Part shown: positions 1 through 64,000 of the stretch, piece after piece
How the letters are laid out: each line of letters begins with the position of its first letter
How positions within the stretch are numbered: the stretch's first letter is position 1
Source of the DNA: Macrostomum lignano
Taxonomy: Eukaryota
Direction: 5' to 3'
DNA: 64,000 nucleotides
Assembly: GCA_002269645.1 (NCBI GenBank)
Contig: NIVC01003333.1
Coordinates: forward strand, 1 to 64,000
Position numbers and translations under genes: made by a program
The notes under the pieces: generated by a model
The model's database searches: none
Seen by the model: the letters and a program-made list of their open reading frames with translations, nothing else
What the model was told of the DNA's origin: nothing

Positions 1-602
1 TAATTTTGCTTGTTTCTACTTTCAATAGTGCCCAACGCTTTTTGAATCTTGTCTTCCGCTAGAAGTACTAATCTGCTTTTTCTGCTTTCAGGCTCGATCA
101 ATCGAAGTTTTAAATACATAGAATTGCAGGCAGTAGACCTGTCTCATGGATGATTTGATGCTCTCGGCAAAACCACTTTTAATTTGCTGATTTACCTGGG
201 CAGGTAGAATTAATTGAATTTATGGGATTTTGGGTGTTTTAATTGCAAACAGGAAAAACGTCGGGATGTTGGCAGGCTTCCGCCTTCCGTTTCTTCCCTG
301 TCTCCCTGCCTGCTTCAATATCCCCATCGTCTCGATCTTTTGCCAGAATATCCCTCATTTCCCGCCCGCCCGCTGAGCAGCAGAAACTGAAATTCGAGCT
401 CGCAGGCAGCTTGAGGAAGCACAGCTGCTCATCAATGCTCGCCTTGCAGACTCTGTCTCATCTCACCCATCTCACCATATTTCCACCCGTCTAATCTCGT
501 CTGATTTAATCTCATCCCTTTCAATCCGATTGCATCCATGCAGTTCTCCATTCTTACGTGGGACGGAGCTGCTCCTAGCTCCGGTGCAAATGTTTCTGAC
601 TC

Positions 603-780
603 GAGTTTGTGATGCTGTGAGTTTGTGATGCTGTGAGTTTGTGATGCTGTGAGTTTGTGATGCTGTGAGTTTGTGATGATGTGAGTCTGTGATGCTGTGA
701 GTTTGAGATGCTGTGAGTTTGAGATGATTTGAGTTTGAGATGCTGTGAGTCTGTGATGCTGTGAGTTTGAGATGATTTGA
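603..780. repeat. 16-bp minisatellite (GAGTTTGTGATGCTGT)
   Basis: About 11 direct copies with variants, read directly from the sequence. Confidence 0.95.
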
Positions 781-968
781 TCCCACCCCATTTTATATCA
801 CCCTATCTCATCCCACCCCATCTCATCCCCCCATCTCATCCCACCCCATCTCATCCCACCCCATCTCATCCCACCCCATCTCATCCCACCCCATCTCATC
901 CCACCCCATCTCATCCCACCCCATCTCATCCCACCCCATCTCATCCCACCCCATCTCATCCCACCCAT
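781..968. repeat. 15-bp minisatellite (ATCTCATCCCACCCC)
   Basis: About 11 near-perfect copies abutting the 16-mer array. Confidence 0.95.
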
Positions 969-1604
969 CTTTCCGAGCTTAGCCGAGGTCCCAGACTGCC
1001 TTGCGTTGCGATTTCATCCAATGCAGTTTTCTCTTCCGTTTGCAAAAGCCGTCTGCTTCTCCTCCTCTTCCTTGTCACTCCGGACTTTCTGCTTCTGCAA
1101 CAATCGGCAGCGCCCGCGCCTGCTAAAGCAAACTTGCGAAACGGGGGCTGAAACAAGCCCTAACCGCCGCTCTCCCTAACCTCCCACTCAGTACACTGCT
1201 GCAAGCATTCCCGGCTGTCACAGCCTCATTTCCCATCTCCCTCTCCTCCCTCAAACCGCCCCCTCCCCAAATTTTATTATTGATCGGTTTCAGCAGCGCG
1301 AAACAATGGGGGGAGCGCAGTGCCGATGCTGAGCTCCCGACCTTGCGCGCGCGTAGCAGTTCTGTGAGGCCGTGTGGGACAGAGCGGGGGTCTCCTATGG
1401 GAGGCTTAGCGAAGACAGACGGAGAGGCGGCGTGTCAGACAGACAGTGAGTGTCAAGAGAGACTGAGAGCACAGGCTGACGGCACCGGCCTTCTCATTGC
1501 GGCCGTCTCAGTGCTGGATGGGGAATTCTGCATGCATGCAGCTGGTAGGAAAAGCGAGTCACTTTGCACTCTGCCCTGAAGGCATCCACCGACGTTTTGC
1601 GCCC

Positions 1605-2010
1605 TTTGCACAGTTCTTGGCGCCCCTTGCACGGTTCTTGGAGCTCCTTGCACGGTTCTTGGCGCCCCTTGCACGGTTCTTGGAGCTCCTTGCACGGTTC
1701 TTGCGCCCCTTGCACGGTTCTTGGAGCTCCTTGCACGGTTCTTGGAGCTCCTTGCACGGTTCTTGGAGCTCCTTGCACGGTTCTTGGAGCTCCTTGCACG
1801 GTTCTTGGAGCTCCTTGCACGGTTCTTGGAGCTCCTTGCACGGTTCTTGGAGCTCCTTGCACGGTTCTTGGCGCCCCTTGCACGGTTCTTGGCACCCCTT
1901 GCACAGTTCTTGGCGCGGCGCTCTTTGCATGGTTCTTGGCGCCCCTTGCAGGGTTCTTGGCGCCCCTTGCATAGTTCTTGGCGCCCCTTGCACGGTTTTT
2001 AGCGCCCCTT
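1605..2010. repeat. 21-bp minisatellite (CCTTGCACGGTTCTTGGAGCT / ...GGCGCC)
   Basis: About 19 tandem copies in two variant types; explains the overlapping repetitive ORFs in all frames. Confidence 0.95.
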
Positions 2011-3866
2011 GCCTGCTTGCTTGTGAATTGCAGATCCTTTTCAATGGTAAGAATTACAGTAGTGAGTCGCGAGCTTTTTTTGCGGCTTCAATTTTCTTCT
2101 TATCCGTCTCCCCCTTCCCCCTGTCATTCAAGTCAAGACTGTTCCGCAGCACCTGCTGCTACTCTTTGCTGAGCTAATTTGAAGCATGCATTTTGTTTTT
2201 TTGTGACTACGTAATAACAGACTGGAGCTTGAGGTTGAGCCCGAGTGCCGCTAGAGGGAGGTGCGTTTTACCTGCGTGGCCTAGGCGGCTGCATCAGGTG
2301 CCCCCCCCCCCCTATCTCTCATTCTCTCTTCCCTTTTTTCATTCCTCACTGCTTTGCTCAGATTAGCCTATAGCGAGGTCCTCAGCTTCCCAGCTACCCC
2401 CATTGTTCTGCCTCCGTTTCGGCTGCTTCAAGCTGCTGCTGCTGCTGCTGCGGATGCGACTGCAGCGGCAGAGTGGAACTGCTTGACTGATTTGAAGGCA
2501 GCCGCAACAGCCGGAGCGCTTGCAGCTGGATTGTGAGACTGTCTCCGCATAGCATTTGCACATTAGGGGGAAAATTGAGCAGGTGCTGACTTGCCACAGT
2601 TCTGTCCCTGCTCTGGCCTCTGTTCCTTTCCCTCTCCTCAGCCTCTTGTTCACGGGAAACAGGGGAACACGCGGACTGAAGGGAAGGGATGAGACCGACT
2701 CATGCAGGCCTCCTAGTCAGCCTACCTCAGCCTCAACTCTGCCTTATTTTTCTCCATCCCTCTCTCTATTCCATTTCATCCTTTAAAAATGCTTCCCTTT
2801 CAATGCCCGGAACACGGGACTCGCCCACTTTTTCTCTTCACAAAACTCAATGACGCGCAGAGCAGGAGGCAGGGAGAGGGAGGGGTTGCAAATATCGATC
2901 GATTCCGTCTAGAACCCACCGCCATGCGAGGGCAGCGTAGCGCGCTGAAGTCGCGCTGTGCCCGTGTGCTCTGTTGGGACTGCATCCCTGGCAGCGCAAT
3001 ACTGCTTTGACAGTTGTTGCTTTTCAGACTTGGGAAGCTGGATTGTAGCTCTCCTTCCGCCCCTGTTCTGCAACCAGGTACACTTACCAGCTCAGGTGTC
3101 ACAGGTGTCGCGAAGTGGGTGCAAACTTATGAAACTTTTAAATCCCAACAAATTTCATTATTGTAATCTTGCAATTGTAAAAACAGCAACAACTCAACTC
3201 CGAGCTGAAGTGAATGGGTTTTACAAATGATATTATAAGCATTGGAATTTGTTATGCAGAGCTGATCATTCATGCTTTGTTCAGTTGACGCAGTGCCGAA
3301 AGCCTTGCGAATTGGTTTGCGAAACTACAAGTACTAAATCGCGCTGACGTACATGTATAAGATATTCCATGGGTTTGAGATCGGTATGAGATTAAATTAG
3401 GTACAAATCGCTTGCAGTTAAACTGATGCTGCGAATTTAGAGCGACAATATATACTGCCTTTGATCCCATAGACAAAATGACTGCATGGCTACCAAAGCA
3501 TCAGGCCAAGAAGACTGGCAGTGCTTCCTCCCTAACAGTGCCATTCTCCATCTGCTCTCACATTCCAGTTCCTATCTCCGCTTTGACAATGGGGGCCTCA
3601 GGGAAGGCAAGCCTTCAGAGCAAATAACTGCAGGCGCGGCGCTAAGTGGGCTGGGCTAGCTGGCGCCTGCACGTTGACATTCAGAGAGGATTTTGAGCGC
3701 GCACTACCCCCTACATTGCTCTCCCACGTCCGCGCAGACCTAGTCATCCTTCTCATCCCCACTCCCCTGCCTTCACTCTCTTTACCTGCGCCAAAAGCCT
3801 TGGCCACACCTGGCCTCCCTACCCACTATTGCGTGTGCGATGCCCCGTTCCCCTTTCCCTCCCTCC

Positions 3867-4150
3867 CACGTCATCGCCCCATGGCCTTCGTCTACGCATT
3901 GAGAATAGGGGAATTGGAGAACACCTGGACGAGCCTCATTGGCTGGGGACCCTTCAAAGCAATTCCTCCTCTAAATACTGTATGGGGAGGGTTTGTGCGC
4001 GCAGGGGGTCCCAGGCTCCTCTATATAACTAAAGGGAATAATGGCCCGAGAAGAGAGAGGCATGTGAGCTGGCCCTGTGTTCACTGGTTGGTGAGTCGCG
4101 CTCTAACATTGCTTAGAGTTCACACACGCTCAGAGTTCAGCTCGGTAAGT
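3867..4150 (+). promoter_or_regulatory. Putative Pol II promoter plus non-coding first exon
   Basis: CRE/ATF-like CACGTCA 3867-3873, inverted CCAAT (ATTGG) 3938-3942, TATATAA 4022-4028, consensus donor G|GTAAGT at 4145-4150. Downstream exons not identified. Confidence 0.45.
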
Positions 4151-4961
4151 AGTTTATCCGGCAACTGCGCCCTTTATCACCCCAATACTGAACCGGGCCT
4201 CAATCCGACCTGGAAGACTAGTGATTTGTTGTCCCGATTGTAGGCGTTCGCTTGCCAGCAGCCGCAGCCTCTAGGCTTGTTGCTCCGGGTTCCAGTGGCT
4301 CTGGCAAGCGTGACTCGCCTGACAACCTATCACTGGCTTCCACGTCTGAGACCTCTGCTCATCGAACTTGCATTGTCTTTCTTTATTCGCTCCGAGCAGT
4401 TACAATGATGTTGCCTGCCATCCGAAACAAGGGTCTGTTTGTTGTATTGCTTTTAGGAAAAAATTTACATGGTTTCAGTTCACTCCCTTATTTAAATCTT
4501 CATAAACGTTGTGCTGCATCTGAGCTGCATACCCACGCTATGCAGTATTGAAATATACAGAAAGCGAAATTAATCGCGAATAAACGTGTTTTATGATTTC
4601 ATGACGTTCACAAGCTCTGCCTTCCCCGTTCTTTGCATGCTATAGTCGGGTTGGTGCTTCAGTTGTACGCGTAGCTCGTAAATGTGTATAAAGTTAACAA
4701 TCCGAAATGCTGAATTTCAAGTAAAATACGGCATTGTTTTATTTGTATGTCTACTGCCAGTAGAATAACAGGAGTTTCGTACAAAGAAATCAAACACAAA
4801 CATTTTGCATGCAAGCAATATCTTTCACAAATACTCGTAAAGTAAGTCTTGGATAGTATATATAGTATGCTTACATTATGAAGTTGTAAATGTAGGGACA
4901 GTTTTCTGACTGACAGCAAGCGAATTTTGACGTGTGCGCAGAAAAAAGGCACATGCAAGGA

Positions 4962-5208
4962 CAGGGGCGTCGCGCACATGGATTTTATGGTGGGGGGACA
5001 AGCCAAGAATTTTACATATACATGTACAATACTTTGAGAATGTGTTTTCAGCGCTCATTTTTGCGCCGCAGGCACTCACTTTGGTGTCGCAGCCACTAAT
5101 TTTGGCGCCCGCGGTGAGGGAAGACAAAGCATTGGCATGCCCCCCATATAGCTTCTACTGGGAGGGGGCACATGACCCCCCTGGCTCCCCCCTGTGGCGA
5201 CGTCCCTG
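4962..5208. mobile_element. Possible short MITE-like element
   Basis: CAGGGGCGTCGC (4962-4973) and GCGACGTCCCTG (5197-5208) form an 11/12 inverted repeat; no clear target-site duplication. Confidence 0.4.
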
Positions 5209-5454
5209 TGTGCTTTGAGTTTCATTTTCATATTTTTTTGTTTTATTTCATAAGCCTAATAAGCAAAAGTTGTAAATACGAGCCTCAGTGAGCTTCTTGT
5301 TTTGTTCCTAAATCAAAGTACGAGCAATATTTGTACAAAAAAATATTGCATGCAGGCACTCTTAGCTTTAAGCAAGGCCTTAGCTTAAAAATGATAGCTT
5401 TTCAAAGACTAGGTCAACAACAATATGAAAAATATGAGCGTAATATTGGTAAGC

Positions 5455-5790
5455 ATTGCTGCCACCCCTGGTGCTGCGGCCCCTGGTGCTGCCACCCCTG
5501 GTGCTGCGGCCCTAGTGCTGCCACCACTGGTGCTGCCACCCCTGGTGCTGCGGCCCTGGTGCTGCCACCACTGGTGCTGCCACCCCTGGTGCTGCGGCCC
5601 CTGGTGCTGCGGCCCTAGTGCTGCCACCCCTGGTGCTGCGGCCCCTGGTGCTGCCACCCCTGGTGCTGCGGCCCCTGGTGCTGCCACCCCTGGTGCTGCC
5701 ACCCCTGGTGCTGCGGCCCTAGTGCTGCTGCCCCTGGTGCTGCTGCGCTGGTGCTGCGGCCCTAGTGCTGCCACCCCTGGTGCTGGCACC
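5455..5790. repeat. GC-rich 15-bp-based minisatellite (CCTGGTGCTGCCACC / CCTGGTGCTGCGGCC)
   Basis: Alternating 15-nt variants with occasional indels. Confidence 0.9.
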
Positions 5791-7112
5791 CACTTATTGA
5801 ACAGTCTATTTGTCGGGAGCTTCAATTTTCCACTTTTTCATGCCTACTGTCAGTAGAAGGCATGGTTGGTGGCTAAATTAAATTAAACACCCCAGACGGC
5901 AATTTTATCAATAGTCAGTTTCAAACTTCGCCCAGTGGACAATGCGTGAGGTTTTGTGTTTCTATATTTTTTGTTAATCATTGATTCAATTTTTTCTCGC
6001 AAGCGAAAAGCAAAAAAAATATGCCAGCGAAAAAATAGGCGAGCCAGTCTGTGAGAAATGGCCGGAAAGCCGGAGCGAATTGCAATTGGATTTGTGCCTT
6101 GGCAGCAGCACAGATATTCACAATAATATACGTCAGTATGCGCAGCAACAACATGCATGCATTGTACAGGTGCTGTATCAGAAGATGGATTTATCAGACA
6201 GAAAATAGCTGGGACTGAACAGGGAACTGCTGGTGATACGTATTAAATACACATCAGTAAATAACTTCTGGCTGTTACAGTAAGCACTGGGCAATGCAGC
6301 TTTCTATTACAGTAAAAATACAAGACAGACAATGTAGATGCTGATCTGATATCGTTAATTTACACTGATTTATCGTGCACGAGGCTGGCATTGGAGAAGT
6401 TAAAAGATTCACTAAAAACTAAATTATCATATAAGCTTACAATACGCAGAACAAATGGAGCTCATAGCCTGGACTTTATCCATTGATTTTTTGAATAAAT
6501 AAATGGTGCAATAATGGGGTCACTACTCAGAAATATGCTATGAAACGGATAACAGTGCCAACTGGCAACAAGTTCTCAGGCTGGGGGCTGGCGGGCCATC
6601 ACTCCGATTGCAACTCGCGCCGGGGCTCTGCAGGGACCGGCAGAATTGGGAGAAATTCGAAAAATTAATAAAGAAAAACTCGCAGGGAACATGAGACAAC
6701 TGCTGGGTTGCTATGGAAACAACAATTATTACACACCAATAAGCTTGCTGTAAAAATAAACAGAGGATGTAAGAATGGTAGCCGAGTATAACTAGTTAAT
6801 TATTAATTAATTAATATTAGTATTTGCTATTGCTATTGGGCTGCCTGAATAAAAACCAACAAACTTGATAGACAGACTGCAAGTGAACTTGAATTTAATT
6901 TAGTTTTAAGTCCCATTTCAATCTAAAATATTTCATGCCAAACTTGATGCGAGGCCCCAAAGTTCAGAGAAATTTAGTCAATTTATAAATTGTTAATAAA
7001 TAAAAATAGTTTGGTAAATACTAATGCATAAACCTCAGGATGTTAAACAAAATAAGAATTTCCATAAGTTCAAAATTCAGTAATTTGAATTGACAAATAA
7101 CAACAATATTCG

Positions 7113-7937
7113 CTAGGCGAATGAAAAGCACTCGGGCCCAGTGTTGGCAAAGCCAAAACCGAAGCCGAAAGCAGAAGCCGATGAGGCAGCGGTGGAGGCT
7201 GAGACCACCTGTTGGCGGCAGCTCCAGGCCGACATGGTCAGGTCAACGAACGAAGCTTGCAGGCTGCGCAGCTCCGCAGTCGGGGGAGTCGCCGAGTCCT
7301 CCGGTGCGTCGCCCTCGTCCTCCTCAGATGACAGGCTCTGGCGGGTCCGCTTGGGGCGCGGGCGGGCCGGCTGCTTCCGCTTGCGGGACGGCGTCGGCGG
7401 CTGCTGCGGCTCCGGCGGCTCATCGAGGTCCTGGATGGAAAGCTCCACGGAGGACAGCACGATGGCGTCTGCGCTGGCACTCAGCGCGTCGTCCTCGTTG
7501 TTGTCGTTGACGCTTTTGACTTCCTCCTCGACTTTACTGACGACGTCAACCGGGCAGTAGCCGAAAGCAGACTGTGGCTCTGCTAGAGGCAGCTCGGGCT
7601 CTTCTGCAACTTGCGACTGCGGCTGCTGGGGCAGTCGGGTTGGTGCACCGCCGCAGTATCCGGTGGGTGGCTGCATCTGCGGTCGGGTCTCGAGGAACTC
7701 CAGGGCTCGTTCGTGCAGAATGCCAGCCCTCGCTTTGCCCATCGCGCTGGCAATAAGCAGGGTTCTGCGTAAGTCGCCCTGCTGCTTGCGCCGCCGCTGC
7801 CCAGTTGAAGTTGTCGTTGAAAGCTTTTCGATAGACCACTGAAGGATTTTGCTGTAGGCCGGACGCTCCTCTTCAGTGTCCGCTGCCGGGTCGTCAATAA
7901 AATGCGAATGTTGCTGCTGTATGCTGCTGCTGTACAT
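7113..7937 (-). CDS. Intronless 274-aa IER/SERTA-like nuclear protein
   Basis: GC-rich ATG-initiated ORF in AT-rich flanks. N-terminal KILQWSIEKL...GDLRRTLLIASAMGKARAGIL resembles the SERTA (ILxxSLxKL...LRRSVLIxN) and IER N-terminal motifs. Basic NLS-like RKRKQPARPRPKR, acidic/proline-rich middle. TATA upstream and AU-rich elements downstream. Confidence 0.8.
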   Translation of the reverse strand: MYSSSIQQQHSHFIDDPAADTEEERPAYSKILQWSIEKLSTTTSTGQRRRKQQGDLRRTLLIASAMGKARAGILHERALEFLETRPQMQPPTGYCGGAPTRLPQQPQSQVAEEPELPLAEPQSAFGYCPVDVVSKVEEEVKSVNDNNEDDALSASADAIVLSSVELSIQDLDEPPEPQQPPTPSRKRKQPARPRPKRTRQSLSSEEDEGDAPEDSATPPTAELRSLQASFVDLTMSAWSCRQQVVSASTAASSASAFGFGFGFANTGPECFSFA

Positions 7938-8140
7938 TGCTGCTGACGACTGAGAAATTTACACATGCGATGCCGATGAATTTGTACAGGAATTGAAGCT
8001 TGAATGAAAGTTGAAGCCGTGTTTTTGCTGTTTTTTTTGTTTTTTTTACAAATGACCGGGCGTTAAGCCCTGGGTTTCGCTTCGCCCGCTGAACGCGCTG
8101 GCTTAATGTGTGGGGTTGGGCTTGAGAGAAAGACCGAAGT

Positions 8141-8271
8141 CGTCAAGCCTTATCTAGCTTTATACCCTCACACGCTAATGCTTTCTAGTGGGGGGGGGCT
8201 GTGGGGCAGAGTTTCAGGGTCTCTATTGGCTGTTCTATTTTTAGCCCAGCTGCTCCGCTCTGCTAACGTCA
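8141..8271 (-). promoter_or_regulatory. Proximal promoter of the IER/SERTA-like gene
   Basis: On the minus strand: TATAAA 8159-8164, CCAAT near 8225-8229, perfect MEF2 site CTAAAAATAG 8235-8244, CRE-like TGACGTTA 8264-8271, half-CRE TGACG 8141-8145. Confidence 0.6.
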
Positions 8272-10034
8272 GCCCGCGGCCTTCTATGTTTTTCCCACCA
8301 CAGACTGCTGCTGTTAGGCTTGAGTGGGCCAAGGGGGTATGGAGTCTTCGATTTTCTAGCCCGCACGCCCCACCCCTCTCCTCGCGGCCGGGGGTCCAAT
8401 GTACATTTACTGCGTACACTTTATTACATATCAGAGGGTAGGATTTCCTCGCTCACAACTGGCAGACGGGCATAAACTGGGGCATAGAAAACTTCTAAGC
8501 CCGGCCCCTCAGCCATCTAAGCAAAACTAGCTCTCGCTTTGGTGTACATTTCACTCAGTAGGAAAGACGACCGCTCCTAGCAACTCGCTACACAAAGGCA
8601 GGCAACAAACATTCACAGCATCACCAAGCCTTTTCTATTAAGAGACCCACCCATATGTGCGTCATTATGAGCCTTTGGTTTGAGTCTAATTATTGGTGGA
8701 CTAGAGAGCCTGCATCAGGACAATGATTATGATTCTGGCTGGTTGGAATGAGTCGCGTTCATACCAGTATTCAAATCCCTTCACTTCTTCCCAGCCCCGT
8801 CACTAATTAAGCATTCCAGTATCTCATTATATTCTAGCCAAGCAGAGAAGAGAACTACATCTTTCTTAGGTAGCTAGTGCCTTCCTAATCTGATGGAAAA
8901 TCGATTAATCACCGCTTGATAAATTTCGAATTCTCGCTGTCCTGTCTGTCCTTAGCATTTTCTAGGACTTCGGCTTTTGTTACGAGTAGATAAGAATTAT
9001 CGCTCAGGGCTTCGGCTTTGAGTGGGTAACGAACTCAGATCCACCGTTATATTTATTTAGGATAAGCGACAAAGCAAGGGATCGAATTCGCTTAATTCGC
9101 TGAATTCAGATTCTTATCTGATTCACTAGTATGGAGTATGAGAATTAAATCTATGCGCGCTCGTACTTGCGTTTGAACTTCGTACTGCACAGCCAATAGG
9201 CATAGAAAATATATACTGTTTAACCGATGGACCAAGGAAGCTCAGTGCTAGTGTACTATCAGATCTCAGCAACTAAATCCGATCCATTCGAGCAACCAAC
9301 CAGGCAAGCAACTCGCGGAAACCTGACCTACATCCCATCCAATTTCTAAGAAAATCTTGTTTCTAAGAAAACCGTTCGACACGCAAGTCACTTTTTCATA
9401 TTCTCAAAGGACAAAACCTTTCTGACAACCCCTGATGCCCTTCTTGACACCCTTGAAACCTATATGGAACTGGCTGTGGCATTCCTGGAAATAACCATAA
9501 AGTTATTACTAGAATGGAGAGCAGAAACTTCTTCAGTCAGCGCTTCCGCAATGAGTTTGCGAGTCAAGCTTGCAGTCACACTACTACACGGTCCCCAATT
9601 CACTGAGGACACATTTCTTGAAATCCACAACCCACAAGCAGTTGCGAGACCATGACGAAAGCTTAGAATGCATTATATTTAGAATAAGCAACAACTGCAA
9701 GCAGATCGGGTTGGCTTAACGTACAGAACTTGTTATTGCAGCGCCTTTTGCACAGCTCAGCATAATAAGAACTGCAAACTCGGTACTTGATATCGCTGAC
9801 TGCGCACTGCGGACTGCTTTCCATTCTGCAGAGCCTTACTGTGGAGCTGTCTCGTGAGAAAACAAGTGCCGCTCCAGGCCAACTACTCACTCATTTATCT
9901 ATAAATACAGATGATTCTTCATCACTTGGGTGGGGTCGTTTTCACAGCCCCAAATTTCAGTCAAGTCGCATGAGGGGAGCCTTCAAGTCACTTGAAGAGA
10001 TTTTCTTATGGGCAAAATTCTAAAATAAATATTT

Positions 10035-10278
10035 ACTGTGAAGATTTGGGATTGTGAAAATTTGGGATTGTGAAGATTGGTGATTGTGAAGATTGGGGAT
10101 TGTGAAGATTGGTGATTGTGAAGGTTTGTTGTGAAGATTGGGAATTGTGAAGATTGGGGATTGTGAATGTGAAGATTGGGATTGTGAAGATTGGGGATTG
10201 TGAAGATTGGGGATTGTGAAGATTGGTGATTGTGAAGATTGGGGATTGTGAAGATTGGCGATTGTGAAGATTGGGGAA
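10035..10278. repeat. ~16-bp minisatellite (GATTGTGAAGATTGGG)
   Basis: About 15 copies with variants. Confidence 0.9.
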
Positions 10279-10365
10279 AATATCGTGCGCGGTCCGAATA
10301 TTCGGATCCCCAATTTAGTGCTGATGAGAATTGTTAGCTTTTATAAACAAGAAGCAAGAAACTCT

Positions 10366-10432
10366 GGGTCAGCTGACCTGAAGGCCATGGGGCAGTTCAG
10401 TGGGCTGTCTGGTGTGTAATTTCTATTTTTAG
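10366..10432. promoter_or_regulatory. Candidate enhancer motif cluster
   Basis: GGGTCAGCTGACCT 10366-10379 (inverted nuclear-receptor half sites around an E-box) and perfect MEF2 CTATTTTTAG 10423-10432. Motif match only. Confidence 0.3.
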
Positions 10433-11369
10433 CGCACCCAGCAGCCCGTCCCAGTTAGCAGTCACCCTTGCAATGGAAAATTCCACTGTCTATAACATTC
10501 GCAACGCACATCAGATTTCTTCCCAACCTTCACATGTCAGGCATCAATTCGCTGGACCCAGATCGCCTTTTCAAATCCATCTGCACACTCGTACTGTTTC
10601 AATCTATAAAAATTACCTGGGAGCGATATCCAATTGGAAGGCGCTATTTTTGCTTTTGCTTTGACCTTGTTGTCAAATTAAAATTCTACTTGGCGTCTTG
10701 GCCTGACTAAGCTGGTATGACTGCTAGAACTTAGAAGCATTGTATTAGAAGGCACCTAAACGCAGAGCCGCTCTCTCGCAGACCAAATTAGCTCTGGCTA
10801 AGTAGAAGTAGAAGTTAGGTCTGTTTTTCGGGGCGCGGCTCCGCCCCAGTTCGAACCCTGGACAACTTGTACATAGCCTGGGCCTTTAACCAGCCTGTCA
10901 ATGCCTGACCAGATGAAAGTGTACAGCGCCTAATTAGTACACGTCGAAAAGTTTTGATAACAAAATAGCTGAAAATTCTATTTTGATTGCTTTTCTTGCA
11001 CGGCAAGAGTTTCGATATTTGCAGGTGCTTTGCATGCTGTGCTTGTACGACTCGTAGAACTCGTGGCAGATGATTAGTTTGCCTGCACCCCAGCAAAGTA
11101 AACATTTTTATATCTGTAGTTCATTGTCAATGCGCGATCACTTTCTAAAGGTTACTTCAACGAGCCACAGCAGCACCTTCCACTACTGTCTACTTGAACA
11201 GCTTTATGAATCGTTATTAATCTTGTATAGCAGCATGACTGCTTCAAAGACTTCCAACGGTAAACGCCCCATCAATTTTTGAACATGCTAGAGGCTAGAG
11301 CACATTGGATAGGCCGACTCAACTCTGCGGGATAAGAAAGTCCCCAGTGAGTCATATCGCAACTGCTGA

Positions 11370-11590
11370 AAATAGAAGAGAACACAGACAAGCTCAACCC
11401 CGCGACTGGGTCTTTGTTCGCAGATCGCAGTTATCACAGAGAAAAGAAATTCGATTGTTATGCAATCCCGCAGGATTTGGCACCAATTTCAGCGACCCGG
11501 CGATGGGTTATAGGGCGTATAGGGGAGTTGAAACTCAATGCCAATGGCAAACAAAGACAGGCCACACCAGAGCAGCACAAAGATCTTAGT
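11370..11590 (+). mobile_element. Possible Gypsy integrase C-terminal (GPY/F) relic
   Basis: Fragments RREHRQAQPRDWVFVRR and WVIGRIGELKL in different frames loosely resemble the GDxVxV and VIxRIGxVAYKL motifs. Weak. Confidence 0.25.
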
Positions 11591-13083
11591 CCCGGCTTCT
11601 CCTATGCCCTGGCCGTGGCAATCTTTGTTTGAATGAAGTGGCCCATGCCACGCGACGCGACCCCCCGTTAGCCTGTGAGTCATCCTTAGGGCCCAGCACG
11701 TAACCCGGCCCACTCGAGCGGCTGTCCCACCAGGGACCGGGAATCTCCGAATCGGGGGTTTTCCAATTGGATGTGACTGATCCTACTGCTTAATAACGAT
11801 TCTCTCCGGTCGATGACTCAGCCTCAGCTTTAATTCTTTCTTATCAATAGTCAGTCAAGACTTTTTATACATTGCTAGACAGTGCGCAGTATTTGCTAGT
11901 ATAATGAAAACTGAATGCCAGTGATGGAGGCAGTGGCGTGGGACCCACCACAGTGATTAGTGAACTAAAACCACAACAGCGGAAAGATGGGTACTTCTTA
12001 TTTCTTTTGTAAGTAAGCATATTTAGAATTGCATCGCATCGCACGATTTGCATCGCACGCTCACAAGTTCTCACTGCTGCGAACAGTCCTGGTTTTACTT
12101 GAGAGCAGCGGCTTTGCTACTGCGGCTGGCTAAAAAACCAGAATAGCTGCTGCAAATGTAATCAAAAGCAACCATTTTTGTGGGAGCAATCTCGTTTTAG
12201 CAATTTTTTGGCTTTTACTGTAGATTGACGAGCAAACGTTTGGACATCTGGATGAAAAGGGAGAAGAGGGAAGGAGGGAGGAGAGGACTCGTCCGGAGCA
12301 GAGTGCAGTCCCCAAGGGGACACCTCTTCGGGCGGTACGGCACTGGAAGCGGAGATCGAGCTCAACCGAGAACGCATCGGTCGGTAGGCGGACGAGGCAC
12401 CAGTAGAATGCTGTCGACAGAAGACAGATTTAAAAAGAATTACTGCGCAGAGACAAAACTGCTTTCGATTGCAACCAGTAAAATTCAAATAGCCAAGTCC
12501 GAACCCCTGGTTCGAAGTTAATTAGCATGCTAGCGACTTCTACTACATGAAAATGTATTCCTGCAGCGCCCGATCATTTTTGACAGTTTGCCCGAGTTAC
12601 GGCAAGCAAAAGAATACTAAACAGAACAGCGCCGCAACCTTCTATAGTGCTTTCTGCCAGTCAGAGGCCAGAGGCGGTAGAGACAGGCTGGCTGGGGCAG
12701 ACAGGCAGATCGGCACTGAGTGGCAGATTGAACGACCTCGCCACCCCGTCCTCCCTTGACGACCGCCCGACACAGGAAGCTGCGCCATCTCAGCTCCCCT
12801 ACCTGTGCAAATAATGCTGACAGGAATAATGAAGTCTTATTCATGAAGAGCTTGCGTACAGATAAGAAAAAGGCTGCGATAAGACTGCTCTCGCGCACAG
12901 AGCAATGGCAAATCTGGGGATCAGCTGACTCGCTTCAGGCAGCCAAGCCGAGCTCCCACATGAAGCGGGACAGGAGAGGGAGGGAGACAGCTGGAAAGAA
13001 AAATTCTAAGCACGAGCTCTCACTCTCAAGCCATGGCGTGCTCAGCTCCCAATGCTCCCCTGTCCCAACAGGCTTATCGACTT

Positions 13084-13093
13084 CCAAATATGG
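13084..13093. promoter_or_regulatory. CArG box (SRF site) CCAAATATGG
   Basis: Exact CC(A/T)6GG match in a GC-rich non-repetitive stretch about 5 kb upstream of the IER/SERTA-like gene; function not shown. Confidence 0.3.
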
Positions 13094-13564
13094 CAGCTCA
13101 GGCCTAGCACAGGCTTCCTCTCGCCCTGCCTTCCCTACTGCCCAAATCCCTCGCCCTAGCAACCCGAGAGCTTCCTCCCCACCCACGCAGGGCCGGCGCC
13201 TGCGTGGGGCAGGACGACAGCAGCGCCAAGCATTTGCTGCATGCACTTCTGCCCCGCTGCAAAACTGCTTGGCTTTGCGTTTCACCGAGCGCGCAAAAAC
13301 ATTTGGCTTTGACCCGAAACTGCTGACGCCAGCCCCCACACGCTCCCACTGAATGAGCTGAGCTCAGCGACTTTGCTACAGCTCCAATTAGTAGTGCAAG
13401 GCTCTGAGGATCTGCTGTTGCCGGGCTCTTTGCAATTCCTCACTGGAACTTAAAGTGAAACGGAAAAGTTTTGGCAAAAGGAAAAGTCTCTTTTTGATTG
13501 CTTCTAATCTGCTTTAAATCACGAAAAATTTAAGTGAGCGAAATCGGTCAGTTTTCTCAGCTTG

Positions 13565-14460
13565 TCTGCTTCACTCACTCTCCCTGCCTCCCTCACTCTC
13601 ACTCATCTGCCTCCCTCACTCACCTGACTCCCTCACTCACCTGCCTCCCTCACTCTCACTCTTCTGCCTCCCTCACTCTCACTCTTCTGCCTCCATCACT
13701 CACCTGCCTCCCTTCTCATTCATCTGCCTCCCTCACTCACCTGCCTCCCTTCTCACTCATCTGCCTCCCTCACTCATCTGCCTCCCTCACTCATCTGCCT
13801 CCCTCACTCATCTGCCTCCCTCACTCACCTGCCTCCCTCACTCACCTGCCTCCCTCACTCACTTGCCTCCCTCACTCACCTGCCTCCCTCACTCACCTGC
13901 CTCCCTCACTCACCTGCCTCCCTCACTCTCACCCATCGGCCTCTCTCACTCATCTGCCTCCCTCACTCACCTTCCTCACTCATTCATCTGCCTCCCTCAC
14001 TCATCTGCCTCCCTCACTCTCATTCATCTGCCTCCCTCACTCACCTGCCTCCCTCACTCATCTGCCTCCTCACTCACCTGCCTCCCTCACTCACCTGCCT
14101 CCCTCACTCACTCATCTGCCTCCCTCACTCACCTGCCTCCCTCACTCACCTGCCTCCCTCACTCACTCATCTGCCTCCCTCACTCACCTGCCTCCCTCAC
14201 TCATCTGCCTCCTCACTCACCTGCCTCCCTCACTCACCTGCCTCCCTCACTCACTCATCTGCCTCCCTCACTCACCTGCCTCCCTCACTCATCTGCCTCC
14301 CTCACTCACCTGCCTCCCTCACTCACCTGCCTCCCTCACTCACCCGCCTCCCTCACTCACTCACCTGCCTCCCTCACTTACTCACCTGCCTCCCTCACTC
14401 ACCCGCCTCCCTCACTCACTCATCTGCCTCCCTCACTTACTCACCTGCCTCCCTCACTCT
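13565..14460. repeat. ~17-bp minisatellite (CTCACTCACCTGCCTCC)
   Basis: About 50 degenerate copies; source of the 331-aa and 209-aa spurious ORFs. Confidence 0.95.
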
Positions 14461-15106
14461 CCCTGCTTTTATTTCGACTTCGCTCCCGTTAGCGGGAAGA
14501 TCTTAGTCCTGGAACACCTGTCCCTTTGATTGGTGCACAGGTGTCCATATGTTTTGCCAATATCATAATTGCAAGCGGGTCCTCATCGCCAAAATGCAAA
14601 CACTCGACGCCTGAAAAATTAATCTTGAGATTGACGGCCAATCTCAATTTCCAAATTCTTTGAACAGAACAAACAGCCTCTTCTAGGCGACGATGCAATC
14701 AAATCCCGTAGAGAAAATTCATCTCTTGAAATTTGCCAAGCCAAGCAATTTTTGTCTCTCGTAGAATTTTCAGTTCTTTGAAATTGCCTTATTTAGTTTC
14801 GCTATTTTAAAAATGTTCTATATCTTTTACTGATGTAGTAAAATAGTAGCACGATATGTATTTTATTCTATTTTTTATGATTCACGTACTGTCTAATGGA
14901 ATCAAAAGAAGAGCCATGATGATATGTAATAACATTTTTTAAACTTCTGGTCCAGGAAGCGTTGTATTCGCGATTTGAGGGTGTAACACAAAAATTGTCT
15001 CAAGGCAGTTACCTTCCGCGAAACAATACATTTATACACTGCCAACTCAATTGTCTAGGTCTAATATCATATCATTGTAGCAAGTAAACAAAATTCAGAG
15101 GTGACA

Positions 15107-16004
15107 TTAGGGCGGCGGGGTCTTCCAGATAAGGTAAACCCGGTTGCCAAGCTTGAAGAAGAAGCTCATCTCCGGCTCGTGGCTGTAGCTGGCAAAGTAT
15201 TGGCCCATCACTATGACCACCTGCCATAGCTTGCCGAACTCAGCATCCAGGTGCTGCTTGATGTCGTTGGAGATGTCGCGCTCGTCGCGGAACCGGCCGG
15301 AAGCGCGTCGGACAGTCTCCACGATGATGACCTGCATCCACTCTGCCATGCTGGAGCTGATCACCGTGACCTCGGCCGGTAGCCCGCCCTGCACCTTGCG
15401 ACGATACATGCGCCTGCGGACGGGATTCCGCTACGTCTAAGTACGAGCGCGTAGGATTAACATATCTGTAGCACCATCGAGGGTTGCACAGATCCCAAGA
15501 AGTTTTTATATATAAGTTTTTATCTGCGAGCTACTGAAAAACGATTCCAAACACCCCAAAGGACACCAAATAAAGGATTCCGAGTACTCGTACTATCATA
15601 TTTCTTACGCATTTTTCATTTGCAGTCCAAGTACTTCACAGAACTCGTCCAAGCTGATGACACCATCGCTGTTTAAGTCGAACATTTTGAGCCATTTCTG
15701 TGAATTTGATAGAAATGGTGGGTTGCTGACTAAAATATGCACATGCAGAGAAAGACATATATACAGGCAGACAGGTAAATAGACAGCTCACTTTGATGAA
15801 GCTCTCCTGAAAGTTGTTCTTCTTCATGTAGTTCCGCAGCTCCTCGACCGTGATGGTTTCGCTGCCGTCCTCGTCAATGGCGATGAAGGCATCCAGGAAG
15901 GGGTTCGCCTCAATGACGGGCTCGTCCGGCTTCGCGGTGGGTGGCGGCGAGCGCAGGTGGTGCGTGTGGCGGTAGACGCTCGCCAGGTCCGGCTTGGCTT
16001 CCAT
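15107..16004 (-). CDS. Tegument allergen-like (TAL) protein: two EF-hands plus C-terminal dynein-light-chain-like domain, 202 aa, 3 exons (16004-15792, 15697-15609, 15413-15107)
   Basis: GT-AG introns 15791-15698 (phase 0) and 15608-15414 (phase 2) join into one open frame. EF loops DEDGSETITVEE and DLNSDGVISLDE. DLC-like end LDAEFGKLWQVVIVMGQYFASYSHEPEMSFFFKLGNRVYLIWKTP parallels the Schistosoma Sm22.6 C-terminus as recalled. Confidence 0.92.
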
Positions 16005-17179
16005 GGCCTCACAGGGTCCAACTCGGCTGATCGAGCTTCGGCTTTGAGTCCGTCTCAAAGTTGTTGGAGCGTTTCAAAATGGGCGCTGCTGTCTGGGCCT
16101 CTCCTGGTGTCTCTCGTGTCTCCTTCGCTGTCTGGCCTCTGCGTTTTAACCACCAGTGCAGCCCTCCGTCTCGCAGTGCTTGGGCGGCCCCACCCACCCC
16201 GCCCCTTCATCACCCGCACTAAATATTCCAGCACGTCCCACCCCTGCACCCTGTCTGCTATTGTATGAAAGCGCCTGAATGAGCCCGAGCAGCTCCTCCT
16301 ACCCAGGGCTTCTCTCTCTCTCTCTCTCTCCCTCTCTCTCTGAATTGCATTTTGATAAGTTGCCCAACATTGCACGGCGGCCTGATGCGAAGCGCTTGCA
16401 GCTCGGCTGCTTGTTTATGGCTATTAGCAAGTATTTTTTATTCTTGTCATCTTTTAAAGATGGGCTTTTGGCCAATTCAGCAGCTACGAAGCAGTCAGCT
16501 GATTTCACAGAATATACCTTTATGTGGATTTCACACAAAAACTATTAAATTTCTTAATCTGAGTTGCTCATTCAGCAGGATTTTCTTCTAGGGGTTATGG
16601 GCTCTGACCAACTTTGCTGTCAAGAGGAGAGAATAAACTTCCCAATTGATGAAGAACTCCGATTTCGACGCTATGGCATCAATTCTTAGAAAGTCGGCGC
16701 TCTCAAAGCGTTGCAAAGTGTGCTGTTTTAACACAGATTCCAGCCGCGTTGAAATTCAGCGCACTCAAGCAGCTCTTAGCGGCCATAAATCTTGCTGCGC
16801 CTCGCTCTGATTCAATGTGAACTGGCAGTGCTAAATATTCTGCTCTCAAGGGGCTTCTGTTTCGGCACAATAAGCAATTTTATGCCAGGTAGCATTTTCC
16901 ATTCCAAAGGCGCCCCAAGACAAGAGTTTTGTCTTGCAGGCAGGGTGCGGCTTTTTGGAATTTTGTGGAAATTACTCAACTTATTTATTTCGGGACTGCG
17001 TGTTCGGGTCAGGTGCAGTTGTAGGTGCAGCAGCAGGCTTGTTAGAATGCAGCTCACTTTGCATGCGCAAGCCTCACTGGCAACCTCTAGGCTAGGGGAA
17101 TTCGAGACTGAGACACCGCCCCGATTGCGATGGCGATGGAGAGTAGGGGTAGCATTATCATTCTCATAGGGGTATGAGA

Positions 17180-17635
17180 ATAGGAGAGAGAAGGAGAGGG
17201 AGAGAAGGAGAGAGGGAGACGGAGAGAAGGGGAGGGGGAGAAAGAGAGGGAGAGAAGGGAAGGAGAGGGAGTGAAGGAGAGTGAGAGAAGGAGAGGGAGA
17301 GAAGGAGAGAGAGAGAAGAAGAGGGAGAGAAGGAGAGGGAGAGAAGGAGAGTGAGAGAAGGAGAGTGAGAGAAGGAGAGTGAGAGAAGGAGAGGGAGTGA
17401 AGGAGAGTGAGAGAAGGAGAGTGAGAGAAGGAGAGTGAGAGAAGGAGAGGGAGTGAAGGAGAGTGAGAGAAGGAGAGTGAGAGGAGAGGGAGAGAAGGAG
17501 AGGGAGTGAAGGAGAGTGAGAGAAGGAAAGAGAGAGAAGGAGAGAGAGAAGAAGAGGGAGTGAAGGAGAGTGAGAGAAGGAGAGAGAAGAAGAGGGAGAG
17601 AAGAAGAGGGAGAGAAGGAGAGGGAGGGGATAGAA
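17180..17635. repeat. GA-rich purine minisatellite (GAGAAGGAGAGTGA-type)
   Basis: Almost purely purine tract with 14-18 nt periodicity. Confidence 0.9.
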
Positions 17636-18103
17636 AATAGGAGAGAACCGTGGGTTGGATTGCAGAGCCATGTTTTAAAAAAATCCTGTCAAAGATTATC
17701 ACAGTGAGAGAAGTCAGGCAGGGGAGAGACTGGTTATAGAAAATGACAGGGAAGGTCAGGGAGAAGAAGAAGCTGTTTTTCGCAGCCCAGAAACCTGACT
17801 CAGCTGCAGCGCTACTTCTACTTCCAGCCTGGTTTATCTGCTCTGATTTTAGCGCCAGACTGGGGCGGCTGAGTGACCGAAGACAAGGATTTATTGAAAC
17901 CAGACTGACAGGAGCAGTCGAACGGGCAGCTGAAATGTCGAGCTTTGCAAATATTGACCCCACCTGCCTGCCAGCCCGACTTCACTGACGGGTTCGGGCA
18001 TTTATTCGTGGGACAGGATATGCGGTGAGCTGGCGTTGGCACAGCCGCAATGCAAACCGTAGAAAAGGTCGGCTACAAAACCTGCCTCAAGACTCAAGAT
18101 GTC

Positions 18104-18660
18104 CCTGAGTCGGGTATCCTGAGTCAGGATACCCGACTCAGGATACCCGACTCAGGATACCCGACTCAGGATACCCGACTCAGGATACCCGACTCAGGAT
18201 ACCCGACTCAGGATACCCGACTCAGGATACCCGACTCAGGATACCCGACTCAGGATACCCGACTCAGGATACCCGACTCAGGATACCCGACTCAAGATAC
18301 CCGACTCAGGGTACCCGACTCAGGATACCCGACTCAAGATACACGACTCAGGATACCCGACTCAGGATACCCGACTCAGGATACCCGACTCAGGATACCC
18401 GACTCAGGATACCCGAATCAGGATACCCGACTCAGGATACCCGACTCAGGATACCCGACTCAGGATACCCGACTCAGGATACCCGACTCAGGATACCCGA
18501 CTCAGGATACCCGACTCAGGATACCCGACTCAAGATACCCGACTCAGGGCACCCGACTCAGGATACCCGACTCAAGATACCCGACTCAGGGTACCCGACT
18601 CAGGATACCCGACTCAAGATACCCGACTCAAGATACACGACTCAGGATACCCGACTCAGC
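18104..18660. repeat. 14-bp minisatellite (ACTCAGGATACCCG) starting with an inverted copy
   Basis: About 38 copies; the left end 18104-18142 is a 19-bp-arm palindrome. Confidence 0.95.
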
Positions 18661-19483
18661 TCAGTCCATATGCCATTTATCATGCTATGCCTGGGATTTG
18701 ACACCCAAAATCAAGAGATGTGAATGAAGTTTTTCTATTCCAGATAGACTGGCTCACAAATACCCTGATTCAGAATGAGCCATAAGCTTTTAATCTTCAC
18801 TTGAATCCAAACAGGTGTTTGGCAGAGATCAATCAGCCTAATAATCGAAATCCTCAGATTGGCGCAAAATTTCCCTGCATAGACGGAGTAGCAAAAGTGG
18901 CGATGGATTGCAGTTGAGACAATGCTGAATGGCACTCGGAGCACTCAGCAGTCGTGTTTTGCGATTCAACAGCAAAGCCACTCAGCCTTGCGCTCAACGG
19001 GACTCAATGCTGGGAAATCGAGAAGGTGAGGCCTTTCAACCGGGGCTTTTGAGTCTGGCAAATGAAGCCCCCCTGAGCCAGCTGCCACCTGCTTCCCTTC
19101 AGGAGTTTTTCACGAAAATGCATCAACAGAGCGACAGGACCCTGACTGCTCAGGGGCTTCCAAGGTTCGAGAGGCAACTCTTTGGACAGCTGATGCTGTT
19201 TTTATCCCAAGGGTAAAAAATCGCCACTTGTGAAGCTGTTTATCCCCGGCGAGGAGGAGCGGTCAAGTCGACGCCATTTCGAATGCCGATATGAAAATAA
19301 TAACTTAGCACTCTTGGGCTGATGGTGCCCCAGCATGGTAGAAATCTGAAGTGAAATTGAGGCCAAATTCTGCCCAGGTTTGTCCTTCTTCATCAGCTGG
19401 ATGAAGTCGTCATCGACTGGGTTGCTTTCACAAGCTCAGAATTTCGTATCGTTGAAAAAAAATCGGCTTTTGTTGTTGAAGTT

Positions 19484-19800
19484 TCAAGCTTATGAAGGTT
19501 CGAGCTTATGAAGTTTTGAGCTTATGAAGGTTCGAGCTTATGAAGGTTCGAGCTTATGAAGGTTCGAGCTTATGAAGGTTCGAGCTTATGAAGGTTCGAG
19601 CTTATGAAGTTTTGAGCTTATGAAGGTTCGAGCTTATGAAGGTTCGAGCTTATGAAGGTTCGAGCTTATGAAGGTTGGAGCTTATGAAGGTTCGAGCTTA
19701 TGAAGGTTCGAGCTTATGAAGGTTCGAGCTTATGAAGGTTCGAGCTTATGAAGGTTGGAGCTTATGAAGGTTGGAGCTTATGAAGGTTCGAGCTTATGAA
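19484..19800. repeat. 16-bp minisatellite (TTCGAGCTTATGAAGG)
   Basis: About 20 near-identical copies. Confidence 0.95.
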
Positions 19801-20411
19801 AACGCTCCTTGAGACCTGAAGAAACTCGGCAAGCTTCCTTCAAGCTGAACAATAGATGCGACACGAGAAACGGAGTGATAAAGAAGGTGAGAAAAGGGAA
19901 AGAAGGCGAGGATGAGGCCGGAGGTGGCTGCCAGCGCTGACGCGGAGTCCCAGAGCGGCGAAAGCCCTCGGACAAGCCAGGAATTGGAAATTTGCGACAA
20001 AATCCCAGGAAACCGTCAGCGCAGAGCCTGTCGGAAATTTCCAGAAAATGAAGGAAAACACCGACACCCCCAGTGGCCGGCTCAGCTGCCTCAGGGGCGG
20101 CCCGTCCTTCCGCTCCACTAATTTGGCCTGGCAGGAAGGCCAGGTGAGGCGGAGTATCTTCTTCCTCTGCTTGAAGCTCCGGCTGTCTGAAATTGCCTTC
20201 CTGTTTGGCTCGCCCAGCTGAGGCCGAGGGCTCTGCCGCTGCAGCTGCTGCCGAAGTGTCTGAGAGGGTCTTCAAGTTTTCTCTGTCTGCCTCTCAGCAC
20301 GCAAAATATGACTGACACTCCTTCGCCTCGAGAATTCACATTTCCACTGCAGAGCAGTCAACAACTGCATGCCTCACAGCGGTATGGTGCACTGAGGCCC
20401 TGTTTGCATCC

Positions 20412-21070
20412 GAGCTGGGGACGGAGGCTAAGGGGGGGGGGCGCCACGACCCCTGGTTGGATCTGTACATACTCAATATATATGCAGAGCTGGGGACGGA
20501 GGCTAAGGGGGGCGCCACGACCCCTGGTTGGATCTGTACATACTCAATATATATGCAGAGCTGGGGACGGAGGCTAAGGGGGGGGGCGCCACGACCCCTG
20601 GTTGGATCTGTACATACTCAATATATATGCAGAGCTGGGGACGGAGGCTAAGGGGGGGCGCCACGACCCCTGGTTGGATCTGTACATACTCAATATATAT
20701 GCAGAGCTGGGGACGGAGGCTAAGGGGGGCGCCACGACCCCTGGTTGGATCTGTACATACTCAATATATATGCAGAGCTGGGGACGGAGGCTAAGGGGGC
20801 GCCACGACCCCTGGTTGGATCTGTACATACTCAATATATATGCAGAGCTGGGGACGGAGGCTAAGGGGGGGCGCCACGACCCCTGGTTGGATCTGTACAT
20901 ACTCAATATATATGCAGAGCTGGGGACGGAGGCTAAGGGGGGGGCGCCACGACCCCTGGTTGGATCTGTACATACTCAATATATATGCAGAGCTGGGGAC
21001 GGAGGCTAAGGGGGGCGCCACGACCCCTGGTTGGATCTGTACATACTCAATATATATGCAGAGCTGGGGA
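20412..21070. repeat. ~72-bp minisatellite, about 9 copies
   Basis: Units GAGCTGGGGACGGAGGCTAA(G)nCGCCACGACCCCTGG...ATATATGCA differ only in G-run length. Confidence 0.95.
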
Positions 21071-22311
21071 TGTAGACTGTACGCTTATTGGTAGAAACTG
21101 CAAGTACACACAACTCGAAAAACATTTTAGAACTTTCACCGGTGATGGCGCAATCTTAATACATCTAAAAGCTGTGGCGTGGCAGCTGCATATTGATCAG
21201 ATAATGAGAGCTTTCAGCCTCCACATCATCTGGTCAAGAGGATGGACGAAATGAATTTCGGAACTTTGAATCTTCCAAACTATAATTCCCCTAGTGCGCG
21301 CTAGTGCGCCCAAATCACTGACCGTATATGGAAGCTTGGAAAGCTGAAATAAATTTTGTTATTGACTTTTAGACTCAATCCCATGTTCTCACATATTTCT
21401 CAGACCGACTGCGCAGCAGCCTCTGGCTGCGCTGATTGGCTCTGCCCGATGCAGTGGATCTGCGCCCAGCATGATAACTGCCGCTTGGCCAGCATCCCTC
21501 ATCATCGCTTGGCCAGAATCGGGTCTACGCAAGAGAAGCTACACCAGGCGGCAAACTCATTTTCAGCCTAATTGTAAGTTGCATTCGCGATGTATCATTC
21601 ATGCTAACAATTTACCTGCGATCCAAGCGTCACTTATATTGTAGATTCTCCATAGCTGATTTACGCAATCTGATGTAGATTTAAACTTCTCTGTAGATTA
21701 CAATACTGCATATGTACAGAATCTCTTTACAAATATCGTTGCCTCATTGGCGTAGGTGTGCTGAATCCTGTGCTAAGAATTTAATTTGACTTCAAATTGC
21801 GTGTTTGCAAAATCATCTGCAGACAAAATCGCAAGTCTCAAACATTATCCCCCAATGCACTTGTTGGCCCAGCTGTCCATCAGCTCAGACGCATGAACTG
21901 CCCGCCCCTGATTCCCGTAAAATTTAACTTCGTCACGATCGCTGGGGATGCAGCCGCCATTGTTCCAGCGTGGCGAGACGAGTGAGAAAGAATAGCCAAA
22001 AAATCCCAAATTCAGGTAAAAATAAGAGTGGCTTTCAGTCATCTAGCGGTGCTGCATAGAACTAATGCAGCCAGTAGTCAGCATTTCTCCATCAAGCAGA
22101 CAAGCAGGACTGTAAATAACAGGGTTCTCCACCGCTAATGCCATAGTGCGGGCCGTGCCGGGACAAAGGCGATCGGGGAGGCTCTATATTTAGCGAGTGC
22201 TGGCCAGACAGACATTCGCTCACCGAGTCGCATTTTGTCACGAAGTTCAAGTTCCATCGATAGACATCCCGCTTCTGCACACATTCAACTGATTTCAGCG
22301 ACCGCTTCAGC

Positions 22312-23715
22312 ATGACCAGCCTGTTCGAGAAGCTCGGCGCCGCGGGCGCCAACATGTCGCAAGATGACTTGAGCGCCCGGTTGAACACATTCAACCGCTG
22401 CTACATCGAGATGGAGCAGTCCGAGTTCTGTCGAAATATGCTGGACGACTACTTCGAAAATCAGGGCATGGGCTTCAAGCTGGGCATGATCACCGCCCTC
22501 GGCATGCTGTTCGCCTGTGGCGTCCTCGGCAACTTCCTCGTCATCTTCAGCATTCTGCTGTTCCCTTCAATGCGCTCTCGCACCAACATCTTCCTGCTGA
22601 ACCTGGCCGTCAGCGATCTGCTGGTGTTCCTCGTCTGCGTGCCGATCACCGTCTACAACCTGTTGCAGACGCGCTGGCACCTTGGTGTGGCCCTCTGCAA
22701 GCTGTCCCCCTTCCTGCAGTGCGTCTCTGTGTGCGTCAGCATCGGCTCCTTGGCTTCCATGTCCATCAAGCGCTACCTGGTGATCCGCTACCCCATGACG
22801 GCCAAGGAGCGACTCTCCAACCGGGTCATGTGCCTCTGGATGGCGGCCATTTGGACTCTCGCCGCTCTCATTAGCAGCCCCATCGCTGCCGTGCACCGGA
22901 TCACCGAGCACCAGCTGTTCTGGAAGACCTCCATCCTGTCCTGCCAGGAGGAGTGGGCATCGCCAGCCAACAAGCTTGCCTACACGCTGTTCCTGTTCAT
23001 CGCACTGTACATGGCCCCCCTCATCGCCATGGCCATCTTCTACTCAATGCTGGGCCGCACTCTCGTCTCCACGGTAAAGTTCACTCGACAGGTGACCAAC
23101 GAGACGCACCAGAACAGCCTCCGCGCAGTGAGCCGGGGGCGAGTCAAGGTCAGCAAGATGATGATCGCCCTGCTGATGGCCTTCGCCGTGTGCTGGCTGC
23201 CGCATTACGTAGTCATGATCTACATGGACCTGCGCCAGCTGCGCGGCTCCGAGCTGCTCTCCACCGGCAACGCCACCGAGCCTTCAGCAGCAAACGCAAA
23301 CGACAGCCAGGTGGGGCGCGTCTACGTTGCCATGACAACGGCCCTGCCAATCACGCTGCTGATGAGCTACGCCAACAGCGCAATTAACCCTCTCTGCCTG
23401 CTGCTTATCAGCTCGAAGTTCAAAAAGTACTTCAGGCTGATCCTGACATGCAAGTGTGATGCCGAATCCAGAGCTGCCAGGGCCAGGACTGAGCAGCTGC
23501 AGCTGCACTCGTACTGCTCGCGCCAGCAGCACCAGCAGCACCAGCAGCACCAGCAGCACCAGCAGCTGCTGCATCCTCATCAAGAGTCACCAAATCACCA
23601 GCAGCACCAGCAGCTGTTGCATCCTCATCAAGATTCACCAAATCACCAGCAGCACCAGGCTATAGTCAACCGGCCACAGGCTGAGGCTGAGGATGAGCCC
23701 GAGCGGCTCGAGTAA
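22312..23715 (+). CDS. Intronless class A (rhodopsin-like) neuropeptide GPCR, orexin/allatotropin-NPFF/SIFamide-CCK clade-like, 467 aa
   Basis: Seven hydrophobic segments with GN (TM1), LAVSD (TM2), C3.25 LCKL plus ECL2 SCQEEW, W4.50, YMAP (TM5), FAVCWLP (TM6), NSAINP (TM7). DRY is replaced by KRY and NPxxY by NPLCL. His/Gln-rich repetitive tail. Confidence 0.93.
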   Translation: MTSLFEKLGAAGANMSQDDLSARLNTFNRCYIEMEQSEFCRNMLDDYFENQGMGFKLGMITALGMLFACGVLGNFLVIFSILLFPSMRSRTNIFLLNLAVSDLLVFLVCVPITVYNLLQTRWHLGVALCKLSPFLQCVSVCVSIGSLASMSIKRYLVIRYPMTAKERLSNRVMCLWMAAIWTLAALISSPIAAVHRITEHQLFWKTSILSCQEEWASPANKLAYTLFLFIALYMAPLIAMAIFYSMLGRTLVSTVKFTRQVTNETHQNSLRAVSRGRVKVSKMMIALLMAFAVCWLPHYVVMIYMDLRQLRGSELLSTGNATEPSAANANDSQVGRVYVAMTTALPITLLMSYANSAINPLCLLLISSKFKKYFRLILTCKCDAESRAARARTEQLQLHSYCSRQQHQQHQQHQQHQQLLHPHQESPNHQQHQQLLHPHQDSPNHQQHQAIVNRPQAEAEDEPERLE

Positions 23716-24802
23716 ACTGACTCAAAATTGAATCGGAAGTGAAATCCGACTGCTGCCCCCGCTGGAAAACTGCCAGTTTGTCAGTTGTCATTCTCTACTC
23801 GCTCCCAGATCCCAGGCTCAGATGCATGACAATCCAGTGTCAGACAGCTGATCGATGCAACTGACTCCTGCATCCTCAGCTGCTGATTTTCTCAAGCTGA
23901 GCACATGATTTGGTCGGCTCTTTGTTCCAAATCAAATTTGCGCCCTTTTCAATCGCTTCATTCTTTCGATTCTAGCTCGTACCGAACATTCTTTTCTAGG
24001 GATGCTTTTTTATCACTATACTCATCTCTAACATGTATAAACTACACTATTAACCACTACTCATAAACTTTTCAAAAGCTTATTACTGTCGCTAGCAGCC
24101 CCATACTTCTGCATGGAACAGATGGGGCTGCTGGAGCTACTCAAACTGATGCTGAGCCCAGTCCGTAAACATGTGAACCCCATGCACACGCTTTCAAAAC
24201 ACATCCCTCACTGGCAGAGAGTGCAACCCGGATGACAGCTATTAGTCTTGTTGCTTATCCCTCTAATTAAAGTTGTTAAATAATCTTTCGTAAAAGTTTC
24301 CCGTAGCTGAGCGCCCAGCGACTGTTTGAATTTCATTTCACACACGAGGGGTCTCCGCTGCGCTCAGTTGACGCACGCAAAACTGCAGAGGAAATCACCA
24401 GCCAGCCCAGGCAGTTCCCTCAGTCCCACTGCCATCGAGAGGAGTTGATGAGGCCAACTTTGTCAGGATTCTGCCGGCTCCCTGGCCCGGAGACCGCTGC
24501 GCTGAGGGCTTCGCTCTGCTCTCCTGCCTTGCCTGCCATGACAAATTCGAATCTGACTGCCTCAACTGGCAGTCCTGTGCTCCCTCACTCCGCTGCTCCT
24601 GTTGCCATCAATTCATCATTTGCTTCCTGCTGGCGCTCGGCTTGTGCAGTCGGTGACGCCACTCTCTCTACTGACTCTCCGCTCTTGGAAATCTGCATGT
24701 TCCGAATGTGTATTGTGAAAGTCTTTGCAAACAATATTTTGCATGTCCCGTGCGATTCACTGCAAAATTAGAAAGCTGTCTGTTCAATGTCCACTGCACA
24801 GT

Positions 24803-25566
24803 GTCCTCTGCCCATGTCACTGAACAAATAAATTAGAAACACGCTTTGCTGACACATGCATTAGCAAGATAGAAAGCTTTCAGTTTTTAAGCACTTTGTC
24901 TTTTGTCCTTTGTCCTCTGTCCTTTGTCCTCTGTCCTCTGCCCATGTCACTGAACAAATAAATTAGAAACACGCTTTGCTGACACATGCATTAGCAAGAT
25001 AGAAAGATTTCAGTTTTTAAGCACTTTGTCTTTTGTCCTTTGTCCTCTGTCCTTTGTCCTCTGTCCTCTGCCCATGTCACTGAACAAATAAATTAGAAAC
25101 ACGCTTTGCTGACACATGCATTAGCAAGATAGAAAGCTTTCAGTTTTTAAGCACTTTGTCTTTTGTCCTTTGTCCTCTGTCCTTTGTCCTCTGTCCTCTG
25201 TCCTTTGTCCTCTGTCCTTTGTCCTCTGTCCTTTGTCCTCTGTCCTTTGTCCTCTGTCCTTTGTCCTCTGTCCTTTGTCCTCTGTCCTTTGTCCTCTGTC
25301 CTTTGTCCTCTGTCCTTTGTCCTCTGTCCTTTGTCCTCTATCCTTTGTCCTCTGTCCTTTGTCCTCTGTCCTTTGTCCTCTGTCCTTTGTCCTCTGTCCT
25401 TTGTCCTCTGTCCTTTGTCCTCTGTCCTTTGTCCTCTGTCCTTTGTCCTCTGTCCTTTGTCCTCTGTCCTTTGTCCTCTGTCCTTTGTCCTCTGTCCTTT
25501 GTCCTCTGTCCTTTGTCCTCTGTCCTTTGTCCTCTGTCCTTTGTCCTCTGTCCTCTGTCTTTTGTC
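24803..25566. repeat. 130-bp unit x3 whose internal 7-mer (TGTCCTT/TGTCCTC) is expanded to ~420 bp in the third copy
   Basis: CCCATGTCAC recurs at 24811, 24941 and 25071; pure 7/14-bp array from ~25150 to 25566. Confidence 0.93.
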
Positions 25567-25869
25567 TGATGCCCAGATCCTTCTGGTTCACGTCTACATT
25601 GTCCCAACCATCCGCAAATTTGTGTACCATAACTACACGTACAACTGAGCAGCCGGTATATTTGCACTGCACTCGACAAACGAGATTACTGACACATTTC
25701 TCTTTGATTCGAGGTACCGATTGAGAAGGAAAATTGCCTGCTAGCTGGACTCTGTTTGGCTGTTAGTCAATCTGCAAGAAAGGCGAATTTCTTCCGTGGA
25801 ATTCCTTTGATAAATTCAGTGAATTTTAGGAATGTCGGTGTGATTTATCTATTAGGGGGAATGAAATTG

Positions 25870-26465
25870 CCAGGAGTAGGTGGGAAATTTCCTGTTTGGG
25901 GGAATTAAACTCTCGCTGAAGTAGTTGCGGAATTACCCGTTTGGGGTTTGGGGGGAATTAAACTCCCAAGAGTAAGTGAGGAATTACCTGTTTGGGGGAA
26001 TTAAACTCCCAGGAGGCGGGGAATTTCCTGTTTGGGGGAATTAAACTCCCAGGAGTAAGTGAGGAATCACCTGTTTGGGGGAATTAAACTCCCAGGAGGC
26101 GGGGAATTTCCTGTTTGGGGGAATTAAACTCCCAGGAGTAAGTGAGGAATCACCTGTTTGGGGGAATTAAACTCCCAGGAGGCGGGGAATTTCCTGTTTG
26201 GGGGGAATTAAACTCCCAGGAGGCGGGGAATTACCTGTTTGGGGGGAATCAAACTCCCAGGAGGCGGGGAATTACCTGTTTGGGGGGAATTAAACTCCCA
26301 GGAGGCGGGGAATTACCTGTTTGGGGGAATTAAACTCCCAGGAGGCGGGGAATTACCTGTTTGGGGGAATCAAACTCCCAGGAGGCGGGGAATTACCTGT
26401 TTAGGGGAATTAAACTCCCAGGAGGCGGGGAATCACCTGTTTGGAGGGGAATTAAATTCCCAGGA
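25870..26465. repeat. ~40-bp G-rich minisatellite (GGGGAATTACCTGTTTGGGGGAATTAAACTCCCAGGAGGC)
   Basis: About 14 copies with variable G-runs. Confidence 0.92.
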
Positions 26466-29400
26466 AAAGGTGGGGAGCTGCTTATGGAGAAGTGAGGAAA
26501 ATACCCTGCCTCCATCTGCATTGATAAGGGGGAATGATGCCAGCTTGAGTTCAGTGACAGAATTGTCACAGAATGACGTCAACTATTATCTTAAATCCTC
26601 CCCAAAAATTTCGCGCTTCAGACACGCCTCAGCAATAATTAAAAGGGTCTGTAATTACTGAACGCCTTTAGTAGCAAAAATTCTTTGCATTTCAAGATAA
26701 TTGTCGTCTGCGGATGAGGAGTAACTAAGGTCTGTAATTATGCTCACAACCAAGTTGGAAACAGGGATTTTCTTACTGTCAAGCATCATACAAGCGTGTT
26801 TGAGCTAATTTTAGAAATAGGTTGAATAATGACATAGCAGTTTCCGCGGCAATCAAGCCTAGGATCAAGCAGTTCTATCCCTTGGTGTGAGAACCAAGCT
26901 GCTGAAGTCTTGCTTCTCATTGTCTATGGCCCAAAAGGGGGTCTGTAGAGCAGCCACAGTACATCCTTCTTTTATTTGCTGAAGCGTCTGCAAACAGATG
27001 ACATACCAATCAAACTTCTATTTCAGTGAAACCAATAAAAACAAAGACAGACAGACAACATAATGCACTGCTTTATTATGTACGTCCAGCCATCGCTAAA
27101 TGCACCCCCCTTATGCTCAGCACTGTCACCTTCTCTCGATGGAAACGACCAATTCACAGTTGCTTTTGATGGTCATAAACATGGGACGCATAAGCGCGCA
27201 ATGTCATCAACTCGCGCTTGCATAAGCGCGCAGGTGGCACAAGAGCGCACTGGACGTGTTGCAAAACAACTGACAGGTGACAGGCCCTTAATAAATTTTA
27301 CGAATGAAAGTCAAAGATCGATGTAAATAAGCTGGTTGCACGATGCATGATAGTGGTCTGAAGGGGAGTTTACTTGTATACTTTAAGTTGTGCTGAAAGT
27401 TGCAAATTTGAATCTGCTCTCTTAGACCAAGCTTCGTCAAAAATACGTAGGCGCGCTTATAACAGTGCGTGCATATGCAGCGTAACCCATGAAAATTGCA
27501 ACGTCATTTCATCCCGATCACACTAATCTACGTGTGTAGTCTTTTCTTTGGCTAAAAGGTAAAGCGAGTAAGCGCGGGCCCTAACTAACCAAAATTGGCG
27601 ATTGTAAAATTAAATGCTAGAACGTACGGCAATTTTATTGTCAACGTGCAACCCGATACGTACATTTACAGTATGTTAGAATATAATTCAGTTATTTAGA
27701 GCAAATGAATAACATTATTGCCAGAAAATTACAATTCTCCTCAAAAAACGAAACGAGCTAGCTCGTAAAATGCGGAATACTTGGCTCAGTTATTAGCACA
27801 AACTACGAGTGAAATTCTGTAGCTGATAGGCTGGTCCTTGACAGCTCACGGGTGCCGCGCCAGCATCCGCTTCTGGTGGCAGGCCCTCGGCCGCTGGCAG
27901 AGTCGGATATGCGTCAGGTGGCGAGCGCGTGTCCGGTCGCAGGAGGTAGGAATCGCCTAGCTTGTCGGTGACAGTCGAAAGGTGTCTAAATTTTCGTGCG
28001 TCTCATCCGCTTGCGGAGAACCGCCGAAACCTGCTGCCATCTGGTTGTTGTAGGCCGTGTGAGCTGGGCTCGGTCGTGCTGCACAAACTACGGTGGTTGA
28101 ATTGACGGGACGCCGTTGTTGAGAGGTCGGCTCATGAGCAGTTCGCTGGTTTCCAAGTGCGGAGTGACGCGATGAGCGAGCAGCCAGGCGTCTGGTGCAG
28201 TGCGCCAGTTGCGTCCTTCTGTGATGGCCGACCGAATCCGGGGCGCACAGCATCAGTCAACAGGCAGTCGACGAAGCGCACAATGCGCGCTTGTCCTCGC
28301 CGGTAGGATGCCTGCAGCACCTTCTGCAGTGCGACTCTGCACGAATCTCTGCGAGCTGGAGAGTCACTGCGCTGCCGCTGTGCCACGTTGGTAACTCGCT
28401 CGTAGCGGGTCTTGAAGCGAGTGCCCTGTCAGCATCTAGTTCTGAGAGTTGTACTAAAGCAGGACGAACTGGACCACCGCCTCAAAAATTTCTGCCCTCC
28501 GGTGGTCAGTTAGGGCCAGTTAGACTGTAGGACTGCCTTTTAAAGCAGCCCAAGCAGGCGCACGGCGACACTGCAGCTCCTCGTGGATGTCGAGAACCAG
28601 GCCGCCAACGTAGACAAACTGCTGACATGCAGTTGTTTTCATACTGCTTTCTCTTCGTAAATTTAGCAACCTTAAAATTAATTAGATAGTACGCCGTTAA
28701 TGTGTTTAAACGGAGTACTATCGAAGAAACCCTATATAATAAAAGCGTCGTAATTTTACTGCATGTAAAATCAGCAATTTTTAAATAAACCATATTCATA
28801 GCCCAAAATAGCTTGGCAACAATTCATATTTTTCCCATACAAATTTTAGTTCCGAATAACCTTTACTCTGTCGTACCGTTAAATTGTTGCTATGGTCTAC
28901 TACATGTAGCATGCTCTGTACCTTTTCTTGCAGGTACAAGTACATTTATAACTTTACTACTTTCAAAATTAAAAATACAAAAATGGACTCCATTCTTCTG
29001 ATTAATACGAGCGTATTATTCACCGCACCGTTGGGAATGGGGAAGCAGCATGCACTGGCAAGTCAGATGAGATCCCCGTCTTTCAGATCAGGCCAATTTT
29101 CTTGCTGGCGGTGAAATGTTTATTCGCTAACAGGTTCGCAATTAACTTTCGCGACTTAAGTGCTCCTTCATGATAAGAGTCAGTTTATCATGTCTCGATC
29201 CTCTTTAATAGCGCGTACCGTTGTCCATTCTTAACAAAGTTGTTTCAAATGTTGCACACAAAATGACATCCAAAATCCGGGAGATCTTAGCGTTTGGACC
29301 ACCACAATGACTATTTTAAGAAAAGGTGGCATCTTGAAACTAGGTTTTGGGTGTTATAAGGTTTCCCGAGTCAATAAGAACGGCAGCCAGTTGCGAGACA

Positions 29401-29833
29401 CCTCTTGAAAAAACCTTCGAATGTCTATCATCAAAAGGTTGGCGAAAATTGATGAACAGGAAGTGACTTCGGTGCAGCATCGAAAGGCAATTTGCGGAAT
29501 CGAATTAGCTCGTACCTACGGAGCGTCTTTAGAATCGAGTTTGGCCAACGCGCACTCCACGATCGTACCCGTTGAGAACCATACCGGGACAAGAATCACT
29601 AAAGAGTCATTGCAAACAACTCTCTAGTGACTTGTGCGTCTGGGGCGACTCTTGTGACTTTTTAACGGAGAGGCGAATTCTGTATCCCAATCGCGTCACG
29701 TGAGTTGTAGAATCGTAAAAGAGTCGCGAAAAAGTCGCCCAAGAATTATTGTGCTGGCGCTTAACTTTCTACAACACAGTAGGTTAGTTAGAGTGCAATC
29801 AGGGTTCTATAGGCTAAAACTGAGTGTTCATTG

Positions 29834-30458
29834 CCCGATGAAAACGGTACCCAGGCCAAGAATCGCCCCGGAGTCACTTGCGTCGCCCCAGAATCGGTTC
29901 ACACGCGTTGCAGATGATAGGGCAAATAGGAAAGTAATTCTAAACGACTCTAAAACGAGCTGTCACGGTACAAATCACGGTCGATGAGCTGCGTTTTCTA
30001 TTCGCCTAGAACGCCTCAGAAGTGACGCACTAACGATTCTACAGTGACGCAAAAAGCGCTTTTTTCTGCGACTTTTATGCGACTGAAGAACGCCGCTGAA
30101 ACGCCGGAAATGTGACTGTAATTTCATCAAGTGACGCAATTAAATGCGATTCAAACACAACTCAGTGACTCTAATGCGACTAGAACGCCTCATATACGAC
30201 TCTACGGCCCCATAATCGCTATACCGTCGCCCCAGAGTCACCAGAGTCGCGCCAGAATCACTTGCGTCGCCCCAGAATCGTTTCAGAGTCGCAGACAATA
30301 AAACGCTTCAAAGTTATTCTGGGGCAACTCTTTGGCGAATTTTTGGAGACTTGTACTGTGGCATGTCGTCGTTTTAGAGTCGTTTAGAATCCCTTCTTTC
30401 CTATTTGACCTGTCATCTGCAACGCTTGATTCTTGGCCTGGGTACCGTTCTCATCGGG
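29834..30458. mobile_element. Non-autonomous inverted-repeat (MITE/foldback-like) element
   Basis: CCCGATGAAAACGGTACCCAGGCCAAGAATC (from 29834) mirrors GATTCTTGGCCTGGGTACCGTTCTCATCGGG (to 30458). A second inverted arm pair lies at 29908-29985 and 30345-30425. Internal subrepeats GCGTCGCCCCAGAATCG. No coding capacity. Confidence 0.65.
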
Positions 30459-30975
30459 GTAAGCATAAGTGAGGAAGACTTTTGCCAGTGCGATACCGAT
30501 GTCCCACTGAAGCAGATGAGCAGATGAATTCCCTCAGCAAATTGGCTACAGGCTGCGTCGTTAAAATGGAATTTGGCTTTATTTTTGGAATTCAAGTGTC
30601 AAGTAGGGGAATGCTGAAGGATGCATGTCGGGATAGAGATTGAATCCTCACCTCAATGTCAAACTATTGGCTCACTGCACCATTGAGGCTTTTAACAATG
30701 AATTTAATTCACTAGCTTGTTGACTAGAGTAGGCAGAAAATTTATTGACTTATCTACGAGGCTGGCAATGAGAAATTTCACCCAAAGATTCGGTCACCGT
30801 GAGGCGTGGTCTTCCGGCCTCGATCACTTCCGGTTTCAAACATGAAAGAAAACTGTGGCATTGGTCAACGAGTTGATAATGCAAGCGTCTAAGGAAATCA
30901 GGATTGAGAATGCGCTTTCTCACTAATTCTCGAGAAACAATCCGACAATTGCAGAACTCCAGGTTGCGCAATTAG

Positions 30976-31372
30976 TTCTCTATGGCTTTGGCTATGACTA
31001 TATGGTCATGGCTTTGGCTATGGCTATGGTTATGGCTATGGCTATGGCTATGGCTATGGCTATGGCTATGGCTATGGCTATGACTATATGGTCATGGCTA
31101 TGGCTATGGCTATGGTTATGGCTATGGCTGTGGCTATGGCTATGGCTATGGCTTTGGCTATGACTATATGGTCATGGCTATGGCTATGGCTATGGTTATG
31201 GCTATGGCTATGTCTATGGCTATGGCTATGGCTATGACTATGGCTATGGCTATGGATATGGCTATGACTATGGCTATGGCTATGGCTATGGCTATGACTA
31301 TGGCTATGGCCATGTCTATGGCTATGGCCATGGCTATGGCTATGGCTATGGCTATGGCTATGGCTATGGCAA
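30976..31372. repeat. (GGCTAT)n hexamer microsatellite
   Basis: About 65 copies with variants. Confidence 0.95.
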
Positions 31373-32491
31373 TCGATGAAGCATGATGAAGCGGTCGGAA
31401 GCTGCAGCTGCAGCAGAGCGCGGCGGGCCATAGCAATTTGCTGCCGCTAGCCAACCCCCTATTCGTGGCGACCGCGGCTTTTCTCTTTTGTTCGCCATTT
31501 CTCTACCCCCTTGCCTGACCGGATGGAGCAAGTGCTGTTGCTACTACAAGCCCATTCGAATTTGCTGGCCACCTTCAGCTCCACTTCCCATCCGCTGCCC
31601 CACCCCCCTGTTCTGTCTGGCGCCAAGCTGCATTGGGGAGGCTCTCGCCATCAGCCAGTACCGGACCTCGCGCAAGGGTGCAAGCGGGGCGGTCGGGTGG
31701 TCAAATGGCGCAGCAGTTCAAGCATTTCTGCAGCAGCAAACCTTGCTCCTAAAAGCAGTAGCTGCAGAGCCAACTGATCCGTCAGGTACTCGTACAGTAG
31801 GCGACAGGTCCTGCACAGGTGAGCAGCTTCAGTCGGATATCGAGGATTCTTGCCGAAATCGCGTGGCAAGCCTTTTGTGAGAGCCGACTCGCAGGCTTGC
31901 TTTGGAACTTTTTTGCAACTGATCAAAGAGACCGCTAGCGGATTGGTTCTTTTCGCCCCGTGAGCTCGCAGCTTCAATTCAAATGTGCAATAAGAAATTC
32001 TCCAAATCAAAAAGCAAAGCTGAGAATTTCGGGAAAAAATTTGCGGCTTTTGTCCATAAGTCTTTCATTCAAATAATCCCTGTCTCATGCAGTCAGCCAG
32101 AGCGCTTGACTCGAACCAGAAGGACGAGATAAATGATCAGATATGCGGGTCAACTCGGAAAAATTATTCGGGTAGCTCCAAAGTGCATAAATTTAGCAGC
32201 AAACCGTGCTTTGAAGAAACGATGGTACCGTCAAATGTCTCGATTTTAGTGAAAAAGCAAAGCAAAATGATGTACGAGCTATTACTTCTGCCTTGCTCTC
32301 TCGGAAATAGCTCTGAAACCTGCGCCCATTGGGAGCTGACCAGATCATTGCTCCCTCGGAAATAGCTCTGAAACCTGCACCCATTGGGAGCTGACCAGAC
32401 CATTGCGAATCCCTAATTTCACGAAAAATTTTTTCCGACTGCCAATCGAGAACGCACAAGCCTGGACCAGGAGCTGCTCAGCGGAGCCTGG

Positions 32492-33193
32492 GTGACGGCG
32501 GCAGTTGTGGCGGTCGCTGTTGTCACCATGCTGGCCATGGCGTTCACTTTCAAGGCCCTGCAGTGCTGCTACATTCGCTGCCGGCGCCAGCGCACGCAGC
32601 TACGCGTAAGTCAACAGCAGCAGCCGTCAGTAACCACCGCCGCCACCGCCGCTACTTCCACAGCTGTAGCCGCCCCCGCTGCATCCGCAGATGCTCCTCT
32701 GCACAATGACAGCTTTGATACTTTCTTGCAGTTTTCATTCAACAGCCAGCCATCAGCAATAGCACCAGCAGCCACAGCAGCTTCCGCAAATGCCAACGGG
32801 CCCAAGCACTTCGCCAGCCGCAGTCCCGGAGGCCGGTCGGTCGCGATGCTCAAGTCGCCTGTAGATTTGGCAGGTCGCCACAGCAAGGCCAGCTCTGCAG
32901 CAGGCTTCAAGCAGCAACCAGGACACTGGCTGGTCCATGCCCATTCGAAATTCAGTCGGCAGAGGGAAGCGAGTAAAATGCTGAAGCGTTGGATTCGTTC
33001 AGCTGTGAGGCGTCTCGGCAGCGACAGTCAAAGTCCAGCCGCAACGCTGACAGGCAGGGAGCTGCCGCCCGGACCTCCGGCATCTCCTCCAGCTTCTATG
33101 AGGTGGGTGGCTACGATTAGTCACCGCCCAGCAGCACTCCAGCAGCAGCACTCGACTGGCGTCTCACAACGGCAATGGCTGGCACTCGGCTAG
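32492..33193 (+). CDS. Possible terminal exon of a single-pass membrane protein
   Basis: Hydrophobic helix VTAAVVAVAVVTMLAMAFTF followed by a Cys/Arg stop-transfer cluster (QCCYIRCRRQR) and an Ala/Gln-rich tail. No ATG start or upstream exon confidently found. Confidence 0.3.
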   Translation: MTAAVVAVAVVTMLAMAFTFKALQCCYIRCRRQRTQLRVSQQQQPSVTTAATAATSTAVAAPAASADAPLHNDSFDTFLQFSFNSQPSAIAPAATAASANANGPKHFASRSPGGRSVAMLKSPVDLAGRHSKASSAAGFKQQPGHWLVHAHSKFSRQREASKMLKRWIRSAVRRLGSDSQSPAATLTGRELPPGPPASPPASMRWVATISHRPAALQQQHSTGVSQRQWLALG

Positions 33194-33401
33194 GCAGCAC
33201 CAGCAGCAGGGCATGAGAAAGTCCAGTGATTTCTTATACACTGGACCGAGTGCATGAGAAGGGTCCACACTAAGGTGCGGAGAGGGGTCCGCACTAAAGG
33301 CAACCGTCTGACCGAGTTGCAAAATCGTGCGGAGTGGGCCGGCCAGCACCGACCCATGACAAGCGACCCCCTTCACGCGACCCACGTCCAGGACGGCTGC
33401 C

Positions 33402-34169
33402 TTGCCTGACGGGCCGCCGGACGTGTCCCGTATCATCATGGAGACGACGAAGTGTCGTGACCAACAGGAATACTACGCAACTAAAGCCCCGGACATCCAC
33501 CACGAGAGTGCCGATACCGAAGATATTGCAGGAATCTATACCGTCCACAGACTCCGCGGCGGCCACGCCAGTGAAGAGCAGCCGAAGGAGAAGCGCTGTA
33601 AAATGACGCACAAACGGAGCATCAAGCGTGGCCGAGAACTCCACATCCTGCAGCTCAACTGCAACGGGCTGCAGGCACGCCAAACGGAATTAGCCGAACG
33701 TCTTGCCCACCTCCGCCCCAGTGCCGTCTTGCTTCAAGAAACGCACAGGGAAGCCGAGAATTCCCAACGTCATCTTCCACGGTGGCTCAAAAAAGAACTG
33801 GCACCTGAGATCGAGACAGACGCCCACCCTGGTGATCGCGGACCAAAACGTGAAGTTCGTGAAAACCCTTCAACGGTGTTGAGGACAAACTGCCACAAGA
33901 CCAACCAGCTGCTGAGCAGCCATCAATCGGTCAGCCTCGTCTCGCTGGAAGCCAACGAGCTGGCCCTCCGACGCGACCGCATCAGCCTTGACTTGCACTA
34001 TCCGGCCATCCCGTTGATTTCGCCCCATTGTGCGGCGTCCGACGCCCTGGTTGTCATTGTGAGAGATCGGCTGGCACGACACGTGCGCGAATGGCAGGAG
34101 TCTCCTGGAGCTGCTCTGCCACTGTCGACTCGAACCTGCCAACTAACTTCTTTCATTTTCACGCAGTAG
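33402..34169 (+). mobile_element. Internally deleted non-LTR retrotransposon relic with APE endonuclease N-terminus
   Basis: ELHILQLNCNGLQARQTELAERLAHLRPSAVLLQETH (33636-33746) matches the LINE apurinic endonuclease motif ILQxNxNG...LQETH; the rest of the domain and the RT are absent. Confidence 0.75.
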
Positions 34170-34690
34170 CTCTTACATGATGCCCTTTCACTTGCTATCA
34201 TTTTTGTTCTTTCTAAGAGTTTACTCAGTGATTTTTCTGCTCCTCTGCTATTGTGTGCACTTGTTTGTTGATACTGGCGCCGTGCGCGGTGCACCGGAAC
34301 TCTACGGATCATTTATCGTTATGGCCAAACTGTACCAGCGTATAGTTCTAGCCATTTACTAAGGTATTTATTATTCAGTTTATATTTTTTCATTCATTCT
34401 ATTTATTTTGATCTGTTACTCATCATACTTCGTCTATTTATTCTGTAGACATTTATTTCTCTGCTAAGGGTCTGTAAGACCTTTGTAGCTCGTACGAGCG
34501 TACTCTACTTTTAGCCATCAATCTGTTCTTCTAAAAGTCTCTGATTCATTTTATATTGTACATGTGATGAGACTTACGTACTGTTTTATGCGCTTGTACT
34601 CTTGTTTCTCTCTCCCCTCACCGATTTTCTCCTTCCAGGAGTTACCGCCTTCAAATATTGACGGCAACTTGCGCAAATAAACTTTACTGT

Positions 34691-34732
34691 ACTCATCCTG
34701 ACGAAGAATTTACCAAATTCGAAATATCGGCA
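34691..34732 (+). ncRNA. Minimal hammerhead-ribozyme-like motif (Penelope-type)
   Basis: CTGACGA 34698-34704, extra A, stem II GAATTT/AAATTC, GAAA 34721-34724, then TATC-GG. Stem I is only about 2 bp. Confidence 0.35.
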
Positions 34733-34789
34733 ATATTACCTAAATTGACTTATCAGACCTTTTTCACCTCAGATTGGAGGTGTCCTCCT

Positions 34790-35100
34790 TTCTCCCCTCT
34801 CCTTTCTCCTGTCTCTCCCAATATCTTCTTTCTCTCTCTCCCATCTCTGCTCTCTCTTTTCGTCTCCCCTCTCTCTCCCTCTTCCCTCTCTCTGCCCTCT
34901 CTTTCTTCCTCATTCTATCTCCGTCTCTCACTCTTCCTCTCTTTCTGCCTACGTCTCCCCGTCTGTCCCTCTCTCTGTATCTTTTCTTTTTAGCTCCCTC
35001 TTCTTCCTCTCTCCTCTCGCCCCCTCTCTCCTCTCTCCCCTCCCTCTGAGGATCCTCCAATCTCTCACTCTCTCTTCTGCTCTCTTCCTTTCTTCCTCTT
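34790..35100. repeat. CT-rich low-complexity tract
   Basis: Pyrimidine-rich simple sequence. Confidence 0.85.
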
Positions 35101-35444
35101 TGTCTTGAACATTACGAGACGATCAGACCCATAAATTGTTCTTTTCTTCCGTCTAGTCCAAGCTGCGCCGGCTCTGTCAAAGCTCTGCTCTGTTGTTTTC
35201 TTACTTCAGTTTCCGTACAGACAGATGAAACACGCAATTTTCACTCAGACTTTAATCCTTCCTCACAACAATAGCAAATTCAAGAAACAGCGCCTAATGC
35301 AATCACCGAAGTGAACTCGGATATTCGAAAAGTCACTGTTTATTCTTCATATTCCACACAGAGATCTTTCAGTAAGTATTGTCAGTAGCGTCCTGACGGT
35401 GTGAGCTCTGCAGAACGCAGAATAGAACTCGTTGCTTTTCATCT

Positions 35445-35594
35445 CTACACCCTGCAAGTGTCGCCCTTGCATGACGGCGAATCACCGAGGCAGATCTCGT
35501 TTATGCAGTAACAGAGTGGACCACAGAGATCATCTGCATTTACAGTTGCCAACAGCGCAACGATGAGGACCAACAGAGCAAACAGAACTCGCAT
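35445..35594 (-). CDS. Secreted six-cysteine peptide precursor, copy 1 (49 aa, ends CRV)
   Basis: MRVLFALLVLIVALLATVNA-DDLCGPLCYCINEICLGDSPSCKGDTCRV; TATAAATA 35682-35689; AATAAA 35339-35344. Confidence 0.75.
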   Translation of the reverse strand: MRVLFALLVLIVALLATVNADDLCGPLCYCINEICLGDSPSCKGDTCRV

Positions 35595-36739
35595 GCTGTT
35601 TCTTGAAGATGTGAACTTGTTGCAGCCGATAATCTTGTAGGAGGATTTGTAGGCTTGATTTTGTGCCATTGCTCAGTGTTATATTTATAGATTCAAGATC
35701 CCATAAAACACGGCTGCAATCGTTTAAATCACGCACTGCTTGTCAAGCAGCTCCCAGAAAATTATTCGACTTTCTGCTCAGGTTGCAATAAATTTTCATG
35801 TCCCTGGATTGAGTTTGATTGATGAAGCAGAGTTAATTCGCATGGCGTTAACTAAGATTTGACATTTTCTCCACGCCTGCAAAAATAAGCGAAACTGGCT
35901 TAGATGCAATCCATCTGCTTTTGAGCTGTGTGCTGGCACGCTGGAGGCTGTTCATACGGACTTTTGTTCGTTACCATGACAACAAAATCTCAATCTTTTG
36001 CGGTTCCTCCAAAATCTCCTAAAAATCTACCTGTAAATGTTCATATACTACATATACTATATACTATACTCATATACTATACTAGCTAAACAGAGTTTCA
36101 TGATTGACAAGCTCTTAATCTCTGAAGCTCTTAGATTCCAAGTTCGATGCAAAACAACTCAAGAAGGCGCTATCGAACGTGACAGAAGCACATGACCGTT
36201 GGCCCTGCTTTCAGGAAGCGGCACTGAGCTGGCAACATAAAATTTTGTACAAATTTAGTCGAAAATTAAAAAATCGATCACATATATCTACCGACAAACC
36301 ATTTTTAGTACGAGTATAGTGTGTTAAATCGACTAACTCTTCGAAACCAACAAGTAATTAAGTAGGCAAAATCGGATGTCTGTAGCCTTCAATACCTCTG
36401 CGTTCTCGCGAACGCAAACAAAACAAACAAGTTAGCAAAAACACGCTTACCAAAAATCACGCCTTTTTTAATTATTATTTAACGTGGGGTGGGGTTAGCA
36501 AATTGAGGGGGTTGGCTCATGTACATTAAATCAAGAAAAAATACATGTACAATTAACTAAGTAAAACCCCAAAAATATGACAAACAATGAACCTTCAGAA
36601 CATAGTGGAACTTAAATTTTAACCAAATAATACATACAAGTTCCTCTTATAGACTTTTTATTACATGTATGTCTTAGAATGGAATCCGAATTTAATATGT
36701 CATATCTCATACAAAATGATAAGAGAAATGATAAGAGTC

Positions 36740-39410
36740 TGCAGAATTCGAGTCAGAAGAGTCCCAGTCAGCAGAGGCCCAGTCCGAAGAATCCCTGTCA
36801 GCAGAGGCCCAGTCAGCAGAGGCCCAGTCAGTAGAGTCCCAGTCAGCAGAGGCCCAGTCAGTAGAGTCGCAGTCAGCAGAGGCCCAGTCAGTAGAGTCGC
36901 AGTCAGCAGAGGCCCAGTCAGCAGAGTCCCAGTCAGCAGAGGCCCAGTCAGCAGAGGCCCAGTCAGCAGAGTCCCAGTCAGCAGAGGCCCAGTCAGCAGA
37001 GGCCCAGTCAGTAGAGTCCCAGTCAGCAAAGGCCCAGTCAGTAGAGTCCCAGTCAGCAGAGGCCCAGTCATAGAGTCCCAGTCAGCAGAGGCCCAGTCAG
37101 TAGAGTCGCAGTCAGCAGAGGCCCAGTCAGCAGAGTCCCAGTCAGCAGAGGCCCAGTCAGTAGAGTCGCAGTCAGCAGAGACCCAGTCAGTAGAGTCCCA
37201 GTCAGCAGAGGCCCAGTCAGTAGAGTCCCAGTCAGCAGAGGCCCAGTCAGTAGAGTCCCAGTCAGTAGAGTCCCAGTCAGTAGAGTCCCAGTCAGCAGAG
37301 TCCCAGTCATAGAGTCCCAGTCAGTAGAGTCCCAGTCAGCAGAGGCCCAGTCAGCAGAGGCCCAGTCAGTAGAGTCCCAGTCAGTAGAGTCCCAGTCGGC
37401 AGAGGCCCAGTCCTGCAGTAGAGTCCCAGTCAGTAGAGTCCCAGTCGGCAGAGGCCCAGTCAGTAGAGTCCCAGTCAGTAGAGTCCCAGTCAGTAGAGTC
37501 CCAGTCAGTAGAGTCCCAGTCAGCAGAGTCCCAGTCAGTAGAGTCCCAGTCAGTAGAGTCCCAGTCAGTAGAGTCCCAGTCAGTAGAGTCCCAGTCGGCA
37601 GAGGCCCAGTCCTGCAGTAGAGTCCCAGTCAGTAGAGTCCCAGTCGGCAGAGGCCCAGTCAGTAGAGTCCCAGTCAGTAGAGTCCCAGTCAGTAGAGTCC
37701 CAGTCAGTAGAGTCCCAGTCAGTAGAGTCCCAGTCAGTAGAGTCCCAGTCAGTAGAGTCCCAGTCAGCAAAGGCCCAGTCAGTAGAGTCCCAGTCAGCAG
37801 AGGCCCAGTCATAGAGTCCCAGTCAGCAGAGGCCCAGTCAGTAGAGTCGCAGTCAGCAGAGGCCCAGTCAGCAGAGTCCCAGTCAGCAGAGGCCCAGTCA
37901 GTAGAGTCGCAGTCAGCAGAGACCCAGTCAGTAGAGTCCCAGTCAGCAGAGGCCCAGTCAGTAGAGTCCCAGTCAGCAGAGGCCCAGTCAGTAGAGTCCC
38001 AGTCAGTAGAGTCCCAGTCAGTAGAGTCCCAGTCAGCAGAGTCCCAGTCATAGAGTCCCAGTCAGTAGAGTCCCAGTCAGCAGAGGCCCAGTCAGCAGAG
38101 GCCCAGTCAGTAGAGTCCCAGTCAGTAGAGTCCCAGTCGGCAGAGGCCCAGTCCTGCAGTAGAGTCCCAGTCAGTAGAGTCCCAGTCGGCAGAGGCCCAG
38201 TCAGTAGAGTCCCAGTCAGTAGAGTCCCAGTCAGTAGAGTCCCAGTCAGTAGAGTCCCAGTCAGCAGAGTCCCAGTCAGTAGAGTCCCAGTCAGTAGAGT
38301 CCCAGTCAGTAGAGTCCCAGTCAGTAGAGTCCCAGTCGGCAGAGGCCCAGTCCTGCAGTAGAGTCCCAGTCAGTAGAGTCCCAGTCGGCAGAGGCCCAGT
38401 CAGTAGAGTCCCAGTCAGTAGAGTCCCAGTCAGTAGAGTCCCAGTCAGTAGAGTCCCAGTCAGCAGAGTCCCAGTCAGTAGAGTCCCAGTCAGTAGAGTC
38501 CCAGTCAGTAGAGTCCCAGTCAGCAGAGTCCCAGTCATAGAGTCACAGTCAGTAGAGTCCCAGTCAGTAGAGTCCCAGTCAGCAGAGGCCCAGTCAGCAG
38601 AGGCCCAGTCAGTAGAGTCGCAGTCAGCAGAGGCCCAGTCAGTAGAGTCCCAGACAGTAGAGTCCCAGTCGGCAGAGGCCCAGTCAGTAGAGTCCCAGTC
38701 AGTAGAGTCCCAGTCAGTAGAGTCCCAGTCAGTAGAGTCCCAGTCAGTAGAGTCCCAGTCAGTAGAGTCCCAGTCAGTAGAGTCCCAGTCAGTAGAGTCC
38801 CAGTCAGTAGAGTCCCAGTCAGTAGAGTCCCAGTCAGTAGAGTCCCAGTCAGTAGAGTCCCAGTCAGTAGAGTCCCAGTCAGTAGAGTCCCAGTCAGTAG
38901 AGTCCCAGTCAGCAGAGTCCCAGTCAGTAGAGTCCCAGTCAGTAGAGTCCCAGTCAGCAGAGTCCCAGTCATAGAGTCACAGTCAGTAGAGTCCCAGTCA
39001 GTAGAGTCCCAGTCAGCAGAGGCCCAGTCAGTAGAGTCCCAGTCAGCAGAGGCCCAGTCAGCAGAGGCCCAGTCAGTAGAGTCGCAGTCAGCAGAGGCCC
39101 AGTCAGTAGAGTCCCAGTCAGTAGAGTCCCAGTCGGCAGAGGCCCAGTCAGTAGAGTCCCAGTCAGTAGAGTCCCAGTCAGTAGAGTCCCAGTCAGTAGA
39201 GTCCCAGTCAGTAGAGTCCCAGTCAGTAGAGTCCCAGTCAGTAGAGTCCCAGTCAGTAGAGTCCCAGTCAGCAGAGTCCCAGTCAGTAGAGTCCCAGTCA
39301 GCAGAGGCCCAGTCAGTAGAGTCCCAGTCAGCAAAGGCCCAGTCAGTAGAGTCCCAGTCAGCAGAGTCCCAGTCAGTAGAGTCCCAGTCAGCAGAGGCCC
39401 AGTCAGTAGA
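36740..39410. repeat. 15-bp satellite (CCCAGTCAGTAGAGT), ~2.7 kb, with 741-bp higher-order duplication
   Basis: Variant pattern at 37068-37808 recurs at 37809-38549. Confidence 0.97.
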
Positions 39411-39735
39411 GTTTTTAATTACGACTTTACTCTCAGAGCTGCTCTCAGAAGTTCGTGAAAGCACGAAAGGGGATGTCAACTTAAGCACCAGAATGGAGCC
39501 CGAAGTTCAGCTCCGGACCAAACCGACTGCAATCGATAACTTATCGGCCCAGACGACTAGAATCGCCGAGACATCCCATCCGGGTCTTTTCCTTGGGGTC
39601 CCAGGGGATAAAGGGGATAAAATGGGGATCTCATGTCAACTTAAGGTTCTGGAATGGAGCCCGAAGTTCAGCTCGGGACCAAAGCGACTGCAATCGATAA
39701 CTTGTCGGCCCAGACGACTAGAATCGCCGAGACAT

Positions 39736-40600
39736 TCGCTGTGCCACTATGTTCCGGTATGTCATTGAGTGCTGCTTTGCTGCCATTAGGCAGGACAAAT
39801 GTTTTAACGAGAGGCACAAACCGAATCAGTGGCTGCAGTCAGCTGGCTTCAGCGAGCGCAGCCAATTAGACGTTATCGAGAACTCGATGGCAAAGTACAA
39901 TCGGGCGTTTCCACGTTTTGAATCATTTAAACAGCTGCCAACGTCATGGACAGGGCTATCGTTGTTCGAATTCGGTCAGAAGTTCATGCGCCGAGTGCTC
40001 TTGTCCAATAAACTGGACGAAATTGAGCAGCTGCACTTCAACTGTGATCTGACGCGTGTCCCCCCTGCTAACACAACGGCATGGATTGCCGAAAACCCGC
40101 TGGATCCAAAAAGCTCGGGGTTCCCCGAATTCACACAGAATCTGACAGATGTTTCGGTGGGTCCGTATCAACTATATCAAGCCGATGATTACATTCAAAA
40201 CATTCGTGTCAATGAGGTTCTCGGTCTACGAAGGTGACTCCTGGAGAGACTTTGAGTCACTCACATCCGAACTTCCGAGCCACCTCAAGTATTGGAAGTT
40301 TCGGTAAGAGACGCAGCCAGAAAACTGGAGCAACCGATTCGGTCGGTGGCATCCGTCTTGGATTTTTTCTAGCTGTCGTTTTCTCGCTCCATAATTCGAA
40401 ATCCTACCGCGTGATTCTTAAGAGTGAGTGACAGCAGCGGACAATCGCTTTGGTTTTAGAGATCCAGGATTGCAACTTCTTCATGGCTACTACTCGTCAG
40501 CAAAAGCTGGAGGTAGGACTGCAGGCTGCGATTGTCATGTAATGGCAGTGCTCAAACTCCTGGACTGCTACGCTTACCACCAAGATAGCTATCGAAGGTC
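39736..40600 (+). pseudogene. C-terminal fragment of a PIF/Harbinger-ISL2EU-Spy type DDE transposase with SWIM-like segment
   Basis: RCATMFRYVIECCFAAIRQ (catalytic-E motif RxVIE), DVSVGPYQLYQADDYI, SLHNSKSYRVIL, GYYSSAKAGGRTAGCDCHVMAVL. Spread over three frames with stops; N-terminal DD region missing. Confidence 0.7.
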
Positions 40601-40788
40601 TGGTACTAGCCTTCGCTTTGTTGATTCCGCTCTTCCACGCAGCCTTCCTTGTTGCCAGTCTTCATGCCAGAGAAAATGCTTTACCACAGCAGCGAAAGCC
40701 TACTGAGCAACAGTTTAGCGGCCAGCAAGAGGCGTTTCAGTCAGCCAGCAGAAGCTCAGGATCCAAGCCTCAGTCTTCAAGAGTCTTT

Positions 40789-41520
40789 GGTCTTCAAAAC
40801 CATGGTCAGCAGTGCTACGCAATTGTTTTTGTACTGCTTCACTGCATCAGCAGCAAAGTCCAGCTCTTTCAGCCGCTCAGAGGTGGGGCAGTGAACATCG
40901 CAATGACAAACCTGATGACGTCTATGGCGACTGAGCAAGCGTAGATCAACTTTTCGAAGCCAACCGAAGCCGATATCCGCAGCAGTTTGCGCCAAGACAG
41001 CAACACTGCTGCTAACAGTGCATTCTGCCAGAGTCGCAGCAGCAGCGTCATTGCCTAATCGAATTTACACGTGCGGTAGTTGCCTGACTAGCACGGATGA
41101 GCTGCCCATAGGAGTTCTGGATAGTCGTATCCTCAGCATCTCCTTGCAGGAGTTTTCAACCGCGCCGTTAATTCTAGACGGTCTCTACGCTGCTTTTACG
41201 GCACCAAAGCACGTCCCATGCACCAACACCAACTGTGCAGCTGATCAGGTCTCTAACGGCAGAGTGACCCTGATGCATATAGATCGCATTGGAACCGATG
41301 GTCAAAAACTGAATACGCAAGTCTGTTGGACAATCCGAGCAGGTAACATCTCCAGCTTGGGATGTCCAATGTTCACAGTGTCCCATTACGGTATAGTACG
41401 CCCTTGGAAGGGCACTATACATCTTGTGTCCTGAAAGATAGAGTATGGAATAAGCTGGACGACATGAGAGTTCCAAAAAACTACAATCCATTCGTTCATG
41501 AGCAATCCAAGGACCACTGA
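40789..41520 (+). pseudogene. USP (peptidase C19) deubiquitinase-like domain inside the transposon
   Basis: Cys box GLQNHGQQCY (40789-40818), zinc-ribbon pairs TCGSC and CTNTNC, His box VSHYG...EGHYTSCVLKDRVWNKLDDMRV (41407-41472, shifted frame). Repeated at 46781-47512 and 51158-51889. Confidence 0.72.
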
Positions 41521-42071
41521 AGTCACTTCATTAAACTTAGTTGTCCTTGGAGCCCTGCTGCAAGTATAAAGAGACCCATGGGATCATCTGCGAGAATGTT
41601 TACACAAAAACCCTTTCTGCAAACTAATGACCATACCGTTTCATTTTGTTTAAAAAAGCATCCGGAGCCTTGCTTTGGGCTCCATTCTAGAGACTTAAGT
41701 TGACATGAGATTCCCATTTTATCCCCTTTATCCCCTGGGACCCCAAGGAAGGGACCCGGATGGGATGTCTCGGCGATTCTAGTCGTCTGGGCCGACAAGT
41801 TATCGATTGCAGTCGGTTTGGTCCGGAGCTGAACTTCGGGCTCCATTCTGGTGCTTAAGTTGACATCCCCTTTGCTCTCAGAGTTTCTTCCCCAAAACAA
41901 AAAAAGCCAAGAAACAGCGCTTAATGCAATCACCGAAGTGAACTCGGATATTCGAAAAGTCACTGTTTATTTTTCATATTCCACACAGAGATCTTTCAGT
42001 AAGTATTGTCAGTAGCATTCTGACGGCGTGAGCTGTGCAGAACGCAGAATAGAACTCGTTGCTTTTCATCT

Positions 42072-42221
42072 CTACCTCCTGCAAGTGTCGCCCTTGCATG
42101 ACGGCGAATCACCGAGGCAGATCTCGTTTATGCAGTAACAGAGTGGACCACAGAGATCATCTGCATTTACAGTTGCCAACAGCGCAACGATGAGGACCAA
42201 CAGAGCAAACAGAACTCGCAT
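42072..42221 (-). CDS. Secreted six-cysteine peptide precursor, copy 2 (49 aa, ends CRR)
   Basis: Signal peptide with V-N-A cleavage site; TATAAATA 42309-42316; AATAAA 41966-41971. Confidence 0.75.
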   Translation of the reverse strand: MRVLFALLVLIVALLATVNADDLCGPLCYCINEICLGDSPSCKGDTCRR

Positions 42222-43374
42222 GCTGTTTCTTGAAGATGTGAACTTGTTGCAGCCGATAATCTTGTAGGAGGATTTGTAGGCTTGATTTTGTGCCATTGCT
42301 CAGTGTTATATTTATAGATTCAAGATCCCATAAAACACGGCTGCAATCGTTTAAATCACGCACTGCTTGTCAAGCAGCTCCCAGAAAATTATTCGACTTT
42401 CTGCTCAGGTTGCAATAAATTTTCATGTCCCTGGATTGAGTTTGATTGATGAAGCAGAGTTAATTCGCATGGCGTTAACTAAGATTTGAAATTTTCTCCA
42501 CGCCTGCAAAAATAAGCGAAACTGGCTTAGATGCAATCCATCTGCTTTTGAGCTGTGTGCTGGCACGCTGGAGGCTGTTCATACGGACTTTTGTTCGTTA
42601 CCATGACAACAAAATCTCAATCTTTTGCGGTTCCTCCAAAATCTCCTAAAAATCTACCTGTAAATGTTCATATACTACATATACTATATACTATACTCAT
42701 ATACTATACTAGCTAAACAGAGTTTCATGATTGACAAGCTCTTAATCTCTGAAGCTCTTAGATTCCAAGTTCGATGCAAAACAACTCAAGAAGGCGCTAT
42801 CGAACGTGACAGAAGCACATGACCGTTGGCCCTGCTTTCAGGAAGCGGCACTGAGCTGGCAACATAAAATTTTGTACAAATTTAGTCGAAAATTAAAAAA
42901 TCGATCACATATATCTACCGACAAACCATTTTTAGTACGAGTATAGTGTGTTAAATCGACTAACTCTTCGAAACCAACAAGTAATTAAGTAGGCAAAATC
43001 GGATGTCTGTAGCCTTCAATACCTCTGCGTTCTCGCGAACGCAAACAAAACAAACAAGTTAGCAAAAACACGCTTACCAAAAATCACGCCTTTTTTAATT
43101 ATTATTTAACGTGGGGTGGGGTTAGCAAATTGAGGGGGTTGGCTCATGTACATTAAATCAAGAAAAAATACATGTACAATTAACTAAGTAAAACCCCAAA
43201 AATATGACAAACAATGAACCTTCAGAACATAGTGGAACTTAAATTTTAACCAAATAATACATACAAGTTCCTCTTATAGACTTTTTATTACATGTATGTC
43301 TTAGAATGGAATCCGAATTTAATGTGTCATATCTCATACAAAATGATAAGAGAAATGATAAGAGTCTGCAGAAT

Positions 43375-45403
43375 TCGAGTCAGTAGAGTCGCAGTCAGCA
43401 GAGGCCCAGTCCGAAGAATCCCTGTCAGCAGAGGCCCAGTCAGCAGAGGCCCAGTCAGTAGAGTCCCAGTCAGCAGAGGCCCAGTCAGTAGAGTCGCAGT
43501 CAGCAGAGGCCCAGTCAGTAGAGTCGCAGTCAGCAGAGGCCCAGTCAGCAGAGTCCCAGTCAGCAGAGGCCCAGTCAGCAGAGGCCCAGTCAGCAGAGTC
43601 CCAGTCAGCAGAGGCCCAGTCAGCAGAGGCCCAGTCAGTAGAGTCCCAGTCAGCAAAGGCCCAGTCAGTAGAGTCCCAGTCAGCAGAGGCCCAGTCATAG
43701 AGTCCCAGTCAGCAGAGGCCCAGTCAGTAGAGTCGCAGTCAGCAGAGACCCAGTCAGTAGAGTCCCAGTCAGCAGAGGCCCAGTCAGTAGAGTCCCAGTC
43801 AGCAGAGGCCCAGTCAGTAGAGTCCCAGTCAGCAGAGTCCCAGTCAGTAGAGTCCCAGTCAGCAGAGTCCCAGTCATAGAGTCCCAGTCAGTAGAGTCCC
43901 AGTCAGCAGATTCCCAGTCAGCAGAGGCCCAGTCAGTAGAGTCCCAGTCAGTAGAGTCCCAGTCGGCAGAGGCCCAGTCCTGCAGTAGAGTCCCAGTCAG
44001 TAGAGTCCCAGTCGGCAGAGGCCCAGTCAGTAGAGTCCCAGTCAGTAGAGTCCCAGTCAGTAGAGTCCCAGTCAGTAGAGTCCCAGTCAGCAGAGTCCCA
44101 GTCAGTAGAGTCCCAGTCAGTAGAGTCCCAGTCAGTAGAGTCCCAGTCAGTAGAGTCCCAGTCGGCAGAGGCCCAGTCCTGCAGTAGAGTCCCAGTCAGT
44201 AGAGTCCCAGTCGGCAGAGGCCCAGTCAGTAGAGTCCCAGTCAGTAGAGTCCCAGTCAGTAGAGTCCCAGTCAGTAGAGTCCCAGTCAGCAGAGTCCCAG
44301 TCAGTAGAGTCCCAGTCAGTAGAGTCCCAGTCAGTAGAGTCCCAGTCAGCAGAGTCCCAGTCATAGAGTCACAGTCAGTAGAGTCCCAGTCAGTAGAGTC
44401 CCAGTCAGCAGAGGCCCAGTCAGCAGAGGCCCAGTCAGTAGAGTCGCAGTCAGCAGAGGCCCAGTCAGTAGAGTCCCAGACAGTAGAGTCCCAGTCGGCA
44501 GAGGCCCAGTCAGTAGAGTCCCAGTCAGTAGAGTCCCAGTCAGTAGAGTCCCAGTCAGTAGAGTCCCAGTCAGTAGAGTCCCAGTCAGTAGAGTCCCAGT
44601 CAGTAGAGTCCCAGTCAGTAGAGTCCCAGTCAGTAGAGTCCCAGTCAGTAGAGTCCCAGTCAGTAGAGTCCCAGTCAGTAGAGTCCCAGTCAGTAGAGTC
44701 CCAGTCAGTAGAGTCCCAGTCAGTAGAGTCCCAGTCAGTAGAGTCCCAGTCAGTAGAGTCCCAGTCAGTAGAGTCCCAGTCAGCAGAGTCCCAGTCAGTA
44801 GAGTCCCAGTCAGTAGAGTCCCAGTCAGCAGAGTCCCAGTCATAGAGTCACAGTCAGTAGAGTCCCAGTCAGTAGAGTCCCAGTCAGCAGAGGCCCAGTC
44901 AGTAGAGTCCCAGTCAGCAGAGGCCCAGTCAGCAGAGGCCCAGTCAGTAGAGTCGCAGTCAGCAGAGGCCCAGTCAGTAGAGTCCCAGTCAGTAGAGTCC
45001 CAGTCGGCAGAGGCCCAGTCAGTAGAGTCCCAGTCAGTAGAGTCCCAGTCAGTAGAGTCCCAGTCAGTAGAGTCCCAGTCAGTAGAGTCCCAGTCAGTAG
45101 AGTCCCAGTCAGTAGAGTCCCAGTCAGTAGAGTCCCAGTCAGTAGAGTCCCAGTCAGTAGAGTCCCAGTCAGTAGAGTCCCAGTCAGTAGAGTCCCAGTC
45201 AGTAGAGTCCCAGTCAGTAGAGTCCCAGTCAGTAGAGTCCCAGTCAGTAGAGTCCCAGTCAGCAGAGTCCCAGTCAGTAGAGTCCCAGTCAGCAGAGGCC
45301 CAGTCAGTAGAGTCCCAGTCAGCAAAGGCCCAGTCAGTAGAGTCCCAGTCAGCAGAGTCCCAGTCAGTAGAGTCCCAGTCAGCAGAGGCCCAGTCAGTAG
45401 AGT
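43375..45403. repeat. 15-bp satellite, ~2.0 kb
   Basis: Same variant order as the first array but lacking the 741-bp duplication and with longer pure runs. Confidence 0.97.
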
Positions 45404-45459
45404 TTTTAATTACGACTTTACTCTCAGAGCTGCTCTCAGAAGTTCGTGAAAGCACGAAA

Positions 45460-47862
45460 GGGGATGTCAACTTAAGCACCAGAATGGAGCCCGAAGTTCA
45501 GCTCCGGACCAAACCGACTGCAATCGATAACTTGTCGGCCCAGACGACTAGAATCGCCGAGACATCCCATCCGGGTCTTTTCCTTGGGGTCCCAGGGGAT
45601 AAAGGGGATAAAATGGGGATCTCATGTCAACTTAAGGTTCTGGAATGGAGCCCGAAGTTCAGCTCGGGACCAAAGCGACTGCAATCGATAACTTGTCGGC
45701 CCAGACGACTAGAATCGCCGAGACATTCGCTGTGCCACTATGTTCCGGTATGTCATTGAGTGCTGCTTTGCTGCCATTAGGCAGGACAAATGTTTTAACG
45801 AGAGGCACAAACCGAATCAGTGGCTGCAGTCAGCTGGCTTCAGCGAGCGCAGCCAATTAGACGTTATCGAGAACTCGATGGCAAAGTACAATCGGGCGTT
45901 TCCACGTTTTGAATCATTTAAACAGCTGCCAACGTCATGGACAGGGCTATCGTTGTTCGAATTCGGTCAGAAGTTCATGCGCCGAGTGCTCTTGTCCAAT
46001 AAACTGGACGAAATTGAGCAGCTGCACTTCAACTGTGATCTGACGCGTGTCCCCCCTGCTAACACAACGGCATGGATTGCCGAAAACCCGCTGGATCCAA
46101 AAAGCTCGGGGTTCCCCCGAATTCACACAGAATCTGACAGATGTTTCGGTGGGTCCGTATCAACTATATCAAGCCGATGATTACATTCAAAACATTCGTG
46201 TCAATGAGGTTCTCGGTCTACGAAGGTGACTCCTGGAGAGACTTTGAGTCACTCACATCCGAACTTCCGAGCCACCTCAAGTATTGGAAGTTTCGGTAAG
46301 AGACGCAGCCAGAAAACTGGAGCAACCGATTCGGTCGGTGGCATCCGTCTTGGATTTTTTCTAGCTGTCGTTTTCTCGCTCCATAATTCGAAATCCTACC
46401 GCGTGATTCTTAAGAGTGAGTGACAGCAGCGGACAATCGCTTTGGTTTTAGAGATCCAGGATTGCAACTTCTTCATGGCTACTACTCGTCAGCAAAAGCT
46501 GGAGGTAGGACTGCAGGCTGCGATTGTCATGTAATGGCAGTGCTCAAACTCCTGGACTGCTACGCTTACCACCAAGATAGCTATCGAAGGTCTGGTACTA
46601 GCCTTCGCTTTGTTGATTCCGCTCTTCCACGCAGCCTTCCTTGTTGCCAGTCTTCATGCCAGAGAAAATGCTTTACCACAGCAGCGAAAGCCTACTGAGC
46701 AACAGTTTAGCGGCCAGCAAGAGGCGTTTCAGTCAGCCAGCAGAAGCTCAGGATCCAAGCCTCAGTCTTCAAGAGTCTTTGGTCTTCAAAACCATGGTCA
46801 GCAGTGCTACGCAATTGTTTTTGTACTGCTTCACTGCATCAGCAGCAAAGTCCAGCTCTTTCAGCCGCTCAGAGGTGGGGCAGTGAACATCGCAATGACA
46901 AACCTGATGACGTCTATGGCGACTGAGCAAGCGTAGATCAACTTTTCGAAGCCAACCGAAGCCGATATCCGCAGCAGTTTGCGCCAAGACAGCAACACTG
47001 CTGCTAACAGTGCATTCTGCCAGAGTCGCAGCAGCAGCGTCATTGCCTAATCGAATTTACACGTGCGGTAGTTGCCTGACTAGCACGGATGAGCTGCCCA
47101 TAGGAGTTCTGGATAGTCGTATCCTCAGCATCTCCTTGCAGGAGTTTTCAACCGCGCCGTTAATTCTAGACGGTCTCTACGCTGCTTTTACGGCACCAAA
47201 GCACGTCCCATGCACCAACACCAACTGTGCAGCTGATCAGGTCTCTAACGGCAGAGTGACCCTGATGCATATAGATCGCATTGGAACCGATGGTCAAAAA
47301 CTGAATACGCAAGTCTGTTGGACAATCCGAGCAGGTAACATCTCCAGCTTGGGATGTCCAATGTTCACAGTGTCCCATTACGGTATAGTACGCCCTTGGA
47401 AGGGCACTATACATCTTGTGTCCTGAAAGATAGAGTATGGAATAAGCTGGACGACATGAGAGTTCCAAAAAACTACAATCCATTCGTTCATGAGCAATCC
47501 AAGGACCACTGAAGTCACTTCATTAAACTTAGTTGTCCTTGGAGCCCTGCTGCAAGTATAAAGAGACCCATGGGATCATCTGCGAGAATGTTTACACAAA
47601 AACCCTTTCTGCAAACTAATGACCATACCGTTTCATTTTGTTTAAAAAAGCATCCGGAGCCTTGCTTTGGGCTCCATTCTAGAGACTTAAGTTGACATGA
47701 GATTCCCATTTTATCCCCTTTATCCCCTGGGACCCCAAGGAAGGGACCCGGATGGGATGTCTCGGCGATTCTAGTCGTCTGGGCCGACAAGTTATCGATT
47801 GCAGTCGGTTTGGTCCGGAGCTGAACTTCGGGCTCCATTCTGGTGCTTAAGTTGACATCCCC
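45460..47862 (+). mobile_element. Spy-group DNA transposon, copy 2, 2403 bp
   Basis: Same TIRs and AAA|TTT flanks as copy 1; one extra C in a homopolymer. Confidence 0.88.
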
Positions 47863-48063
47863 TTTGCTCTCAGAGTTTCTTCCCCAAAACAAGAAAAGCC
47901 AAGAAACAGCGCTTAATGCAATCACCGAAGTGAACTCGGATATTCGAAAAGTCACTGTTTATTTTTCATATTCCACACAGAGATCTTTCAGTAAGTATTG
48001 TCAGTAGCATTCTGACGGCGTGAGCTGTGCAGAACGCAGAATAGAACTCGTTGCTTTTCATCT

Positions 48064-48213
48064 CTACCTCCTGCAAGTGTCGCCCTTGCATGACGGCGAA
48101 TCACCGAGGCAGATCTCGTTTATGCAGTAACAGAGTGGACCACAGAGATCATCTGCATTTACAGTTGCCAACAGCGCAACGATGAGGACCAACAGAGCAA
48201 ACAGAACTCGCAT
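48064..48213 (-). CDS. Secreted six-cysteine peptide precursor, copy 3
   Basis: Same protein as copy 2; TATA 48301-48308; AATAAA 47958-47963. Confidence 0.75.
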   Translation of the reverse strand: MRVLFALLVLIVALLATVNADDLCGPLCYCINEICLGDSPSCKGDTCRR

Positions 48214-49369
48214 GCTGTTTCTTGAAGATGTGAACTTGTTGCAGCCGATAATCTTGTAGGAGGATTTGTAGGCTTGATTTTGTGCCATTGCTCAGTGTTA
48301 TATTTATAGATTCAAGATCCCATAAAACACGGCTGCAATCGTTTAAATCACGCACTGCTTGTCAAGCAGCTCCCAGAAAATTATTCGACTTTCTGCTCAG
48401 GTTGCAATAAATTTTCATGTCCCTGGATTGAGTTTGATTGATGAAGCAGAGTTAATTCGCATGGCGTTAACTAAGATTTGAAATTTTCTCCACGCCTGCA
48501 AAAATAAGCGAAACTGGCTTAGATGCAATCCATCTGCTTTTGAGCTGTGTGCTGGCACGCTGGAGGCTGTTCATACGGACTTTTGTTCGTTACCATGACA
48601 ACAAAATCTCAATCTTTTGCGGTTCCTCCAAAATCTCCTAAAAATCTACCTGTAAATGTTCATATACTACATATACTATATACTATACTCATATACTATA
48701 CTAGCTAAACAGAGTTTCATGATTGACAAGCTCTTAATCTCTGAAGCTCTTAGATTCCAAGTTCGATGCAAAACAACTCAAGAAGGCGCTATCGAACGTG
48801 ACAGAAGCACATGACCGTTGGCCCTGCTTTCAGGAAGCGGCACTGAGCTGGCAACATAAAATTTTGTACAAATTTAGTCGAAAATTAAAAAATCGATCAC
48901 ATATATCTACCGACAAACCATTTTTAGTACGAGTATAGTGTGTTAAATCGACTAACTCTTCGAAACCAACAAGTAATTAAGTAGGCAAAATCGGATGTCT
49001 GTAGCCTTCAATACCTCTGCGTTCTCGCGAACGCAAACAAAACAAACAAGTTAGCAAAAACACGCTTACCAAAAATCACGCCTTTTTAAATTATTATTTA
49101 ACGTGGGGTGGGGTTAGCAAATTGAGGGGGTTGGCTCATGTACATTAAATCAAGAAAAAATACATGTACAATTAACTAAGTAAAACCCCAAAAATATGAC
49201 AAACAATGAACCTTCAGAACATAGTGGAACTTAAATTTTAACCAAATAATACATACAAGTTCCTCTTATAGACTTTTTATTACATGTATGTCTTGGAATG
49301 GAATCCGAATTTAATATGTCATATCTCATACAAAATGATAAGAGAAATGATAAGAGTCTGCAGAATTCG

Positions 49370-49618
49370 AGTCAGAAGAGTCCCAGTCAGCAGAGGCCCA
49401 GTCAGCAGAGGCCCAGTCAGCAGAGGCCCAGTCAGTAGATTCCCAGTCAGCAGAGGCCCAGTCAGCAGAGGCCCAGTCAGTAGAGTCCCAGTCAGCAGAG
49501 GCCCAGTCAGTAGAGTCCCAGTCAGCAGAGTCCCAGTCAGCAGAGGCCCAGTCATAGAGTCCCAGTCAGCAGAGGCCCAGTCATAGAGTCCCAGTCAGCA
49601 GAGGCCCAGTCAGTAGAG
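49370..49618. repeat. 15-bp satellite, short (~250 bp)
   Basis: Same monomer as the long arrays. Confidence 0.95.
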
Positions 49619-49675
49619 TTTTTAATTACGACTTTACTCTCAGAGCTGCTCTCAGAAGTTCGTGAAAGCACGAAA

Positions 49676-52239
49676 GGGGATGTCAACTTAAGCACCAGAA
49701 TGGTGCCCGAAGTTCAGCTCCGGACCAAAGCGACTGCAATCGATAACTTGTCGGCCCAGACGACTAGAATCGCCGAGACATCCCATCCGGGTCCCTTCCT
49801 TGGGGTCCCAGGGGATAAAGGGGATAAAATGGGAATCTCATGTCAACTTAAGGCTCTGGAATGGAGCCCAAAGCAAGGCTCCGGACCAAACCGACTGCAA
49901 TCGATAACTTGTCGGCCCAGACGACTAGAATCGCCGAGACATCCCATCTGGGTCTTTTCCTTGGGGTCCCAGGGGATAAAGGGGATAAAATGGGGATCTC
50001 ATGTCAACTTAAGGCTCTGGAATGGAGCCCGAAGTTCAGCTCGGGACCAAAGCGACTGCAATCGATAACTTGTCGGCCCAGACGACTAGAATCGCCGAGA
50101 CATTCGCTGTGCCACTATGTTCCGGTATGTCATTGAGTGCTGCTTTGCTGCCATTAGGCAGGACAAATGTTTTAACGAGAGGCACAAACCGAATCAGTGG
50201 CTGCAGTCAGCCGGCTTCAGCGAGCGCAGCCAATTAGACGTTATCGAGAACTCGATGGCAAAGTACAATCGGGCGTTTCCACGTTTTGAATCATTTAAAC
50301 AGCTGCCAACGTCATGGACAGGGCTATCGTTGTTCGAATTCGGTCAGAAGTTCATGCGCCGAGTGCTCTTGTCCAATAAACTGGACGAAATTGAGCAGCT
50401 GCACTTCAACTGTGATCTGACGCGTGTCCCCCCTGCTAACACAACGGCATGGATTGCCGAAAACCCGCTGGATCCAAAAAGCTCGGGGTTCCCCCGAATT
50501 CACACAGAATTTGACAGATGTTTCGGTGGGTCCGTATCAACTATATCAAGCCGATGATTACATTCAAAACATTCGTGTCAATGAGGTTCTCGGTCTACGA
50601 AGGTGACTCCTGGAGAGACTTTGAGTCGCTCACATCCGAACTTCCGAGCCACCTCAAGTATTGGAAGTTTCGGTAAGAGACGCAGCCAGAAAACTGGAGC
50701 AACCGATTCGGTCGGTGGCATCCGTCTTGGATTTTTTCTAGCTGTCGTTTTCTCGCTCCATAATTCGAAATCCTACCGCGTGATTCTTAAGAGTGAGTGA
50801 CAGCAGCGGACAATCGCTTTGGTTTTAGAGATCCAGGATTGCAACTTCTTCATGGCTACTACTCGTCAGCAAAAGCTGGAGGTAGGACTGCAGGCTGCGA
50901 TTGTCATGTAATGGCAGTGCTCAAACTCCTGGGCTGCTACGCTTACCACCAAGATAGCTATCGAAGGTCTGGTACTAGCCTTCGCTTTGTTGATTCCGCT
51001 CTTCCACGCAGCCTTCCTTGTTGCCAGTCTTCATGCCAGAGAAAATGCTTTACCACAGCAGCGAAAGCCTACTGAGCAACAGTTTAGCGGCCAGCAAGAG
51101 GCGTTTCAGTCAGCCAGCAGAAGCTCAGGATCCAAGCCTCAGTCTTCAAGAGTCTTTGGTCTTCAAAACCATGGTCAGCAGTGCTACGCAATTGTTTTTG
51201 TACTGCTTCACTGCATCAGCAGCAAAGTCCAGCTCTTTCAGCCGCTCAGAGGTGGGGCAGTGAACATCGCAATGACAAACCTGATGACGTCTATGGCGAC
51301 TGAGCAAGCGTAGATCAACTTTTCGAAGCCAACCGAAGCCGATATCCGCAGCAGTTTGCGCCAAGACAGCAACACTGCTGCTAACAGTGCATTCTGCCAG
51401 AGTCGCAGCAGCAGCGTCATTGCCTAATCGAATTTACACGTGCGGTAGTTGCCTGACTAGCACGGATGAGCTGCCCATAGGAGTTCTGGATAGTCGTATC
51501 CTCAGCATCTCCTTGCAGGAGTTTTCAACCGCGCCGTTAATTCTAGACGGTCTCTACGCTGCTTTTACGGCACCAAAGCACGTCCCATGCACCAACACCA
51601 ACTGTGCAGCTGATCAGGTCTCTAACGGCAGAGTGACCCTGATGCATATAGATCGCATTGGAACCGATGGTCAAAAACTGAATACGCAAGTCTGTTGGAC
51701 AATCCGAGCAGGTAACATCTCCAGCTTGGGATGTCCAATGTTCACAGTGTCCCATTACGGTATAGTACGCCCTTGGAAGGGCACTATACATCTTGTGTCC
51801 TGAAAGATAGAGTATGGAATAAGCTGGACGACATGAGAGTTCCAAAAAACTACAATCCATTCGTTCATGAGCAATCCAAGGACCACTGAAGTCACTTCAT
51901 TAAACTTAGTTGTCCTTGGAGCCCTGCTGCAAGTATAAAGAGACCCATGGGATCATCTGCGAGAATGTTTACACAAAAACCCTTTCTGCAAACTAATGAC
52001 CATACCGTTTCATTTTGTTTAAAAAAGCATCCGGAGCCTTGCTTTGGGCTCCATTCTAGAGACTTAAGTTGACATGAGATTCCCATTTTATCCCCTTTAT
52101 CCCCTGGGACCCCAAGGAAGGGACCCGGATGGGATGTCTCGGCGATTCTAGTCGTCTGGGCCGACAAGTTATCGATTGCAGTCGGTTTGGTCCGGAGCTG
52201 AACTTCGGGCTCCATTCTGGTGCTTAAGTTGACATCCCC
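49676..52239 (+). mobile_element. Spy-group DNA transposon, copy 3, 2564 bp
   Basis: Same termini; one additional 161-bp subterminal unit at the left end (units at 49700, 49861, 50022). Confidence 0.88.
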
Positions 52240-52440
52240 TTTGCTCTCAGAGTTTCTTCCCCAAAACAAGAAAAGCCAAGAAACAGCGCTTAATGCAATC
52301 ACCGAAGTGAACTCGGATATTCGAAAAGTCACTGTTTATTTTTCATATTCCACACAGAGATCTTTCAGTAAGTATTGTCAGTAGCATTCTGACGGCGTGA
52401 GCTGTGCAGAACGCAGAATAGAACTCGTTGCTTTTCATCT

Positions 52441-52590
52441 CTACCTCCTGCAAGTGTCGCCCTTGCATGACGGCGAATCACCGAGGCAGATCTCGTTTAT
52501 GCAGTAACAGAGTGGACCACAGAGATCATCTGCATTTACAGTTGCCAACAGCGCAACGATGAGGACCAACAGAGCAAACAGAACTCGCAT
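52441..52590 (-). CDS. Secreted six-cysteine peptide precursor, copy 4
   Basis: Same protein as copy 2; TATA 52678-52685; AATAAA 52335-52340. Confidence 0.75.
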   Translation of the reverse strand: MRVLFALLVLIVALLATVNADDLCGPLCYCINEICLGDSPSCKGDTCRR

Positions 52591-53747
52591 GCTGTTTCTT
52601 GAAGATGTGAACTTGTTGCAGCCGATAATCTTGTAGGAGGATTTGTAGGCTTGATTTTGTGCCATTGCTCAGTGTTATATTTATAGATTCAAGATCCCAT
52701 AAAACACGGCTGCAATCGTTTAAATCACGCACTGCTTGTCAAGCAGCTCCCAGAAAATTATTCGACTTTCTGCTCAGGTTGCAATAAATTTTCATGTCCC
52801 TGGATTGAGTTTGATTGATGAAGCAGAGTTAATTCGCATGGCGTTAACTAAGATTTGAAATTTTCTCCACGCCTGCAAAAATAAGCGAAACTGGCTTAGA
52901 TGCAATCCATCTGCTTTTGAGCTGTGTGCTGGCACGCTGGAGGCTGTTCATACGGACTTTTGTTCGTTACCATGACAACAAAATCTCAATCTTTTGCGGT
53001 TCCTCCAAAATCTCCTAAAAATCTACCTGTAAATGTTCATATACTACATATACTATATACTATACTCATATACTATACTAGCTAAACAGAGTTTCATGAT
53101 TGACAAGCTCTTAATCTCTGAAGCTCTTAGATTCCAAGTTCGATGCAAAACAACTCAAGAAGGCGCTATCGAACGTGACAGAAGCACATGACCGTTGGCC
53201 CTGCTTTCAGGAAGCGGCACTGAGCTGGCAACATAAAATTTTGTACAAATTTAGTCGAAAATTAAAAAATCGATCACATATATCTACCGACAAACCATTT
53301 TTAGTACGAGTATAGTGTGTTAAATCGACTAACTCTTCGAAACCAACAAGTAATTAAGTAGGCAAAATCGGATGTCTGTAGCCTTCAATACCTCTGCGTT
53401 CTCGCGAACGCAAACAAAACAAACAAGTTAGCAAAAACACGCTTACCAAAAATCACGCCTTTTTTAATTATTATTTAACGTGGGGTGGGGTTAGCAAATT
53501 GAGGGGGTTGGCTCATGTACATTAAATCAAGAAAAAATACATGTACAATTAACTAAGTAAAACCCCAAAAATATGACAAACAATGAACCTTCAGAACATA
53601 GTGGAACTTAAATTTTAACCAAATAATACATACAAGTTCCTCTTATAGACTTTTTATTACATGTATGTCTTAGAATGGAATCCGAATTTAATATGTCATA
53701 TCTCATACAAAATGATAAGAGAAATGATAAGAGTCTGCAGAATTCGA

Positions 53748-53998
53748 GTCAGAAGAGTCCCAGTCAGCAGAGGCCCAGTCAGCAGAGGCCCAGTCAGCAG
53801 AGGCCCAGTCAGTAGAGTCCCAGTCAGTAGAGTCCTAGTCAGCAGAGGCCCAGTCAGCAGAGTCCCAGTCAGTAGAGTCCCAGTCAGTAGAGTCCCAGTC
53901 AGTAGAGTCCCAGTCAGTAGAGTCCCAGTCAGTAGAGTCCCAGTCAGCAGAGTCCCAGTCAGTAGAGTCCCAGTCAGCAGAGGCCCAGTCAGTAGAGT
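53748..53998. repeat. 15-bp satellite, short (~250 bp)
   Basis: Same monomer; followed by an empty AAATTT junction. Confidence 0.95.
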
Positions 53999-54255
53999 TT
54001 TTAATTATGACTTTACTCTCAGAGCTGCTCTCAGAAGTTCGTGAAAGCACGAAATTTGCTCTCAGAGTTTCTTCCCCAAAACAAAAAAAGCCAAGAAACA
54101 GCGCTTAATGCAATCACCGAAGTGAACTCGGATATTCGAAAAGTCACTGTTTATTTTTCATATTCCACACAGAGATCTTTCAGTAAGTATTGTCAGTAGC
54201 ATTCTGACGGCGTGAGCTGTGCAGAACGCAGAATAGAACTCGTTGCTTTTCATCT

Positions 54256-54405
54256 CTACCTCCTGCAAGTGTCGCCCTTGCATGACGGCGAATCACCGAG
54301 GCAGATCTCGTTTATGCAGTAACAGAGTGGACCACAGAGATCATCTGCATTTACAGTTGCCAACAGCGCAACGATGAGGACCAACAGAGCAAACAGAACT
54401 CGCAT
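54256..54405 (-). CDS. Secreted six-cysteine peptide precursor, copy 5
   Basis: Same protein as copy 2; TATA 54493-54500; AATAAA 54150-54155; upstream region cut off at ~54632. Confidence 0.7.
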   Translation of the reverse strand: MRVLFALLVLIVALLATVNADDLCGPLCYCINEICLGDSPSCKGDTCRR

Positions 54406-54703
54406 GCTGTTTCTTGAAGATGTGAACTTGTTGCAGCCGATAATCTTGTAGGAGGATTTGTAGGCTTGATTTTGTGCCATTGCTCAGTGTTATATTTATA
54501 GATTCAAGATCCCATAAAACACGGCTGCAATCGTTTAAATCACGCACTGCTTCTCAAGCAGCTCCCAGAAAATTATTCGACTTTCTGCTCAGGTTGCAAT
54601 AAATTTTCATGTCCCTGGATTGAGTTTGATTGGTGTATTAGAGTTATTTTGGATACATACATGTAGATAGATACCTACCGACAAACAATTTTTAACATAT
54701 TGA

Positions 54704-54736
54704 CTAGCCATTTAGCCCCCCCCCGGCTGGGGGGCC
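54704..54736 (-). mobile_element. Possible Helitron 3' terminus
   Basis: Minus strand reads GCCCCCCAGCCGGGGGGGGGC (hairpin), 7 nt, CTAG, then T. No matching 5' TC end identified. Confidence 0.3.
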
Positions 54737-55234
54737 ATAAAAATGACACAAATTGGTTTTTATTTTGGCCCAAAGGTAACCATTAATTTCCATTTCCATT
54801 AATAAAAAATTAAGTTTTCTGATTTTGGCAAAAATAAATTGACATGAATCAAAACTTACACCAGCCAAAAAAGTTTCCTTCATCAGGCCAAAACCCTTTT
54901 TCAATCAGCAAATATTCTTATCCTTTCAAGCACAAACTCTTAAAACATGTCGTCATTGGCCTGGGCATATTCTGGTCCGCAGCAGGAGCTCAATATGCCA
55001 ATCCCTGACGGCCTTACACCTCTCTTTTTTAGCCAAAGTCAAAGAACCAATAAGCATTAACCTTCAATAAATACGCTGGTATTTCCTATATTTCCTATTA
55101 GCAGAAATCAGCATCACTTGTGTGTACTATTTCAATATCAAATATTCAAATTAAATGAGCTACTTGTGCCATACTACTTGACGATCTGACAATCGCTCAA
55201 CAATCCAACCCCCTCCCCCAACAATTCAGCGATC

Positions 55235-57480
55235 CTTCATGAGCCTTGATATCTCAGCAATTCCCCCAGTAAGCCTCGAAATCGCAGCAATTAATCATCT
55301 ACGCAATTCTCCCAGCCCAGTAAACTTTGACATGTCAGCAATTCCCTCAGGAAGCCTTGAAATCTCAGCAATTTCCTCAATAAGCCTCGACATCGCAGCA
55401 ATTACTTCAGCCTTGACATCTTCGCAATTCTCCCAGCCCAGTAAGCCTTGACATACATCCCAACAACCCAACTCCCCTCCCCCAACAATTCAGCCATCCC
55501 CCATGAGCCTTAATATATCAATAATTAAGTCATCTCCCATGAGCCTTGATACCTCAGCAATTCCCATAGTAAGTCTTGACATCTCAGAAATTTCCTCAGT
55601 AAGCCTTGGCATCTCAGCGATTCCCCCAGTAGGCCTTGGCATCTCAGAAATTTCATCAGTGAGCCTTGACATCTCAGCGATTCCCCCAGTAAGCCTTGGC
55701 ATCTCAGAAATTTTATCAGTGAGCCTTGACATCTCAGCGATTCCCCCAGTAAGCCTTGGCATCTCAGAAATTTTATCAGTGAGCCTTGACATCTCAGCGA
55801 TTCCCCCAGTAAGCCTTGAAATCTCAGAAATTTCTTCAGTAAGACTTGGCGGCATCATGGCGGTGAACCATTGCTAAACTGCTGGTGAACCATTGCTAAA
55901 GTGATAGGGAACCACTGTACTTTTTTTATAAATCCTACTTTAAACAAAAGAAAACACAACGAAAGAAAAAGCGAAAAAGAATCACCATGTCAACCATAAA
56001 AAAGCGGTCTGTCGAGCATAAAAGACTCCATGGGAATTGCTAAAATGTCTGGGCTGGTATGGGAAATTGCTTTGATGTCAAGACTCATATAGGAGAATTT
56101 CCAAGATCTCAAGGCTTAGGGGGGAATTGCTATAATGATTTGATTCTGGGGAGAATCGCTTTGATTTCAAGTTTCATTTGTGAAATTGCTGAGTTATATA
56201 AAGGCTCATTGGAAAATTGCTTTGCTGTCAAAGCTCATTGGGATAATTACTGGAATGCTGTGGCTGTTGGGGAATGGCATAGATTGATAGGGTAAGGTAT
56301 ATGTAAGGGTTAAACCATAAATGAATCGGCCTGTCAAACATTAAGACTCATCAAGGAATGTCAAAGCTCATGGGGGATATCTGGATTATACTGTGGCTCA
56401 AGGCTCAGGGAAACGCTGTGATTGCAAGACTTGGGGATATTGCCTAAATTTTGTGGCTCAATTTGGAGTTTCTGAGATATCAAGGCTCATTATGGAATCA
56501 TGAAATGTCAATGCTCACGGGGGATCCCTGTAATGCTGTAGACTGTGGCTCTTTGGGTATTGCTGAGATGCTAAGGTTTACAGGACACATGAGACTGGCT
56601 GAGATGTCAAAGGCTCATAAGGGAATAGCTGAAATTCACGAATTGTCAAGAGTAATTGCTGAAATTCTGTAGTTCATATTGAGAATTGCTGAGATGCTGT
56701 GACTTGGCAGGTTTAGGGTTAGGGTTCAACAATAAGACTCATGTAAATTGCCAAGATATCAAAAGGTTAGCCGCTAAATTTTAAGGCTCATTGGGGAAAG
56801 TTTTAGATTTCAAAAGCTCATGGTGGAATTGCTGAAATTCTTGGGCTGAGAAGGAGCTGCTGAACTGCTGTGACTCGGCTGCAGGTTAAGGGCTATGGTT
56901 TGGGTTCAATTATAAAACAATCGTCGTGTCAGACATAAAGGATTCCTGGTGGAATTGCTAAGATTAAAGGCTCATGGGGTGAATTATTATACTTACAGAT
57001 AAATGCTTTGTCTTGCTTGCAGAATTGCTTGCAGGTCAAAGCTTTCGGCGAAATATAGATTTAAAGGCATATGAGGCTTATGATAATTGATGAGATGCCA
57101 AGGCTTACTGGGGGAATCGCTGAGATGTTAAGGCTTACTGAGGAAATTTCTGAGATGCCAAGGCTTACTGGGGGAATCGCTGAGATGTCAAGGCTTACTG
57201 ATGAAATTTCTGAGATTCCAAGGCTTACTGGGGGAATCGCTGAGATGTCAAGGCTTACTGATGAAATTTCTGAGATTTCAAGGCTTACTGGGGAATCGCT
57301 GAGATGTCAAGGCTTACTGATGAAATTTCTGAGATTTCAAGGCTTACTGGGGGAATCGCTGAGATGTCAAGGCTTACTGATGAAATTTCTGAGATTTCAA
57401 GGCTTACTGGGGGAATCGCTGAGATGTCAAGGCTTACTGATGAAATTTCTGAGATGCCAAGGCTTACTGATGAAATTTCT
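55235..57480. repeat. 30/60-bp satellite in two oppositely oriented blocks (55235-55850 forward, 56030-57480 reverse)
   Basis: CTTGACATCTCAGCGATTCCCCCAGTAAGC on the left; its reverse complement GCTTACTGGGGGAATCGCTGAGATGTCAAG on the right. Confidence 0.9.
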
Positions 57481-57897
57481 GGCAATGGTTCACTGGCACT
57501 GTTCCGCAAAATCTGCAAGCAGATGGTCACTCATCTCCATATGCTTCTTCAATAATCAAAACCATTCGAAATATTTGCAACTTGCACTTTAAATTTGATT
57601 TGCAATCCTCTTGCATTTTTATTACTTCATTGTAAGTCAGATTAGCACTGCTCACCCAGATTACTAATACCCTTAGCAAATTAGCACATACAGCAGATTA
57701 GCACTGCTCTAGAATACTAACGCGGCCCCTAGCAAAAGTATCTTTTAATTAAATGTTTAACATCTCCATGAATCTGCATCGGATACAATCATTATTATCA
57801 CAGGTCACAAAGAAAAATTCTTTGCTTCAATGCAGACTCGAACTCGACATTCTGCTTAGCTTCTGCCTGATACTGACTGCCTACTGCGGCTATTGTG

Positions 57898-58238
57898 CCA
57901 GTCAGTAGAGTCCCAGTCAGTAGAGTCCCAGTCAGCAGAGGCCCAGTCAGCAGAGGCCCAGTCAGCAGAGGACCAGTCAGCAGAGTCCCAGTCAGCAGAG
58001 GCCCAGTCAGCAGAGGCCCAGTCAGCAGAGGACCAGTCAGCAGAGTCCCAGTCAGTAGAGTCCCAGTCAGTAGAGTCCCAGTCAGTAGAGTTTTTAATTA
58101 TGACTTTACTCTCAGAGTTGCTCTCAGAAGTTCGTGAAAGCACGAAATTTGCTCTCAGAGTTTCTTCCCCAAAACATAAAAGCCAAGAAACAGCGCTTAA
58201 TGCAATCACCGAAGTGAACTCGGATATTCGAAAAGTCT
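57898..58238. repeat. Cassette remnant: short 15-bp satellite, junction, empty AAATTT site and 3' flank, cut before the poly(A) signal
   Basis: Matches the cassette until ...GAAAAGTC, then switches to retroelement sequence. Confidence 0.88.
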
Positions 58239-58239
58239 T

Positions 58240-59333
58240 CATTAAAGCTAACAAACGGTCGATACCAGGTGGGTATTCCTTGGAAGCCAGAGGCAAAAGT
58301 TCACTCGAATAACTATGAGATGGCAATCAAACGGCTTTGCAACACGGAGACCCGGTTGAAGAAGGATCTGGAGGTGGAAAAGCAATACCAAGCATGTCTA
58401 GAGCGATATGAGCAGCAATGTTACATCTGGCGCGTTGCAGCAGAAGAGCTCTCGGCCAGAAGGTGTTTCCTGCCGCATTTCCCGATCTACAAGCTGACGA
58501 CAGAGGTTCGGATCGTCTTCAATGCCTCAGCGGACTTCAGCAAGCCTGTTCAAATTTTCGAGTTCAACCGCATCGTTTTCGGCAACTTGAGCTCGCCGTT
58601 TCTTGCTCAGTTCGTAGTTCGTGAGCATGCAGAACGCCTGAAAGAAGAGCTGTCGTTAGCTGCAGATGCTGTTCTCAACTCCACCAATGTGGACGATTGC
58701 TTAGATTCGGTCGGGTCAAAGACTGAGGCGATCCAGCTGTTTCAAGAGTTGAAGACTCCCTGGGAGCGTGCAGGCATGCACCGCAGGAAATGGATGTCCA
58801 ATTTGCGAGAACTGTTGAGCAGAGTGCCACCAGAAGATCCAGTAGCGGAAGTAACATTGGAAGTGACACCGGCGCCATCCGTCAAGACGCTTGGTGTAGG
58901 ATGGAGAGGCGATCGGAACGAGTGCGCTTTTAAAGTTGACCAACCGTTAGCTGCGAACCGCATCGGAGAGACCAAGTCCGTCAGAGATCCGGACCAGTGG
59001 AGGTGTGTCACGACCGAAGTCCATCCAGCCGACGCGTTGTCTCGAGGCACTTCAGCGAAGCAGCTGACGGAGGCTGACAGCTGGTGGCATGGACAAAGGG
59101 TGACTGGTCGGAGCACAGTCGTTAGCATCAATGAGGAACGATCGGCGGTCAGACGATCAGACCCGGCCATGGCGACCAGGTTCTCGAGCTCAAAGCGGCG
59201 CATCTGCATGCAAGGCGAGGCAGCTCGATTCGCGACCACCCGCTGGCTGCCGCGGAGAGACGGGTGCGAGTTGCAAATGAGCAGCTGGTTGGCAAGGCCC
59301 CCGCGAGGCCGACTGCGAGGCTGCGTCCGCTAA
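58240..59333 (+). mobile_element. Degenerate BEL/Pao LTR-retrotransposon pol fragment
   Basis: GIPWK...[17 protein letters not shown]...RIVFNASA, SSPFLA, VDDCLDS (YVDD-like), RKWMSN, KTLGVGW, HPADALSRG, SWWHG: BEL/Pao RT and RNase H motifs with internal deletions. Confidence 0.88.
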
Positions 59334-60374
59334 TCACGAAGGGAGGCTTGAGAGCTGACTGACTAAGTTGAGATTTTGGACAAACTTTAATTTATTGAAA
59401 GTTGTGCGACTTAGCGATTATTTACTCAACTTTTGATTAGCTGTTGTGTGCGTTTCAATTTTCAATGTTTGCAGGGTTTCAAGCGATTTTGGTGATGAGA
59501 TAACGCAAATTTTTCTCTTGTTGCTTTCAAAAGTTTTGCTTCCCTGCGCATAAAATCCGTTTTTTGGTTCTATCAAATTGTATTTTTGTGTTTTCGCTAT
59601 GGTTTGTTGTGTTTGCTTTTTCCGCCTTTTTGTTTTCTGCGCGTTTTTGTTATCAGTGTTTTGCTATTTTGCGTACTTTGCGAAGTTTTCCCATACTCTG
59701 TTCGACAAGTTTTCCTATTTTTCAGCGCTTATCCTGCTCATTTCAATCACAATGTAGGCTACGTTTCAGATGCAACCCCGTTTGTTAATCCAGTTCGAAT
59801 ATTTATCGCGTCCCCGTGATTCGTTTACTGCACCTACGAGCGTAATTATTTGATCCTATTTTCACTTTGTCATTTTGTCGAGCGTATTTCATCCTAGCGA
59901 TTCAACTTTTTCCTGACAAGTACGCGGTAATAATTTAGGTTTTCAATTTTCGTGATCTTTGTTCGAGGTGCTCTTTGTTTTGTTGGCATGTGCTCATGCC
60001 AAGAAGGGAGGTATGGATTGAAGGGTAAAGGTTTTCTTTGCATCATTTTATGAGTACGACTGCACTGACTCAAAATCGTTGATTGTACGTCTGTACTTTT
60101 ACTCATACTCATGCTTCGCCTATTGCACCTGCCCCCCTCCGCGCCTCACGCCTTCATATTGATTTATTAATACGTACATTGCAAGTCATGCGTACTTACA
60201 ACCCCCCCCCGCTAAAGCCTGTGTCAACATCGCCATATACTACATTGAGAATAAATATATCTAGCTCAGGGTAGACTGCGCGATACCCTTTGATTTTGTT
60301 GTCTGCTACGATTGTCAATTGCGAGGCCAGCCGCCAAGTGCTGAGTTCTCGATTCTTGGGATTCTCTTGTCAAC

Positions 60375-60810
60375 ACTCATGACAGCGTAGCGCTGGAGAC
60401 TGTAGCCGTGATGCCAATAGCGCTCATTACAGTTAGCGCTGGAGACAGTGGCCGTGATGCCAATAGCGCTCATTACAGTTAGCGCTGGAGACAGTAGCCG
60501 TGATGCCAATAGCGCTCATTACAGTTAGCGCTGGAGACAGTGGCCGTGATGCCAATAGCGCTCATTACAGTTAGCGCTGGAGACAGTGGCCGTGATGCCA
60601 ATAGCGCTCATTACAGTTAGCGCTGGAGACAGTAGCCGTGATGCCAATAGCGCTCATTACAGTTAGCGCTGGAGACTGTAGCCGTGATGCCAATAGCGCT
60701 CATTACAGTTAGCGCTGGAGACTGTAGCCGTGATGCCAATAGCGCTCATTACAGTTAGCGCTGGAGACAGTAGCCGTGATGCCAATAGCGCTCATTACAG
60801 TTAGCGCTGA
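60375..60810. repeat. 46-bp minisatellite, ~9 copies
   Basis: ACAGTTAGCGCTGGAGACAGTRGCCGTGATGCCAATAGCGCTCATT units. Confidence 0.95.
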
Positions 60811-61518
60811 AGCTCGCTGGTGAAGGATGCTGAGACTCTCTGAGCTGCTTTCGCACGACTCCACACGCCCTTCCCTCTGCCTACCCTCCCGCTTTGTACG
60901 ATTCTGATGTACATGTCTAGGCGGCATCTATAGGATGTTTACACACACGGCTCAGAGCCCCAGGTAGACAGGTGTAAGCGGGTACAGCCACAGGGGTGTT
61001 TTTATAACGAGCTGAGTCAATTACGAGCTGTTACTGAAGTCAGCGTGGCTGAATCGCTTCCCACACGAAAGTGAACATGCAGGACACAGAGTGCACCTAA
61101 GTTTCAGACAGAATATTTGCTCTGAATTAGCAATTCAGAGGCTTGTAAATGCAACTTTGCAAAATTTTTATCAATTCTAAAGAAACTAAAGAAATCTCAA
61201 TTGATTTTCTAAGCGATCTAGCAATGAAAACGCGATTGTAGCAGATAAAACGGCAAAAAGTTTTTAATTACGACTTTACTCTCAGAGTTGCTCTCAGAAG
61301 TTCGTGAAAGTACGAAATTTGCTCTCAGAGTTTCTTCCCCAAAACAAGAAAAGCCAAGAAACAGCGCTTAATGCAATCACCGAAGTGAACTCGGATATTC
61401 GAAAAGTCACTGTTTATTTTTCATATTCCACACAGAGATCTTTCAGTAAGTATTGTCAGTAGCATTCTGACGGCGTGAGCTGTGCAGAACGCAGAATAGA
61501 ACTCGTTGCTTTTCATCT

Positions 61519-61668
61519 CTACCTCCTGCAAGTGTCGCCCTTGCATGACGGCGAATCACCGAGGCAGATCTCGTTTATGCAGTAACAGAGTGGACCACAG
61601 AGATCATCTGCATTTACAGTTGCCAACAGCGCAACGATGAGGACCAACAGAGCAAACAGAACTCGCAT
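61519..61668 (-). CDS. Secreted six-cysteine peptide precursor, copy 6
   Basis: Same protein as copy 2; TATA 61756-61763; AATAAA 61413-61418; upstream sequence diverged from ~61885. Confidence 0.75.
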   Translation of the reverse strand: MRVLFALLVLIVALLATVNADDLCGPLCYCINEICLGDSPSCKGDTCRR

Positions 61669-62469
61669 GCTGTTTCTTGAAGATGTGAACTTGTTGCAGC
61701 CGATAATCTTGTAGGAGGATTTGTAGGCTTGATTTTGTGCCATTGCTCAGTGTTATATTTATAGATTCAAGATCCCATAAAACACGGCTGCAATCGTTTA
61801 AATCACGCACTGCTTGTCAAGCAGCTCCCAGAAAATTATTCGACTTTCTGCTCAGGTTGCAATAAATTTTCATGTCCCTGGATTGAGCTTGATTGATGGT
61901 TTAGAGTTAATTCGCATGGCGTTAACTAACATTTGACATTTTCTCCACCCCTGCAAAATAAGCGAAACTGCATTTGAACTGTGCGCAGGCACGCTGGAGG
62001 CTGTTCACAAGGACTTTTTCTCGTTGCCGAGGCATCAAAACTCTCACCTGCGTGCCGGTTCCTCCAAAATCTAAAAATCGACCTGTAAATGTTCACATAC
62101 GCTCGTAAGCTAAACAGATTTTGATGGATTGACAAGCTCTTAATCTCTTAAGCTCTTAGATTTCAACTTCGATGCAAAGCAACTCAAGGGGGCGCTAACG
62201 CACATGACGGAAGCACATGACCGTTGGTTCTGCTTTCAGGAAGCGACACTGAGCTGCCCACATAACATTTTGTACAAATTGAGTCTCAAATTCTGAATTC
62301 AATCGCACATTCCTACCGACAAATCAATTTTAGTACGAGTATATAGAATTTAAATTTTCACACAATAACAGATAAAAGAATTCCTTTATAGAATTTTCAT
62401 TCATGTCGTAGAATGAAATTCGTATGTAATGTGTCATATCTCATACACACTGATAAGAGAAATGATAAG

Positions 62470-62645
62470 AGTCTGCAGAATTTCAGTCAGTAGAGTCCCA
62501 GTCAGTACAGTCCCAGTCAGCAGAGTCCCAGTCAGCAGAATTCCAGTCAGTAGAGTGCCAGTCAGCAGAGTGCCAGTCAGTAGAGTGCCAGTCATTAGAG
62601 TGCCAGTCAGTACAGTCCCAGCCAGCAGAGTCCCAGTCAGTAGAA
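62470..62645. repeat. Diverged short version of the 15-bp satellite
   Basis: CCAGTCAGYAGAGTS monomers after the same GAGTCTGCAGAATT lead-in as the other cassettes. Confidence 0.85.
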
Positions 62646-62904
62646 AAACTGTGAAGTTAAGTTCAGTGTGTTGGCGCAGCTCCACACAGCTTCTCCTTTG
62701 ATGAGGATGCATGCTCCGCGCCGTGGGCTTGCCTTGGCGGCTTTTCTTTCAGCGAGGCCACTTCTGCTGTCTAAGGCCCTGCCTGACCGAGAGAGGGCCT
62801 TGGTGAGAGTCACTGTCAGTTTTGGTATCACTGTCTTATGATGAGAGTCACCGTCCATCTTGGCGGGTATCGGTGTCTCTCATGATTAGAGTCACTGCAG
62901 TATC

Positions 62905-63620
62905 TCTTGGTGAATTTCACTGTCTCGCATGGTGAGTGTCACTGTCTCTCATGGTGCGTGTCACTGTCTCTCATGGTGAGTGTCACTGTCTCTCATGATG
63001 AGTGTCACTGTCTCTCATGGTGCGTGTCACTGTCTCTCATAGTGAGTGTCACTGTCTCTCATGGTGCGTGTCACTGTCTCTCATGGTGAGTGTCACTGTC
63101 TCTCATGATGAGTGTCACTGTCTCTCATGGTGCGTGTCACTGTCTCTCATAGTGAGTGTCACTGTCTCTCATGGTGAATTTCGCTATCTCTCATGGTCAG
63201 TGTCACTGTCTCTCATGGTGAGTGTCACTGTCTCTCATGGTGCGTGTCACTGTCTCTCATGGTGAATTTCGCTGTCTCTCATGGTGAATTTCGCTGTCTC
63301 TCATGGTTAGTGTCACTGTCTCTCATGGTGCGTGTCACTGTCTCTCATGGTGAGTGTCACTGTCTCTCATGGTGAATTTCACTTTCACTCATGGTGAGTG
63401 TCACTCTCTCTCATTGTGAATTTCACTGTCACTCATGGTGAATTTCACTGTCTCTCATGGTGAGTGTCACTGTCACTCATGGTGAGTGTCACTGTCTCTC
63501 ATGGTGAATTTCACTGTCACTCATGGTGAGTGTCACTGTCAGTTTAAGTGAGCGCCACTGTCTCATGATGAGTGCCTCATCTCTGGTGAGTGTCAGTAGT
63601 TTCTCTTTTGGGGAGTGTCA
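62905..63620. repeat. 22-bp minisatellite (TGTCACTGTCTCTCATGGTGAG)
   Basis: About 30 copies with variants. Confidence 0.93.
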
Positions 63621-63629
63621 CTTCAGTTA

Positions 63630-64000
63630 GCCCTGGAGACAGTAGCGGTGATGTCAATAGCACTCATGACAGCCCTGGAGACAGTAGCGGTGATGTCAAT
63701 AGCAATCATGACAGCCCTGGAGACAGTAGCGGTGATGTCAATAGCACTCATGACAGCCCTGGAGACAGTAGCGGTGATGTCAATAGCACTCATGACAGCC
63801 CTGGAGACAGTAGCGGTGATGTCAATAGCACTCATGACAGCCCTGGAGACAGTAGCGGTGATGTCAATAGCACTCATGACAGCCCTGGAGACAGTAGCGG
63901 TGATGTCAATAGCACTCATGACAGCCCTGGAGACAGTACCGGTGATGTCAATAGCACTCATGACAGCCCTGGAGACAGTAGCGGTGATGTCAATAGCAGC
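63630..64000. repeat. 42-bp minisatellite running off the window end
   Basis: GCCCTGGAGACAGTAGCGGTGATGTCAATAGCACTCATGACA units, ~9 copies. Confidence 0.95.

What the first reader, a model, noticed from the sequence alone, without database searches (positions are those of the whole stretch)
39469..41870. Spy-type transposon carrying a USP deubiquitinase domain behind its DDE transposase and SWIM-like segment
Seen in sequence: between ~200-bp TIRs the decayed coding region runs in one orientation from a transposase catalytic-E motif (RYVIECC) through GPYQL, SLHNSKSY and a SWIM-like AKAGGRTAGCDCH segment. It continues into a USP-like Cys box (GLQNHGQQCY), two CxxC-type pairs (TCGSC, CTNTNC) and a His box (HYG...GHYTSCVL...WNKLDD) hidden in a frame the ORF track does not report. 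Established: these two boxes define peptidase C19 deubiquitinases, and some transposons carry Ulp1- or OTU-type proteases. Inference: an autonomous parent encodes a transposase linked to a USP, possibly protecting the transposase from degradation or stripping ubiquitin from silencing chromatin. I do not know a described Spy-USP combination but cannot check.
Basis: partly seen in the sequence, partly recalled or inferred. Interest (0 to 1): 0.85.

Follow-up and report, generated by a model that had tools for sequence, protein, structure and literature searches.

The report
Spy-like transposon with deubiquitinase domain
The window holds a broken, non-autonomous copy of a cut-and-paste transposon whose intact relatives in the same genome make one ~980-residue protein, a Spy-type DDE transposase fused to a ubiquitin-specific protease; the fusion is real, conserved and little described.

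Summary
Observation confirmed. Window 39469-41870 is a 2.4-kb element with 210-nt TIRs. It sits exactly between AAA and TTT, and three paralogous empty sites in the same window (54054/55, 58147/48, 61317/18) show there is no target-site duplication. Its interior is a 5'-deleted, multiply frameshifted remnant matching residues 366-976 of intact 978-988-aa ORFs elsewhere in the genome; at least 12 copies keep a 995-codon open frame.

Those ORFs read C2H2 finger, HTH_Tnp_4, DDE (D201/D295/E376), a conserved region with a degenerate SWIM-like motif, a linker, then a C-terminal USP. The USP passes Pfam UCH (37-42 bits, cut-off 23.9). A profile of it finds 101 solved USPs. AlphaFold gives pLDDT 90 and Foldseek returns only USPs at the top. 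The catalytic Cys, His and Asp and the zinc-ribbon cysteines are conserved.

The same transposase-USP architecture occurs in three lineages of this genome and in at least five divergent public protein lineages (23-29% identity). It is therefore a family feature, not a one-off capture.

The Spy papers read do not mention it. An IS5-like transposase plus peptidase C19 was noted once, in Trichomonas (2010), and UCH domains occur in Helitron-like elements. What the protease does is inferred, not shown.

The parts
39466..39468 (.). Host AAA half of the AAA|TTT target site
   Evidence: Empty paralogous sites read ...GAAAGCACGAAA|TTTGCTCTCAGAG. All independent insertions of the family are flanked AAA...TTT.
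39469..39678 (+). Left terminal inverted repeat (terminus GGGGATGTCAACTTAAG)
   Evidence: Inverted repeat I1, 94% complementary. It is 97% identical to the TIR of the intact 978-aa-ORF element on C749.
39491..39735 (+). About 1.6 copies of the 161-bp subterminal repeat unit that builds the TIRs of this family
   Evidence: Direct repeat D2, spacing 161. The same unit occurs 5-12 or more times in the autonomous copies.
39737..40219 (+). Transposase remnant from the catalytic-E motif (RYVIECC, 39755-39775) to GPYQL (40160-40174). Everything upstream (C2H2 finger, HTH, both catalytic D) is deleted.
   Evidence: tblastn to residues 366-528 of the 988-aa ORF, 67% identity, E 4e-68.
40220..40646 (+). 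Conserved post-DDE region, frameshifted and with stops. It includes SLHNSKSY (40384-40407) and the degenerate SWIM-like motif AKAGGRTAGCDCH (40500-40538).
   Evidence: tblastn to residues about 529-671. The homologous column in relatives is CxCx(7-9)CxH.
40789..41520 (+). USP (peptidase C19) remnant spread over three or more frames: Cys box 40789-40818, QQHC box 40998-41009, zinc-ribbon pairs 41069-41083 and 41219-41236, His box 41410-41433, WNKLDD 41446-41463
   Evidence: 176.8 bits, E 3e-56, to the transposon-USP profile. 48-62% identity to the USP of the intact ORF. Pfam UCH only 12.7 bits on its own.
41661..41870 (-). Right terminal inverted repeat
   Evidence: Inverted repeat I1.
41871..41873 (.). 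Host TTT half of the target site
45460..47862 (+). Second copy of the same insertion, with identical flanks, carried along by a tandem segmental duplication
   Evidence: 100% identity over 2408 nt, the same flanks, and a duplicated 4.2-6.2 kb unit.
49676..52239 (+). Third copy of the same insertion, with one extra 161-bp TIR unit
   Evidence: (161-bp array at 49680-50103).
54043..54067 (.). Paralogous empty site (AAA|TTT junction at 54054/54055). Two more lie at 58136-58160 and 61306-61330.
   Evidence: The sequence equals the joined flanks of the element, with nothing duplicated or lost.

Best explanation
What it is: window 39469-41870 is a dead, non-autonomous internal-deletion derivative of a Spy-like cut-and-paste DNA transposon (PHIS / IS5-PIF-type DDE). 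It inserted once between AAA and TTT without a target-site duplication. It was then copied three times in the window, and four more times on contig C907, by segmental duplication. The same 2.4-kb deletion form also sits at three or more other sites.

What the family encodes: autonomous relatives make one ~980-aa protein. It reads C2H2 finger, HTH, DDE transposase (D201, D295, E376 in the C3075 ORF), a conserved ~300-aa region with a SWIM-type motif (degenerate here), a poorly conserved linker, then a compact ~270-aa USP deubiquitinase. The USP has an intact Cys-His-Asp triad and zinc ribbon.

How the window copy moved: its TIRs are 97% identical to those of the intact 978-aa-ORF family, so that transposase is the likely mobiliser.

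Function (inferred, not shown): the USP is an active deubiquitinase tethered in cis to the transposase. It removes ubiquitin from the transposase or transpososome, or from nearby chromatin or repair proteins. This would protect the machinery from ubiquitin-dependent turnover or restriction, or steer repair of the blunt breaks that Spy-type transposition leaves.
For: Shown:
- TIRs and termini.
- Filled versus empty sites inside the window, and AAA/TTT flanks at about 20 insertions.
- The seven near-identical copies share one set of flanks.
- Intact ORFs of 988 and 978 aa. Twelve loci have 995-codon open frames spanning both the transposase and the USP match.
- Pfam UCH 42.5 and 37.5 bits against a cut-off of 23.9, plus HTH_Tnp_4 and zf-C2H2.
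- The USP profile hits 101 PDB USP chains, best USP46 at E 2.7e-18.
- AlphaFold pLDDT 90.2. Foldseek gives 245 hits; the 50 shown are all USPs, TM 0.67-0.76.
- The catalytic C/H/D and zinc cysteines are invariant in 11 sequences.
- D/D/E columns are conserved in 15-17 of 17 homologues, including ones with full Pfam DDE_Tnp_4 hits of 49-78 bits.
- Non-synonymous divergence between lineages A and B is 0.38 in the USP, 0.64 in the linker and 0.20 in the DDE core, with synonymous sites saturated. This indicates constraint on the USP.
- The same architecture occurs in P0008, P0013, P0035, P0114 and the P0049 group, at 23-29% identity.
- TIR identity to the B family is 97%, against 64% for the interior.

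The functional idea has published parallels. Bao et al. proposed a repair role for transposon-borne OTU/Ulp1 (PMC2836005). The VTD-deubiquitinase study proposed that Helitron-borne deubiquitinases protect proteins needed for transposition (PMC9741609).
Against: - No activity, substrate or expression data exist.
- The window copy itself encodes nothing functional and fails Pfam UCH on its own.
- Pfam DDE_Tnp_4 does not hit the own-genome ORFs directly.
- D(93)D(80)E spacing and the GGGGATGT terminus do not fit the published Spy ranges.
- Many related transposases end right after the SWIM-like motif with no USP (P0003, P0005, P0006, P0007, P0178). The USP is therefore dispensable for this transposase type in general.
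- USP constraint is weaker than on the DDE core.
- Transposon boundaries of the external USP-bearing contigs could not be found.
Confidence: 0.85

Rival explanations
1. One-off capture: the USP-like stretch is a fragment of a host USP gene picked up by this particular deleted derivative, and is not a feature of the transposon family.
For: Non-autonomous elements often carry captured host fragments. The window copy alone gives no significant Pfam UCH hit.
Against: The USP lies in frame with the transposase in intact 978-988-aa ORFs at 13 or more loci. It is present in three divergent lineages of this genome and in at least five distant public lineages. Host USP genes score 100-239 bits to Pfam UCH, against 37-47 bits for the transposon USPs.
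Confidence: 0.02
2. The USP domain is a catalytically dead ubiquitin-binding or scaffold module (a pseudo-deubiquitinase). It would recruit the transposase to ubiquitinated chromatin rather than cleave ubiquitin.
For: Pseudo-enzymes are common among USPs. The domain is minimal and divergent (14-18% identity to solved USPs). Constraint is weaker than on the DDE core.
Against: The catalytic Cys, His and Asp are invariant, and the Cys-box Asn nearly so, across lineages only 18-40% identical. That is not expected if catalysis were dispensable.
Confidence: 0.1
3. The long ORFs are a host gene family derived from a domesticated transposase-USP fusion. The window element would be an unrelated MITE-like repeat that shares sequence with it.
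For: Transposase domestication is frequent. One lineage-C derivative (L066) keeps an open 473-aa frame with the HTH, SWIM-like and USP regions but no DDE core.
Against: The 988-aa and 978-aa ORFs lie inside long TIRs built of 161-bp units. Both ends of the C3075 element were read, flanked AAA...TTT; for C749 only the left end was reached. They are multi-copy, with a dozen near-identical ORFs. They share termini with the window element, for which filled and empty sites coexist.
Confidence: 0.03

Closest known systems
Spy transposons (PHIS superfamily; Han et al. 2014, PMC4122938; cgSpy, PMC11304231)
   Same: Insertion exactly between AAA and TTT with no target-site duplication. A single ORF. 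An N-terminal HTH. An IS5/PIF-type DDE with the R-x3-E motif. TIRs of very variable length with a G-rich terminus (cgSpy AAA|GGGCC..., here AAA|GGGGA...). Residues 1 to about 700 correspond in size to the ~700-aa Spy transposase.
   Different: An extra ~270-aa C-terminal USP that those papers do not mention. An N-terminal C2H2 finger. D(93)D(80)E rather than D(79-80)D(44-62)E. The terminus does not fit GGANNNNG. The TIRs are tandem arrays of a 161-bp unit, whereas the 2014 paper saw no subrepeat structure. Placement against named Spy reference sequences could not be tested.
Trichomonas vaginalis XP_001314237.1: transposase_11 (pfam01609) plus Peptidase C19, noted in Bao, Kapitonov & Jurka 2010 (PMC2836005), citing Gladyshev & Arkhipova 2009
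   Same: An IS4/IS5-type DDE transposase joined to a USP-class (C19) deubiquitinase in one protein. Relatives of the present family also hit PF01609.
   Different: A protist protein mentioned in one sentence, with no element structure, target site or family described there. I could not read the 2009 paper or compare sequences.
Ginger1 transposases with C-terminal OTU or Ulp1 domains, and Mutator-like elements with Ulp1 (PMC2836005)
   Same: A cut-and-paste DDE transposase carrying a C-terminal cysteine protease of the ubiquitin/SUMO system.
   Different: A different transposase superfamily (integrase-like, Mutator) and different protease clans (OTU, Ulp1/C48 rather than USP/C19).
Helitron-like elements (HLE2/Helentron) carrying UCH, OTU or VTD deubiquitinase domains (PMC11417382, PMC9741609)
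   Same: Transposon-borne deubiquitinase domains kept at conserved positions. Pfam UCH itself is reported in HLE2 subgroups. VTD domains were shown to be active deubiquitinases.
   Different: Rolling-circle RepHel elements, not DDE cut-and-paste elements.
Hyvu-Spy-1 of Hydra vulgaris (Table S1 of PMC11304231)
   Same: Catalogued as Spy, flanked AAA/TTT, with an unusually long 963-aa transposase close in size to the 955-1048-aa USP-bearing proteins found here.
   Different: Whether it carries a USP is a lead, not a result.

Membership tests
Spy group of the PHIS superfamily (Han et al. 2014) | Integration precisely between 5'-AAA and TTT-3' without target-site duplication | tested here: met
   Three empty paralogous sites in the window equal the joined flanks. 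About 20 independent insertions are flanked AAA...TTT with no direct repeat.
Spy group of the PHIS superfamily (Han et al. 2014) | Autonomous elements have TIRs and a single long ORF for a DDE transposase with an N-terminal HTH | tested here: met
   C3075 element: 6255 bp, both TIRs read, one 988-aa ORF. C749 element: one 978-aa ORF and the left TIR end read; the right TIR array runs past the fetched stretch. HTH_Tnp_4 hits of 25.4 and 22.7 bits are below the 27-bit cut-off. The window copy has lost this part.
Spy group of the PHIS superfamily (Han et al. 2014) | D(79-80)D(44-62)E spacing and the motif string D(19-29)K(29)D(18-40)D(11-19)P(18-28)R(3)E | tested here: not met
   D201, D295, E376 give D(93)D(80)E. 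The published motif string does not match, although R-x3-E is kept. The ranges describe the 2014 data set, so this lowers the claim of strict membership but does not exclude it.
Spy group of the PHIS superfamily (Han et al. 2014) | Terminal 5'-GGANNNNG-3' consensus | tested here: not met
   The terminus is GGGGATGT(C/G). The consensus is described only as 'relatively well conserved', and cgSpy (GGGCCTGG) also departs from it.
Spy group of the PHIS superfamily (Han et al. 2014) | Phylogenetic placement of the DDE domain with named Spy references, apart from ISL2EU and PIF/Harbinger | not testable with these tools
   No Repbase or Spy reference protein sequences were available. The tree contains only unnamed homologues.
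IS5 / PIF-Harbinger-type DDE transposase (Pfam DDE_Tnp_4, PF13359) | Significant Pfam DDE_Tnp_4 match on the protein itself | tested here: not met
   No hit at E<=1 on the 988-aa and 978-aa ORFs.
IS5 / PIF-Harbinger-type DDE transposase (Pfam DDE_Tnp_4, PF13359) | Homology to proteins that pass DDE_Tnp_4, with the catalytic D, D, E columns conserved | tested here: met
   P0050, P0053, P0055, P0058 (E 2e-10 to 1e-9 to the query across residues ~57-665) score 49-78 bits. P0007 (E 2e-56) scores 32.4 bits. In the 17-row alignment E376 is invariant, D295 is kept in 16 rows and D201 in 15.
Canonical PIF/Harbinger | 3-bp TWA target-site duplication and a second Myb/SANT ORF | tested here: not met
   There is no duplication. 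The autonomous copies examined have a single ORF of 150 or more residues.
USP deubiquitinase (peptidase C19, Pfam UCH PF00443) | Pfam UCH score above the gathering cut-off | tested here: met
   Intact relatives: 42.5 and 37.5 bits, cut-off 23.9. External fusions: 38.6-55.2 bits; P0114 falls below the cut-off at 20.8 bits. The window remnant alone gives 12.7 bits, below the cut-off.
USP deubiquitinase (peptidase C19, Pfam UCH PF00443) | Cys box with the catalytic Cys, and His box with the catalytic His and Asp | tested here: met
   H232 and D248 are invariant. C19 and N14 are present in every sequence that covers them. The zinc-ribbon cysteines C114, C117 and C163 are conserved. The window copy keeps GLQNHGQQCY, GHYTSC and WNKLDD.
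USP deubiquitinase (peptidase C19, Pfam UCH PF00443) | USP fold | tested here: met
   AlphaFold pLDDT 90.2, pTM 0.89. All 50 Foldseek matches shown are USPs, E about 1e-17 to 1e-15, TM 0.67-0.76. The profile hits 101 PDB USP chains.
USP deubiquitinase (peptidase C19, Pfam UCH PF00443) | Isopeptidase activity on ubiquitin or a ubiquitin-like modifier | not testable with these tools
   This needs a biochemical assay.
SWIM zinc finger (CxCxnCxH) | The four zinc ligands in the CxCxnCxH pattern | tested here: not met
   Relatives have it (for example P0055 CTCKTGARTVGCCAH, P0049 CTCESGMRTNSACEH). The own lineages read STS...GCDCH (A and the window) and SSS...GCDSH (B). There is no Pfam SWIM hit. 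The region is homologous to a SWIM-type motif but degenerate here.

The most novel reading that the evidence does not exclude
A widespread, old clade of Spy-like DDE transposases carries an active USP that is needed for efficient transposition. It would act either by shielding the transposase from ubiquitin-dependent destruction or by removing a ubiquitin mark that the host uses to restrict transposition or to process the blunt breaks. That would make it the first cut-and-paste transposase with its own USP-class deubiquitinase, and a direct handle on how ubiquitin signalling controls DNA transposition.
Probability: 0.3. Interest if true: 0.75.

Novelty: new variant of a known kind. Interest (0 to 1): 0.55.

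Why it matters
Transposon-borne proteases of the ubiquitin/SUMO system recur in unrelated element classes: Ulp1 in Mutator-like elements, OTU/Ulp1 in Ginger1, and OTU/VTD/UCH in Helitron-like elements. Their role in transposition is essentially untested.

This case offers a USP fused in one reading frame to a transposase of a group (Spy) that already has a working cell-culture assay (PMC11304231). About a dozen apparently intact copies exist in one genome, and natural USP-less relatives can serve as comparators. That makes the question of what a transposon gains from its own deubiquitinase directly testable.

For annotation, it also warns that USP-like hits in invertebrate genomes may be transposon-borne rather than host genes.

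Tried and rejected
- Pfam on the six separate window frame pieces gave no relevant hit. The stitched USP remnant was sub-threshold.
- The search for homologous proteins with the 988-aa ORF returned nothing, probably because of its word pre-filter. The exhaustive representative search worked instead.
- AlphaFold on the full-length protein with a 5-sequence alignment gave pLDDT 38. It says nothing about the DDE or SWIM-like regions, so I did not fold-search it.
- I searched for AAA...TTT-flanked TIRs in the two external USP-bearing contigs L067 and L068 and found none. Their status as transposons rests on homology only.
- The published Spy motif string did not match.
- dN/dS proper could not be computed because synonymous sites between lineages are saturated. 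I used pN against the linker instead.
- The USP+/USP- labelling on the transposase tree needs 6 changes. Several 'USP-' rows are truncated contigs, so single versus multiple acquisition stays open.
- Gladyshev & Arkhipova 2009 is not held.
- The linker has no conserved LxGG-type site, so I dropped the idea of self-cleavage by the USP (sequences).
Full report
**The element in the window.** The region 39466-41873 is bounded by inverted repeats of 213 nt, 94% complementary. The outermost three bases on each side are AAA and TTT, so the element proper runs from GGGGATGTCAAC at 39469 to GTTGACATCCCC at 41870. The left end holds about 1.6 copies of a 161-bp unit.

**Target site.** The window contains three copies of the element: 39469-41870, 45460-47862 and 49676-52239. 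All have identical flanks and lie inside a tandemly duplicated 4.2-6.2 kb unit that also holds a 15-bp minisatellite. Three further copies of that unit lack the element. At 54054/55, 58147/48 and 61317/18 they read GAAAG(C/T)ACGAAA|TTTGCTCTCAGAG, which is exactly the joined flanks. The insertion therefore went between AAA and TTT and duplicated nothing, which is the hallmark of Spy elements (PMC4122938). About 20 other insertions of the family in the genome are also flanked AAA...TTT, with unrelated sequence beyond.

The seven near-identical copies (three here, four on contig C907 in the opposite orientation) share one set of flanks. They represent a single insertion copied by duplication or by assembly of haplotypes. 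The same 2.4-kb structure also occurs at 87-91% identity at other sites (C139, C413, C692/C769, C3347), so the deletion derivative did transpose.

**Intact relatives.** The genome (764 Mb, 5269 contigs, a eukaryote) was searched with the window's two longest open pieces. This found long open frames that contain both pieces:
- a 1022-codon frame on C3075;
- 995-codon frames at twelve loci with identical scores;
- more distant or broken copies.

From the first ATG these give proteins of 988 aa (lineage A, L039) and 978 aa (lineage B, L047). A third, more distant lineage C (L064-L066) has the same layout.

The C3075 element is 6255 bp long. Its TIRs are made of about 5 (left) and about 8 (right) tandem 161-bp units, with ends AAA|GGGGATGTGAAC...GTTCACATCCCC|TTT. 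The C749 element has 6.7 units on the left and at least 12 on the right.

**Relation of the window copy to these ORFs.** tblastn of the 988-aa protein aligns window 39737-41502 collinearly to residues 366-976, with repeated frame changes and in-frame stops. The first 365 residues are deleted; these hold the zinc finger, the HTH and both catalytic aspartates. The copy is non-coding debris.

Its interior is only 64-69% identical in DNA to lineages B and A. Its TIR, however, is 97% identical to that of lineage B. The B transposase is therefore the likely mobiliser, and the TIRs were probably exchanged or homogenised between lineages.

**The transposase part.** Pfam finds a C2H2 finger at residues 5-25 and HTH_Tnp_4 at about 105-144, but no DDE model directly. 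An exhaustive HMMER search of 1.8 billion representative proteins gave 202 hits. Among them:
- P0007 (E 2e-56) passes DDE_Tnp_4;
- P0050, P0053, P0055 and P0058 (E about 1e-10, aligned over residues ~57-665) have full-length DDE_Tnp_4 hits of 49-78 bits.

In a joint 17-row alignment E376 is invariant, D295 is kept in 16 rows and D201 in 15. R-x3-E is kept in every row. The spacing D(93)D(80)E lies outside the range published for Spy, and the published motif string does not match.

Downstream of the E lies a conserved ~300-aa region. Its most striking column is CxCx(7-9)CxH in relatives, which is a SWIM-type pattern. In the own lineages the first two cysteines are lost. Published Spy transposases are about 580-700 aa, which matches residues 1 to about 700 here.

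**The USP part.**
- Pfam UCH scores 42.5 and 37.5 bits on lineages A and B, against a cut-off of 23.9.
- In an 11-sequence alignment of the domain from own and public sequences, the catalytic His and Asp are invariant. The Cys-box Cys and Asn are present wherever the sequence is complete. The zinc-ribbon cysteines are conserved.
- The profile finds 101 solved USP chains, best USP46 at E 2.7e-18.
- AlphaFold gives pLDDT 90.2.
- Foldseek returns 245 matches at E<=0.001. The 50 best are all USPs (USP8, USP21, USP1, USP15, USP2, USP46, USP18), with TM 0.67-0.76.
- Between lineages A and B synonymous sites are saturated. The non-synonymous proportion is 0.20 in the DDE core, 0.21 in the middle region, 0.38 in the USP and 0.64 in the linker. 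The USP is therefore constrained, though less than the transposase.
- The host's own USP genes score 100-239 bits to Pfam UCH. The transposon USP is not a recent copy of one of them.

**Distribution.** Public proteins with the same order of domains are:
- P0008 (1048 aa, a cluster of 20 members, 29% identity in the transposase part, UCH 47 bits);
- P0013 (955 aa, one alignment over residues 76-982, 26% identity);
- P0035 (1119 aa) and P0114 (1134 aa);
- the P0049/P0060/P0087/P0093 group.

Other homologues (P0003, P0005, P0006, P0007, P0178) end within 15 residues of the SWIM-like motif and have no USP. On a transposase tree the USP-bearing proteins are scattered; 6 changes are needed, but several 'USP-less' rows are truncated. 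One old gain with losses, or several gains, both remain possible. I could not find TIRs on the two external contigs I fetched.

**Literature.** The Spy paper, the PHIS survey and the cgSpy study do not mention ubiquitin, UCH or a protease. Full-text searches for transposase together with USP or UCH terms returned only Helitron work.

There are precedents of a looser kind:
- Bao, Kapitonov and Jurka (2010) noted in one sentence a Trichomonas vaginalis protein with transposase_11 plus Peptidase C19. They also described OTU/Ulp1 domains on Ginger1 transposases.
- HELIANO reports UCH domains in Helitron-like elements.
- VTD deubiquitinases of Helentrons are enzymatically active.
- Table S1 of the cgSpy paper lists a 963-aa Spy transposase in Hydra vulgaris without comment.

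**Mechanism.** Shown: a Spy-like element family encodes a transposase-USP fusion whose catalytic residues are conserved and under constraint. Inferred: the USP is active and works in cis on the transposase or transpososome, or on ubiquitinated chromatin or repair factors at the break. This would favour stability of the machinery or a repair outcome that benefits the element. I favour protection from ubiquitin-dependent turnover or restriction, with roughly 40% of the probability among functional readings. The existence of USP-less relatives shows the domain is an accessory, not part of the chemistry of transposition.

**Verdict.** The window element itself is an ordinary dead copy. The interest lies in the family: it is a new variant of a known kind and a tractable system. 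No step needed to be referred.

Noticed in passing
window 36751-39412, 43378-45403, 49370-49618, 53747-53998 (also 57898-58091, 62484-62644): Long arrays (up to 177 copies) of a 15-bp minisatellite, AGTCAGTAGAGTCCC, lie directly upstream of each filled or empty site. With a ~1.7-kb unique stretch they form a tandemly duplicated unit of 4.2-6.2 kb that exists both with and without the transposon.
   Followed up: partly
window 39491-39735 and 49680-50103; C3075 and C749 elements (L039/L061/L062, L047/L069/L070): The TIRs of this family are tandem arrays of a 161-bp unit with very variable copy number: 1.6 to 2.6 in the window, 5 to 12 or more in autonomous copies. The 2014 Spy paper reported no subrepeat structure in long Spy TIRs.
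   Followed up: partly
window 39466-39735 versus 39736-41660, compared with C749 and C3075: The window element's TIR is 97% identical to that of the lineage-B autonomous element. Its interior is only 64% (B) to 69% (A) identical. This suggests TIR exchange or homogenisation between diverged lineages, and cross-mobilisation.
   Followed up: partly
L066 (G000:C3474:51000-54200), ORF 1299-2717: A lineage-C internal-deletion copy keeps an open 473-aa frame. It joins the HTH region directly to the SWIM-like region and an apparently intact USP, with the DDE core removed. It could be a transposase-less USP protein (a regulator or domestication candidate) or merely a young deletion.
   Followed up: no
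G000 contig C907 (44536-80052) versus window contig C3333; host USP loci: The window's duplicated block recurs in reverse orientation on C907 with the same insertion. Most host USP genes appear as 2-4 near-identical loci. The assembly seems to hold uncollapsed haplotypes or a polyploid genome, so copy counts of the element are inflated.
   Followed up: no
L067 (ENA ERZ27294121 contig) 202-1944: Directly upstream of the 1048-aa transposase-USP gene lies a 580-aa ORF. The part I read (1380-1944) is rich in NGDP/NGGP repeats. It may be an N-terminal extension or a separate gene of that element.
   Followed up: no
P0016 (634 aa, public protein): This protein has a USP fragment (residues 40-213) N-terminal to a transposase match (287-603), the reverse of the usual order. 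It is probably a gene call running across two adjacent elements.
   Followed up: no
window 603-32406 and 55540-63998: The window is unusually rich in other tandem arrays, with periods of 14-179 bp. Examples: 20412-21070 (period 71), 24802-25200 (period 130), 57091-57469 (period 60). They are unrelated to the element.
   Followed up: no
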